From positions 1,178,001-1,242,000 of the forward strand of contig LSRY02000003.1 in assembly GCA_001643675.2 (NCBI GenBank): a DNA stretch of 64,000 bases, written 5' to 3'. Shown in pieces: positions 1-64,000 of this stretch (the first letter of the stretch is position 1; every line of letters begins with the position of its first letter). The notes below the pieces were generated by a model that was given only the letters and a program-made list of their open reading frames with translations, was not told the DNA's origin and made no database searches. Position numbers and translations under genes: made by a program. The DNA is from Monocercomonoides exilis PA203 (Eukaryota; Protista; Preaxostyla).

Positions 1-61
1 TTCAATAACAATTATTTAGAAACAAATAGTTCACTATTTGATTTTCGGAAAGTGATTAAAA

Positions 62-3000
62 GGCATAGGTGCAACTGTCTATTTTTTGCAATTCTTGTTT
101 TTTGATATTTATTTTATGATGCTTGAAATATGAAAATTATTAAAAAACTTTTGTATGGACCGATTTTTCGTAAAACTATTTGTTTATCGTGAAAAAAATT
201 TTTTTAAAAATGACCCATAAATATGAGTATTTGAATAAAAAATTTGAAATCAAAGGCAAATAAATTCTGAAAAATATCTGGAATGTCTCTTAATACATTG
301 TACACTTATATTTGTTTGGAAATTTCACAGAAAACACAAAAACGAAATTCTAATTATTTTAATATTATCATTTGATCAAACCCATGTTATAATTTTATTC
401 ATTTGGAGAACATAAATTCGAAGGCTCCGGTGATACTCGGTGTTAATGTTTGTCTTTTTTGTTTAAACGAGTAATAATTATTTAATGCAAATATTTCTTT
501 TATGTTCGTCTTAGAATATGCTGATTCTACCTTTTCAATTACCAATTCTATTGTCAAAGAAAATTCCTTGTTTGCAGTATTTTTTATTTCTTAAATAGCA
601 GTTATGCAATTGATGCACTTATAGTAATTAAGTATAAATTGAAATGTGAAGTCAACATGAATTACAAAGTGACTAAAACGCATATCAAACAATCGGTTTG
701 TTATTTGCTTTGTTTGAGACATTTTTTATCAACTCTTGTTTTTTATGAAGGACTATTGGAGATCATTGCTTTAGGAAGGAATGCAGGAGTTATGATATTG
801 GCGAATAAAAGTAAATTGATGGAACTGCTTCATTGATAAGCAAAGTCGGAGATGCGCTATGGTTTGCGTTGGAAGATCGGGAACATATTACCATTGGAGA
901 TGGTTCATAAACTGGATGAGTTTGTGAGAATGAGAATAATGGTGGAAAAGAGCGAGCTGTTCAAATGAGGGGGTTTTCGGAGACCCAGTGTGACTTTGTA
1001 AAGCGGGTTTGACCGGATGGCGAAGAAATTAATGCTGCAGGTGAAGTATGGAACTCATCAAAATGGTTCAATCAATCGCCATGCGAAGTCGCTGAATATC
1101 CTGGGGAATTGCACGTGATGGATGGTGGGAGTGAGATCGAGAAAGAGGAGGTTGGGGAGCGATGAATGTTGAAAAGACAAAGAATTCTGAGAATGTGGAA
1201 GTGTGGGAGCAGGCATTGCTTGTGCTGAGCAAATTGATATGAAACAAACAGCTGTTTTAGAAAAGAAGGAGTTTGAAAAGATGAGTATTGTTGTTGTGAT
1301 GATTGTCTACTGTGAGTTTGTAACTGAAATAAGCAAGGAAGGAATTGGATCTTTTGTGTCTGATGTGTGGGTTGGGAGCGTGAAAGGCGGAGAGATGCAT
1401 GTGGAGCGTGTGACAGAAAGAGGGATTGAGTTTTGTGGAGGAGAGATATAAAGTGTGGAGGGAGGAAGATCGGAGCTGGAGATTATCACAGTGGAGAATG
1501 TGAAGAAAGATGGAGAAGGTGTGATTTTTGGGGAGAAGGGATTAGAGATGAAAATGAGTGGGATCACGATAGAACGATGCGAGACGGAGACGGTGAACGG
1601 GATTAGTGCGAAGCGAGGGAAGAGATGCAGAGTAATAAACAATTCGATATTTTCAGTGTGCATATGTGAAGATGGGAATGGAGGAGCGTAAAAGTGTGAG
1701 GTGGCAGAATGCGAGGTTGTTGTAGTAGAGAACAGCACATTTGAGGGATGCGAGGCAAGGGGGAGTGAATGAAAAAGAGGAGGGATGTGTGTGAGTGTTG
1801 TTGGGGAGATCAAGGCAGATAACTTTGGAGAGAAATTGTGCGGGTTTGAGCGAAACAATGCATGGAAGGGGAAGAATGTGTATCTGGAATGTGTTTGTCT
1901 AAATGGGAGTGTTAATAATGAGACACTTGTGTTTCAATTTGACGAAATGGTGAAAGATTGCAATCTGTTTGTTGGGAGAGAAAGGATTCACAATTTCATT
2001 GATTTATTTCGGTTCCTGGTTTGATATGAAAAATGGAAAAACATGTGTAGTGGAGTAGGCATGATGATACTCGAAGAGGAAGTGAAGAAGAGCTATATCA
2101 GAAAATGAAGAAAGGGATGAGGAAGAATAAGGGGGAGAGATTGTTAATGATAACATCAAAAAGGATCCCAAAGTATTTAAAATGTTTTCAACTAAATTTT
2201 CTCTTTAGAAACTGTGAAAGACAAAAGGAGGCAGAGGAGAGATAATTTTTTGTAAAATAAGGATGATTTCACTTAAATCCTTTTTATTGAAGTGATACTT
2301 AAGAACACAATCATATTTCGAGTGTGTACAACAAATTATTCATGGACTGAAAAGCTTTTTCAATAGCATCATATGAAAAATTTAATATAATTTCTGGTTT
2401 AATGACATTTCATTAGATTGAAGTGGACAAAAATAATTGTGTTGATTTCTAATTATTCTATTTTAAATAAATTTTCCAAAAAAAATCAATAGAGCAATTT
2501 CCATTTATAATAAACATCAAAAGATTGTTGATTGTCTGAAATTTTTATGAAAAATGTTTGAAAGACATATTTTGACGTAAGAATATGCAACAAACTTCAA
2601 AAATAAATAAATTGTTGTTTGTTTTCAAAAAAAGGCAATAAAAAAATAGTTATATGTTATTAATGTAAGTAGATTCTGAACATGAAATATCTCAAAAGAA
2701 GATATTCACTAATAATAACTTTTTTACCAATTTTATAAGTTCAACATGCCATTGTTCTATTAACAAATGTTTTTACAATTGTTAAGCAAATACATTAACG
2801 TTTCTTAAAAGAATAAGTAAAAACAACAAACGTTAGCACCGAGTATCACCGGAGCCGTCGAATTTATGTTCTCCAAATGAATAAAATTATAACATGGGTT
2901 TGATCAAATGATAATATTAAAATAATTAGAATTTCGTTTTTGTGTTTTCTGTGAAATTTCCAAACAAATATAAGTGTACAATGTATTAAGAGACATTCCA

Positions 3001-3217
3001 GATATTTTTCAGAATTTATTTGCCTTTGATTTCAAATTTTTTATTCAAATACTCATATTTATGGGTCATTTTTAAAAAAATTTTTTTCACGATAAACAAA
3101 TAGTTTTACGAAAAATCGGTCCATACAAAAGTTTTTTAATAATTTTCATATTTCAAGCATCATAAAATAAATATCAAAAAACAAGAATTGCAAAAAATAG
3201 ACAGTTATACCTATGCC
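62..3217. mobile_element. Non-autonomous Merlin/IS1595-type element ('Pack-Merlin' A) with ~390-bp TIRs and decayed receptor-family cargo
   Basis: 62-453 (GGCATAGGTGCAACTGTC...) is the near-perfect reverse complement of 2826-3217 (...GACAGTTATACCTATGCC). Termini match elements 23151-36079 and 26732-30630. Flanks GATTAAAA / AAATAATG do not form a TSD. Confidence 0.85.
800..2250 (+). pseudogene. Degenerate fragment of the beta-helix/TM/pseudokinase receptor family inside element A
   Basis: Broken ORFs with family-like motifs (GGMCVSV...FERNNAWKGKNVYLEC..L..SVNNE...F.F). At ~2140-2185 the juxtamembrane motif IVNDNIKKDPKVFKM matches IVNDNIRKDPKAFEM at ~20923. Many stops and frameshifts. Confidence 0.7.
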
Positions 3218-3374
3218 AAATAATGTTGAAAAACGGAGATCTCAAAATCTGCTAAATCCTTTTGATGCTTCACGTCTTCCCAATTAAGTATTTCTCTCAA
3301 AACAAACGAGATGGAAGTGAGAGAATGTTTTCTTTTAAATTAAAGTTCATGTGCTTTGATGATAAAAGATAATA

Positions 3375-3624
3375 TGACTCTCACTTCCTTCTCTTTTTCC
3401 CTCCTCTTGTCATGCCCACCCCAAGGTGAATGATGTAACATTTTCCGCTGATTTTCCTGTCTCTTCAGGTGCGTTTGTTATTTGCGCCATGTTACTCGCT
3501 CCTTTTTTCATAACATCATCACATCACCGCTAAATTAATTTGTGAATTTCATTTCAGATCAGTTGGGTGACTTGCCTATAAATGACGATCTCTCTCAAAA
3601 TAGAAGAGAAGGAAGTGAGAGTCA
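3375..3624. repeat. 250-bp foldback closed by a perfect 20-bp inverted repeat
   Basis: TGACTCTCACTTCCTTCTCT (3375-3394) is the reverse complement of 3605-3624. Nested internal complementarity is present, and a partial direct copy of the right arm lies at ~3293-3335. Confidence 0.6.
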
Positions 3625-3920
3625 CATTTTCTTTTTTTATGCTCTCTCTTATTATTGTAAACTCCATAAGAATATTTTAGATGAAATAAGATACACTTTT
3701 CGGAAAAGTTTACAATGGATTTTCAAAAAATACTTTGAAATATTTTCTTTGAAAAAATGAATGAAACGGAAAATTGAATGAAAAAAATAATAAATGAACA
3801 AAATTAACACAGATGAGAAAGAATGAGATCATAATTATATGCAAAATTTTAATATTTGACCCATTGCAATTGGCACTGCATTTCAGATTGTAAAGAAGAA
3901 GATAATATTTTCTATTTTGT

Positions 3921-6715
3921 CTACATCATTGAAATATCCTTTTTCCCTTCGCCAAGACACATCCTCTTCCTGTTTTTCTTCACGTGCGCGAATTTCCTTT
4001 CTTGCTCTCCAAATAAATGATCCGAAGGCAGCAGCGTTATAGGCACAAGCGGAGAGATCGACTGAGGTGTGAATACCTGCTCAACAGAAGCAGAGCTAAA
4101 GCCAGCTACAGGCAGCGAGTGTGCCGACCGCACTGCCTTCGGACGTATGAAATTCCTGCTGTCTTTCCTCGCTCCTGCAGCAACAGTTGCTTTTCTTGTG
4201 AAATGATTGCTATTTCTCACTTCTATTCCATTCTCTGCTTCCACCTCTTCTTCTTCTTCGCCCTCGTTCTCTTCTCCAAAATACGACTGGCTTCTATTAT
4301 TTCTTCTCAAAGCATTGCGAGTCATGGGCATCTTGCCAACTCGTTTGGAAAAATTTTGAGTGTCCTTTTCGTTCCAAAGCGAAGGAAAGTTGGAAGGAAA
4401 AAGTGACGGAGAAGGAGAAAAAGGCGAGAAAAGATTGCGCCTAGGTTGTGAAGGAGCAGCAGCAGCAGAATTGGCAGAGAAAGAAAGAGGAGGCGAGGAA
4501 GGAACAGGAGAATAAGGGGAAGAAGGCGAATAGCAATCAGAAGGCGGGGAGTTCATCATGTTGGCTGACATGTAATCTAGAAAATCGACAGCAGACGCAT
4601 CAAAGTTGTCGTCATCTTCATCGCTCCATTCGTCAATAATCTCACTCTCGTTGTCATCATCATCAGCATTATCATTATCTTCATCATCATCGTAGTCGTC
4701 GTCGTCACTAACTTCCATGTTATCATTGAAGAGGCTTTCCTTGTGTGATCTTCTGATATTATCGTAGCCATCTCTTTCTGCTTCTTCTTTTGCTGAATTC
4801 ATTTTGTCTTTGGATTCTGTTTGCATATTCCGCAAACCTTTGCTCTGTTCTTGTTGCCCACTTTGCATGCCATCATATTTGCATTTCTTTACGTTCTTCT
4901 TCTTTTTCATCATCTTCTTTCTAATATTGCCTTTCCTTCTTCCGCCTTCTTTCTCTTCATCTTCATCTTCTCTTCTATCTTTTAGAATGCCCTTTCTGCT
5001 TTTGCGTGCTGATTTCTTGAGGGCGTGGTGGAGCTGTCTTCGCAGTGCCTTCTGAAACGACGGTGGAGTGTGAGAAGGAGGAGGATGAGGAGAAGAAGCA
5101 GAAGAAATAGAAGAAGAAGAAGAAGAAGAAGAAGAGGAGGAGGAGGAGGAGTTAGAAGGTGCTGAAGATGCAAAAACAGCAGGCACACGGAAGATTGAGG
5201 AAGAAGAGGAAGAAAGAGAAGGTGTTGGTGCATGAGAAATGATAGATGCGTTGTAGAGTTCTTCGTAGTGCCGTTGCTGAAGCGATGCAACAAAAGAAAA
5301 CAGTTTCGAGCCAATAACGCAGTGATAGCCTTTGAAGCCAAATGGACGGATTAAAACACCTTTTCATTTAATATAAATAATAATAATTATAAAAACAATA
5401 AGTAAATAAGGGGGAAAATAAATAGATAGACAGACAGATAAATAGATAAATAAAAACAACTGAGCAAACGTGTTTCAATAGCTAGCCATCCTCCGAACAC
5501 GACTCTTATTCGAGCAAAGGGGATTATTTTGATCACCTTCTTTTTCCCCCTTTTAGCGTTTCTTTCTTCTTGTCCTTCTCCATCATCATATTCACAGCAA
5601 CTGTCTTCGCTCCCTTCTCCATTCGCATCAAAATCAGCTTCCGCATTTTTCTCTTCATCATAAAATGCTTCGTCTTCTTCATTGCCTTCACTGTCTTCGA
5701 GATTTTCTCCACTAATCTCACTTCTTTCCTCTCTTTCCATTTCTCCTCTTTTGTCGAATCCTCCTCCTTCTTCTCTTTCTCTACACTCGCTGAAATTGTC
5801 AGAATCTTCGGCTCCTGCATTTTTTCTGATTCTTTCTCCTACATTAAATGCACTGTCAACATCTGAAGCATGCTTACCGCTATCTTTGATAGACTCTTTT
5901 AGGCTTCCAGAAACACTATTAATTCGAGATGTCTTCTTTTTCTTCTTCTTTGACTGATTCTTGTTTTTCTGTTGAGTGTTGTCTATTTTTGCATAATCAT
6001 CCACAACATGCAATCCGTTCCGATCTTCATATATTCTCATAGAACCCCTTGGACGAAGTTTCATTTTCCTCGCTAAGCAACGAGTTATCCATGAAAACGG
6101 AGTGGATGTATTAACGACCGCCTGCCTAAAAAATACATGGCGATGGCTCTCATCAACTCTTTCAATTGAGACTATTGAAGTACCCAAAAAAGAAAAAAAG
6201 GAAGGAAAGAAATTACCATTTCAATAACAAAACGTAAAGTAATCTTATTATATACGTTCACAACGTGGCACAAAATCGGAATTCGAAATTTGTCCCTCTC
6301 CGTAATCAAAACTTATTGGCAATGGACTAGATAAAAATGTGAAATCCATTTCATCTCCATATAACCATTCTGAATATTCATCTGCTCCAAGTCCATCGCT
6401 CTGTTCAGACAAATCATAAAGATCTTCATAATCATAATTTTCATCATCAGTATTAATGTTTTGATTGGTTTTTCCTTCTTTCAAACACGGAGATGAAGTA
6501 TCAGGCGGATAAATAACCAATCCATCTTCACTTTCAATGAATCTTGAATGAGTTTCCAACGGTTGTGACAATGCCGCAAATGTTCTAAAAGGAGAATTAT
6601 CATTTTCATCATCATAGCATGCCTTTTCTCTGTGAGGTGATTCATCTTGAGAAAAATCAGGAAATGAAGGCGTTGCTCCTTCATACTCATCGTCAATATC
6701 TGTATATTGCTGCAT
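3921..6715 (-). CDS. Hypothetical acidic/Ser-rich protein, about 3 exons
   Basis: ORFs 6248-6847 (probable start MQQYTDIDD at 6715), 5387-6187 and 3921-5186 are separated by short AT-rich introns. The acceptor ...GAAAAG at ~5361 gives GVLIRPFGFKG..., in frame with the 421-aa ORF. No recognisable domain. Confidence 0.6.
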
Positions 6716-6959
6716 GTTATTATTTTCCACCGAAATATCCGAATATCTTGAAATGATGAAAACTCCTTGAAATGAAGCAAAAATGTCAAAAAATGATCGT
6801 GCCCAACATATAATACATCGAAAACTGAATTTTAAGAGCGCTATCAAATCTTAAAATAATTTATTTTCTTGGGAAATGAACTTTTATGTTGAGGTATTAG
6901 AATAAAAAAATTCCCTCAACTTCAAAAACATGTGGGAGAAAAATCTTCAAAAATGCTTT

Positions 6960-7488
6960 CAAATGATAGCCTCCATCTAATTTTGCGGAAATCGTGTGAA
7001 CATTATATAAAGAAATTGTGTGAATGTCTTTTTGAATAAAAAATTTGGACACACCATATCCTGTTCTTTGCAGAATCGTTCTTCCCATGCATGAAAACCT
7101 CCTCGAAGAACAAGAACATCCAAAGAAGGAAGAGCAATGCTACTTTTCTCTAAAAAGCTACGGGCAGCTTTTGGACCTCTCGATTTGCTTCGTTTAAAAA
7201 ATGTACAAAAATTTCAGATATTAACAAAAAATAAAACTTCAACCTGGCAAAGCAATGAAAAACGATGCTTGATGGTAAAGGATCTAAAAACTTTAACGAT
7301 TCTATTAGGACGTCTATTTTTGAAGGGAATTCGTAGTTTGGAATATGCCTACTTCCAGGAATTTTATATCCATTATAATCCACATCTCTAACATCAACAA
7401 CAACAACATCTTTTGGAGAACTTTTGAGTAATTGTGCAAGCTCATAAGGTTCAATAAGTTTCACATATTTGTTGCATTGTTCACACAT
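6960..7488 (-). CDS. Cdc25-like rhodanese-fold phosphatase / arsenate reductase (ACR2/Ych1 type)
   Basis: VVVDVRDVDY.G.KIPGS.HIP, then after removing an intron (~7189-7243) HCFASKSRGPKAA (HCX5R) and VLVLRGGFHAW. The 3' end is approximate. Confidence 0.85.
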
Positions 7489-7722
7489 ATTTCAATTAAA
7501 GGAAAGTCTCAAAAACAATCAAAAAAAAGTGATGGGAACACTAAATAAAAAAGCAAATTTCAACAAAATAAAAATTTTCCGTCAAAAAATAAAAATAAAA
7601 ATTCTTTCAAATCAACTGTTTTTTTTTTACAACGACAATAGAACATTGAGAGACTTTTATGTATGCTTTATTTTTTTGATCTATTAATTGATCAAAATAC
7701 AGTACGATTAAAGAGATTCTTC

Positions 7723-9035
7723 CTAACTGACTGAACTTTGATTTGCCAATGGATTACTCACAGAAACGTCCATGGAAGAAGTAGAAGCAGTTGAATTAGC
7801 ATAATCAGATGATTCATTCTCAGAAGAAGAACTAATAGTTGAATCATTTGATGAGGCTAAATAAGAAGGTTTGCGGGGTTCAGGAGGGGTTGAAGAAGAA
7901 GGACTTGAATAAGAAGAAGGAGAAGAAAGCAAAGACGCAGAAGGAGCAGAAGACGAGGCTGTGGAGTATGCTGGCTTTGATAGATCAACTGAGACATTTG
8001 TGGATGCAGATGAGTAGGACGGCTTGGAAGGTGCAGAAGAAGCAATTGACGATGGAATGTCTGATGGGTGTGGAGGAAGCGCTGAAGAAGAGGAGGAGAA
8101 GGAGGAGGAGGAAGAAGAAGCCTCTGAAGATGTTGAAGGAGGAGAAGAATAAGGAGGTTTACTGAGTTTAGCCAGTGAGAGGGGTAGCGGTAAAGGCTTT
8201 GGATTAGCAGGGCAGGTTGCAGAAGATGATGAAACCAAAAACGGAGAGGAAGGCGAAGAATACGAAGGCGATGGCAAAGAAGAAGAAGAAGAAGAAGAAG
8301 ATGATGATGATGATGAAATTGATGATTGTGAAGCTGATAATGTTGGCGACATCTTTTGATTGAATGATGCAACTTTTGCAGAACTCAACTTTCCGTGAAT
8401 TGATTCTTCAAATTTGATAAGCTCGTTCATTCTTAATGCTAATTCTGCTTCAAGTCTTTTATTTATACTGTTACTTATGTCAGACGTTTCTGATGAAGAC
8501 TCTGCATCCTTATATTCAAAATTCAGTTAAAATAATTATTTGAATTAAAAATTATCTAATTAAAGAAACATTTACAAAAAGCAGAACAAACCGTATTAAC
8601 TTTGAAACTCTCTAAAGATTTGTTTTCTTGAATGAACTCAATAAGAGCAGAAAACAAGGAAAAAGATTGAACAGCGAAATATAACAATGCAATTTTATCT
8701 GGAACTTGATATTGATCGCTTAGAATCATAAAATTAAACTTTGGTGACATTTGCTCCTTTGGGATTCTGAACTTACTTAGCACTTCCATCACAAGTTGCT
8801 GAAATTTTTCTTTAAACTGATTGTGGATTTTTTCTTTATTTTCCAGCGAAGTTTCGTCTTTCATAAAAATTTCTCCTTCATCGTTAATAAACCTTATCAA
8901 TTCATTCTCAAAATTGCTACTGCAACTTAAAGATAAAAGAGCTTCTGAATATAATAAATAACATGCAAAAAATAAATAATCACAAATAAAAACTAAACCT
9001 AATATTTGAGATTCATTTTCTTCTTCTCTTGACAT
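7723..9035 (-). CDS. Hypothetical protein with Ser/Pro-rich C-terminus (multi-exon)
   Basis: ORFs 8556-9035 and 7723-8430 are on the same strand with plausible GT-AG introns at ~8945-8998 and ~8511-8593. SKP(S/P/A)YSS repeats occur in the tail. Confidence 0.55.
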
Positions 9036-9175
9036 CTGTGAGTTATCTATGATATGGTTGTGTCAAAAAAAATCTAAATCAATCAGTTAAATTTCTGTAA
9101 ATAATTCTCAAAAAATGTTATTAATTTCAAAAACAATGGTCAAGATCAAAATATTGGTTATTTGCAAAGTATCGT

Positions 9176-9763
9176 ATGAGTGGAATAAAAACAGTAGCAA
9201 CTATATCTTTACTTTGCTGTCTTGTACTTGCATTATCGAACCTTTCAATATGGCTTTTTGATAAAACACTTATATCTCTAATTGTTGTGACTTCAATTGA
9301 ATTTCTATGCATTATTGTCATAACAACAATGATTCCTTCGCTTAAAAGTTTGTAATTGTATTTTTTAAAAAATGTATATTTTTATATTCTGTTTTATCAT
9401 ATTTGCAGATGGAACAGCAGCTTATCAAGCTGGATTATTTGAAGAAATTAACAAGGAACTTAATCTGTTTTGGTTAGCAGATGTAATCATGTTTCTAATG
9501 CTTTGCGGAACGAGAGCACCTCATATTGTATGATTTAGGTGTTAATTATTTTTGTTAACTCTTGGTTTAAGGCATCAAAATGGATTGATGTGAATCCAAA
9601 TGAAACAGCTTGGTTCTTCATTTTAAACCCTTTTTATCAACTTGGTATAACGATTTTTTCTCAAATTTATATATTTGTATTTTCTTATTTAAATTTATTT
9701 TCTTTCAGTAAGTTTTTTTTATTGGACTGTCGTAATGGTAACCATCCTCAGGTTTACAAATAA
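9176..9763 (+). CDS. Possible small multi-pass membrane protein (spliced)
   Basis: Hydrophobic exon MSGIKTVATISLLCCLVLAL...LIVVTSIEFLCIIVITTM, then GTTTGT...CAG and further short coding-like exons. No homology recognised. Confidence 0.3.
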
Positions 9764-9959
9764 GAAATATTACTACATTTGAAAAGCTGTTGCAATTACC
9801 ATGTTTAATTTGATTATCAACGTTTTGCTCAAAATAATGAAAACGAGACCCAACAATAACTTGAAAAGTGTGAAAAGTTTAATTTTTGAAGACTTGATCG
9901 ATCGTTTTTCCCATAAATTATTTATTGAATAATTAGATTTAAGTTTTAGAATTATCAAG

Positions 9960-12396
9960 ATGATATCATGTTTTGTATTGAATATTGTCATTTTCTCAAG
10001 TTATCTTCTCGAACCTCCACAGCTTTCACTCATTCATTTTTTGCAGTCTAATCGAGACTGTGTAAATGTTTCATTTATCGACTCTGCATTTGATCGATCA
10101 CCAAATGAAAGGGAAATTCATTATTCAATAATTAACAAAATACCAGATATTACAGATCCAAGAGTAGGAGCTTCTGGAATTGTTACATTTTGTGATCCAG
10201 TTGATTTTGACATTTTGCTTTCAGCTGCATCTTTTTGTGGCAATGAGCAACCAAGTACAATTTCCCAAATTACATTTTCGTTAAAGCATCGCGTAAGCCC
10301 AGTTTCTATTTTTCACCGTTCTCTTCTAAAAGGGGAATACGTTGTGCTTTCTTCAACAACTCCACATTCTTCAATTGTGTATAATTTGACTGTTTTGTCA
10401 AACAGCGAAAAAAACAGAATAAACGTAACATATACAGAGCCATTTTTTGTACTAGAAGACTCTTTTATTGAAGCACGAGCAGAACGCTTGGGATTTATTG
10501 AAAGCGAAACAACATCTGCAAATATAAGTGTGATTCCATATGAATGGGAAGTTGGAGTGTTTCCTGAGCCTGGAAGTTTTTGTGGTTTTGTTGGTTTAAA
10601 AATATGGGCCGAGATGGAAGATGTGCGCGTCCTTTGTGGAAGAGAAGGCATTGATGAAATTGATGGAGAATTGACTTACCAGCATGATCCACAAGATACA
10701 ATAATTTCGTCTTTAAATGAATCGACAAATTTGAAATGCTCGGTTTAACAAAATTTTTTACTATTTACACTGTTTATATGAATTTCTTTCTTTCTTTATT
10801 TTGTTTTAATTTTTATTTTATTTTAGATATTCTATCATGATTCAATAATTCAGCAATCAGAACCAAAGAAGTTTTCTTTTTCCGTATTGCCCATTCAACA
10901 CTTATCATTTGGAAAGGAAAATGCGTTGCCTCCTGATACACTTAACAATCCGAATATCGCATTCACGAACGACTTGTTCTCCATTCACTTATCAATTACT
11001 TCTGATTTTTCACAAGATTCGAATTCGACATTACTTATAAACCAGACTCAACATTGGTTTGCTCCGGATTCATCTTCAGTTGCATCCCCAATCAGAAACA
11101 GATATCTAACCAATAATTCGAACCCACTTGTGTTCGCAACATACACTGTTTTTTCTGATCAGAATGTGAAGCTTAAAGTTCACCAACAAAAAGAATCTGC
11201 AGAGTTGGATTTGGATAAGCCTGAACTCAAAAATGAAGTCAAAAATGCATACTCTCAAGACTATTCCTCTGGAACTTACAATTCATCTTTCAGTTCAGCT
11301 TCTTCTTCTTCTTCTTCTTCTTCTTCTTCTTTTGAGGCATTACCATCAAGGGGTCCTTCGCTCTTTTTCAAAACGTTTGCAGGAAATGAGGATGCTTCAT
11401 ACATCATTGAAAGTGGAATGAATGTGATCAATAAATCTCCCACTTATATTTCTTCGACAGGCGTTTCATCGTTTGCTGAGCTGCGAAATTACAAGGCGAC
11501 TTTGCTTCCTCGAACCATTCCAGATGGATGGGAAAGAGTAAATGCGAATGTGAAGGGAAAAAGCCAAGCAAAAGCAAACGGAATTGCAAAAGTGTCTGAA
11601 GAGAAGCTTGCAAAATGTAATAACAACCGCAATCTTTCGAGTGAAGACAATAAAGAAGAAGTTGAAGACGTTGAAGAAGCTAAAGAGGAGGATGATAATG
11701 TGATTGGAGAAATAGATATCGGATTGGGATGGGACATACTAGTTTGCTTTTCTGCTTTGGATGAAACTAAAGCAAATAAAAACGAGCAAATTCCTTTGGA
11801 GAGCGATGAACCAGAAAATCACTCAATTTCCATGAACAGCAAGAGTTCAATTCATTCAACCAAAAATGGTTATTCTTCTTGTCCAACATGTGTGAATTAT
11901 AAGATTGTTTTAAATTGCTTTTAAAATCTCTTATTTTTATTTTCTCCACCATGTTTGTGTTTGCATTTCTTTAACATGAAATCATATTAAAACAGGGCCA
12001 CCTGTCTGCGTTCGTGTTCTTGTGAATGCTATTTCCTCTTCAACTCCACCCATCGCAAATTCATCACTTCAATCTGCTCCTTCAAATCAACCTTCCTTTT
12101 CGTTTCTTCAAACCACTTTGTCGACGTTTCCCACAACATCATATTCTTCAAAGTCTTCTTTCTTATTTACGCCTTCATTCGTTCTTGCAATCATCGTGGT
12201 TTCCTTTTCATTTCTGATGAGCATATTTCGCTTGTTCAAATGGAGTTCCTTTTACTTCCAGCAAAGAAAGAAAAAGATACTTTTGGTAGTTAAAAAACAT
12301 CAGGTTAAGAAAGCAAAGCGAAAAATGGCTGAACTTTTGTATGAGGAGTGGAAACTTAAGCGTGACTTGCAAAACCAATTTTCCATTAAAAAATGA
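9960..12396 (+). CDS. Type I membrane protein with chitobiase/beta-hexosaminidase C-terminal (Fn3-associated)-like domains
   Basis: Hydrophobic N-terminus. VVLSSTTPHSSIVY...YTEPFFVLEDSFIEARAERLG..ES resembles CHB_HEX_C_1. Introns at ~10743-10827 and ~11905-11995. A C-terminal TM (FVLAIIVVSFSFLMSIF) is followed by a basic tail. Confidence 0.6.
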
Positions 12397-13099
12397 TGCA
12401 ATGTTGTTTTGATTTGTTTGTTTTGATACGTGTTTAAATTTCAATTTGACTTATATAAAGTTATTCAATTTTTGTTGCAAACAACAAACTTCTCTTGAGA
12501 TGTAAGCAATCAAAAATCACAGAAAGCATTAAAATTATATCAAAAACTCTGAAAATTATTCAATGACGAAAATATTTTGTTTCCAAAAAGGAGAATACAA
12601 CTATTTTTACTGCCAATTATAATAATTTCATGGAAATGAGCGACTCAAAACATTTTGTGAAGAGTGGACTTTTGCATGTGACTTTTTTGAATTGATATTT
12701 TTATCTTTTTTTTCAACCATCAGCTGAAACCGGATAATGGCTTTCAGCACATTCATCGGCACTTTTTCGATCAATTAAGTATCAACAATGAATTCGTAAA
12801 TTTTATTTTCATAAAAAAATGTCTTCCTTTCCTTTTTGTTACAGTATAAATTCATTTCTTCTGAACAAAAATATAATTCCAAAAATGAATTTTATACAAA
12901 AAAACAAAAGACAATTTTAACAAACTTCATTAAAAGACAGAAGTTAGATTGTTCCTTTGTTTCTATTTCATGTTCATAAGATCCATTTGAGACATTGATA
13001 ACAAAAAAAATAATAACATCGAGTAGTATAGTATGGGGCGGATGAATTTTTCATTTCCTCATTTTTCGTGCATTCGCAATTGCAACGAGGTCCTTCCCC

Positions 13100-16000
13100 A
13101 TGAAAGTTGCAATAAATATTGTTGCGTTGCTATTAATTGTTGTAAACTGCAGTAATGGCAAAAACATTGAAGAAACGCAATATCATCAAAAATGGAACGG
13201 GGAGATGCAGAGAAGCATGATCAACATTGCAGATGAAAATAACAAGGGAAACAATTATTTTTACAATTCATTTACAAAAGTTATAAAACTAGCTGACAAT
13301 CACATTTGCAGCATTCAAACAAGTCTAAATATCGTCAACACCTCCTTGTGTGTGACCCATCTCAACATCATCCCCTTCAATGGTTGCCCACTCCTCACTG
13401 CCCAGCACCACTCCGCTGCTTCCATCTGCTCCTCTATTTGCAAAGTCAACCCGGCAACAAAATCTCCGCTTTTCCTCTCAGCCCATGCCTCCCTCGCCCT
13501 CACAAACTTCTCCCTCACCACCCACCAACCTGCCATCCTCTCCTTCCCCCTCTTCTCCACCCCAAACAATCTCCTCCCAGATCCCCACTCCCCAATCCCT
13601 GCCTCATTCTCCATCTCCCACTCCTCTTTCTCCTCGTTCGTCTCCCTCATCCAGCCTTTTCTTTTTTCTCCTTTTTCCCTCTCTTCCCCTTCCCCTTCTC
13701 CATCTCCTTCCCTTTCCCCTTCTCCTTCATCTCCCTCATCCTCATCCTCATCCTCTTCTTTTTCTTCCCCTTCACCTTCCCCTTCGATTTCCTCTTCCTC
13801 TTCCCCTTCCCTTCTCCATATCCATCACCAATCCCATCCCCACCTCCAAATCCACCTCCATCTCCATCTCTCAAACACCCTCTTCTCCAACATCTCCTCT
13901 CCCCAATCCCCTCTATCTCTTCCATCCCTTCCCTCACACTCACTCAACCCATTCACCTCAACTACTTCTTCCTCTTCTTCCTCTTCCACCAACACCAACA
14001 CCAAAACAATCCCTTCCTTCTCTCTTCACTCATCCATCTCCATCCACTCAACCATCTTCATCCACACTCACAACCCCATCGATGGTGCCATTCTCCCAAA
14101 CCTCAACAGCCCATCCACTTCTCTCTCTGCCTTCAATGCTTCTTTCCTCCACCAAACTCGCTCTTCACCAAATGCTCCTGTTGTATATGTAGGAAATGAA
14201 ACTCACAGAAAATCACCTGGAAGATTGACTTCATTTGATGTGAACAATCATCGCTTTGAGTGGTGCCAATGGAATGTTTCAAAAGGTGGATCAAATAACG
14301 GCGGAGCTCTTAATGTTTATTGCGCGAATGCAAATTTATCGATCACTTCATGCTCATTCAACAAATGTTCAACAAACAGTTATGGTGGAGCGTTATTATG
14401 TGAATATTTGTTGAAAGTCAGCCTCACAAAGACCAATTTCACAAGTTGTTCAGCTGCTCATGGAGGAGCAGCCGCGATATGGAGCCCTCAATCTAATTCT
14501 GATTGGACATTCCAAGATAACAGAGTGGAAAGTTGTTCAATAACAGATTATTGTGGAACTGGTTGGCATTTTTCCCTCTATTACGTTTCATCAAATGCTC
14601 AATTCCTGTTCACCAAATGCAAGTGCATCTCAAATTCTGGTGGTGATTCCACTGGTTCTCTCACATTTCTAAGTCCACCACACAATAAGCCAAATCAATT
14701 TTTGGTTGATGATTGCCAGTTTATCAAAAATGAATTGACTGCCTCTTCTAATTATGGAGGCGCCGCCATTTACTGTTATGCAACATATAACTGGATGAGC
14801 GGAAATAAATTCATCACATTCTGTTTCTTCGATGGAAATACAGCAACTAATGGCAGAGGGAATGATGTGTTCTTCAGTGGCAATGCCATCACTCAATCTC
14901 CATTTGAGAATTGTGGATCAACAACCCCAACAAAAAGAGTCTGGAATGCAGGAACAGCAGATAATGCTGAGTACAATGGCTGGCTCCCCCTCATCGCCCA
15001 GAACAAAATCGTTGCCAACAGCGGAAATGATGTTGATGGTTGCGGAAAAACACGCCAAAGCCCATGCGCCACCATCGAGTATGCCCTCAACGGCTTCATT
15101 TCCCTCCTCCAAGACGCTTCCCTCACACTCCTCTCCTCAACATTTGTTCCCACTCAAACACTCACCTTCAGCGCGGTTGATACAAAAATCACCGGAAATG
15201 GCACAGGTGCCACCACCATCGCCTCAAGTGGCATTCCCCAATCACAAAACTCATATTCGCAGTCATCACAATCAACATCATCTCTTTCCTCATTTTCATC
15301 AATATCAACATCTTCTTCACCAGATCCATCTGCCTCGTCTGCCCTCTTCCAGCAAACACAGGGCTCCCTCACAGTCTCTGCCCTCGCCATCGCTCACAAC
15401 TCCACAAACGCCATCACTCCAATCCTCTTCCACCTCTCCGATAACTCCCCTTCCCTCAACCTCAACACAACCACCATCACCGGAACAACCTCCAATTCAA
15501 TCACCACACCCCTCTTCTTCCTCACTGCTGGCTCCCTCGCCCTCAACCACACAGCAATCACCCAACTCGCCCTCAACAGCCAAAGCATCTTCCACCTCAC
15601 CTCCCTCACAAACCCCCTCACCCTCAACTCCTCCAACATCACCCACATCACCTCCACAGCCACTCCCACCAGCTGTGTCCTCTCCTCTGCCGCCTCCCCT
15701 GCCCTCTCCCTCTCCCTCGCCAACTGCACCATGACCAGCATCAATTCAGAACAGTTGAGCCAACAAACTGCCACCAATGGCGGGTGCATCTCATTCGCCT
15801 CATCTGTCCCTGCCAACACATTTTCAGTGAGGAACACAAATTTCTCCACCTGCTCTGTGAGCGAGGATACAAGTTCTGGAGGAAGAGGCGGTGCTCTCAT
15901 GATCGAGTTCAATGAAGGCTCACAAGTGTCAGAATCCTCCTTTTCCATCACCAATATCGTGTTTTCAGCCAACAAGGCGAGTGTCGGAAGAGATATGTAT

Positions 16001-19000
16001 TTTGTGTGCGAATCATTTGTCGCTTCTGTGAAGGAACCATTATTCGCCTTCATGGGAAACATCCCTCAGAAAGACAACTCAGTTGTTGGACATGATAGAA
16101 CAGAAGCATTCGGTGATTGGGATGTCGATTTGTTTATATTCTTTGACGGTTACTTTGATGATACAATATTTGTGGATGTAATATCAGGAGTGGAAGAGGT
16201 GTATTGCGGTCTGGAAAAGGCACCATGTTTGAATGTTAATTATGGGATGGGGCGTTTGAAGAGAACACTGAATGTTAAAGAGGAAATTATTGTAATCTCA
16301 AAATCGTCTTTAAGGGGATGTGTGGATGTGGGTGGAATGTGCGTGAAAGCAAAAACTGAGACAATTGTGCAGATTGAATGTCAAAGGGATGTGAGTGGAT
16401 CTGAAGAATGCATTATGAAATCGACATCACCGACAGAAATGAAGTTCATTGGAATTATTATTCCATCGAGTTTTAACAGAACAGTCTCAGCAGTGATCGA
16501 ATCGAGCACTCAAAATGGGGAGCTACACATGAAGAATTGTGCGATGAATGTTGTTGGAGGAAAGGAAAATACAATTGGATATTTCTTGATCAAATCGACA
16601 GGGAAGATGGTTGAATTGGACTCTGTCACGATTTCAGATGTGAAATCATCAGTCTCGCTATTTTCATTTTCACTTTCCTCATCAAATATGAACGATCAGG
16701 AATACAAAGTGAAACTATTGAATTGCACACTGCAAAGATTGGAAATTGATGGAGGTGAAGAGGCAACAGTGTTTGGAGGGAGTGTGGGAGTTGGGATGAT
16801 GATAAATGGAAGCAATATTGAAGGGCATTGTCGGAAAAGAGCAAAGAAGGAGGAGCGCTGAAAATAGCGTTGAATGAAGGAGGATATATGACAATTCAAG
16901 AGAGCTCATTTGTTGGATGTGTTTGTGAGAATAAGAGTGAGGGAGGAAAAGGAGGAGGAGTGTATCTGGATTGCAGTCTGAATGAAGAAGCATTTCAGCT
17001 TTCATCGATATCGTTTTCTGGATGCTCAGCAACAGTTGGGAAGAACATGTTTGTGAAGAGCAGCAGTCTGGTGAACAGTGTGAAAATAGAGCGTTTTGCA
17101 TTTGATTACTCGGGATATTCTAATGATGAGAATGCATTTGTTGGGAAAGATGGAAAATATGAAGAAATGGATCTTCGAGTATTTCTTGTTGAACTGAAGT
17201 GGGTGGAGGTGTCTGTATCGACTGGTGGGCATGACACATTGGGATGTGGAGATGAAACATTTCCATGCCAATCTATGAAAAGTGGAATTGACCACATTGA
17301 CAGAAGTGGAACAGAAGGAGAAAGGAAAGTGAAAGTGAAAGATGAAGGAACAATTGAGTATATTTATTCCTTTACAGATGCTCTTGTGATCGATGGAGAA
17401 GCCATTAAACATAAGACTGTTCATTTTGAAGGGACAATCAAAGGGAATTCAGCATCAGCATCTTCATCTGTTATTTTATCAACAGTATCACTCAGCTTGC
17501 TATCATTGAAGCTGCAGATTCCAAGTCAATTTGTACCAAGTATAAATACACTGATCTCATCGAGTGGAGATCTTCAACTCGAAAACTGTTTATTTGAGAT
17601 GCGATCAACAGATATTATTCAATACTCATTGATAACCACAACAACTGGAAGTTGCACATTGAATGGATGCAGTTTGACAGATTGTTCATTTGCCAAATCT
17701 CCCTTGGCGATTTCTTCTTCTGTTTTGTTTGAAAACAGCAACTTTTCAAATATTGTGAACGCTGGAAGCAGTGGAGAAGGAGGTGTTGCAAAAGTGACAT
17801 TAAAAGGAAATGAAGAACTGGTGATTAAATCAACAAATGCATCATCTTGCTCACTTTCATCAAGCAATGGGAAAGGAGGATTCTTGTATTTGGATTGTGA
17901 AAATTGTTTGAATGAAAATCCATTTATTTTTGATACTGGCGTAACATTTGAGAACAACAATGCAACTTTTGGAAAGAATATGTTCATTTTGGCAAAAGAT
18001 TTTAACAGTTCTGTTACGAATGAGTCATTTGCCTTCAATTACTCATCAATGAAAGATGATAACAATTTGTTTGTGGGAAGTGATAACTTTCACTCAAACA
18101 AAGATTTGTTCATGTTCCTCGTTCCATTCAGCTCATTTGAGATATTTATCTCATCAGAAGGATTTGATGTTGCAAGATGTGGAAGTGAGGAAGAACCATG
18201 CAAAACGATGTGGAAAGGGATGAAAAATATGGAAACGGGAGATGATATGAAAACAATTCAAATATCAGGATCAACAATTATTCAAGATTCATTCAGCATG
18301 TCCAATTATCAGATCAAAAAGGCTTCATCAATGGGAGAAGAAGATACAAAAGCAACTTTGAATTTTGAAAAGGCAGTTGGAAGTCAACTGGAATATTTCA
18401 TGGAAAATGATGATCATTTTGAATTGATGAATATCCAACTGCAACTGGAATCGGGATTTAACAACTCAGCCAAAACGATTATTTCAAATAAAAATGGAGA
18501 TTTGGTGATAAGTGGATGCTCATTCCATTCAGAAGCAGGAGTGAATAGTGAATTTGATTGTGTATTTGTGGATGTGATTGGAGGAACTGTGGAAGTGAAT
18601 GATTTGTCGATTGAATCATGCAATGTTGGAAACAGTATATTTGTCATTCATGATGCTGGAGTTTCTTGCCATTTGATGAATGTTCGAGTGGAATTGTTGA
18701 ATGAAAGTGGAGGTTGCATTTTATCGATCAAGAAATCTGAATTAACAACAAAGATAAATGAAGAAGGAATAAATATTGAGATTGATAATTCATCATTTTC
18801 AGGAGTGAAGAGAAGTGACAATGGACCAAGCATTTTGGAATCAAAGAGTGACAAAAAGATTTGTTTGGTTGTGAATTCGAGCAACATCACAGAAGATAAG
18901 GCAGAATATAGTGAAAAAGGAGGGGCGATATTCTTCACATTGGGTGCTTCAGGATCAATGAAGATGATTGGCTCAACAATCAGCCATTGCAGCTGCAGCA

Positions 19001-22000
19001 ACAACACAGGAAGAGGAGGAGGAATGTATTTGGCAACAAAGGAAAGAGGAGGATTAAATTTCACATTTGTGGGGATGAAATTCAATGGAAATACAGCAAA
19101 GGTGGGAAATGATATTTTCATTGAATGCTTCAACATCACATCGCAGATCAATGAAAGGCAATTCCAATTTGATCTTCGAGAAGGTCATTACAATCGCAGT
19201 AATGCAATATTTGGAAGAGATGAGTGTGATTATCCAAGTGATACTGATCTGATTGAATTTGTGACGATTCATCAGAGTGACACAATTGTTGTGAGCAGTG
19301 TGAATGGAACGAATGAGAGACAATGCGGAACAAACACACTTCCTTGTTATTCAATTAATCATGGGCTGATACATATGACTTCTGATTTCATAAGTCAAAT
19401 GTTCATTGTTGAAGAAAGTGTGATTGAGGAAGAGATGAATCTGGAGGAGATGAGTCTGAGTTCGAAGAGCAGAGATTTTTGTGAAGTTGAAGTGAAACCA
19501 GAGATTACAAGTGAAAAGAATTCTTTGATTTCAACAATAGGAACAGTCTCATTGTTGAGAGTGAATTTTGTGTTTGATTCGAATTTCATTTCTCAACATG
19601 AATCATTAATATCACCAGATGGAGGAATTCTTGAGATAATGAATTGTTCTTTTTCATCTAAGCAATTAATAGAAGATGGAATTGTTGCTTTTACGAGAAT
19701 TCCATTTCACATCATAAATATGGCAAAGGGAGAATTACAAATCATGGAATGCAAAGTGACAAATCTTGTGCTTCATAAATCTGCATTATATCTTTCATCT
19801 TCTCTTCCATCAGTAATTGATTCATTATCAATTTGCAATTCTACAATAGAAACTTCTCTGATTGATATAAATGAATGTGGACAATTGAAAATTGATAGAC
19901 TGCTTGCTGAAAATATCACAGTTGAAGGAAAAGAAGAATCATTGATATATTGCCTTTCAATGAAAAAGACAGTGCAATTGGCAAATTGCACAATAGGTGG
20001 AGTCAGTTCAAAGACCACAAAAGGGAAATTGATGAAAGTGGAGAATGGTTTGGATGTGAAAATGGACAGTTGCATTTTCGATGGGAGTTCAAAGGAAAGA
20101 AATGAGCAATATTTGAATGAGGAAGAAGAGATGTGCAGATGGGATGGATCTCTTGTTGATATCACCAAGAGTTCTGTTTTGATGAAAGATACAACATTGT
20201 CGAATTCACCAGATGGCGGAATAACAATGAGCGGAGGAAATGTGAATATTGAGAAAGGTGAGTTTTTGAATAACAATCCATCAATTGAAGGATATCCATC
20301 ACTGAGAAGAAACATCATCTGTTCAGATTCTGGAACATTGAATGTGATGAGTTTGAAAGGAGGAGATGGATTGAAGGATAATACATCACTTTGGATGTTG
20401 AATGATGGGTGCAGTTTTGAGGGGATTGTTTCAGAAAGAGATTCATCATTCTTCATTCCAGTGTTGGAAAGCGTGGAAGCAAAAGAAGAGACAGATAGAA
20501 TGAAGTTGATATTCAAAGGGATGCTTCTTTTTCCATGCAATCTGTCATTCTCAATTGTAAAGAGAAAAGGAGAAGAGAAAGAGATAGAAAAACATGATTT
20601 TGATTCAAATGGGTTTTTGTCAGAAAGAGAAGTTGAAGGAAGTGTGGGAAAAGATCTGATCAGCAGTTGTGGAGATGAAATCGAAGTTAGTGTGCACATT
20701 TTGTTTGGGAATGCTGAATCTCCATCATCAACAAATCCATTTATTCTGAAGAATTCAACTGTATCTGATGGAGATGGAAACATTGCGAAAAGAGGAAACC
20801 TGACCAGTTCATTGTGGATAATAATTACACTTATGATTGTTCTTTTTGTAATTCTTATATCACTTGTAATATTTATTGTTCGATGGAAGAAGGCAAAGAG
20901 AAGAACAGAAGAATTGGAAGTGATTGTGAATGATAACATCAGAAAAGATCCGAAGGCATTTGAAATGGTGACGATGGAGATGTCACCAAAGGAGCAGTGG
21001 AGGAGAGCAGAAAGGGAGGCAGAGAAGAAAAATGAAAAGAGGACAAAGAAGAGAGAATATGAAAAGAAAATGCATCATTCTGAGTCATCTGAATATCTTT
21101 TGGCTGAAAGTGGATCAACGGAATACATCCTTGGACAAGATTCTGATAAAAATGGAGAATGGAATTTGGAGAAGAAAGAAGAGACACAAAAGCGAATTCC
21201 ATCACCATCAATCTCATCCACAGATACAGAAACCACATTTGTTCGGGTGGAGGATTTGTTTCCAACAACCTCATCGATGTCGAATCTGGTGGATGCAATG
21301 GCATGTTCATCGCCTTATGAAAAGCTGATTGTGGATTTGAGAGATTCGTTGTTCATGCTGCTTCATGGGAGGAATGAGAAGAAAGATCTGGCGATTGGCA
21401 CATTGAAGGAGAGAGAGGTGACAGGAGCGCAGATGCTGTTCTGGGTGGCGAATGGAGCGTTGCACTCGCTTGAAGATGAGGAAGACGAACTTCCCTCTTT
21501 GCGAGACCTGAGTCCGCACATTGTGCTGTTCTCGGAGCACATGGTGATCTGCATTGCCCTCCGCTCCGACTGCTCCTCGTCATCTGATGATTCGGATTCA
21601 TCCTCAACCGCATCAACCACGATTGTGACATCTGCAAGTGAGGATGATGATGATGATGATGAAAGAGATTCTCTGCCATCATCAGCGTTTGAGGATGATG
21701 AAGACAAGTGGAAGGAGTGTTTGAGGTGGAAGGCACCAGAGCTGGTGAAGAACAGGAGGATGGGAGCAACAGAGAAGTCGGTGGCATTCTCGATTGGGAT
21801 GATGCTGTGGGAGTGTGTGACACTCGAGATCCCGTTTGGGGAGTATGAGGGAGTGGTGGCAGGGCAGAAGATTGCTGATGGAGAGAAGCCGGATGAGAGG
21901 GGGATTGAAGAGAGCATGATGAAGAATGTGGTGGATGCATGTCTGTCATCAGAGGCATCGAAAAGACCGACACTCACTGAAGTGAAGAAAGAGCTTGTTG

Positions 22001-22131
22001 GACTGTTTCCTTCTGGGACATTTGTTGTGACAATGGCAGATGCGATCATTCTTGAGGAAAGCAGTGAAGAAAGAGAAGAAAATGATGAGAGCAAAGAATG
22101 TGAAAAGGAAGGAATACTGGAAAGAGAATGA
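13100..22131 (+). CDS. Giant (~3010 aa) receptor-like protein: signal peptide, Ser/Pro/His linker, GGA(I/L)/FxxN beta-helix (Pmp/pectin-lyase-like) repeats, TM, TKL-like pseudokinase; one frameshift at ~16823
   Basis: ORFs 13100-16861 and 16828-22131 join if one G is restored: GAAGGGCATTG here versus GAAGGGGCATTG in the paralogue at ~61545. Repeated CG....PC motifs. TM at ~20810-20880. RWKAPE and SIGMMLWE near the C-terminus. Intronless. Confidence 0.9.
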
Positions 22132-23567
22132 GATGAAAGACATGTTTGGCAAGGAATGAGAACTGAAAGCAAAAGAAACATTAACAAAGCATGAATGCTT
22201 GATGTCAGAGAAAGAAAATTGTTTCAACATTTTTGACTCAATTTTGATTGCAGCTGAAATTCACTTCGTTGATTTTTGAGGTGAGTGTGAAAACAAGAAA
22301 AAGGTTGATTGAACATGAGTATTTTGAGATCGGAATGTTTTCAAGTGAATGAAAGATGATTTTTTATAGTGACTTTTAAAGACCTTTTTTTTTAAATAAA
22401 ATATGTAAATTTAAAAAAGTTTTATACAACATTTAAAAGGAAATGAGGAAATTATATTTTTAACCAGCAAAGAAAAATGTTTACTTCGAGTTGAAGAATT
22501 CGAAAACAATAAAACTACCTTCAAAAAGAATATTATTCTCACGAAATAAAAAAATGACTTTTTGTATTCTAATCTGGAGAAAACATTTAAAATTGTAATA
22601 TTGAAATTCATAAAAAAAGCAATTTTGCAGCGGTCCTCTCATCAGCAATTCGATTATTTTATTTCTGATGAATTCAAAAAGAAAGGAAGGAAGGAAGGAT
22701 AACTTTAATAAATAAACCAGATCATATTTCATCTCACTCAAAAAATGAGCAAACAAACAAAAATTTAAAATTAAAAACAAGAACAAAAAATAGAATAAAT
22801 ATATTAGACAAAAAATAAATCAATCAATCAATAAATCAATAAAATTATGTGCGGGAAAACACGGACATTTGATTCTTTTTATGCACAAAGCATGCATAAA
22901 TTGATTTTCTCATAACTTTATCAATCATTCTCAGATTTCTAAATTAATTAGTTTTTCTAATCTGCAAACAGTCATCATAGATGTTATTTTTAATATTTTT
23001 GTTTCATTCCATGAATGCAAAAAAAATGAGCACATTTTTATTGAATCTTTTGAACACAAAAAGTTAACAAATAGTGCATAATTTTTCTATGAAATTGCCT
23101 GAAGTGAAATATTTTGTACCAAATCATAAATTATTTTAAAAACAAAAAAGGGCATAGGTGTAACTGCGTCCCTTTTGCAATTCTTGTTTTTAGACATTAA
23201 TTTTGTGATGTTTGAAATGCAAAAATTATTTAAAAACTTTTGTATGGACCGGTTTTTCGCAAAAATTTTTGTTTCTCGTGAAAAAACCATTTTTAAAAAT
23301 GACCCATAAATATGAGTATTTTTTCAAAAAATAAATAAAATTAGATAATAATGAAATAAAAAGTGGATAAAAGGTCATTAATTATTATATTGTCCTATTT
23401 TAATAATAATGATTTGGGAAATAAAACATAAAAAAAAATAAATTAAAAAATTAAAATATTTTGATCAATCCCACAATTAAATTTTTAATATCCAAAAAAT
23501 AAGAAATTAGTTTCTTTCATCGTGAATTGAACCCTCGTTTGCGAACATATAACGAATCATATATATA

Positions 23568-24017
23568 CAGTCAAAACCGGATATAATCACGTCGAATATA
23601 ATCACATTCGCATATAGTCACATTTTTCCATGCACCGACATTTTTGGCCTATTTTTCATTCATTTTCCATCGCATACAATCACAGGGCTGAAAATATATA
23701 ATCACATTTTTTGTTATTATGGGTGATTATTTCAATGAAAAATCGATTTTTTGATCAAAAATCTCAAATTTTCGCGTTTTCAAAAATGTGCTCAAATAAG
23801 TCAAAATAATATGTATTTATGAAAAAAATTGTTTTCGCGAGTGAAAAATGCGTTTTAATGAAGAATTTTCGAAAATGAAAAAATCGACCCAAAATTAATT
23901 AATTAATTGATTGATTTTTATTTTTTTCTGTGTTAAGCAGCATCGTATATTATCACAATCGGATATAGTCACAAAAAGTTGTGCAAAAACAGATGTGATT
24001 ATATCCGGTTTAGACTG
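23568..24017. mobile_element. 450-bp Tc1/mariner(pogo)-type MITE in the left arm of element B
   Basis: TA|CAGTCAAAACCGGATATAATCAC ... GTGATTATATCCGGTTTAGACTG|TA (22/23 TIR match, TA TSD). Internal repeats of ATATA(A/G)TCAC. Confidence 0.85.
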
Positions 24018-24291
24018 TAAATATAGTTTTAAAGTGTGTGATAAATAATTATCAATATATCATTCAAATCTTTATGAATTTTGTTTATGATTTTTAGGAA
24101 GATTATTTGCATGCAGCACAAGGATATTATTATTAAACTATGGTGCCAATGAATAAAGAAGAACAAACAAATCGTGTGAAACATTCTTTTTAATTATTAA
24201 CATTGTTTTATTAAAATTTTTCGCAAAACACATTAAATATCATTCATTTTCTTATGAAATTAAATAGATGTTAAATGATAAGCATTAATCA

Positions 24292-26379
24292 ATGCAGCAA
24301 CATAAATGTGTATGGAGGAATGGTGTATTTTCGACAATAGAGATCGTGAAGTTTTGGTTTATATCTATTGAAGAAAAGTTCAATGCCACAACAGCAACAG
24401 TTGGAAATGAATTTTTTGTTGAATATTTCAACATCTCAACGCAAATCAATGAAAGCCAATTCCAGTTTGATTTTCGAGAAGGCAACTTCAATCAATTCAA
24501 TGCAATATATGGAGGTGACAGTTGTGAACACAAAGAAGATACAAATCTGATTGAGTTTGTGACTATTCATCAGAGTGACACAATTGTTGTGATCAGTGTG
24601 GATGGATCAAATAACAGACAACGTGGAACAAACACACTTTCATGTGACTCAAATGATTATGGTCTGATGCATTTGACATCTGATTTCATGAGCGTGATGA
24701 TTGTTGTTGAAGAGAGTGTAATAGGAAGAGATATAAATCTGAATGAGATGGGTTTTAAAGGGGGAGAAGGTATGGAGAAAAACACATCTCTGCGGATATT
24801 GGATGAGGGATGTCAATTGGGAGGAATAGCGAGTGAAAGAGGATCATCATTTTTCATCCCTGTCTTGGAAGAAGTGAAGAGCACAACACAGGCGAGTGGG
24901 GGCATGGACTTGAGCATTCGTGGGAAGCTGCTTCTTCCTCACAAATTGTCACAAGAGATAAGTATGAAAGATGGGGATGAAGAGGAGCTTGTGAGAAAAG
25001 GGATTGAAGAAGAAGGGTTTGCATCAGAAAATGAGATTCACTCAGTTGTTACACGTTCAGAATGGGAGAAAGTGAGAGAAGAGACAGAAGTGAGTGTGTG
25101 GATTGTGTTTGGAAAAGCTGATTCTCCATCCGCAACTGAGTCATTCATTGTGAAGAACAGGAGTGAAAGTGTTGGAAAAGGAGATGAAAGAATTGTTGAA
25201 GGAGGGATAGAAAGGAAATCATATTTGTTGCTAATTGTTATAATCATGACAGTTATTCTTGTGATTGTTTTGATTGGATTCATTTTGTTTGTTGTTCGTT
25301 GGAGAAAGCAAAAGAGAAGAACAAAGGAATTGGAAGAGATTGTGAATGATAACATCAAGAAGGATCCGAAGGCATTTGAGATGGTGACGATGGAGATGCC
25401 ACCCGAGGAGCAGAAGAGGAGGGCAGAGAGGGAGGCTGAGAAGAAGAATGAAGAGAGAATTAAGAAGAGGGTGTACGAGAAAAGCTTGGGACACTCGGAG
25501 TCATCAGAGCGTCTTTTGTCTGAGAGTGGTTCCACTGAATACATATTGGGCAGAGATTCAGAGAAGATTCCACAATGGGCACTGGAAAAGGCTGATGATG
25601 AGGAAGAGGAGAAAAGGAAGCGAAAGCCATCGCCATCCATTTCATCCACTTCAACGACAGATACGTCAGATACAGACACAACATTTGTTCGAGGAGAGGA
25701 TCTGTGCCCCAGAACCTCTTCAATGTCGAACTTGGTGGATGCAATGGCATGCTCATCACCTCATGAGAAGCTGATTGTGGACTTGAGGGATTCTCTGTTC
25801 ATGTTGCTTCATGGGAGGAATGAGAAGAAAGATCTGGCGAATGGCACGTTGAAGGAGAGGGAGGTGACAGGAGCGCAGATGCTGTTCTGGGTGGCTGGTG
25901 GGGCGCTCTTCTCCTTCGAAGACGGAGAGGACGATCTTCCCTCTCTGCCAAACCTCAGCCCACACATCGTGCTGTTCTCCGAGCACATGGTCATCTGCAT
26001 CGCCCTCCATTCAGATTTCTCTTCTGATGATTCTGACACATCTTCCATCTCTTCATCAACCGTTGTTACATCTGAAAGCGATGATGATGATGATGATGAC
26101 AGAAACGATAGAGACTCTCTGCCCTCATCAGCATATGAGGAAGAGGATGAGGATGCCTTCAAAAAAGAGTGCCTGAGGTGGAAGGCACCTGAGTTTCTGA
26201 TCAACAAGAAGATGGAAGCAACAAAGAAGTCGGTGGTGTTTTCGATTGGGATGATGGCGTGGGAGAGCCTGACGCTGGAAGTGCCATTTGTGGAGGATTC
26301 AGCAGAAGCAGCGGGGCAGAAGATTGTGAACGGGGAGAGATCGAATGTGAAAAAAGTTGAGTGGTATCGACTGAAATGA
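24292..26379 (+). pseudogene. Captured, 5'-truncated and internally deleted receptor-pseudokinase copy (695-codon ORF) in the left arm
   Basis: Homologous to 19070-22000 of the full-length gene. About 299 codons are deleted in frame at ~24750. TM and pseudokinase are kept, there is no signal peptide, and the ATG lies in eroded upstream homology. Confidence 0.8.
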
Positions 26380-26731
26380 ATGATGGTAAAAAATGAATAG
26401 GTTCAGATGCCAGATAAAATTTCATTTTCAGAAATGAAAAAAGAATTTATTTGGTAATCACGTGCGAATGCTGCAATGCCGATAGTGTCAAATGCGATAT
26501 GTTATGTAGGGGGAATTAGAGAAGAAAGAGGCGATAGCTTTGCTCAAAGAGACAGCAGAATAGTGGAGTGTATTCTGATGGATGAGCACAAAGACATTAT
26601 CGTTGTTATCAATGGGAACAGCCCAAACAACAAAAACGATAGAAATTGAAAAGACAATTTTGAAATAAACGAAATGTGTATGTGTGAATGCATTTAAGCA
26701 TTGATCGTTGAATGTAAATATATACTTCAAT

Positions 26732-29700
26732 GGCATAGGTGTAACTGCGTCCCTTTTGCAATTCTTGTTTTTGATCATTAATTTTGTGATGTTTGAAATG
26801 CAAAAATTATTTAAAAACTTTTGTATGGACCGGTTTTTCGCAAAAATTTTTGTTTCTCGCAAAAAAACTATTTTTAAAAATGACCCATAAATATGAGTAT
26901 TTTTTCAAAAAATAAATAAAATTAGATAATAATGAAATAAAAAGTGGATAAAAGGTCATTAATTATTATATTGTCCTATTTTAATAATAAAAAATTGAGA
27001 AATAAAACATAAAAAAAAAATAAATTAAAAAATAAAAAATTATTTGATCAATCCCATAACTAAATTTCATGTTTGAAAGGAATCTGTTTTTGCTTTTTTG
27101 CAAAATAGATTGTGCAAATTCTGGCAGATCTACATAAAACTTCATGAAAATGAAATTTCACATTATAAGATGAAAATTAGCATTTGAATTTGCTTCAACA
27201 GGCTGCGCATTTTCATTTTGAATATCAAAGATCATTCTTGTTCATTTCAGAAATGATTCAGTTTTGAAAATGCTATTTATTAATTCCTCTTTTTTGTTAG
27301 TATTGTATTATGTTGCTTTATTCGAAAATGTTCGTTAATAATATTCATATTTTGTTTTTTTCTTTTTTTGTTCATTTCAGCATACCGTTAATTGATTTTC
27401 GATTCAATGAGATATTTATAAATATTTTTTTTTGTTCATATTGTGATTTCTTTTGAAAAAAATAAACGAATGAATTTAAAATTGTTCTCCTTGAAAAACT
27501 TCTTCATTGAAAAAAAAATATAGTAATTTCATATTCATTTTTCCTTTCACTTTTTTAATTTTTTATCAGTTCGTTGAGAAAAAAGAGTGTTCTTTTTATT
27601 CATCAGCCTTTCCATTGCATGCTTCACTTATTTGGAATATCAAAAAACTACGAATAAATTGTTTGATTAAAAAATAACAAATAAATAACAGAATGAACAA
27701 TATTTCCATTTCAAGAAGTTTCAAATTCTTTCTCTATCTGTATCTTTAACTCTATCTCTATCTCAATCTTTATCCCTTTCTCTTCGCTTATCTCTTTCTC
27801 TCTCTTCATATTTTAAATCCTCTTCTTCTTTTCTCAACATCTTTGTCTTCTTCTCATAATTGCCTTCCATTTCCCTTTCCCTCCCTCCTTCCATCTCCCT
27901 CTCCCTCCCTCTCTTTCTCTCTGCTCTCCTCTGGTAATATTTCCATCGTCACTATCTCAATCAATTTCGGATCCTTCTTCACTGTGTAATTCACTTTCTC
28001 CTCCAGTTCTTCTACTCTTCTCTTTTGCTTTCTCCATCTGATTGCCAGAACAATTGAAACAATGAGAACTATCAAAAGAATTATTGCCATAATAATCACG
28101 ATCAACAACCAATAAGATTTCACTTCTTTTTTATTTTCAACCACTTTTTCATCTCCTGTATTTGATTCTGTTTTGTTCTTCAGAATTTGTGGAGAAGTAT
28201 CTTCCAATGGCTTCCCAAACTATATCATCACTGATTCCTCCGTTTCATCTACAATTGAAGAAATATTTTCTGATGGAATTCTTCCAATCACTTCAGTTTC
28301 CGATTCAGACCCATCTTCCTCAAACTGATAAGTCTCAACCAACTCCACATCCCCTGTTTTGAATATCAACCTGAATGACAAATCACATGAAAAATAAGAG
28401 ATCCTTTGAATCTCACAACAATGTGACTTCCATTTTCATTCACAGAAATATCTTCCAGTTTGGGATAGAAGAAAGGAGATGGCTTTTCTCCAGCAATTCC
28501 TTTGAGAGTGCATCCCTCATTCAACATCCAAAGTGATGTGTTTGGCAAAACTCCATCTCCTCCTTTCAAACTCATCACATTCAATGTTCCTGAATCTGAA
28601 CAAATAACATTCCTTCTCAATGATGGATACGTTTCAATCGATGGATTGTTGTCAATGAATTCTCCTTTCTCAATAATCACATTTCCTCCTCTCATTGTTA
28701 TTCCACCTTCTGGTGAATTTGTGATTGTTGAAACTTTCATCACCATGGAACTCTTCACAACATCCACAAGAGATCCATCCCATCTGCACATCTCTTCTTC
28801 AATATTCAACTGCTTCTCATTTCTTTCCTTTAAACTTCCATCAAAAATGCAACTATCCATTTTCACATCCAAACAATTCTCCAATTTCATCAATTTTCCT
28901 TTTGAAGTCTTTGAACAGACTCCACCCATTGTGCAATTTGCTAATCGCATCGTCTTTTTCATTGACAAGCAAGATATCAATGATTCTTCTTTTCCTTCAA
29001 CTGTGATATTTTTTGTATTGAAATCCTTGATTGTTAATTGCCCGCATTCATTAATATCTATAAGTGAATGAGAAATCGTTGAGTTGCTTATCTCAAATGA
29101 ATCAATCACTGATGGAAGAGAAGATGAAAGATGCAGTGCAGATTTATGAAGAATGAGATTTGATATAGAGCACACATCAAGTTGTAATTCTCCTTTTTCC
29201 ATATTTATTATGTGAAATGGAATATTTGCTAAACCTGCATTTACACCTTCCATCAGTTGTTTTGTTGTGAATGAGCAATTCATCACTTCGAGAATTCCTC
29301 CGTCTGGTGATGTTAATGATTCATGTGAAGAGATGAAGTTCGAATCAAACGCAAAGCTGACTCTCAACATTGAAACTGTTCCAGTTGCTGTTATCAATGC
29401 CTCTCTGTTTTCTTCAATCTTTGTTTCAACTTCACCTTCACAATTTTCTCTGTTCTTTGAACTCAAACTCATTTCCTTCAAATTTATCTCTTCTTCAATT
29501 GCGCTCTCTTCGACAACAATCATTTGGCTCATGAAATCTGAAGTCAAATGAACAAGTCCATGGTCTATTGATGCACAAGGAAGTATGTTTGTTCCACATC
29601 TCCTCTCATTCGTTCCATTCACACTGCTCACAATGATCGTGTCACTCTGATGGATCGTCACAAAATCAATCAGATCTGTATCTTCTTTGTGTTCGCAACT

Positions 29701-30630
29701 ATCAATTCCATATATCGCATTAATTCGTGAATAGCGGCCTTCTCGAAGATCAAACCGAAATTGCTTTTCATAAATCTGGGATGTTATGCTGATGCATTCA
29801 ATAAAAATTTCATTCCCCACCCTTGCTGCAAATGCGCTGAATTTCATCTCAATCCATGAGTATCCAATTTTCTCTGTTCAAAGTATTCAGAAAAATTTCA
29901 TCTCCTTCTCCCCCTGTGCAATTGCTGAATTTTTTTCATTCAATTCTGTTTTGTCTTTCATATCCATCTTATTTCAGAAAAAAATTAATGAAATTTTTAG
30001 TGTTTAGCCAAAAATTTAAATTAAACAATGTTAATAATTAAAAAGAATGTTTCTTACACTATGTTAGTTCTTCTATGTACACATTTATCATGGATTAATG
30101 AGAATGTCTTCAAATTGCATGCAAATAATCATCCTAAAAATCAAAATCAAAATTCATAAAGAATTGAATGAAATGTTAAAAATCATTCAGTGCACACTTT
30201 AATATAATATACAAATATTATATTTCAATAACAGACATAAACTGGTGTTTCACGGATGACTAAAGAAACTTAATTTAAGTTTTTTGGATAATGAAAATAT
30301 AATTGTGGGATTGATCAAATAATTTTTTATTTTTTAATTTATTTTTTTTTTATGTTTTATTTCTCAATTTTTTATTATTAAAATAGGACAATATAATAAT
30401 TAATGACCTTTTATCCACTTTTTATTTCATTATTATCTAATTTTATTTATTTTTTGAAAAAATACTCATATTTATGGGTCATTTTTAAAAATAGTTTTTT
30501 TGCGAGAAACAAAAATTTTTGCGAAAAACCTGTCCATACAAAAGTTTTTAAATAATTTTCACATTTCAAACATCACAAAATTAATGATCAAAAACAAGAA
30601 TTGCAAAAGGGACGCAGTTACACCTATGCC
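26732..30630. mobile_element. Nested non-autonomous Merlin-type element (element C), 3.9 kb, 325-bp TIRs
   Basis: TIRs at 26732-27056 and 30306-30630. Perfect 8-bp TSD ACTTCAAT at 26724-26731 and 30631-30638. Confidence 0.92.
27800..29900 (-). pseudogene. Captured receptor-family fragment (membrane-proximal ectodomain + TM, no kinase) in element C
   Basis: The 493-aa ORF 28366-29847 aligns with 19075-20540 of the full gene. Frameshifts at ~28400 and ~28215. ORF 27854-28207 has the TM and KKDPK motif, then decays into GA-rich sequence. Confidence 0.85.
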
Positions 30631-30968
30631 ACTTCAATTTTAACTGTAATGAGATGATGTTTGTTTTTGTTTCGAATTTGGATAATCGTTTCGTTGGACT
30701 AACTCTTTTATTATATATTTATTGATGAATCGAATTGATGCTATGAATAAACAACAAGCATTTTTTGAATTTTCATTTATTTTTATTATGTTTTGAAACA
30801 ACAAAAACAACTGTGCAAATAATATTTGAAAAAAAAATATATTTTTTTTCTTTAAAAATTCATAATATAAAAGTGCATATTTCACTCGAATACACAAAAA
30901 AGAGCCATAATTAATATATATTAATTCAAATTTTTTTTTTGCTTTTGCAAAGCCAATCCATTTCACAA

Positions 30969-32367
30969 ATGGTTGAAAACAAATCATTCGAAAAAGAATT
31001 AACATTCAGTGAATTTTTAATGCGATCTAATGGGAAAAATCAGTTGGCTATTGAATTGCTTTCCAAATTGGGGATTATAAAAAGGAATCGAATGTGCTGG
31101 AAATGCGAAAAAGCAATGGAATTAATGATGCAAAAAAAAAGAAAGTGATAACAATGCTTATAAATGCACGAAATGTGTGAAGAATTACAGCTGGAATTAT
31201 GATTCAATTTTTATGGAATTTCATCTTTCACCATTCAAACTTGCATCATTGTTGTATCATTTTTGGTACAAACACTCAATAAATGAAGTCACTTTTGAAT
31301 CGAAAATTTCAAACAAAACTGTATTGAAATTATTCTAAAAGTTGAGAGGAATATGTTGTTATTTTGAAACATTCGAAATGGAGAAAATCAGAAAAGATCG
31401 AATAGTAGAAATAGATGAAACTTTAATTCATAAAAGAAAGAACGGTGTTGGGAGATGCAGAGAACGGCAATGGCTATGGGGAGTAGAAGAGAGAAAAGAA
31501 ATTGGAAAGCCACAAAAATTGATTGTCGAATTTCTTCCAGATCGAAAAGCTGATGCCATATTGTATTTTGTAAAAAAGAACATTGAAAGATCTTCAACTA
31601 TTATGTCTGATAAATGGTCAGCATATAACTGCATTAGTGAAAACGGCTTCACCATTGACAGTTTCAATCATTCTCTCAATTTTGTTAAGCCTGAAAATCC
31701 TAAAGTTAACACTCAAACAATCGAAAGTGTGTGGTCCCATCTGAAAAACCACATTCCAAATAGAGGAAGAACATATATCAAGACAAAAGAATATGTTTAT
31801 GAATTTCAATATAGGTTCAACAATAGACTAACATCTACAGCATATATAAAGGAACTTTCAAAAATCAGCAAGAAAAGTTTGGATATTTTCTTCGTGCTTA
31901 CAATGAAAGCGTTGCAAGTTTGAAAAGCATTCTTCTGAAAGAAAGGAAATTAAAATTATCTTCTTATTTATTAAAGAAAGAGGAATTGAGAAAAAGAAAC
32001 AACTATGAAATGTGTGATGAAAATGAACTTGATGAAATGTTGAAGAAAAAAAGATCATCAAAGCTAATATCAGAAATAAAAGAATCAACAAATTCAAAAA
32101 GAAGAAAAATAGATGATGAAGAAGTGAAAGAAGAAAAAGAAAAGATTTAGATCATGCGACGGAAGATTTCTGAAAAACAACGACAGCCAACAGTTAAAAA
32201 CGTTAGAGTTTGAAACCCTAAAGTTTTGTGAAAAAAAAGAGAGAAAGATTGAAGAAATGGAGAAAAAAGAAAAAGATAAAACAAATGCAATTCTTAATCG
32301 AAAAATACTAAGAAGTTTTATTAAATCAACAAATATTGGAACAGAACAGTCTCCAATAAATTTATGA
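30969..32367 (+). pseudogene. Merlin / ISXO2-like (IS1595 family) DDE transposase, disrupted
   Basis: N-terminal Zn ribbon CWKC...CTKC. VEIDET, IMSDKWSAY, NHS..FV and NTQTIESVWS are typical DDE_Tnp_IS1595 motifs. Frameshift in the A-run at ~31132-31140, in-frame TAA at 31336-31338, and probable further frameshifts at ~31865 and ~32140. Confidence 0.9.
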
Positions 32368-32876
32368 ATTTTTATTTCACAACACTATCAATTACATCAC
32401 ATTTTGATCACGTTGCAAAAAAAAACTAATTAACACAAATGTTCGAAAATGAATTTCAAATAAAAACAAACTTCATTTCCTTTTAGTGAAATGAGAATTA
32501 CACATTTCGATGCAAATGTGTAAACATTCTTGTAATCGTAAACATAAATAAGTCCATACGTATATCCACCTACATATAAATTATCATTTGTTTCATTATA
32601 TTGTTCTAACCATGCTTCACAGACACAGATTGGCATTAACATTTGCTTCACTTATTTGTTCCATCTTCACGCACAAGACACAAAAATGCTCAGACAATGC
32701 ACTCTTTCCAATGGACTCTGCTGCAATCCCTATTGTATCAGTCATTGTCTTCACAGTTTCACCTTCCGGAAAATCTTCAACCAGCACACACTTTATTTCC
32801 ACGTGCGATAGCCTGTCTTCAAGATCCGATAGCACACTCATCTTCACTTTCTGCTTCAGCCTGTTCTTAAAACCAG

Positions 32877-34937
32877 CTATTTGTCTTGCCTCTCCCCGTT
32901 CACAATCTTCTGCCCCGCTGCTTCTGCTGAATCCTCCACAAATGGCACTTCCAGCGTCAGGCTCTCCCACGCCATCATCCCAATCGAAAACACCACCGAC
33001 TTCTTTGTTGCTTCCATCTTCTTGTTGATCAGAAACTCAGGTGCCTTCCACCTCAGGCACTCTTTTTTGAAGGCATCCTCATCCTCTTCCTCATATGCTG
33101 ATGAGGGCAGAGAGTCTCTATCGTTTCTGTCATCATCATCATCATCATCGCTTTCAGATGTAACAACGGTTGATGAAGAGATGGAAGATGTGTCAGAATC
33201 ATCAGAAGAGAAATCTGAATGGAGGGCGATGCAGATGACCATGTGCTCGGAGAACAGCACGATGTGTGGGCTGAGGTTTGGCAGAGAGGGAAGATCGTCC
33301 TCTCCGTCTTCGAAGGAGAAGAGCGCCCCACCAGCCACCCAGAACAGCATCTGCGCTCCTGTCACCTCCCTCTCCTTCAACGTGCCATTCGCCAGATCTT
33401 TCTTCTCATTCCTCCCATGAAGCAACATGAACAGAGAATCCCTCAAGTCCACAATCAGCTTCTCATGAGGTGATGAGCATGCCATTGCATCCACCAAGTT
33501 CGACATTGAAGAGGTTCTGGGGCACAGATCCTCTCCTCGAACAAATGTTGTGTCTGTATCTGACGTATCTGTCGTTGAAGTGGATGAAATGGATGGCGAT
33601 GGCTTTCGCTTCCTTTTCTCCTCTTCCTCATCATCAGCCTTTTCCAGTGCCCATTGTGGAATCTTCTCTGAATCTCTGCCCAATATGTATTCAGTGGAAC
33701 CACTCTCAGACAAAAGACGCTCTGATGACTCCGAGTGTCCCAAGCTTTTCTCGTACACCCTCTTCTTAATTCTCTCTTCATTCTTCTTCTCAGCCTCCCT
33801 CTCTGCCCTCCTCTTCTGCTCCTCGGGTGGCATCTCCATCGTCACCATCTCAAATGCCTTCGGATCCTTCTTGATGTTATCATTCACAATCTCTTCCAAT
33901 TCCTTTGTTCTTCTCTTTTGCTTTCTCCAACGAACAACAAACAAAATGAATCCAATCAAAACAATCACAAGAATAACTGTCATGATTATAACAATTAGCA
34001 ACAAATATGATTTCCTTTCTATCCCTCCTTCAACAATTCTTTCATCTCCTTTTCCAACACTTTCACTCCTGTTCTTCACAATGAATGACTCAGTTGCGGA
34101 TGGAGAATCAGCTTTTCCAAACACAATCCACACACTCACTTCTGTCTCTTCTCTCACTTTCTCCCATTCTGAACGTGTAACAACTGAGTGAATCTCATTT
34201 TCTGATGCAAACCCTTCTTCTTCAATCCCTTTTCTCACAAGCTCCTCTTCATCCCCATCTTTCATACTTATCTCTTGTGACAATTTGTGAGGAAGAAGCA
34301 GCTTCCCACGAATGCTCAAGTCCATGCCCCCACTCGCCTGTGTTGTGCTCTTCACTTCTTCCAAGACAGGGATGAAAAATGATGATCCTCTTTCACTCGC
34401 TATTCCTCCCAATTGACATCCCTCATCCAATATCCGCAGAGATGTGTTTTTCTCCATACCTTCTCCCCCTTTAAAACCCATCTCATTCAGATTTATATCT
34501 CTTCCTATTACACTCTCTTCAACAACAATCATCACGCTCATGAAATCAGATGTCAAATGCATCAGACCATAATCATTTGAGTCACATGAAAGTGTGTTTG
34601 TTCCACGTTGTCTGTTATTTGATCCATCCACACTGATCACAACAATTGTGTCACTCTGATGAATAGTCACAAACTCAATCAGATTTGTATCTTCTTTGTG
34701 TTCACAACTGTCACCTCCATATATTGCATTGAATTGATTGAAGTTGCCTTCTCGAAAATCAAACTGGAATTGGCTTTCATTGATTTGCGTTGAGATGTTG
34801 AAATATTCAACAAAAAATTCATTTCCAACTGTTGCTGTTGTGGCATTGAACTTTTCTTCAATAGATATAAACCAAAACTTCACGATCTCTATTGTCGAAA
34901 ATACACCATTCCTCCATACACATTTATGTTGCTGCAT
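32877..34937 (-). pseudogene. Mirror copy of the captured receptor-pseudokinase ORF (686 codons) in the right arm
   Basis: Protein is identical to 24292-26379 up to ...KIVNGER, then has a different tail. Confidence 0.8.
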
Positions 34938-35211
34938 TGATTAATGCTTATCATTTAACATCTATTTAATTTCATAAGAAAATGAATGATATTTAATGTG
35001 TTTTGCGAAAAATTTTAATAAAACAATGTTAATAATTAAAAAGAATGTTTCACACGATTTGTTTGTTCTTCTTTATTCATTGGCACCATAGTTTAATAAT
35101 AATATCCTTGTGCTGCATGCAAATAATCTTCCTAAAAATCATAAACAAAATTCATAAAGATTTGAATGATATATTGATAATTATTTATCACACACTTTAA
35201 AACTATATTTA

Positions 35212-35661
35212 CAGTCTAAACCGGATATAATCACATCTGTTTTTGCACAACTTTTTGTGACTATATCCGATTGTGATAATATACGATGCTGCTTAACACA
35301 GAAAAAAATAAAAATCAATCAATTAATTAATTAATTTTGGGTCGATTTTTTCATTTTCGAAAATTCTTCATTAAAACGCATTTTTCACTCGCGAAAACAA
35401 TTTTTTTCATAAATACATATTATTTTGACTTATTTGAGCACATTTTTGAAAACGCGAAAATTTGAGATTTTTGATCAAAAAATCGATTTTTCATTGAAAT
35501 AATCACCCATAATAACAAAAAATGTGATTATATATTTTCAGCCCTGTGATTGTATGCGATGGAAAATGAATGAAAAATAGGCCAAAAATGTCGGTGCATG
35601 GAAAAATGTGACTATATGCGAATGTGATTATATTCGACGTGATTATATCCGGTTTTGACTG
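35212..35661. mobile_element. Mirror copy of the 450-bp TA-flanked MITE in the right arm
   Basis: TA|CAGTCTAAACCGG...CCGGTTTTGACTG|TA; reverse complement of 23568-24017. Confidence 0.85.
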
Positions 35662-36506
35662 TATATATATGATTCGTTATATGTTCGCAAACGAGGGTTC
35701 AATTCACGATGAAAGAAACTAATTTCTTATTTTTTGGATATTAAAAATTTAATTGTGGGATTGATCAAAATATTTTAATTTTTTTAATTTATTTTTTAAA
35801 ATGTTTTTTTACTCGAATATTCTTTTGTATTATTTGAAAATAAAACAATTTGTGACCTTTCATCCCCTTTTTATTTCATAATTATCTTATTTTATTAAAA
35901 ATTTGTAAAAATACTCATATTTATGGGTCATTTTTAAAAATGGTTTTTTCACGAGAAACAAAAATTTTTGCGAAAAACCGGTCCATACAAAAGTTTTTAA
36001 ATAATTTTTGCATTTCAAACATCACAAAATTAATGTCTAAAAACAAAAATTGCAAAAGGGACTCAGTTACACCTATGCCCAAAAAAGTCTTTTAAGAAAT
36101 AAAATAACACACACAATACACCGAGTGTAGATTAAAGAAAAATAATAAAAAACAAAAGATTGATAATTTTGCATTAAAAGAATTGAAGAATTAACTAAAA
36201 ATAAAAAATTTCAAAATTGTCACTGGATATTCATTAACCCTAATCAAATTTTTCACAACAGCAACTAGCTGGCTAAAGTAACAAAAAACAAAGTGTTACC
36301 AATCATTGAACAAATAAAACACAAATAAACTTAAAGAATATGAAAGTCAAACTATGATATTCAAACTTCGCTTTTGAAGCATTAAAATAATAATACATAA
36401 AAAAAAAAATAAAAAAAAAAAAAATAAACATAATTCAAAATAATAGCTGATTGAAATCTTTTTATATAGATTATCACAAAAAATGTACACTCTTCGAAAA
36501 AAGAAA

Positions 36507-36960
36507 CAGTTTGCGCAAAAAATACCGGACAAGATCGATTTCACAATAACTGCAAGAGGAATAATTCTGACTATTTTCCTATAAATATATCTCGTAAATT
36601 CAAACTCATTTGATACACGAGACTTTCAAAATAGCCTCATTTGTGCTCAGAAAAAATTATCGATTGAAATCTCAGAGAAATAGGATTTTGAATTTTTCCG
36701 AAATATCAAAAATAATTTATTCTGAGCACAAATGAAGCTATTTTCAAAGTCTTGTATATCACGTGAGCTTGTATTGATGAGATGCATTTTGAAGAAAATT
36801 GTCAGAATTATTCCTCTTGCAGTTATTGTGAAATCGATCATGTCCGGTATTTTGTGTGATGTCCGGTATTTTGTGTGATGTCCGGTATTTTGTGTGATGT
36901 CCGGTATTTTGTGTGATGTCCGGTATTTTGTGTGATGTCCGGTATTTTGTGCGATATCTG
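36507..36960. mobile_element. Foldback MITE with Tc1-like CAG termini and ~150-bp imperfect TIRs
   Basis: 36514-36660 is an imperfect reverse complement of 36712-36858 (e.g. GATCGATTTCACAATAACTGCAAGAGGAATAATTCTGAC). Ends are CAG.../...CTG|TA, and the left flank is AA rather than TA. Confidence 0.65.
36840..36953. repeat. 19-bp minisatellite x6 (ATGTCCGGTATTTTGTGTG)
   Basis: Five identical units plus one ending GCG; no spacers. Confidence 0.95.
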
Positions 36961-37185
36961 TATCACTTATGGCTGCAGGGTTTTCCACCAATGGTAATAT
37001 TAAAAAATGACTCTTTAAATTTTGTTATTACTCATATATTATTTTGCATGGAAATGGAAGACTAATTATGATTTGATTGCAGAAAAAGTTTCGAACAAAT
37101 CTCAGCTTTTTTCAAAACTTAAAAATATTCATCCCAAGTATATAATAATTTTTTTGATAGAATTTTTTTATTGAATTCTTAAAAA

Positions 37186-39784
37186 ATGAGCTTCAGAAAA
37201 CACTCATTTGATGAAGACGAAGAATTTGTGAGTATTTTTTCTATTGTAGGAGCTGAAGAATCAAATTGGCTGAATGATTTGGCCGACAAAGCGAGAAATG
37301 AAGAAAACGTTGATCAAATAAAGGAAACTGATTTTGATTATTCAAGCACAAACAATTTGCAAAACATTGAAGGTAAAGTTGTAGTTTTTGTGTTTATTGC
37401 TAACATTTTTATTTAATCTTTGTTTTTAAGATGATAATGATTTTTCAAATAGATTAAAAATTATAAACCAAGCTTTTGATGAAAGGTTTAAACAAATCAA
37501 TGAAACAAAATCTACATTGAATAACATACAAGACTCAACACGTTCTCTGTTTGGTGATTCGACAGCACTTGCACAAACAACATTTTTATTCGATTTAAAA
37601 AACGAGGAATCTTCATTTGTAAGTGAAAGTCAGAGCAGAAATCTGTTTGATAAAATCGATGAAATTCTTGGAATACAATCTCTTAGCGAAAAGATATCTA
37701 AAGAAGCAGAGAACGAAACAAATAAAAAACAAGATTTATATTTGAAAGAGAATAAAAAAAATGAACAAGTTTCACAAATTGAAGACTATATTTTCTCCGA
37801 AGTTACTAGCAATGAACAGTTCAAATCAAACCAGTTACATGACGATTGCGTTCACGGTCAAACGAATGCAGAACTTAACAAGAATTCAAAGCAAATAGGT
37901 AATAATTATTCGAATTTGGAAGATTCTTCTCCATTAAATGATGATTTTGCACTGAAACAAAAAAGTATAGTAATATCAGATGAATTCAAAGGGCACGAAC
38001 AAGATGAAAATACAGATACCTCCAAGACAATTGAAGATAATTTTTCGAATATACATACACCATTAACTGCTTCATATCAGTCTATTCATTCTTTGCTCAT
38101 ACCATCTTCAGATTACTCTTCCTCTTCCTCCTCTTCCTCCTCTTCTTCCTCTTCCTCCTCTTCCTCCTCTTCCTCCTCTTCCTCCTCTTCTTCCTCTTCC
38201 TCCTCTTCTTCCTCTTCCTCCTCTTCCTCCTCTTCCTCCTCTTCCTCCTCTTCCTCCTCTTCTTCCCCTTCATCGTTCGAAGCTGAGATGGAAGCGATGC
38301 GCAAACGGCTGGCGCAACAGCTGGAGGACGAATTTGCTGCTGTTGAAGCAGAGCGCATGGAAAGAGAAAGAAAACAGAAGGAAGAAGAGAAAAAGAGAAG
38401 AAAAGAAATGCTGGCGGCTGATTTTGAGTGCCGGCGCTGGCGACGGGAAGAAAGCGTGATGTGGATTGAGGAGGCGATCATTGCACAGACAAAGAAGAAA
38501 GTTGAAGAATACAAAAGAAATCTGCTGAGCAGACTGAAATGCAGATGGAACAGCGGAAGTGTGGTACTGGAAATGGCAGAGGAGAAAGAAGGAGGAGGAG
38601 AGAAACAGGAGAGAAACAAGGAGAGAAAAGAAGAAAGCAACAGCAAAGACAACGGAACGCTTTCTTCAAGTGCTTCTTCTTTGCATGTAAATTCTTCCTC
38701 GAAGAAGCTTCTGCCCCGTTTGCGTGCTTTCTCTCCGCTGCGAATCAGGCATTACGTTGAATCTAAACAGAACAAGCAAAAAGAGAGCGGCAGTGAGAAT
38801 GTTTCATTGCCTTCTCAAACAGCTCAACCTGTTCTGTCATTAAGGCAAAACGCACTTTCTAGTCAGAGAACACCATCTGCCAGTCTGTTTGCGCAGTCCT
38901 CTCGAAGCAAACAGACTCAGCCGGCTTCTCCTGCGTCTTCGGTTTCATTTGGTGCGAGAAATTCGAAGAATGTAAAGATTTCTTCAGAAAATGCAGAAAT
39001 ATCTGCTTCATCTTCGTTTTTATCATCATCATCATCATCTTCTTCTCCTTCTCCAATTTCATCATCTTCCATTGATTTATCATCTATCCCGACTCTTCCT
39101 CCTCCTGCTTATACATCCTTCGTCGAGGCCTCTCAGCAAATGGCGCAGCGTCTTCTTTCCTTTGCCATCGAAACAGCCGAAAAACAGACAACTTCTGCCC
39201 TCAATTTGACAGCACGAAAGAGCGAAAAGGAGAAAAATGACGAAAAAGAAAAGAAAAAACAAAGTTTATTGAGCGAAAGAAGGAAGTATTTTGCGCAATT
39301 CGATCAAAAACTGACAGAAAGGCTGTTTGAAAAGGATGGCTCTGTCAGAATATCGTTAGAAGACAAAGTTAAGCCTCAGCCATTGAATTCAAACCAACCA
39401 GCTTTAATTGCACAGAATGTGACGAAAACAGACCCGGCTGAGTTTGTGAGGCAGCTGATGCTGCCAAAACTGAAATTGTTGGGAAAGAGGAAGAATGTTT
39501 CTTCTTCTTCTTCTGTTTCTGCTTCTTCTTTTTCTTCTTCCTCACAAAATGATTTCATAAAGTCAGCTTCCAACTCATCATCATCATCATCATCATCATC
39601 CTCTTCTTCTTCTTCTATTTCTCCCTCATTCTCGTCTCTGTCTCAACAAACCAAAAAGCCCTTGACACCAAAGCGTTCTTCATCAAAGCCAGTTTTAAGA
39701 CCGAAATCAGCAGCATCCAACGACAAAGCTAAGAATTTGAATTCCACATCAGGAGAACCTTCTTCTTCACCTTCCATTTCACTA

Positions 39785-39816
<32 letters not shown>

Positions 39817-42800
39817 TTCCTCTTCTTCCTCTTCCTCCTCTTCCACCTCACTTTCGCCTTCTTCACCTCAATTGAACTTTTCCCATACAAATTCCATGAA
39901 AAACACTCTGTTTTATAAGAGGCCTTTTATTTCATTCAATTCAACAGCTTCTTCCACATCAGCATTTGCCATTCGCAATTCACTTCTCACTTCATCTGCT
40001 TCTTTTCTTTCTTCTTCTTCTTCTTCTTTTAATTCTTCACCATCAATTTTGAGTGAATTATACAACGACTTTCTTTTATTGGTGTTTTCATCTGCTTCTT
40101 CTTTTACATCTTCCACATCTTTCAATTCAAAACTCCCCCAAACAAACACCTCAAAGCAACTTTCACCTTATCCTTCATCATCATCTTCTTCTTCCTCCTC
40201 CTCCTCCTCCTCTTCTTCTTCTTCATCTTTCTCTTCCTCTTCCTCCTCCTCCTCCTCCTCCTCTTCTTCTTCTTCTTCTTCTCATCTCCATTCAAACACC
40301 CTTCCTCTCTTCTGCGTCAACAAGAAATCCCAACTCTCTTCTCACATCAGCATCTTCGATTTTGTTCCTCAGCTTCCTCTTTCCAGCCATTTTCAACAGA
40401 CAAATTCAAAAAATTTCACAGAAATCTCAGAAAATTCAGAAAATAACAGAAATTTCGATGTTTTGCCTTCGTCTTTTCTTTCTGTTCAATTGTCTGCTAA
40501 TTCTTTGACTTCGTTGGAGCCCCTTTTCTTGCCGTCAATTGTGAAATCTGATGATAAGATGAAGGGAAATAACAACAAAGATACAAAAAATACTCAAAAA
40601 ACTTCTTCTTCTTCTTCTTTAATCTTTTCCAATCTTTTTCTTCTTGACGTCTCCAGCAATCAGCTCAAAACTCTTTCTTTGCCTTCTCTTTCTGTTTCCT
40701 CTTCGCAAAACTTATTTCCAAAACTTCAGATTTTGAAATGCCTGTCAAATCAACTGACTTCTTTCAACAACTTCCTTTCATTCAATTCAACTTCTCCTTC
40801 TTCTTCTCCTTCTTACTCTTCTTCATCACAGTTCTCTTCTTCTTCTTCTTCTTCCTTTTCCTCTTTATGTTTTCCGAGTCTTCTTCTGCTTGATGCAAGT
40901 GTAAATAAATTATCCTCCTTTTTCACTTCAAGTTTATCATCATCATCTTCTTCTTCTTCTCTTTCTTCTTCTTCTTCTTCTTCAACCAATCCACCAATAT
41001 TTTCATCTGTGTTCCCCAACCTCCTTTCTCTTTCATTGTATCGCAATTCATTCTCAACCAACACACAAAACGCTTCATCATCATCAAAAACATCATCATC
41101 ATCATCTTCTTCTTCTTCTTCCAAATCATCTTCTTCTTTCTCTTCTTCTTCTTCCCCCTCTTCCAATTCTTCTCTCTTCTCTTCTCTTCCTCGCTCTCTT
41201 CTTTCACTCGACTTTGGCAGAAACAACCTTTCCGGCGGCATTCCTTCTTCTCTTTCGTCTTCTCTCCCCTTTTTGAGGAGCTTAACACTCTACTTCAACA
41301 ACTTCGATGGATGGGACGAAAACACAAGAATTTCTGATTGCAATAAGATGTCATCATCATCATCATCATCATCATCTTTATCTTCTTCTTCTTCTTCCTC
41401 CTCATCGTTATCTTTGTCTTCTACTTCTTCCTCATCAGTTTCTTCTATTTCTTCAATTTTTTCTTCTTCTCCTCTTCCTCCTTATCTTTATTTCTTCTCA
41501 TCAATGCAACAAATCGATCCACTCCGCTACAAACCAACCTCCTTCCAGCTTTTGATGAACTATTTCGAAGAAGAAGCGACTAATCTATTTAAATTGTTTC
41601 AAAATAAAAGTGAAAAAGAAACGAAAACAAATTCTTCTTTTTCTTCCTCCTCTTCCTCTTCTGCCAAATTTCATTCGTTCATTCTTCTTCTTCTTTCTGA
41701 GCTCCGAATCAACAACAACAAACTTCGTAACTTCCCCTCTTTATCATCATCTTCTTCTTTTATCTTTCCCTCTCTTCATTCACTGAATGCATCAGACAAC
41801 CAATTTCGTTCTCTTCCTCCGCTTTCTTCTTTGCCCTCTCTCTCAACACTCAACATGTCATTCACAAATGTCGCTCCTGCTTTGCCTCTTTGCAATGATG
41901 ATGGTGATGATGATTGTAAAAGGAAACATTCTTCTTCTTCTTCTTTCTCTTCTAAAGATATTTCATCATCATCATCTTCTTTCGCTTCCTCTTCCTCCTC
42001 CTCTCATCCCCATCTCCCCTGGTTCTCCACATTCCTTCCCCTCGCTCAGTCCTCTTCTTCTCTTACCAGCCTCACCTTCACTGACACCCCCATTTCTTCT
42101 ATTTCTCCGAACTACGGAATTATTCCGGCAGCTCTTCTATCGAAGCTGAAGGTGTTTGACAACGAAGACGTGCATCAGGAGTTGGTTGTGGCTCCATTTG
42201 AAGAGAGGAAGAATGAAGAAGAAGAAAGAGGAGGAGAAGAAAAGATTGCGAAGGAGATTAGAAGAAGAATAAAGGAAGAAAAGAAGAAGTGGTTGAAAAG
42301 AAGAGGAAATGCAAACAGAAGCAGAACAAATGAACAAAATTCTGATGTGTCATCATTCATTTCGTTTTTGGAACAAGTTTCACATCCATCATATACATTA
42401 TCATCCTCTTCTTCTTCCTCCTCTTCTTCTTCCTCCTCTCTTTCTCTCTTCAACCCCTTCTTCTTCCCTCGCCTTGTTCTCCACTCCTTCCACATTCCCT
42501 CTCCTTCTTCTCCTCTTCCCATCTCCCTCGGCACAAAACTTCTTCTTTCGCTCTCTCGTTCACCTTCTGCTGTGTTGTATGCGAAGGATGTGCTGATTGG
42601 AGGAGAAGGAAGAAGAAGAAATGCAAATCTTGTGGAAGAAGAAGTTTGCGTTCCGTGGCTTTTGAGAAGGATGGAGATGGTTTTGGGGGAAGATGAAGCG
42701 AAGGAAGAAAAAGAAGAAGAAGAAGAAGAAGAAGAAATGGAAGATGAAAACGTCGATATTGTTGAGAAAGAAGAAGGAAGAAGAAGCAATAAAACTGTTG

Positions 42801-45800
42801 TTTTTGATCCTTTATCTCCTTCATCACAGGCGTTTCGTGTGCTTCTTTCTCATCTTTTTGCTTCAACTTCTTCTTCTTCCTCCTCCTCCTCTCCGTCTTC
42901 ATCATCTACTTCTTCATCTTCTTCATCTTCTTCCTCTTTCCATTCAAGATATCCCATTTCCAATGCTCCATTCACTCATATCTTTCCCTTCTGGCTGAGT
43001 TCGATTTTGAACCAAAATTCCGTTTTCTCCTTCGGAATTGAAAGTGCATTTCAACATAAACAACATCCTCTTCATCTTTTGGATTCTTTTTCTCGTTTTT
43101 TCTCAAATGCTTCATTTCAATCTTTATCTTCTTCTGCTTCTTCTTCTCCTTTTTCATCATCTTCATCATCGTCATCATCAACTTCTTCTTCTTCAATCAA
43201 TCCATTTGTTATATCATCTCCTTCTTTCTATTCACTTCCTCCTCTTCCACTTCATCGCCACTTCAAAATTTGCACTTCAAACACATCACAAACACCTCAC
43301 AATCATTCCATTTCAAATTCTTCTTATGAAAAATTGCCTTCTTCCTCTTCCTCTTCTTCCTCTTCCTCTTCTTTATTTTACCGAAAATCCCTTCAAACCA
43401 CTCAACTTCCTCTTTTGTCTCATCAGCTTCGCTTCCTCCTTCTTTCACACGATGTTGACAACCAACATCTTCTTCGCCTTCTTCCTGCTTCTTCTTTTCT
43501 TTCAAACAAAATCATTTCTTCTTCTTCTTCTTCCTCCTCTTCTTCTTCATCCAATCCATCATCTTCTCTAAATTCAACTCTTTCTCAATCATCATCATCT
43601 TCTTCATCTTCCTCCTCCTCCTCCTCCTCCTCCTCTTCTTCTTCTTCTTCTTCTTCTTCTTCTTTCCTTTCCTTACGTCATTCCGCCTTAAACCAAGCCC
43701 GTCTCCTTCGCGAAGAAGCCATCCGACTCAAAATGCAATCTGTTTTGGCTGAACATCAACACAATGCTTTAACTGAAATGTTACAAAGGGCAAAGAAAGA
43801 AACAGAGGAAATGTTTGGGAAGAGAGAAACAAAGGAGAAAATGCAGAAGGCGGAAAGGAAGATGGAGGAAAAAGAAAAAGAAAAAGAAAAAAGAGGGGAA
43901 GAAGAACGCAAAGAAGAGGAAGAGGAAGAGGATGAAGAAGAAATCATTGAAGAAGTTCATGAAGAAGATTCGTCTTATTTCACTTTCTCTCAAACAGACG
44001 ATGGATGTGAGTATGAAACAATTGAATGGCCATTTTCAGCTTCTTCTTCTGCTTCATCATCATCACCATCATATTCTTCTTCCAGTGCTTCTGCATCATC
44101 TTTTGCATTTGCTTCTGTTTCAGCTTCCGCTTCCGCTTCCGCTTCTTCTTCTTCTTCTTCTCCAATCAATTCTTCTTCTTCTTCAGATCCTTCTTCGAAC
44201 AATCACTTTTCTCCTTCAAAGAACAATTTCATCCCTTCTTCTTCGAACTTGCTCTCTTCGAAGTATCTTTCTCCTCTCCAAATCGACAGAAGATGGCTGA
44301 TTGGCACGCTGACTGCACACAAAACAGCAGAAAAGATACAAAACTGGATGCGGAGTGAATGGAGCGGAGAAGGAAAGAGGAGAAGAGAAGAGAAAGAGAA
44401 AGAGAAAGAGAAGGAGAAAAAGATGAAAGAAGAGGAAGCAATAAGAATGGAACAGGAGAGAGAAAGAGAGAAAGAAGAAGGAGAAGGAGAAAGAAGAAGA
44501 GAAAGAAAGAAAGAAGAAAAAACAAGGCAAAAATCAAGCAAACGTTCTGATTTTGGTGTGGATGATAACATTTTGGACGAAGTTGTTGATTTTGATGAGT
44601 TTGACGAATATCTTTTGGAAGAAGATGACAATTCAAAATGGAAGAAACTTGATGAGGAAAGAAAAGAAAGAGAACGAAGATTCAAAGAAGAGGAAGAGGC
44701 TGAGGAAGAGAGGAGAAGAAAAGAGGAAGAAGAAGAAGAGGAAAGAAGAAGAAAAGAAGAAGAAGAAGAAAGAAGAAGAAGAATGGAAGAGATGGAGAGA
44801 GAGCTAAATCCGGCTGATTCTGCTACAAGCGGAATGGAAACGACAAACACAGAAAATGGCGATGAAAACGACACACGACTTCAATGGCTTCTTTCAACAG
44901 TGGAACAGAAAAGAAGGGGAAGAGAGAATACAAGGGAGGGATATGAGAAATTTGGGGAAGAGAGAAGAAGAGGAAAAGATGATGAAAGCGCGTTTGAGAG
45001 GAGGTTGAGTGAGGAAGAGAATGAATATGAAGATAAGAATGAAGAAGTTGTGGAAGAGGACAATGATGATGATGGAGGCGATGGCTTTTCGGCAACAAGA
45101 AAAAGCAGATATGCTCCTGAAAACTTGTTCAGGAAAGAGTGGATCGAAAGAGAAGGATACAACAAAGAAGAGAGAAGAGGAAGAGGGAGAGGGAGAGGAA
45201 GAGAAGAAGAAGAAGAAGCAAACCTGAATGCTCAGTTTGATTCAGTTGGATATGAAGAAGAGGAAGAAGATGATGAAAGACTTTCTGAGACAAATGGTAC
45301 ACGACAAACGCAACAGTCACAAATGCAAAATTCTTCTTCTTCTTCTGCAATCACTCCAGTTGATCCGCTGCAAGTGCTTCTGAAGCAGCGGAAGAGGCAG
45401 ATTACAAAGATGGAGCAGAAACAGGCAGCGGCGATGGAGAAGAAGCGGAGGTTGGATGCCCTACAACCAAAGCCGAAACAAGAAGTGGTGAAGCACATTG
45501 GAGCGATTCTGAAGGCGAAGAGAAAGGGAATTGAAGGAGAAGGAGAAGGAGACGGAGAGGAAGGAAGAGGAAGAGGAATGAGCGAGATGAGGCGATCTAA
45601 TGCAAGTTCGTTGGCTTCTGCATTCACTCAGAAGCAGTCTCAGAGCTCGAAAAGACCGCAAGTGAGAGAAAGTTCTGTCAGACAATCAATTGCGAATTAT
45701 GCAAAGTTGGCAGCACATCGTCCACCTTCTGCATCTCGCTCTAATCAGCACTCAACAATAGTAACACCAACAACAATAACTTCATCATCACCATCTTCTT

Positions 45801-46702
45801 CTTCTTCTTCATATTCCTCTTCTTCATATGGCTCTTCCGCTGCATTGCACTTGCGTCCGCTTTCGCCCTCTCGCAGCGAAAGTGCCAGAGATGAGCTATA
45901 TACACCACCAGCCACTCAAACAGACTTGGGCAGAGCATTCAGAAGAGAATCTCCTCAACAGCACTTTCATTCAGAAAGACACAGTTCTGGTCGCTCCACC
46001 CCGTCTTCTCCTGTTCTTTCTCCTTCTTTGTCATTTTCTCCTTCTTCATCTTCCTCTTCATCTTCCTCTTCATCTTCCTCTTCATCCTCCTCTTCTTCTG
46101 TTTCTTCACATCTTCAGCCAATTTCTATTTCATCCCGTCCTCGTTCTCCTTCCCTCTCCGATGTGAAATACGGATCATCCATCCACAGTGCATCCAATGA
46201 TCGCTATCCAACCTCTTCTGCGTATCCCTCAAATGTGCATCGCACTCCACAGCGCTCAATTGTAGTGACTCCGCCTTCTCCACGCGGAAGCCCTTCACAC
46301 AATCCAATTGCTTCATCATCATCTTCTTCTTCCTCTTCTTCCTCTTCTTCAATATCTTCTTCTCGCGATGTTGCAATTCTATACACCCACATCCCTCCAC
46401 CTTCGCCTCAGAATCTGAACTCAACCGTCGCATCTCGCTCATCTCAGTCATCCATTCGCACCACGTCTTCTTCTTCCACTTCCTCTTTCCCTGCAAGTTT
46501 GCTCTCTTCTCGCCCGCAGTCACCGCCTCTTGTGACGCCAATCTCCATTCTTCAGCCAAAACACCCTGTTTCTGCACAACGAGCCCAGCCAAGAATAGAA
46601 TCAATGCCAAGACAGCCGAAAAAGAATGCACAGAATTCAAGAGCTGCTCTGCTGTCGCAGTTTGACGTGGTGGAAGACCCGAGATTGAAGAAAAAGAAGT
46701 GA
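37186..46702 (+). CDS. Very large leucine-rich-repeat + IQ-motif protein (LRRIQ1-like) inflated by poly-Ser and poly-Glu tracts
   Basis: Exon 37186-37372, GT-AG intron to 37430, then a >3000-codon ORF. LRR units include LLDVSSNQLKTL, LKCLSNQLTSF, LDFGRNNLSG, LRINNNKLRNF and LNASDNQFRSL. IQ-like AEKIQNWMR is followed by DEVVDFDEFD. Confidence 0.7.
38116..38263 (+). repeat. (TCT/TCC)n triplet repeat encoding ~50 Ser
   Basis: Uninterrupted pyrimidine triplet tract in frame in the LRR gene. Confidence 0.9.
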
Positions 46703-46970
46703 AAATTTGTAAAAATTACAAAATTAATGAATTGATAATTTATTTTATTTGTAATATTTGTTATTTTTAATTTTGAAAAATTTGAAAAGACAATCAACAA
46801 AACGAAACATGAAAAGAATTACGAGCGTCTTGTTTGAGTTTTGTGGAGATTTCAAATTATTGCCTTGAATCAACCTTTTGTTTTCAGTCAAGAAAATTTA
46901 CTTTTCTCCACAATTTTTCAAAAGTGAAATGAAAAAAATAATCATTAAAATTCTTGAGTGAATTAAACAT

Positions 46971-48712
46971 TCAAACAAAATATCCTCGAATCCGAGCTAA
47001 AGTAGCATGAAATGTTAATTCAGCGAAATCAGAACAATTATGAAGAAGATGATCTGGCACGATGAATGCAGAGGAATGAAATGACTTATTAATTTGTGAA
47101 ATAAATACCCATCTTATGAACAGTGAAATGATGTCAGAAGAATCAGAAGCTGTTTGATAAAAAAAAAGACTTGTGAACCACTCAAACAATTTTGAATGAT
47201 CATTTCAACGAAGATGCATGCTCGTTCAATTGCTTTCCCACTTCAAGAAGAGAAGACAAAACTTGACTATTTTATAATCAAATGAAATTAAAGAGGAAGA
47301 AGGGGTGATTTCAAAGTTGACATAAACAAGAAGAAAATAGATAGACAAAAAAAGAGTGAAAATCAAAGAAAAATAAATAATATTTTAAAATGAAAAACAT
47401 AAAGATAACAACATATCAAACGCAATAAGACGATTAAAAAATAAAAAAAAAGCATAAAAATTTTTTATCCTCACGAACAGTTAAATGCAGAATGTGAAGA
47501 GTTAAAAAAAAAGATTTTTCATTTATCATACGATTCGTTTGGAATGTATAAAGGATCTTCGGCCTCGCAGGGAGCTGCAATTTGGCGAGATGTTTTTGTT
47601 TGGGTTTCAGATGAATATTCCTTTTAATTCATTGTAAAAATAATAAAAAAAAACATTAATAAAATTCAATTAGAAAATAAATAAATGACAAAACAAATTC
47701 AACACAATAATATATGCACCAAATCATTCACCAAGACAACGTCATTAAAAAAAATACTTTAATCTTTTTGTAAATTTCAAACAAACCTCAAGTTTCTTTG
47801 CACGAATTATCATTTTTTCGTTCAGGGATTCTCTTTTTCTCTTCATTTCTTCTTGCATAAGCGCCAAAATGCATCGATCTGCTCCCGCTTCCGTCGAAAA
47901 TTCAACCAATGCCTGTCCAATGTTTGTTATGCCATCGGCTCCGAATAGAACGCTCGCAATTTCTCCATGCACAAAAAGCATTTCTTCAACAGCTCTTCCT
48001 GAAGTTAATGATGGATAGGATGCTGGTATCCATTCTATCTTTACAATTCTTGTTTTTGCGCTGTCTTTTTTAATCTGCTTGTGAGTTACATTCTGTGAGG
48101 AAGCACTTCTGAGTCCAAGAGAAATCTCCAGAGCATGCTGATGCTCGGCGTTATCTCCTCCAGTTTTAACTAATTCAAGCATTTTTAAGTACTATCCAAA
48201 AAAAGAGAAATAAAAAACAAATAAATTGAATAAAATTAATTATTAATACTTCTTCACGTCTTTTGGCTTCCGAAAACAATTTTTCTCGATAAAGCCTTTC
48301 TCGCTCTTCTTCAGACCGTAAAATCTTTAAATTGCGAAAAAACATCAAGCAAAAGATAAATAATTAAATTAAATTCAGACCGTATTCCTCATTTGTTTTT
48401 TTTTGCTTTCCATTTGTTCCTCAATTTGTTTTCGTTTTTCACGAACTCTGTAAGTCATGTCATATTCAAAACGTTTTTCTTCATTTCCAAGCGTTTGATA
48501 GGCCTCTTGTATCATTTCAAATACTCCCTTTGCATTTGGGTTTTTATCTGGATGATACTGTAACGCTCTTTTATTTTTGAAAAAAATCAAAAAAACAACA
48601 GAAAACAACTCTAAATAATTGCACATTCATACAATTTATAATATTTTTTCCTTATTTCATCAGGTTCTGCATCGATATTTACTCCTAACACTTCATAATA
48701 ATCAATATTCAT
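46971..48712 (-). CDS. DNAJC17: DnaJ + RRM protein, DNAJC17/Cwc23-like (multi-exon; 3' end uncertain)
   Basis: MNIDYYEVLGV...EIRKKYYKL | ALQYHPDKNP...AYQTL...KRFEYD forms a J domain with HPD. Then a coiled coil and an RRM-like VKIEW...HGEI...ALVEF. Confidence 0.75.
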
Positions 48713-49253
48713 ATTTCTTCTCAGTAATTTATTTATGGGAATAACATAGGATTCTCATTATCACAGCACATTTAATTATTATTATCGAAAGAATAAAAAT
48801 CTCAACTCTTCCAAAAGTGTATAAGATAATAAATTTGCTTTCATTTTTAGAAAATTCCATTGAAATGGTAGAATAATGTCAGTTAATTGTGTTTCAAAAT
48901 GGAGATATTACAAATCATACAACAAAACAATTAATAAGATATTTTTTGATAATTTCTCTATATTGTTTAACTTTCATAAAAATAAATCATCTTTCTTTTT
49001 GATTGGTCCACTTTACGAGAATTTGATAAATTAAAAAAATTTTTGATCATCTCTTTTGAAACAAACTTTTTATATTTTATATTCAGTTGTGCAAATGAAA
49101 TAAAACCATGCCATTCAGCAAATGAAAAAATAAACCAACATTTGTTGAGAGATATTTACGATAAATGTATTTAGATCAACATTAGATCACACAAAACGTT
49201 TGCGATCTTCATCATTATGAGTCTTAACAATATCATTATTAACTATTTTAGAC

Positions 49254-49984
49254 ATGGGAAAATCGGATTCCTCAAAACCAAGACCAAAAGTGTCGCTTGA
49301 AAAGTTGAAGGCAATGGCATCTCAAGTTAGAACTGGAGGAAAGGGTTCAATCCGAAGAAAGACAAAAACAATTCATCATGCATCTGAAGATAATGGCAAA
49401 AAAGTCATGTCTTTCATCCAATCCAATCAGTGCCATGAACTTCCGTCAATTGACGAAGTTGACTTTATCAAAAACGACAATGAAACTCTTCAATTCAACA
49501 AGCCAAAAGGTTAGCATTTTTTGAGTATATTAAGAATTAAATTGATTGTGTTTGAATATGTAGTGTTTGCAAATCTTGGCGCAAACCTCACAATTGTTCA
49601 GGGAAAGTATGAGACACAAGGTTCGTATAATTGAGAACTATTCAGAGTTGATTAATTCACAAATATTAATTTATTTTAGCACCACCCACAGCAGCTGCAG
49701 AAGCTGATAAATCAAAAGAAACACAAGAGAAATCAAACAAGAAATCCAAGAAATCAAACAAGAAAGATCAAAGCATTCCAGCTGATGCTGTTGCAAGCTT
49801 TGATGAACCAGAAGCCAAAAAAGAGGAGAAGAAACCTCAACCAGAGAAAAAGGAAGAGAAAAAACAAGAAGTGAAGCCAAAGGCCGAACAGAAAAAGGAA
49901 GAAAAGAAAGCACAACCAAAACCAAAAGCTGAACAAAAGAAGGAAGAGAAGAAAGACAAAAAGAAAGGAGGAAACAAACAGTAG
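49254..49984 (+). CDS. BTF3: Nascent polypeptide-associated complex beta subunit (BTF3/EGD1), 3 exons, Lys/Glu-rich tail
   Basis: LEKLKAMASQVRTGGKGSIRRK, IDEVDFIK...LQFNKPK|VFANLGAN..IVQGK.ET. Introns at ~49510-49563 and 49621-49679; TAG stop. Confidence 0.9.
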
Positions 49985-50305
49985 TTGAAAGACACTGAAA
50001 TTTCTATCTTTCTTTCCATCTCAACAATTCTGACGATACTGGAATCCTTTAATATTATTTATTAACATGCATAAAGACTAATTATAGAACTGTTTTTTTG
50101 ATCACTTCCTCACAAACTTTATGCATGCAATTTATTCTATTTCGCTTCTCATTTTTTCAACCATACAAACAACGAATCAAAAAATGAAATATTGTTTGCT
50201 ATTATGATCAATGAGTTATTGTGAAAATTAAAGAAAGACATTTTCTTATATTGAATAATTAAAAAGATTTTTTTTATTATGTGCTACTGATCTTTAGAAA
50301 TAATT

Positions 50306-50973
50306 ATGCAAAAAGAATCGTCTTTTAAGGCAAAATATCCATTAGAAGTGCGCAGGAATGAAGCAGAGAAAATGCTGTTTGCAATGAGATTAATTAATTT
50401 TATTCACAAGTTGTGATAATCAGCCAGAAATATCCTGATAGAATACCAGTTATTTGTGAAAAAGCTAAACGAAGCGACATTCCAGGTTGAATTTTCTATC
50501 CAAACATTCTTTTATATTGTGTTTATTATTTTATTTTATTTTATTTTTTATTCTCTGTATTTGTAGAGATTGACAAGAAAAAGTATGAATAATTGAAAAT
50601 TATGAAAATAACTGTTGGCTTCTGTTTTAATGTGTTGCTTTTCCACAAAACATTTCATATTATTCAGATTTTTGGTTCAGAGTGATATGACAATTGGTCA
50701 ATTTGTTTTTGTTGTCCGGAAACGAATTAAGGCATGTTTTTGAATTGTTACATTTTTCCTTCTTTCATTTTTTTATACTTTTAAAAATTCAAAACTTTGC
50801 GCAAACAATAGCTAAGCCCTGAAAAAGCTATCTTTGTGTTTATTGATAATTCTATTCCTCCATCTGCAGCCGTTCTTTCAACCGTTTATGCAAACTATAA
50901 AACTAAACATTCCAATGATGATGGATTTCTCTATGTGACGTATTCCGGAGAAAACACTTTTGGGTTGAACTAG
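50306..50973 (+). CDS. ATG8: Autophagy protein ATG8 (GABARAP-like), 5 exons; absent from the ORF track
   Basis: Spliced product [81 protein letters not shown]...[17 protein letters not shown]. Confidence 0.95.
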
Positions 50974-51544
50974 TGCAGTTCCTTGCTTATTGTTGTAGTA
51001 TAGATATGATTTTATTTTCTGTTTTGTAGAATATTGAATTCTCATTGAACTTTTTCCATGTTTATTGAATCTTTGTCAGAGTTTAATTTCAAATGTGTAT
51101 TCATTTTTTATTATCTGTCATTTTATGAAACATTGTTACATACGTTGTTATTAATTTTTCTTTGAATGTTATTATTTGCATTCACAAAGAGTATTATTTT
51201 TGTTTGATACTTTTTTGCATAAATCAACAAACTGTTGAACATCATTTGATAAAAATGTGTTTTAATAAGAGCATGTCCATGGTCCATTGAGGCGATATGA
51301 TATTTGCACAATAGCAATTGTTTTAGCAACATTTTCCTTTCATTCTGTTTTTTTGTTAATGTTTCTTTTCTGTGTTTTCACTTAATTGAGTGAAACAAGG
51401 ACTAGCAATTCTGTTTAATGAAAAGCACACAGTTTTGATTGAAATTTATTTCCCGAAGATAAATATATTTATTAAATTGGAATATTCAATCAAACAAAAA
51501 AAATTTGAATAGTTAATGATTTATTATTATTATACTCAGATCAA

Positions 51545-52772
51545 ATGTTGAAAGCTCTTTCTTTTTCAATTGAGTACTGCTCGTCAGAAGATTCATCAAG
51601 ACCCGTACAAAATTTGATCAACAATGATACTAACAATCCGGGATGGCAATCATCATTGTGTGCAAAATACATTTAGAATTGTTTTTTGTTTTCTTTATTT
51701 ATCATATTTTTTTGCTTTATTGCAAAAGGCATGCATCATTTCCTCAAGAACTTATATTCAGATTTCATGATGGGCTGTGTCAAATCACAACGTTACAGAT
51801 TTTGAGTCATGAATTCAAGATTCCAACCGAAGTATCTGTCTATATTGGATTACTTCCTTCTGAAAAAGAATATGGATCTTTCCAACAAGCAACTTTTATG
51901 AAATTGGGGTTCTTTAATTCTATTTAAATTTTTCAATGTGAAATCCATTTTTTGACTCTTTTTCAGGAGTACAACCTTTGCTGATAATCAATTAAATCAC
52001 TTTGAATTCAATGAACTAAAATCTTTTAATCTTGATGCACAAGGTCAATTTATCAAACTCATATTTTCTAAACCACATGATAATGAGTATAACACCGGAA
52101 AACAAATTGGAATTAGAGCGATAAAAATTTTGGGAAATGCTGCAATCGTTGCAAAAAAGCAACAACAAGATTTCTTGGCTGGAATTGTGAACGAAGCTTC
52201 TCCCCGCATGGTTTTTTCTCATTTGCTTTTGCAATATATAACACTTTTTTTTTGAATCTTTTTTTATGAATATTCAAAACGGTTTTTTTATTTCAACTTT
52301 TTTTTCATCATTTTTCCAAACACATCAAGTCTCCAACTGCTCTGCACCGAGGAATTGATCAAAAGCAGACATCAATGTTAGCGATGTCAACGCAGCAGCC
52401 CCCTCTGTATGGCTCATTGCGAGCTGATTCGCGATTTCCATATGACTCAACCGCACAGGTTTCAGCAGGGCAATCAAGCTATTCCAAAAATCCGAATGCT
52501 GCCGATCCAAAGAAGATCAGCGACGTCGAAGAGATTTCTCCGTTTGTGCCACGGACACAGCTGAGCCGGACGCCTCAGATGAAAGAGGATGTCAAATTGG
52601 AGCCTCAGCAGCAGTATTCGAACGCCCCTGATGTCATTTCGCCTCCCAGGTCAATTCACGCCACGCCTTCACATCTTCAGCCAAACACGTATTCACCTCA
52701 CACATTTCCTTCCCCTTCCCGCCAGCCTGCACATCACAGAGCTCTCTCCATGTCTTCTGTCCCTTCTCGTCC

Positions 52773-52811
<39 letters not shown>

Positions 52812-55008
52812 TACATCTATTTTCCTCCCTCCCCCCAAGCGCTGTCCGCCATTGTCTGTGCTGTTAGCACGGGGTGTGTCAACAGACATGGCTGATCGTG
52901 TTGCCGAGTTGTATCTGAACAAAGAGGCCGCTGTGATGGACGAAGACTTTGAGAGTGCAAAGGAATGGCAGACGGAAATCCTGAAGATTATGACAGAGCT
53001 GGATGCAAACCTGAGGAAGAGAGAGAAGGAGAAGGAGAAGGGAAGTGGAAGAGAAAGAGAAAGAGAAAGAGAAAGAGAAAGAATGAATGCGAAGAGCCGA
53101 GCAGGAGAGGAAGAGGAAGACGAATGGAACCGAATGGACATTGAGGAAGAAGCGAATGATGTGCGAGGGATGGGCATAGGAAAGAGTGGGGCAAAGGGAG
53201 AGATGGATGAAGAGGCGTATGCTTCTGATGAGCTCAGAAGGAGGGAGAGTGTGGACATCATAGAAACGACATATGAGGAGATGAAGAGGAGGGTGGAGGA
53301 AAGAGAAAGAGAGCTGAGAGAAGAAGAAGAGGAGGAGGAGGAGGAGGAGCAAAAAGCAAAGGAAAGGCAAAGAAGAGCGGAGAAAATGAGAAATGGAAGG
53401 ATGGAAATTGATGGAAGCGAAGGAAGAATGGAAGAAGACGTTGACGAAGTTGAATTAAATCGAAGGAGAGCAGACGGAAGAAGAGCAGATAGAGAGGATA
53501 TTCGAATGGACGTTGAGCCATTCAGCAGCAGCAGCAGTGGAGTTAACCACAGCATACGACAGCCATCATCTTACTCTTCATCATCTTCTTCCTCCTCTTC
53601 CTCCTCATCTTCCTCATCTTCCTATCCATCCACACAGAATTATGACAAGCCTAATTCATCCGCATCGCCCCGGCAGTCGCCAACGGCAGCGTTTGTGGAT
53701 GCGATTCTGAAGTCAGACAAGGAAGACCCGCTGACAGAGGCAGACGTGGCTGAAGTGGAGAGGAAAGAGCTGGAGCGCCTGAAGAGACTGGAAGAAGAGA
53801 AGAAAGCAGCCCTTTTCAATGCAGACGACCGCCCGCTGCCGTCAGCGCCGAACCCGTTTTACTCGCTTTTTGGTGTTGCTTCTTCTTCTTCTTCCTCTTC
53901 TACAGATGCAGCAAATGGAGGAGGAATGGGAGAAGGAAGAGATGATCACAGCCAGAGGAGTATTGCTGGGCAGAGGAGGCTATCAGATGCAGGGAAAGAG
54001 CGAGGGATGAGAGGAAGAGACATTCGAGACATTAGTAATAGCAGTGGAAGTGGAAGTGGAAGTAGCAGTGGAACAAGAGAGAAGAATGCAGGCAGATCAA
54101 TTGTTTCAAGAACAGGTGCTCAAAGAGGAGGAAGAGTTGCTGTGGGGAAACAAGGGGCGATGAGGCCGAACACAGCAGCTGGACAGTCTGGTGGATATCG
54201 TTCTGGTTCTTCTTCTTCTTCCTCCTCCTCCTCCTCTGCCATTTCGGCTAATCCAAAACACACTTCTTATTCAAATCTGGCATCTCGTCCAAAAACTGCT
54301 GCTGCTTCTTCTTCTGGTTCATCATCTTCTTCTTATTCATCATCTTCAACCACTTCAAATTCTCGCTCAACTCTCACATCTCCACGCAGGGGCATTCCAT
54401 CTCTCAATTCACATTCACAGCCACAGCCACAGCCACAGCCACAGGTGTCACCACAGCGCAGTAAACAGCAAGCATCATTGCTTCCTCAAAGCGACAATGA
54501 AACTTTTCCAATTTCATTACCTTCTTCTTCTTCTTCAATTCCCTCATTTCCTTCAGACAACATATCTTACTCTTCCTCCTCCTCTTCTTCCTCTTCAGAC
54601 ACCCACTGTCCCTTCTGCAACCTCTCCCGTCCTTCCTTCTCCTCTCCCTCTGCTCTTCGGCAGCACCAAGAGATTGAATGCCCGATGCTGACAGAATGCA
54701 CACGGTGTGGGGGCATAGTGCAAGTGAGGTATTTGGTGGAGCATCTGCTGATTGACTGCGACTACCAGGGCGATTATGTCGAGTGCAATGAATGCGGCGA
54801 GGCGGTGCTGGCAACGCGCTTTGAGCAGCACAGAAGGAGCAGCGAGTGTGTTGGCGGTGGGAAGGAGAGGGTGCCGGGGGCAGTGAGATGTATGCTGTGC
54901 CATTGCGATGTGGAGAATAACCAGAACGCGTGGTTTGCGCACCTGTGCAGAGATGGAGGGTGTGCGGGGAACCCGAGAACAAGGTTGGCGAAAAGAAAGA
55001 GGATGTGA
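51545..55008 (+). CDS. CEP104: CEP104/FAP256-like ciliary protein (jelly-roll N-terminus, UVR-like coil, C2HC zinc fingers)
   Basis: CSSED...GWQS|..FPQELIFRF...LQILSHEFKIP...F.KLG|...ELKS...GQFIKL...H.N.YN...QIGI.AI.ILG; K.AAV.DEDFE.AK; CPML..C..C...V....L.EHLL.DC...RC.LCH...W..HL...GC.GNPR. Confidence 0.85.
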
Positions 55009-55343
55009 AAGTGTTTTTTATTTTTTATTTTTTATTTTTATTTTTTTTATTTTTGTTGAAATTTTTTTTCGTTTTTAAAAGGTTCTAAATAAATTGTTCA
55101 ACCAAAAGCCGAAAGAAAATAAATGGAATCTATGAAGATGTTAGATTTTTATAAAAATTCATTTCATTATATTTTATAGAAATATAAAGTGTGCAATCTT
55201 TAAAATTTAAAACATTTTTTTTTCACTTCAAAAAAAGATAGACAGATATAAATAGTGGTGAATTTTGATCAACACTTTTCGTAATAAATTAAGGTACCAT
55301 CTTCAAATTAATTCTTTATATCATCATCTTAATTAATTGAAAA

Positions 55344-56609
55344 ATGGAAAAGAATATTTTTGAGCCACTTTACGCACATGTTCCTGCTAGTATTTTAGAA
55401 TTTGCAGCACAATTACCAAAAGAACAAAGAGAAAAATGTCATAGTTTATTTTCGAGGAGCGCACCAAATTTACCTATGCCAACTGAATTAGATCGATTTT
55501 CAGAATCTCTTGATGTTTTGGAAAAAGCGGATTTTTGGAAGGCTGTGTCTCAAGTTCGAGCTCAATCGACAAATCTTGTTCCATTGCCAAGTTTACCCAC
55601 TTCTGATAACATTTGCGCATATCCTGCTGCGCCACCGAATCTCGAGGGAGTTAACAGTTCAGTGCCAGTTGCAGATGAAGTTCGTTGTGATCCTCCCACC
55701 AATTTAGGAGCTGCTGCCCCGAAGAATAAATGGGAATTAAGCTTTGTTGCACCAATTATTGACGAAGAAGGTGTTCCTTCTCGGCAATTCTTTTCTCAGC
55801 TAATGAAAGGAGAAAAAGCGGTAAAAGAGCCGGAGAAAGAAAAAACTCCATTTTTACGTTCGACAGACGTTCAGCGCGAAGTTGCCAGGAAATCAATAGA
55901 GAATGAAAGTTTTCAAAACGATAAATGCCTTGATGAAGATCAAAAGTTTGTGTTAACAGAATTTAAGCGAGTTTGGGGAAAAGAGAAAAAAAGAGTTGTC
56001 TGCAACAAAAAATTTTATGTAAATGATAAATGCTTAACGTTGATTTCAGCATTAGGTGTTGTAATAGCATTTTTTTGTGATGATTGCTGGATTAATTTTT
56101 ATTGTTAATGGCATGTCAACTGCTGGTGGAATTGTATTTATTGTTGTTGGAGCACTTGCTATGCTTGCTCTGATCATATTAATGATTTGCTCCTGCTTTT
56201 TAACTTCCTTTAGCTCATTGGGAATTGAAAGAGATTTGACATAGAAAGGATTTTGGAGCGATTTAAGAGAATCAATGAAGCCATGTGTGGAGAAAAGAGA
56301 CAAAAATTGGATAAGAAAAAAAGAATGGAGATGGCTCATGACAAAGAAAGAAAGAAAAGAAGAAGAAGAAATTGATAAAATAGAAGACGAGCGAAAGGAA
56401 AAGGAGGAAAATGAAAAAATGATCCTAGAAGCAGCAATTGAAATGGAAAGACTAAAAATAAAGCAGGCAATGGCAGGAGAAATTGAAGATTTGAGCGAGC
56501 AGAAATTGACAACCGTGCTGTGAAAGTTATGGTGTCTGTTGACATGGGAACAAGCACAATTCTGAAAGAAGATGAATATGGCAACAAGAAAATGTACGAG
56601 AAGCTTTAA
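55344..56609 (+). CDS. Hypothetical membrane protein (spliced; structure uncertain)
   Basis: 254-aa ORF, then a hydrophobic exon (~56053-56200) and charged coiled-coil exons. Confidence 0.5.
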
Positions 56610-57749
56610 AGAAAGAGATTTATTTTTTTTTAAAGTTTTTGAAAATGTTTTGAGATTTTGATAATTTTATAATTGTTTTTGAGAAATATTGTGTTATTTG
56701 TTGACGTTTACAATTTAATTTTTCTTTGGATTAATTTATATTTCTTTTTCTGAATCATATTTATGCTTGCTTTAAAGATATTTCATAAAAAAAAAAATTT
56801 TTTTTTTAAGTTTCTGTTTGAATGAAGATATTTATGATTAATATGCTGAGCATAAATTGAATTTATTTATTTATTTATTTATTTATTTTTGATAATAATT
56901 ATGACATATTTTTGTTTTTTCAATAAGATTCTTTTTTGTTATTTTTCGTTTAACTGTTTAGATTTTTTGAATTTAAGTTTACAAAAGAAACTTCTGAACA
57001 AATTCAATTTATTTAATTAAAGACTATTAAACGTCTTATTTTAATTTTTGTGATGAGCATTATTCCACTAATCTCGCGTTCAACGCACAATTCTTAAAGA
57101 TTAAATAATTATTTATTAATAATAAGTTATCTGACAAAATTTTAATAAATTTTAAATCTGTTGTTTGAGTGCTGAGAGTGAATGGAACAAAAGTTTTTTC
57201 TTTAATCAACTTTCATTAACCAAAAATTTCTAAAAATGAAGTTTGAAAATAAGTTTTGTGAAGGGATAGATTTGTTTGAAAAATCTTAATTTCTGTTTTC
57301 CTAACTGATGACAAATTGATATACATCATGTTCAATCTCATCTTCACTGGATTGTGGTTGAAGAATGGTCACAAAATGAAATTTCAACGATTCTTCAATT
57401 TTAAAAAAAAATATTGTTCTTTTTGTATTAAAATATGAGCCAAATCAATGAATCAGCTCCACAAATTCAAAAAAATTTTTGACTTTTACTGAATTAAAAA
57501 ATAATTTTTTAATGAAAATATATAAAACATGGATTATTTTTGGTGATAAATTTTTTCATTTATTAAAAAAAAACATGTTTTGTTCATAACTTTTTCTTCA
57601 TTGTATCATCATATGTCAAACATTCCCATGCATGCATAAAAAGAATATATATGTAAAAAAAGTGAAAAACATTTGAAATAATTGAACTGAACAAAATTCA
57701 TATATCAACTAACTTCTTTCTTTTTAATCAACTCTTTTTGAATAAAATA

Positions 57750-57820
57750 ATATGGGCTGCAGAAATATTTCATATCCCCATTTTTCCTGCATCCACAATT
57801 GTGTCGAGGAGCTTCCCCAC
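57750..57820 (+). promoter_or_regulatory. Conserved upstream segment shared by both full-length receptor genes
   Basis: TATGGG..G.....TTTCAT.TCC.CATTTTTC.TGCAT.C.CAATTG...CGAGG..CTTCCCCA just before the ATG here and at ~13032-13099. Similarity is not evident further upstream. Confidence 0.45.
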
Positions 57821-60800
57821 ATGAAAGTCGCATTCAATATTGTTACATTGCTGTTGCTAGTTGCTAACTGCTATTATGGAGAAGGCATTGCAGAAAGGCA
57901 ATATCATCAAAAATGGAACGTGGAGATGCAGGAAGGCAAGATCAGCATTGCAGATAAAAATAGAGATAACAACTATAATTTTTGCAATTCATTGAAGAAA
58001 GTAATAAAATCAGCTGACAATCACATTTGCAGCATTCAAACAAGTCTAAATATCTTCAACACCTCCTTGTGTGTGACCCATCTCAATATCATCCCTCTCA
58101 GTGGCTGTCCACTCCTCACTGCCCAACACCACTCCGCTGCCTCCATCTGCTCCTCCACTTGCACCATCCACCCACCTTCCCTCACCAACAACCACCACCA
58201 CCACTGCCCCCTCTTCCTCTCTGCCCATGCCTCCCTCTCCCTCACAAACTTCTCCCTCACCACCCACCAACCTGCCATCCTCTCCTTCCCCCTCTTCTCC
58301 ACCCCAAACAATCTCCTCCCACATGCCCACTCCCCAATCCCTGCCTCCTTCTCCATCTCCCACTCCTTCTTCTCCTCTTTCGTCTCCCTCGTCCAGCCCT
58401 TCCTTTTTTCTCCTTCTTCCCTCTCTTCCCCTTCCCCTTCTCCATCTCCTTCCCTTTCCTCTTCTCCTTCATCTTCCTCATCCTCATCCTCATCATCTTC
58501 TTTTTCTTCCCCTTCCTCTTCCCCTTCGATTTCCTCTTCCCCTTCCCCTTCCCTTCTCTATATCCATCACCAATCCCATCCCCACCTCCATATCCACCTC
58601 AATCTCCATCTCTCAAACACCCTCTTCTCCAACATCTCATCTCCCCAATCCCATCCATCTCTTCCATCCCTTCCCTCCCACTCACTCAATTCATTCATCT
58701 CAACCACTTCTTCCTCTTCCTCTTCTTCCTCTTCCACCAACACCAACACCAATACAATTCCCTCTTTCTCTCTTCATTCATCCCTCTCCATCCACTCAAC
58801 CATCTTCAAGCACACCCACAACCCCATTGACGGAGCCATTCTCCCAAACCTCAACAGCCCATCCACTTCCATCTTTGCCTTCAACACTTCTTTCCTCCAC
58901 CAAACACGCTCTTTATCAAATGCTCCTGTTGAATACATCGGATCCCAAACTCAAAAATTGAAACCTGGAAGGTTGACTTCTTTTGATGTTAACAGCCATC
59001 GCTTTGAATGGTGTGAATGGAATAATTCATATGGTGGTAGTGATCATGGAGGTGCTCTAAAAGTCAACTGCACAAATGCAAATCTCACAATCACTGCTTG
59101 TTCATTCAATAATTGTTCATGCACAGGTAATGGCCATGGTGGAGCGTTATATTGTGATTATTTGTTGAAAATTGATATCACAAAGTCCAATTTCACAAGC
59201 TGTTCAGCTGCTCATGGAGGAGCTAATTGTATTGCTGGGCCGCAATCAAATTCTGATTGGATATTCTCAGAAAACAGAGTCGAAAGTTGTTCAATAGCAT
59301 ACTGGTGTGGAACTGGTTGGTATTTTAGGATCAATAACATGACCTCAAACGGTCAATTCCTGTTTTCCAAATGCAAGTGCATTGCAAATTCTGGTGGTGA
59401 TTCTGCTGGTTCTTTAACATTTTATAATCCTCCAAGCAACAAACCGAGTCAGTTTTTAATTGATGATTGCCAGTTTATCAATAACAAATTGACTGCCTCT
59501 TCAACATATGGAGGTGCCGCGATGTGTTTTTATCCTTCAAATTCCTGGATGATCGGGTTCAAATTCATCACTTTCTGCTTCTTCGATAGTAATACTGCTG
59601 CAAATGGCAGGGGAAATGATGTGTTCTTTTACGGAAATAGCATCACACAATCCCCATTCGAGAATTGTGGTTCAACAACCCCAACACAAAGAGTCTGGAA
59701 TAACAATACAGCTGATAACACTGAGTACAATGGCTGGCTCCCACTCATCGCCCAGAACAAAATCGTTGCCAACAGTGGAAGTGATGCTGATGCCTGTGGC
59801 AGACCCCAACAGACCCCATGTGCCACCATCGAATATGCCCTCAATAGTTTCATTTCCCTCCTCCAAGACGCCTCCCTCACCCTCCTCACCTCAACATTTG
59901 TTCCCACTCAAACACTCACCTTCAGCGCTGTTGACACTAAAATCACTGGAAATGGCACAACTGCCACCACCATCGCCTCCAGTGGCATTCCTCAACCAGC
60001 TTCTTCTTTTTCTTCTTCATTTCCTTCTTCATCATCTTCTTCACCAGATCCATCTGCCTCGTCTGCCCTCTTCCAACAGGCCCAGGGCTCCCTCACAGTC
60101 TCTGCCCTCGCCATCGCTCACAACTCCACAAATCAAATCACCCCCATCCTCTTCCACCTCTCCGATAACTCCCCTTCCCTCAACCTCAACACAACCACCA
60201 TCACTGGAACAACCTCCAATTCAATCACCACACCCCTCTTCTTCCTCACTGCTGGCTCCCTCGCCCTCAACCACACAGCAATCACCCAACTCTCCCTCAA
60301 CAGCCAAAGCATCTTCCACCTCACCTCCCTCACAGCTCCCCTCACCCTCAACTCCTCCAACATCACCCACATCACCTCCACTGCCTCCCCCGCCAGCTGT
60401 GTCCTCTCCTCTGCCACCTCCCCTGCCCTCTCCCTCTCCCTCGCCAACTGCACCATCGCCAACATCGACTCAGCTCCACAAAACCAACAGACTGCCACAG
60501 ATGGCGGGTGCATCTCATTCGCCTCATCTGCCCCTGCCAACTCGTTTTCGGTGAGCAACACCATCTTCTCCACCTGCTCTGTGAGCGAGGATACAAGTTC
60601 TGGAGGAAGAGGCGGTGCTCTCATGATCGAGTTCAATGAAGGCTCACAAGTGTCAGAATCCTCCTTTTCCATCACCAATATTGTGTTTTCAGCCAACAAA
60701 GCGAGTGTTGGAAGAGATATGTATTTTGTGTGTGAATCATTTGTCGCTTCTGTGAAAGAGCCCATGTTCGCCTTCATGGGAAACATCACTCAGAAAGACA

Positions 60801-63800
60801 ACTCGGTTGTTGGACATGACAGAACAGAGGCATTCGGTGATTGGGATGTCGATTTATTCATATTCTTCGATGGTTTCTTTGACAGTACAATATATGTGGA
60901 TGGAACATCTGGTGTGGAGGAGGTGTATTGTGGAATAGAAAAGGCACCATGTTACAACGTAAACTACGGAATCGGGCATTTGAAGAGAACACAGAACACA
61001 AAACAGGAGATTATTGTTATTTCAAATACGTTGATGGCGGGGTTTGTGGACGTGGGTGGAATATGCATGAAGGCAAAAACTGAGACAATTGTACAGATCG
61101 AATGCAAAAGGGAAGTGAGTGGATCTGAAGCGTGCGTGGTGGAATCATCATCGCTGACAGAAATACAGTTCATTGAAATTATTGTTCCATCGAGCTTTAA
61201 CAGAACAATCTCAGCAGTGATTGAATCGAGCACTCAAAATGGGGAGTTGCACTTGAAGAACTGTGAGATGAGTGTTGTTGGAGGGAAGCAAAACACGATT
61301 GGATTTATCTTGATCAAATCGACAGGAAAGATGGTTGAACTGGATTCTGTCACGATTTCAGATGTGAAATCAACAGTTTCGTTGTTTTCAATTTCGCTTT
61401 CCTCATCAAATGTGAATGAACAGGAATTCAAAGTGAAGATGTTGAATTGCATACTGGAAAGATTCGAGATTGATGGAGGTGAAGAGGCAACAGTATTTGG
61501 AGGGAGTGTGGGAGTTGGAATGGCAATAAATGGAAGCAAGATAGAAGGGGCATTGTCGGAGAAGAGCAAAGAAGGAGGAGCACTGAAAATAGTGTTGAAT
61601 GAAGGAGGGTTTATGACAATTGAAAATAGTACATTAACTGGATGTGTTTGTGAGAATATGAGTGAGGGAGGAAAAGGAGGAGGAATATATCTGGATTGCA
61701 GTTCAAATGAAGAAGGATTTCAGCTTTCATCGATATCGTTTTCTGGATGCTCAGCAACGGTAGGGAAGAACATGTTTGTGAAGAGTGGGAATCTTGTGAA
61801 CAGTGTGAAAATAGAGCGTTTTGCATTTGATTGCACAGATTACGAGGATGATGGAAATGCATTTGTTGGGGAAGATGGGAAATATGGAGAAATGGATCTT
61901 CGAGTGTTTCTTGTTTCTTTGAAGTGGGTGGAGGCGTATGTGTCGACTGGTGGACATGACACATTGGGATGTGGAAGTGAAATGTTCCCATGTGAATCGA
62001 TGAAAAGTGGAATTGACCACATTGACAGAAGTGGAACAGAAGGAGAAAGGAAAGTGAAAGTGAGGGATGAAGGGACAATTGAAGATTCTTATTCATTCAC
62101 AGATGCACTTGTGATTGATGGATGTGTGAATGAGGGAGATGAAACCAAGCACAAGCCAATTCATTTTGAAGGTCCAATCAAAGGGAATTCTGCATCATCT
62201 GTTATTTCATCAACTGCCTCACTCGACTTGTTATCTTTGAAGCTGCAGATTCCAAGTCAATTTGTACCAAGTATAAATACACTGATCTCATCGAGTGGAG
62301 ATCTTCAACTCGAAAACTGTTTATTTGAGATCCGATCAACAGATATTATTCAATATTCGTTGATAACCACAACAACTGGAAGTTGCACATTGAAAGGATG
62401 CAGTCTGACAGATTGTTCATTTGCCAAATCTCCATTGGTGATGGCTTCTTCTGTTTTGTTTGAAAACAGCAATTTTTCAAACATTGTGAACACTGGAAGC
62501 GGTGAAGGAGGTCTTGCAACAGTGACATTAAAAAATGAGGAAGATTTGGTTATAATATCAACAAATGCATCATCTTGCTCACTTTCATCAAGCAATGGGA
62601 AAGGAGGATTCTTGTATTTGGATTGTGAAAATTGTTTGAATGAAAATCCATTTATTTTTGATACTGGCGTAACATTTGAGAACAACAATGCAACTTTTGG
62701 AAAGAATATGTTCATTTTGGCAAAAGATTTTAATACTTCTGTAACAAATATATCATTCAAATTTGAATATTCCTCAATGAAGGATGATAAAACTCTGTTT
62801 GTTGGAAGTGATGACAAACATCAAGAAAAGGATTTATTCATGTTTCTGATTCCATACAGCTCATTTGAGATATTTATTTCATTGAACGGATTTGATGTCA
62901 CGCGTTGTGGAAGTGAGGAAGAGCCATGCAAAACGATGTGGAAAGGGATGAAAAATATGAAAGAGGAGAATGGAAAGAAAACAATTCATATTGAAGAATC
63001 AACAATTATTCGAGATTCATTCAATGTTTCAAATTATCAGATCAAAAAGGATGCGAAGATGGGAGATGAAAATGCGAAAGCAACTTTGAATTTTGAAAAG
63101 GCAGTTGGAAGTCAACTGGATTATTTCATGGTGAATGATATTCATCTTGAATTGTCCAATATCCAATTTCAACTAACATCAGGATTTGACAACTCAGCCA
63201 AAACGATTATTTCCAGCAAAATTGGAGAATTGGTGATAAGTGAATGTTCATTCCATTCAGAAGCAGGAGCGAACAATGGATTTGATTGTGTATTTGTGGA
63301 TGTGATTGGAGGAACTGTGGAAGTGAATGATTTATCGATTGAATCATGCAATGTTGGAAACAGTATTTTTGCAATTAACAATGCTGTAGTTGTTTGCCAT
63401 TTAGTGAATGTTCGAGTGGAATCATTGAATGAAAGCGGCGAATGCCTTCTTCTGATCAAAGGAACTGAATCAACAACAAAGATAAATGAAGCAGACGAGA
63501 AAATGAGTCTCAAAATTGATAATTCATCATTTTCAGGGGTGAAAAGAAGTGATAATGGACCAAGCATTTTGGAGTCGAAAAGTGAGAAAAAGATTGATTT
63601 GGTTGTAAAGGAGAGCAACATTACAGAAGATAAGGCAGAAGAAAGTGAAAAAGGAGGAGCAATATTCTTCACTTTGGGTTCATCAGGATCAATGAAGATG
63701 ATTGGCTCAACAATCAGCCATTGCAGCTGCAGCAACAATACAGGAAGAGGAGGAGGAGTGTATTTGGCAACAAAGGAACGAGGAGAATTGAACTTCACAT

Positions 63801-64000
63801 TTGTGGGTATGAAATTCAGTTCAAACACAGCAAGAGTCGGGAATGATATTTTCATTGAATGCTTCAACATCACATCGCAGATCAATGAAACCCAATTCCA
63901 GTTTGATCTCCGAGAAGGCCATTACAATCGTTACAATGCGATATATGGAAGAGATGAGTGCAATTTTCCGGACGATACAGATCTGATTGAATTTGTGACG
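57821..64000 (+). CDS. Second giant receptor-like paralogue (runs off the window; absent from the ORF track)
   Basis: ATG at 57821 (MKVAFNIVTLLLLVANC). Colinear with 13100-19266, and the frame at the window end equals the start frame. Confidence 0.9.
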   Translation, partial: MKVAFNIVTLLLLVANCYYGEGIAERQYHQKWNVEMQEGKISIADKNRDNNYNFCNSLKKVIKSADNHICSIQTSLNIFNTSLCVTHLNIIPLSGCPLLTAQHHSAASICSSTCTIHPPSLTNNHHHHCPLFLSAHASLSLTNFSLTTHQPAILSFPLFSTPNNLLPHAHSPIPASFSISHSFFSSFVSLVQPFLFSPSSLSSPSPSPSPSLSSSPSSSSSSSSSSSFSSPSSSPSISSSPSPSLLYIHHQSHPHLHIHLNLHLSNTLFSNISSPQSHPSLPSLPSHSLNSFISTTSSSSSSSSSTNTNTNTIPSFSLHSSLSIHSTIFKHTHNPIDGAILPNLNSPSTSIFAFNTSFLHQTRSLSNAPVEYIGSQTQKLKPGRLTSFDVNSHRFEWCEWNNSYGGSDHGGALKVNCTNANLTITACSFNNCSCTGNGHGGALYCDYLLKIDITKSNFTSCSAAHGGANCIAGPQSNSDWIFSENRVESCSIAYWCGTGWYFRINNMTSNGQFLFSKCKCIANSGGDSAGSLTFYNPPSNKPSQFLIDDCQFINNKLTASSTYGGAAMCFYPSNSWMIGFKFITFCFFDSNTAANGRGNDVFFYGNSITQSPFENCGSTTPTQRVWNNNTADNTEYNGWLPLIAQNKIVANSGSDADACGRPQQTPCATIEYALNSFISLLQDASLTLLTSTFVPTQTLTFSAVDTKITGNGTTATTIASSGIPQPASSFSSSFPSSSSSSPDPSASSALFQQAQGSLTVSALAIAHNSTNQITPILFHLSDNSPSLNLNTTTITGTTSNSITTPLFFLTAGSLALNHTAITQLSLNSQSIFHLTSLTAPLTLNSSNITHITSTASPASCVLSSATSPALSLSLANCTIANIDSAPQNQQTATDGGCISFASSAPANSFSVSNTIFSTCSVSEDTSSGGRGGALMIEFNEGSQVSESSFSITNIVFSANKASVGRDMYFVCESFVASVKEPMFAFMGNITQKDNSVVGHDRTEAFGDWDVDLFIFFDGFFDSTIYVDGTSGVEEVYCGIEKAPCYNVNYGIGHLKRTQNTKQEIIVISNTLMAGFVDVGGICMKAKTETIVQIECKREVSGSEACVVESSSLTEIQFIEIIVPSSFNRTISAVIESSTQNGELHLKNCEMSVVGGKQNTIGFILIKSTGKMVELDSVTISDVKSTVSLFSISLSSSNVNEQEFKVKMLNCILERFEIDGGEEATVFGGSVGVGMAINGSKIEGALSEKSKEGGALKIVLNEGGFMTIENSTLTGCVCENMSEGGKGGGIYLDCSSNEEGFQLSSISFSGCSATVGKNMFVKSGNLVNSVKIERFAFDCTDYEDDGNAFVGEDGKYGEMDLRVFLVSLKWVEAYVSTGGHDTLGCGSEMFPCESMKSGIDHIDRSGTEGERKVKVRDEGTIEDSYSFTDALVIDGCVNEGDETKHKPIHFEGPIKGNSASSVISSTASLDLLSLKLQIPSQFVPSINTLISSSGDLQLENCLFEIRSTDIIQYSLITTTTGSCTLKGCSLTDCSFAKSPLVMASSVLFENSNFSNIVNTGSGEGGLATVTLKNEEDLVIISTNASSCSLSSSNGKGGFLYLDCENCLNENPFIFDTGVTFENNNATFGKNMFILAKDFNTSVTNISFKFEYSSMKDDKTLFVGSDDKHQEKDLFMFLIPYSSFEIFISLNGFDVTRCGSEEEPCKTMWKGMKNMKEENGKKTIHIEESTIIRDSFNVSNYQIKKDAKMGDENAKATLNFEKAVGSQLDYFMVNDIHLELSNIQFQLTSGFDNSAKTIISSKIGELVISECSFHSEAGANNGFDCVFVDVIGGTVEVNDLSIESCNVGNSIFAINNAVVVCHLVNVRVESLNESGECLLLIKGTESTTKINEADEKMSLKIDNSSFSGVKRSDNGPSILESKSEKKIDLVVKESNITEDKAEESEKGGAIFFTLGSSGSMKMIGSTISHCSCSNNTGRGGGVYLATKERGELNFTFVGMKFSSNTARVGNDIFIECFNITSQINETQFQFDLREGHYNRYNAIYGRDECNFPDDTDLIEFVT

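Follow-up and report, generated by a model that had tools for sequence, protein, structure and literature searches.

In Monocercomonoides exilis, a lineage of Merlin transposons carries fragments of a host receptor/pseudokinase gene family inside its arms. These fragments probably go back to a single capture followed by conversion from host genes and copying between arms, and the cargo would be a passenger. The window under study, a stretch of 64,000 nucleotides of contig LSRY02000003.1, contains three elements with GGCATAGG ends (A, B and C), and about one third of it is receptor-homologous. No tRNA genes were found in the window, and positions 30310–30346 were excluded from later sequence comparisons.

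62–3217, no strand: element A, non-autonomous, with 399-bp TIRs (62–460 and 2819–3217) of 98.2% identity and no TSD
23143–23150, no strand: left TSD of B, CAAAAAAG
23151–36079, no strand: element B, a transposase-bearing Merlin with two receptor-fragment arms
36080–36087, no strand: right TSD of B, from the terminus/TSD check
26724–26731, no strand: left TSD of C, ACTTCAAT
26732–30630, no strand: element C, non-autonomous, nested inside B, with 337-bp TIRs of 98.2% identity
30631–30638, no strand: right TSD of C, from the terminus/TSD check

A sequence-only reading of this DNA had proposed three elements with common termini, two of them with perfect 8-bp TSDs. All six termini were found at these positions, and the TSDs of B and C were confirmed; A has none. 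The probability of a single 8-bp match by chance in AT-rich flanks is ~1.5e-4, and the TSDs proved reproducible, with three further examples in the sister elements L004, L009 and L006. The long TIRs were likewise real, that of B extending over 3.19 kb with 99.0% identity. This 3.2-kb "TIR" includes cargo, a point absent from the earlier reading. GGCATAGG-like matches at 53173 and 55472–55480 are due to chance, as none continues into a TIR.

Assignment of the elements to the Merlin superfamily (Feschotte 2004; Lopes et al. 2021, PMC8101967, including the M. exilis families F1–F7 and G1) is supported by the features that they have in common with it and, in the available part of the 2021 survey, with the families of the same genome: 5'-GG ends, 8-bp TSDs and a DDE_Tnp_IS1595 transposase. 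TIRs start with 5'-GG at all six window termini as well as in L004 and L009, and 8-bp TSDs flank B, C, L004, L009 and L006, with none at A or L008. The IS1595/ISXO2-like transposase previously recognised in one element matches PF12762 (DDE_Tnp_IS1595, E 6e-21); that its gene is broken had gone unstated.

30969–31923, plus strand: Merlin transposase with the DDE motif present, its reading frame broken near 31146 (frameshift) and at 31336–31338 (stop)

Its D, D, E triad aligns with that of a Drosophila palustris homologue (42% identity), and a protein search with the C-terminal piece gave one Drosophila protein as the sole match. The L004 copy also matches DDE_Tnp_IS1595. Eukaryotic Merlin is characterised by the absence of a Zn_Tnp_IS1595 domain; the N-terminal transposase pieces gave no match to its model, and they show two CxxC motifs and zinc-ribbon scores below threshold. 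All three transposase copies examined (B, L004, L009) are broken, that of L009 by one frameshift, possibly a sequencing error. The TIRs of A (399 bp) and C (337 bp) fall inside the range of 24–462 bp given in the available part of the survey (PMC8101967), and those of B (3.19 kb), L004 (847 bp), L009 (873 bp) and L008 (5,045 bp) lie above it. As far as that part of the survey describes them, families F1–F7 differ in being about 1.4–1.5 kb long with 23–29-bp TIRs and other end sequences, none of the M. exilis families has the transposase motif of the new lineage, and no cargo is mentioned for Merlin, whereas the arms found here (0.85–5 kb) contain host coding DNA. Identity with F1–F7/G1 was rejected on end sequences, compact structure and transposase motif; within the same scope, the lineage is undescribed and matches none of the Merlin families published for M. 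exilis.

The host genes and the simpler cargos are as follows:

13100–22131, plus strand: R1, full-length host receptor/pseudokinase gene of two ORFs overlapping at 16828–16861, outside TIRs
57821–64000, plus strand: R2, full-length host receptor gene that continues beyond the window end
1260–2240 (limits approximate), plus strand: cargo of A, a piece of the ectodomain from a divergent receptor subfamily, in decay and interrupted by stops and frameshifts
27900–29970, minus strand: cargo of C, a receptor fragment from the common junction (~29970) to just beyond the TM segment; ORF 28366–29847, 493 aa

The two long receptor members had already been recognised, and they are 85% identical to each other. 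TIRs of the GGCATAGG-ended family were found neither in the long host receptor genes examined nor within 10 kb around the 3' ORF of R2. P0029, P0067, P0008 and P0101 were ruled out as element candidates since they lie outside such TIRs, and the idea of full-length receptors riding giant Merlin arms is not supported, the L002 palindrome having no TIR inside it or 9 kb upstream. The claim that all three elements carry the same receptor family holds for B and C (58–69% amino acid identity to R1); A has only its decayed divergent piece (47%, E 4e-11), which is 71–79% identical at the DNA level to the right-arm piece of L004/L009.

Elsewhere in the genome, L004 and L009, on other contigs, repeat the arm–transposase–arm layout of B and have TSDs. 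Five arms, in B, C, L003, L004 and L009, share one leader–receptor junction at about amino acid 710 of R1b, despite TIRs that are only ~67–83% alike between subfamilies. A host coding fragment lies between TIRs with a TSD in B, C, L004, L009 and L006; it is combined with a transposase gene in B, L004 and L009, and A and C lack transposase. The other cargo pieces (A, the right arm of L004/L009, L006) belong to the same gene family. B and L004 transposases differ mostly at third codon positions (0.16/0.07/0.42), which indicates that both lineages were active after the capture. The sample of sisters is small and biased, four of the five having been found through their cargo. The earlier reading had taken cargo from one family as pointing to a mobile archive. 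Targeting is not needed, however, because five arms have one junction and because homology-driven conversion only imports the same family, and cargo from a single family is mostly the legacy of one ancient capture rather than of repeated targeting. The observation itself was confirmed. Of its interpretation, the Merlin identity, the receptor cargo of all elements found, the TSDs and the exchange were supported; the argument from single-family cargo was not.

Exchange between cargo and full-length genes was found in the form of perfect tracts, mosaic sisters and rejected cargo monophyly (p-AU 0.0019 and 0.0001). L004 and L009 are 97–99% identical at their TIR ends and 94–100% in the transposase region, but only 56–85% in the left cargo; on this divergence and the monophyly tests, pure descent without exchange was rejected. 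Two perfect tracts lie in C:

28510–28896, minus strand: 387 bp, 100% identical to MONOS_9191
28898–29012, minus strand: 115 bp, perfect match to R2 (95–100% over about 28880–29060)

MONOS_9191 is a full-length gene ~690 kb away on the same contig, without TIRs of the GGCATAGG-ended family. In the host proteins P0238 and P0218 the 387-bp haplotype continues into an R1-type downstream part, in C into that of a different subfamily; its sequence context favours transfer from host to cargo. This is the one polarisable tract, the R2 tract being ambiguous, and on its evidence conversion would run from host to cargo. Junction-proximal cargo is mostly under the host 5th percentile (0.57–0.80 against 0.84), and the interior is at host level.

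Element B holds its broken transposase between two inward-pointing receptor fragments:

23151–26339, plus strand: left arm, comprising TIR core, leader, MITE and receptor fragment (capture junction near 24265)
23568–24017, no strand: MITE of 450 bp, TA-flanked, inserted in the B leader
24292–26379, plus strand: left cargo ORF, 695 aa, with R1b amino acids ~743–875 fused in frame to ~1171–1690 (TM and kinase-like tail)
26340–26600 (end approximate), plus strand: unconverted, decayed receptor C-terminal tail, left arm only
32626–32889, minus strand: unconverted receptor C-terminal tail, right arm only, of a paralogue type different from the left tail
32890–36079, minus strand: right arm, mirroring the left; cargo ORF 32877–34937 (686 aa), MITE copy 35212–35661

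The arms show 32 differences in the outer 294 bp and none over 23445–26339 (2,895 bp, MITE included). Identity over 2,895 bp together with differences at both edges points to arm-to-arm copying. The MITE is present in both arms of B; C, L003 and L004 have no such insertion in their leaders. A DIRS-like insert occupies both 5,045-bp arms of L008. Copying would proceed from the element end inward over variable lengths, extending the TIR from 0.3 kb to 0.85–5 kb and duplicating insertions and cargo along the way; break repair is the putative mechanism behind the pattern.

Taken together, a long-lived Merlin lineage would have taken up, once and beside its TIR, the 3' portion of a single receptor gene. 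The fragment would then have moved both in elements that bear a transposase and in deletion derivatives of these, as seen in junction, TSDs and layout. Ectopic gene conversion with several hundred host paralogues would overwrite the middle of the fragment in patches, keeping it open-reading and mosaic as its edges decay; in this account, conversion and arm copying are both passive forms of repair. Related subfamilies would have made a few further captures from the same receptor family. As a counter-point to the passenger model, cargo ORFs of 500–980 codons stay open beside broken transposases, which selection could also explain.

A functional mobile archive, whose elements store and disperse segments and serve as net tract donors to expressed genes or as hairpin RNA regulators, is unlikely. 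In its favour, cargo and full-length genes do exchange sequence, three cargos have longest identical protein runs (63, 72 and 90+ aa) above the host median, which is 47, receptor pieces occur in all four elements whose discovery did not depend on cargo (A, B, C, L006), and B has two identical, convergent ORFs. However, the sole polarisable tract runs from host to cargo, about a third of the window is receptor-homologous in any case, and RNA runs contain just 5–6% of the words of 30640–36200, a figure that does not speak for expression. Further, 29 of the 134 host proteins have a run of at least 60 aa in common with a partner less than 90% identical, so a special donor is unnecessary, and long identical host–host tracts occur at a rate similar to cargo–host tracts. 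A donor or regulator role is unproven because polarity favours the opposite direction and host genes swap tracts mutually. It is possible, if doubtful, that the arms are two-way conversion partners which help to shuffle the largest surface-protein family of M. exilis and whose mirrored copies may give dsRNA directed against it; if true, a transposon lineage would move receptor segments to new chromosomes and hand them to resident genes.

The open frames have another conceivable source, namely selection on the arm ORF as a second gene, which would code for a shortened receptor (TM and kinase-like tail, no signal peptide) useful to element or host. Stop-free stretches of 977, 972, 696 and 503 codons start near the junction, and sister cargos show third-position bias, a codon bias expected anyway if tracts come from functional paralogues. 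There is no conserved in-frame start, and frameshifts or decay affect the part next to the junction. An internal deletion marks B and L008, the fragment of C stops after the TM and that of L009 is frameshifted, all of which makes this reading improbable. It is also improbable that the perfect arms and tracts are assembly or polishing artefacts: the arms of B stop exactly at TIRs with a TSD, have 6.5 kb of unique sequence between them and are not identical in the outer 294 bp or in their inner tails, and the arm pattern recurs in L004, L008 and L009. The suspicion arises from an assembly made with Nanopore reads and ten Pilon rounds, from a spacer-less palindrome of at least 17 kb elsewhere in it, and from the two arm proteins of B, on record from the long-read assembly only and unrecorded in the older gene set. 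Against it, the 493-aa protein of C, R2 and the tract-bearing MONOS_9191 model are also in EukProt, presumably from the earlier 454 assembly.

With single capture, host conversion and arm copying as the preferred account, gene capture by TIR transposons now includes the Merlin superfamily, with a metamonad as host. Its form is unusual in that the cargo is part of transposase-bearing arms and is renewed by conversion, not by new captures. Sisters that have nearly the same backbone but different cargo offer a natural neutral reporter of ectopic conversion, of its rate, its direction and the length of its tracts, in a family of several hundred receptor genes, and arm-to-arm copying shows several-fold TIR growth. 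Some of the MONOS genes annotated in the kinase family are transposon cargo, and the system accounts for part of the overlap of unclassified repeats with kinase genes in published work on the M. exilis genome (PMC8767320). Nothing relevant on Merlin gene capture or passenger genes was found in the literature within reach, which mostly excluded subscription papers.

The plant Pack-TYPE elements (Pack-MULE, Pack-CACTA, -hAT, -PIF and -Mariner) are non-autonomous and have varied internal cargo, Merlin being unmentioned (PMC8903248, PMC6379663). They too are TIR elements that carry and spread host gene fragments, and element C falls within their definition. Unlike theirs, the cargo here is a fixed arm part of transposase-bearing elements, renewed by paralogue conversion, and their heterogeneous repeated captures are not matched by one junction in five arms, in a sample that is small and biased. 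Archives of the VSG or vls kind are marked by net one-way transfer, from silent copies to an expressed gene, and by an expression site of their own or signs of regulation at the RNA level. Compared with such donors, one tract here favours the opposite direction and the other, shared with R2, is ambiguous. For maize Mutator it has been proposed that break repair copies one TIR over the other and so produces long, almost perfect TIRs that reach deep into the element (PMC10401008). The TIR copying seen here resembles that of the hetero-/homomorph cycling of Mutator, but the superfamily is different, and what is duplicated is a host-derived ORF over kilobases, a MITE or a DIRS-like insert.

The three Merlin-type elements recognised in the sequence-only reading (A, 62-3217; B, 23151-36079; C, 26732-30630, nested in B) were confirmed, as were the receptor pieces in all three, and the name Pack-Merlin holds. 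Perfect 8-bp TSDs, claimed for two of the elements, flank B and C, and none was found at A. The IS1595-like transposase reported in one element lies in B at 30969-31923, matches PF12762 and keeps its DDE triad; it is broken at two points. From each end inward, B consists of a TIR core, an AT-rich leader and a receptor fragment (the cargo) reading inward. The transposase sits between these two arms, with C inserted just upstream of it.

The cargo ORF of B is on record for Monocercomonoides exilis (GCA_001643675.2, LSRY02000003.1; record position = window position + 1,178,000). Named homologues of the cargo are all M. exilis proteins, and one region is matched by 414 long proteins. The largest gene family in this genome comprises tyrosine-kinase-like genes (PMC6759080), which overlap unclassified repeats (PMC8767320). 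Because of PF07714 matches, the receptor family described here is probably that published family. No TIRs of B-type elements were found at the full-length host genes R1 (13100-22131), R2 (57821-64000, running past the window end) and MONOS_9191, or at the long receptor genes in loci L002 and L005, so that in the sample examined transposons do not carry the receptor family as a whole. R1 consists of two overlapping ORFs with an apparent frameshift at 16828-16861 (real or residual sequencing error), and R2 is likewise split in the annotation. On LSRY02000057.1 a receptor gene is mirrored in a palindrome that lacks a spacer and measures 17 kb or more (L002 6313-23307, 99.5%, centre ~L002:14810). 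The palindrome is either genuine or an artefact of fold-back during assembly; it and the 9 kb upstream yielded no TIR of B-type elements.

Sister loci were retrieved via receptor fragments, except for the L006 element, met by chance in a flank; the sample is 8 elements, 4 of them found via cargo.

Sister loci (own coordinates; L004 and L009 are on other contigs)
L004, 9140-18294: TSD AAGAAGAG; 847-bp arm repeat; arm-transposase-arm as in B
L009, 8161-17545: TSD CATTTGTG; 873-bp arm repeat; arm-transposase-arm as in B
L003: single arm only
L008, 4655-17455: Merlin element; no TSD; arms of 5,045 bp, 99.8% identical
L006, 309-4860: related, GGCATAGG-type; 211-bp TIRs; TSD GATTTCTG; N-terminal receptor piece

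Transposition is shown by the TSDs. No intact transposase was seen among those sampled. More distant Merlin transposase remnants (28-31% identity) occur at L009 526-858, L009 20363-20773 and L012 8537-8869. Inverted, palindromic MITE-like elements (507-bp, 99%) flank the L004 element at a distance (7679-8206 and 22233-22743).

From terminus through leader to receptor, B, C, L003, L004 and L009 have collinear arms that share one capture junction, with R1 homology beginning at ~aa 710 of R1b. This capture is older than a lengthy phase in which the elements actively transposed, since TIRs are 67-83% alike between these subfamilies and the 24% difference between the B and L004 transposases falls mostly in third positions. 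The pieces in A, L006 and the right arms of L004 and L009 derive from other receptor parts, which indicates a few further captures.

The arms of B differ at 32 positions, all within the outer 294 bp; the next 2,895 bp are identical, and inside of these the arms run on as two different receptor tails. A 450-bp, TA-flanked MITE is present in both leaders of B but not in those of C, L003 and L004; therefore the MITE inserted first, and one arm then served as the template that replaced its counterpart. At TIR positions 175-270 the left end of B is C-like (96%), whereas the right end is not (74%). Arm identity also extends over later insertions in L008, each arm of which holds a DIRS-like retroelement fragment, and its cargo has an internal deletion resembling that of B. 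One arm may have been broken and then repaired from the opposite arm, as proposed for maize Mutator (PMC10401008). An interrupted 80% relative of the MITE at 23568-24017 (TA-flanked) lies just outside the L009 element (17755-18460). Elsewhere in the window, a MITE-like 145-bp inverted repeat (87%) at 36516-36955 overlaps a tandem array of six 19-bp units, and a low-complexity ORF rich in Ser/Glu runs (37517-46702, 3,061 codons) is unrelated to the Merlin/receptor finding.

The sequence-only reading had also proposed exchange between cargo and full-length genes, and this was found. L004 and L009 are 94-100% identical in the transposase, and their TIR ends agree at 97-99%, but their left cargos are only 56-85% identical. 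In trees of two segments (quick trees on subsets, with hosts picked as nearest plus random) cargos are scattered among host genes, and cargo monophyly was rejected (p-AU 0.0019 and 0.0001); at aa 1200-1300 the B, C and L003/L004 cargos fall in three different subfamilies. C shares a perfect 387-bp tract with MONOS_9191 (by chance <1e-15 at 85-90% background identity) and an adjoining perfect 115-bp tract with R2. A polishing artefact is unlikely for both, because the same proteins occur in EukProt, which we take to derive from an earlier assembly.

In two host proteins (P0238, P0218) the 387-bp haplotype runs on into an R1-type downstream part, while C changes there to the type of protein P0004, whose host members carry another haplotype. 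C is the simpler recipient. No polarity is assignable to the R2 tract. Host genes are mosaic in this way too (29/134 share an identical run of at least 60 aa with a partner <90% identical). The cargo has decayed edges and a middle at host-level identity, a pattern that would follow if conversion depends on homologous flanks. Ectopic conversion probably ran mainly from host genes into the cargo, and the cargo is probably without function. That the elements act as an archive, storing or donating receptor segments or regulating the family, is a possibility rather than a finding, and an unlikely one.

The feature itself is real; we found no paper on gene capture by Merlin. By ends, TSD and transposase the elements are Merlins, but they belong to none of the described M. 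exilis Merlin families (seven and G1). They work like Pack-TYPE elements, but the definition of these specifies non-autonomous plant elements with varied cargo.
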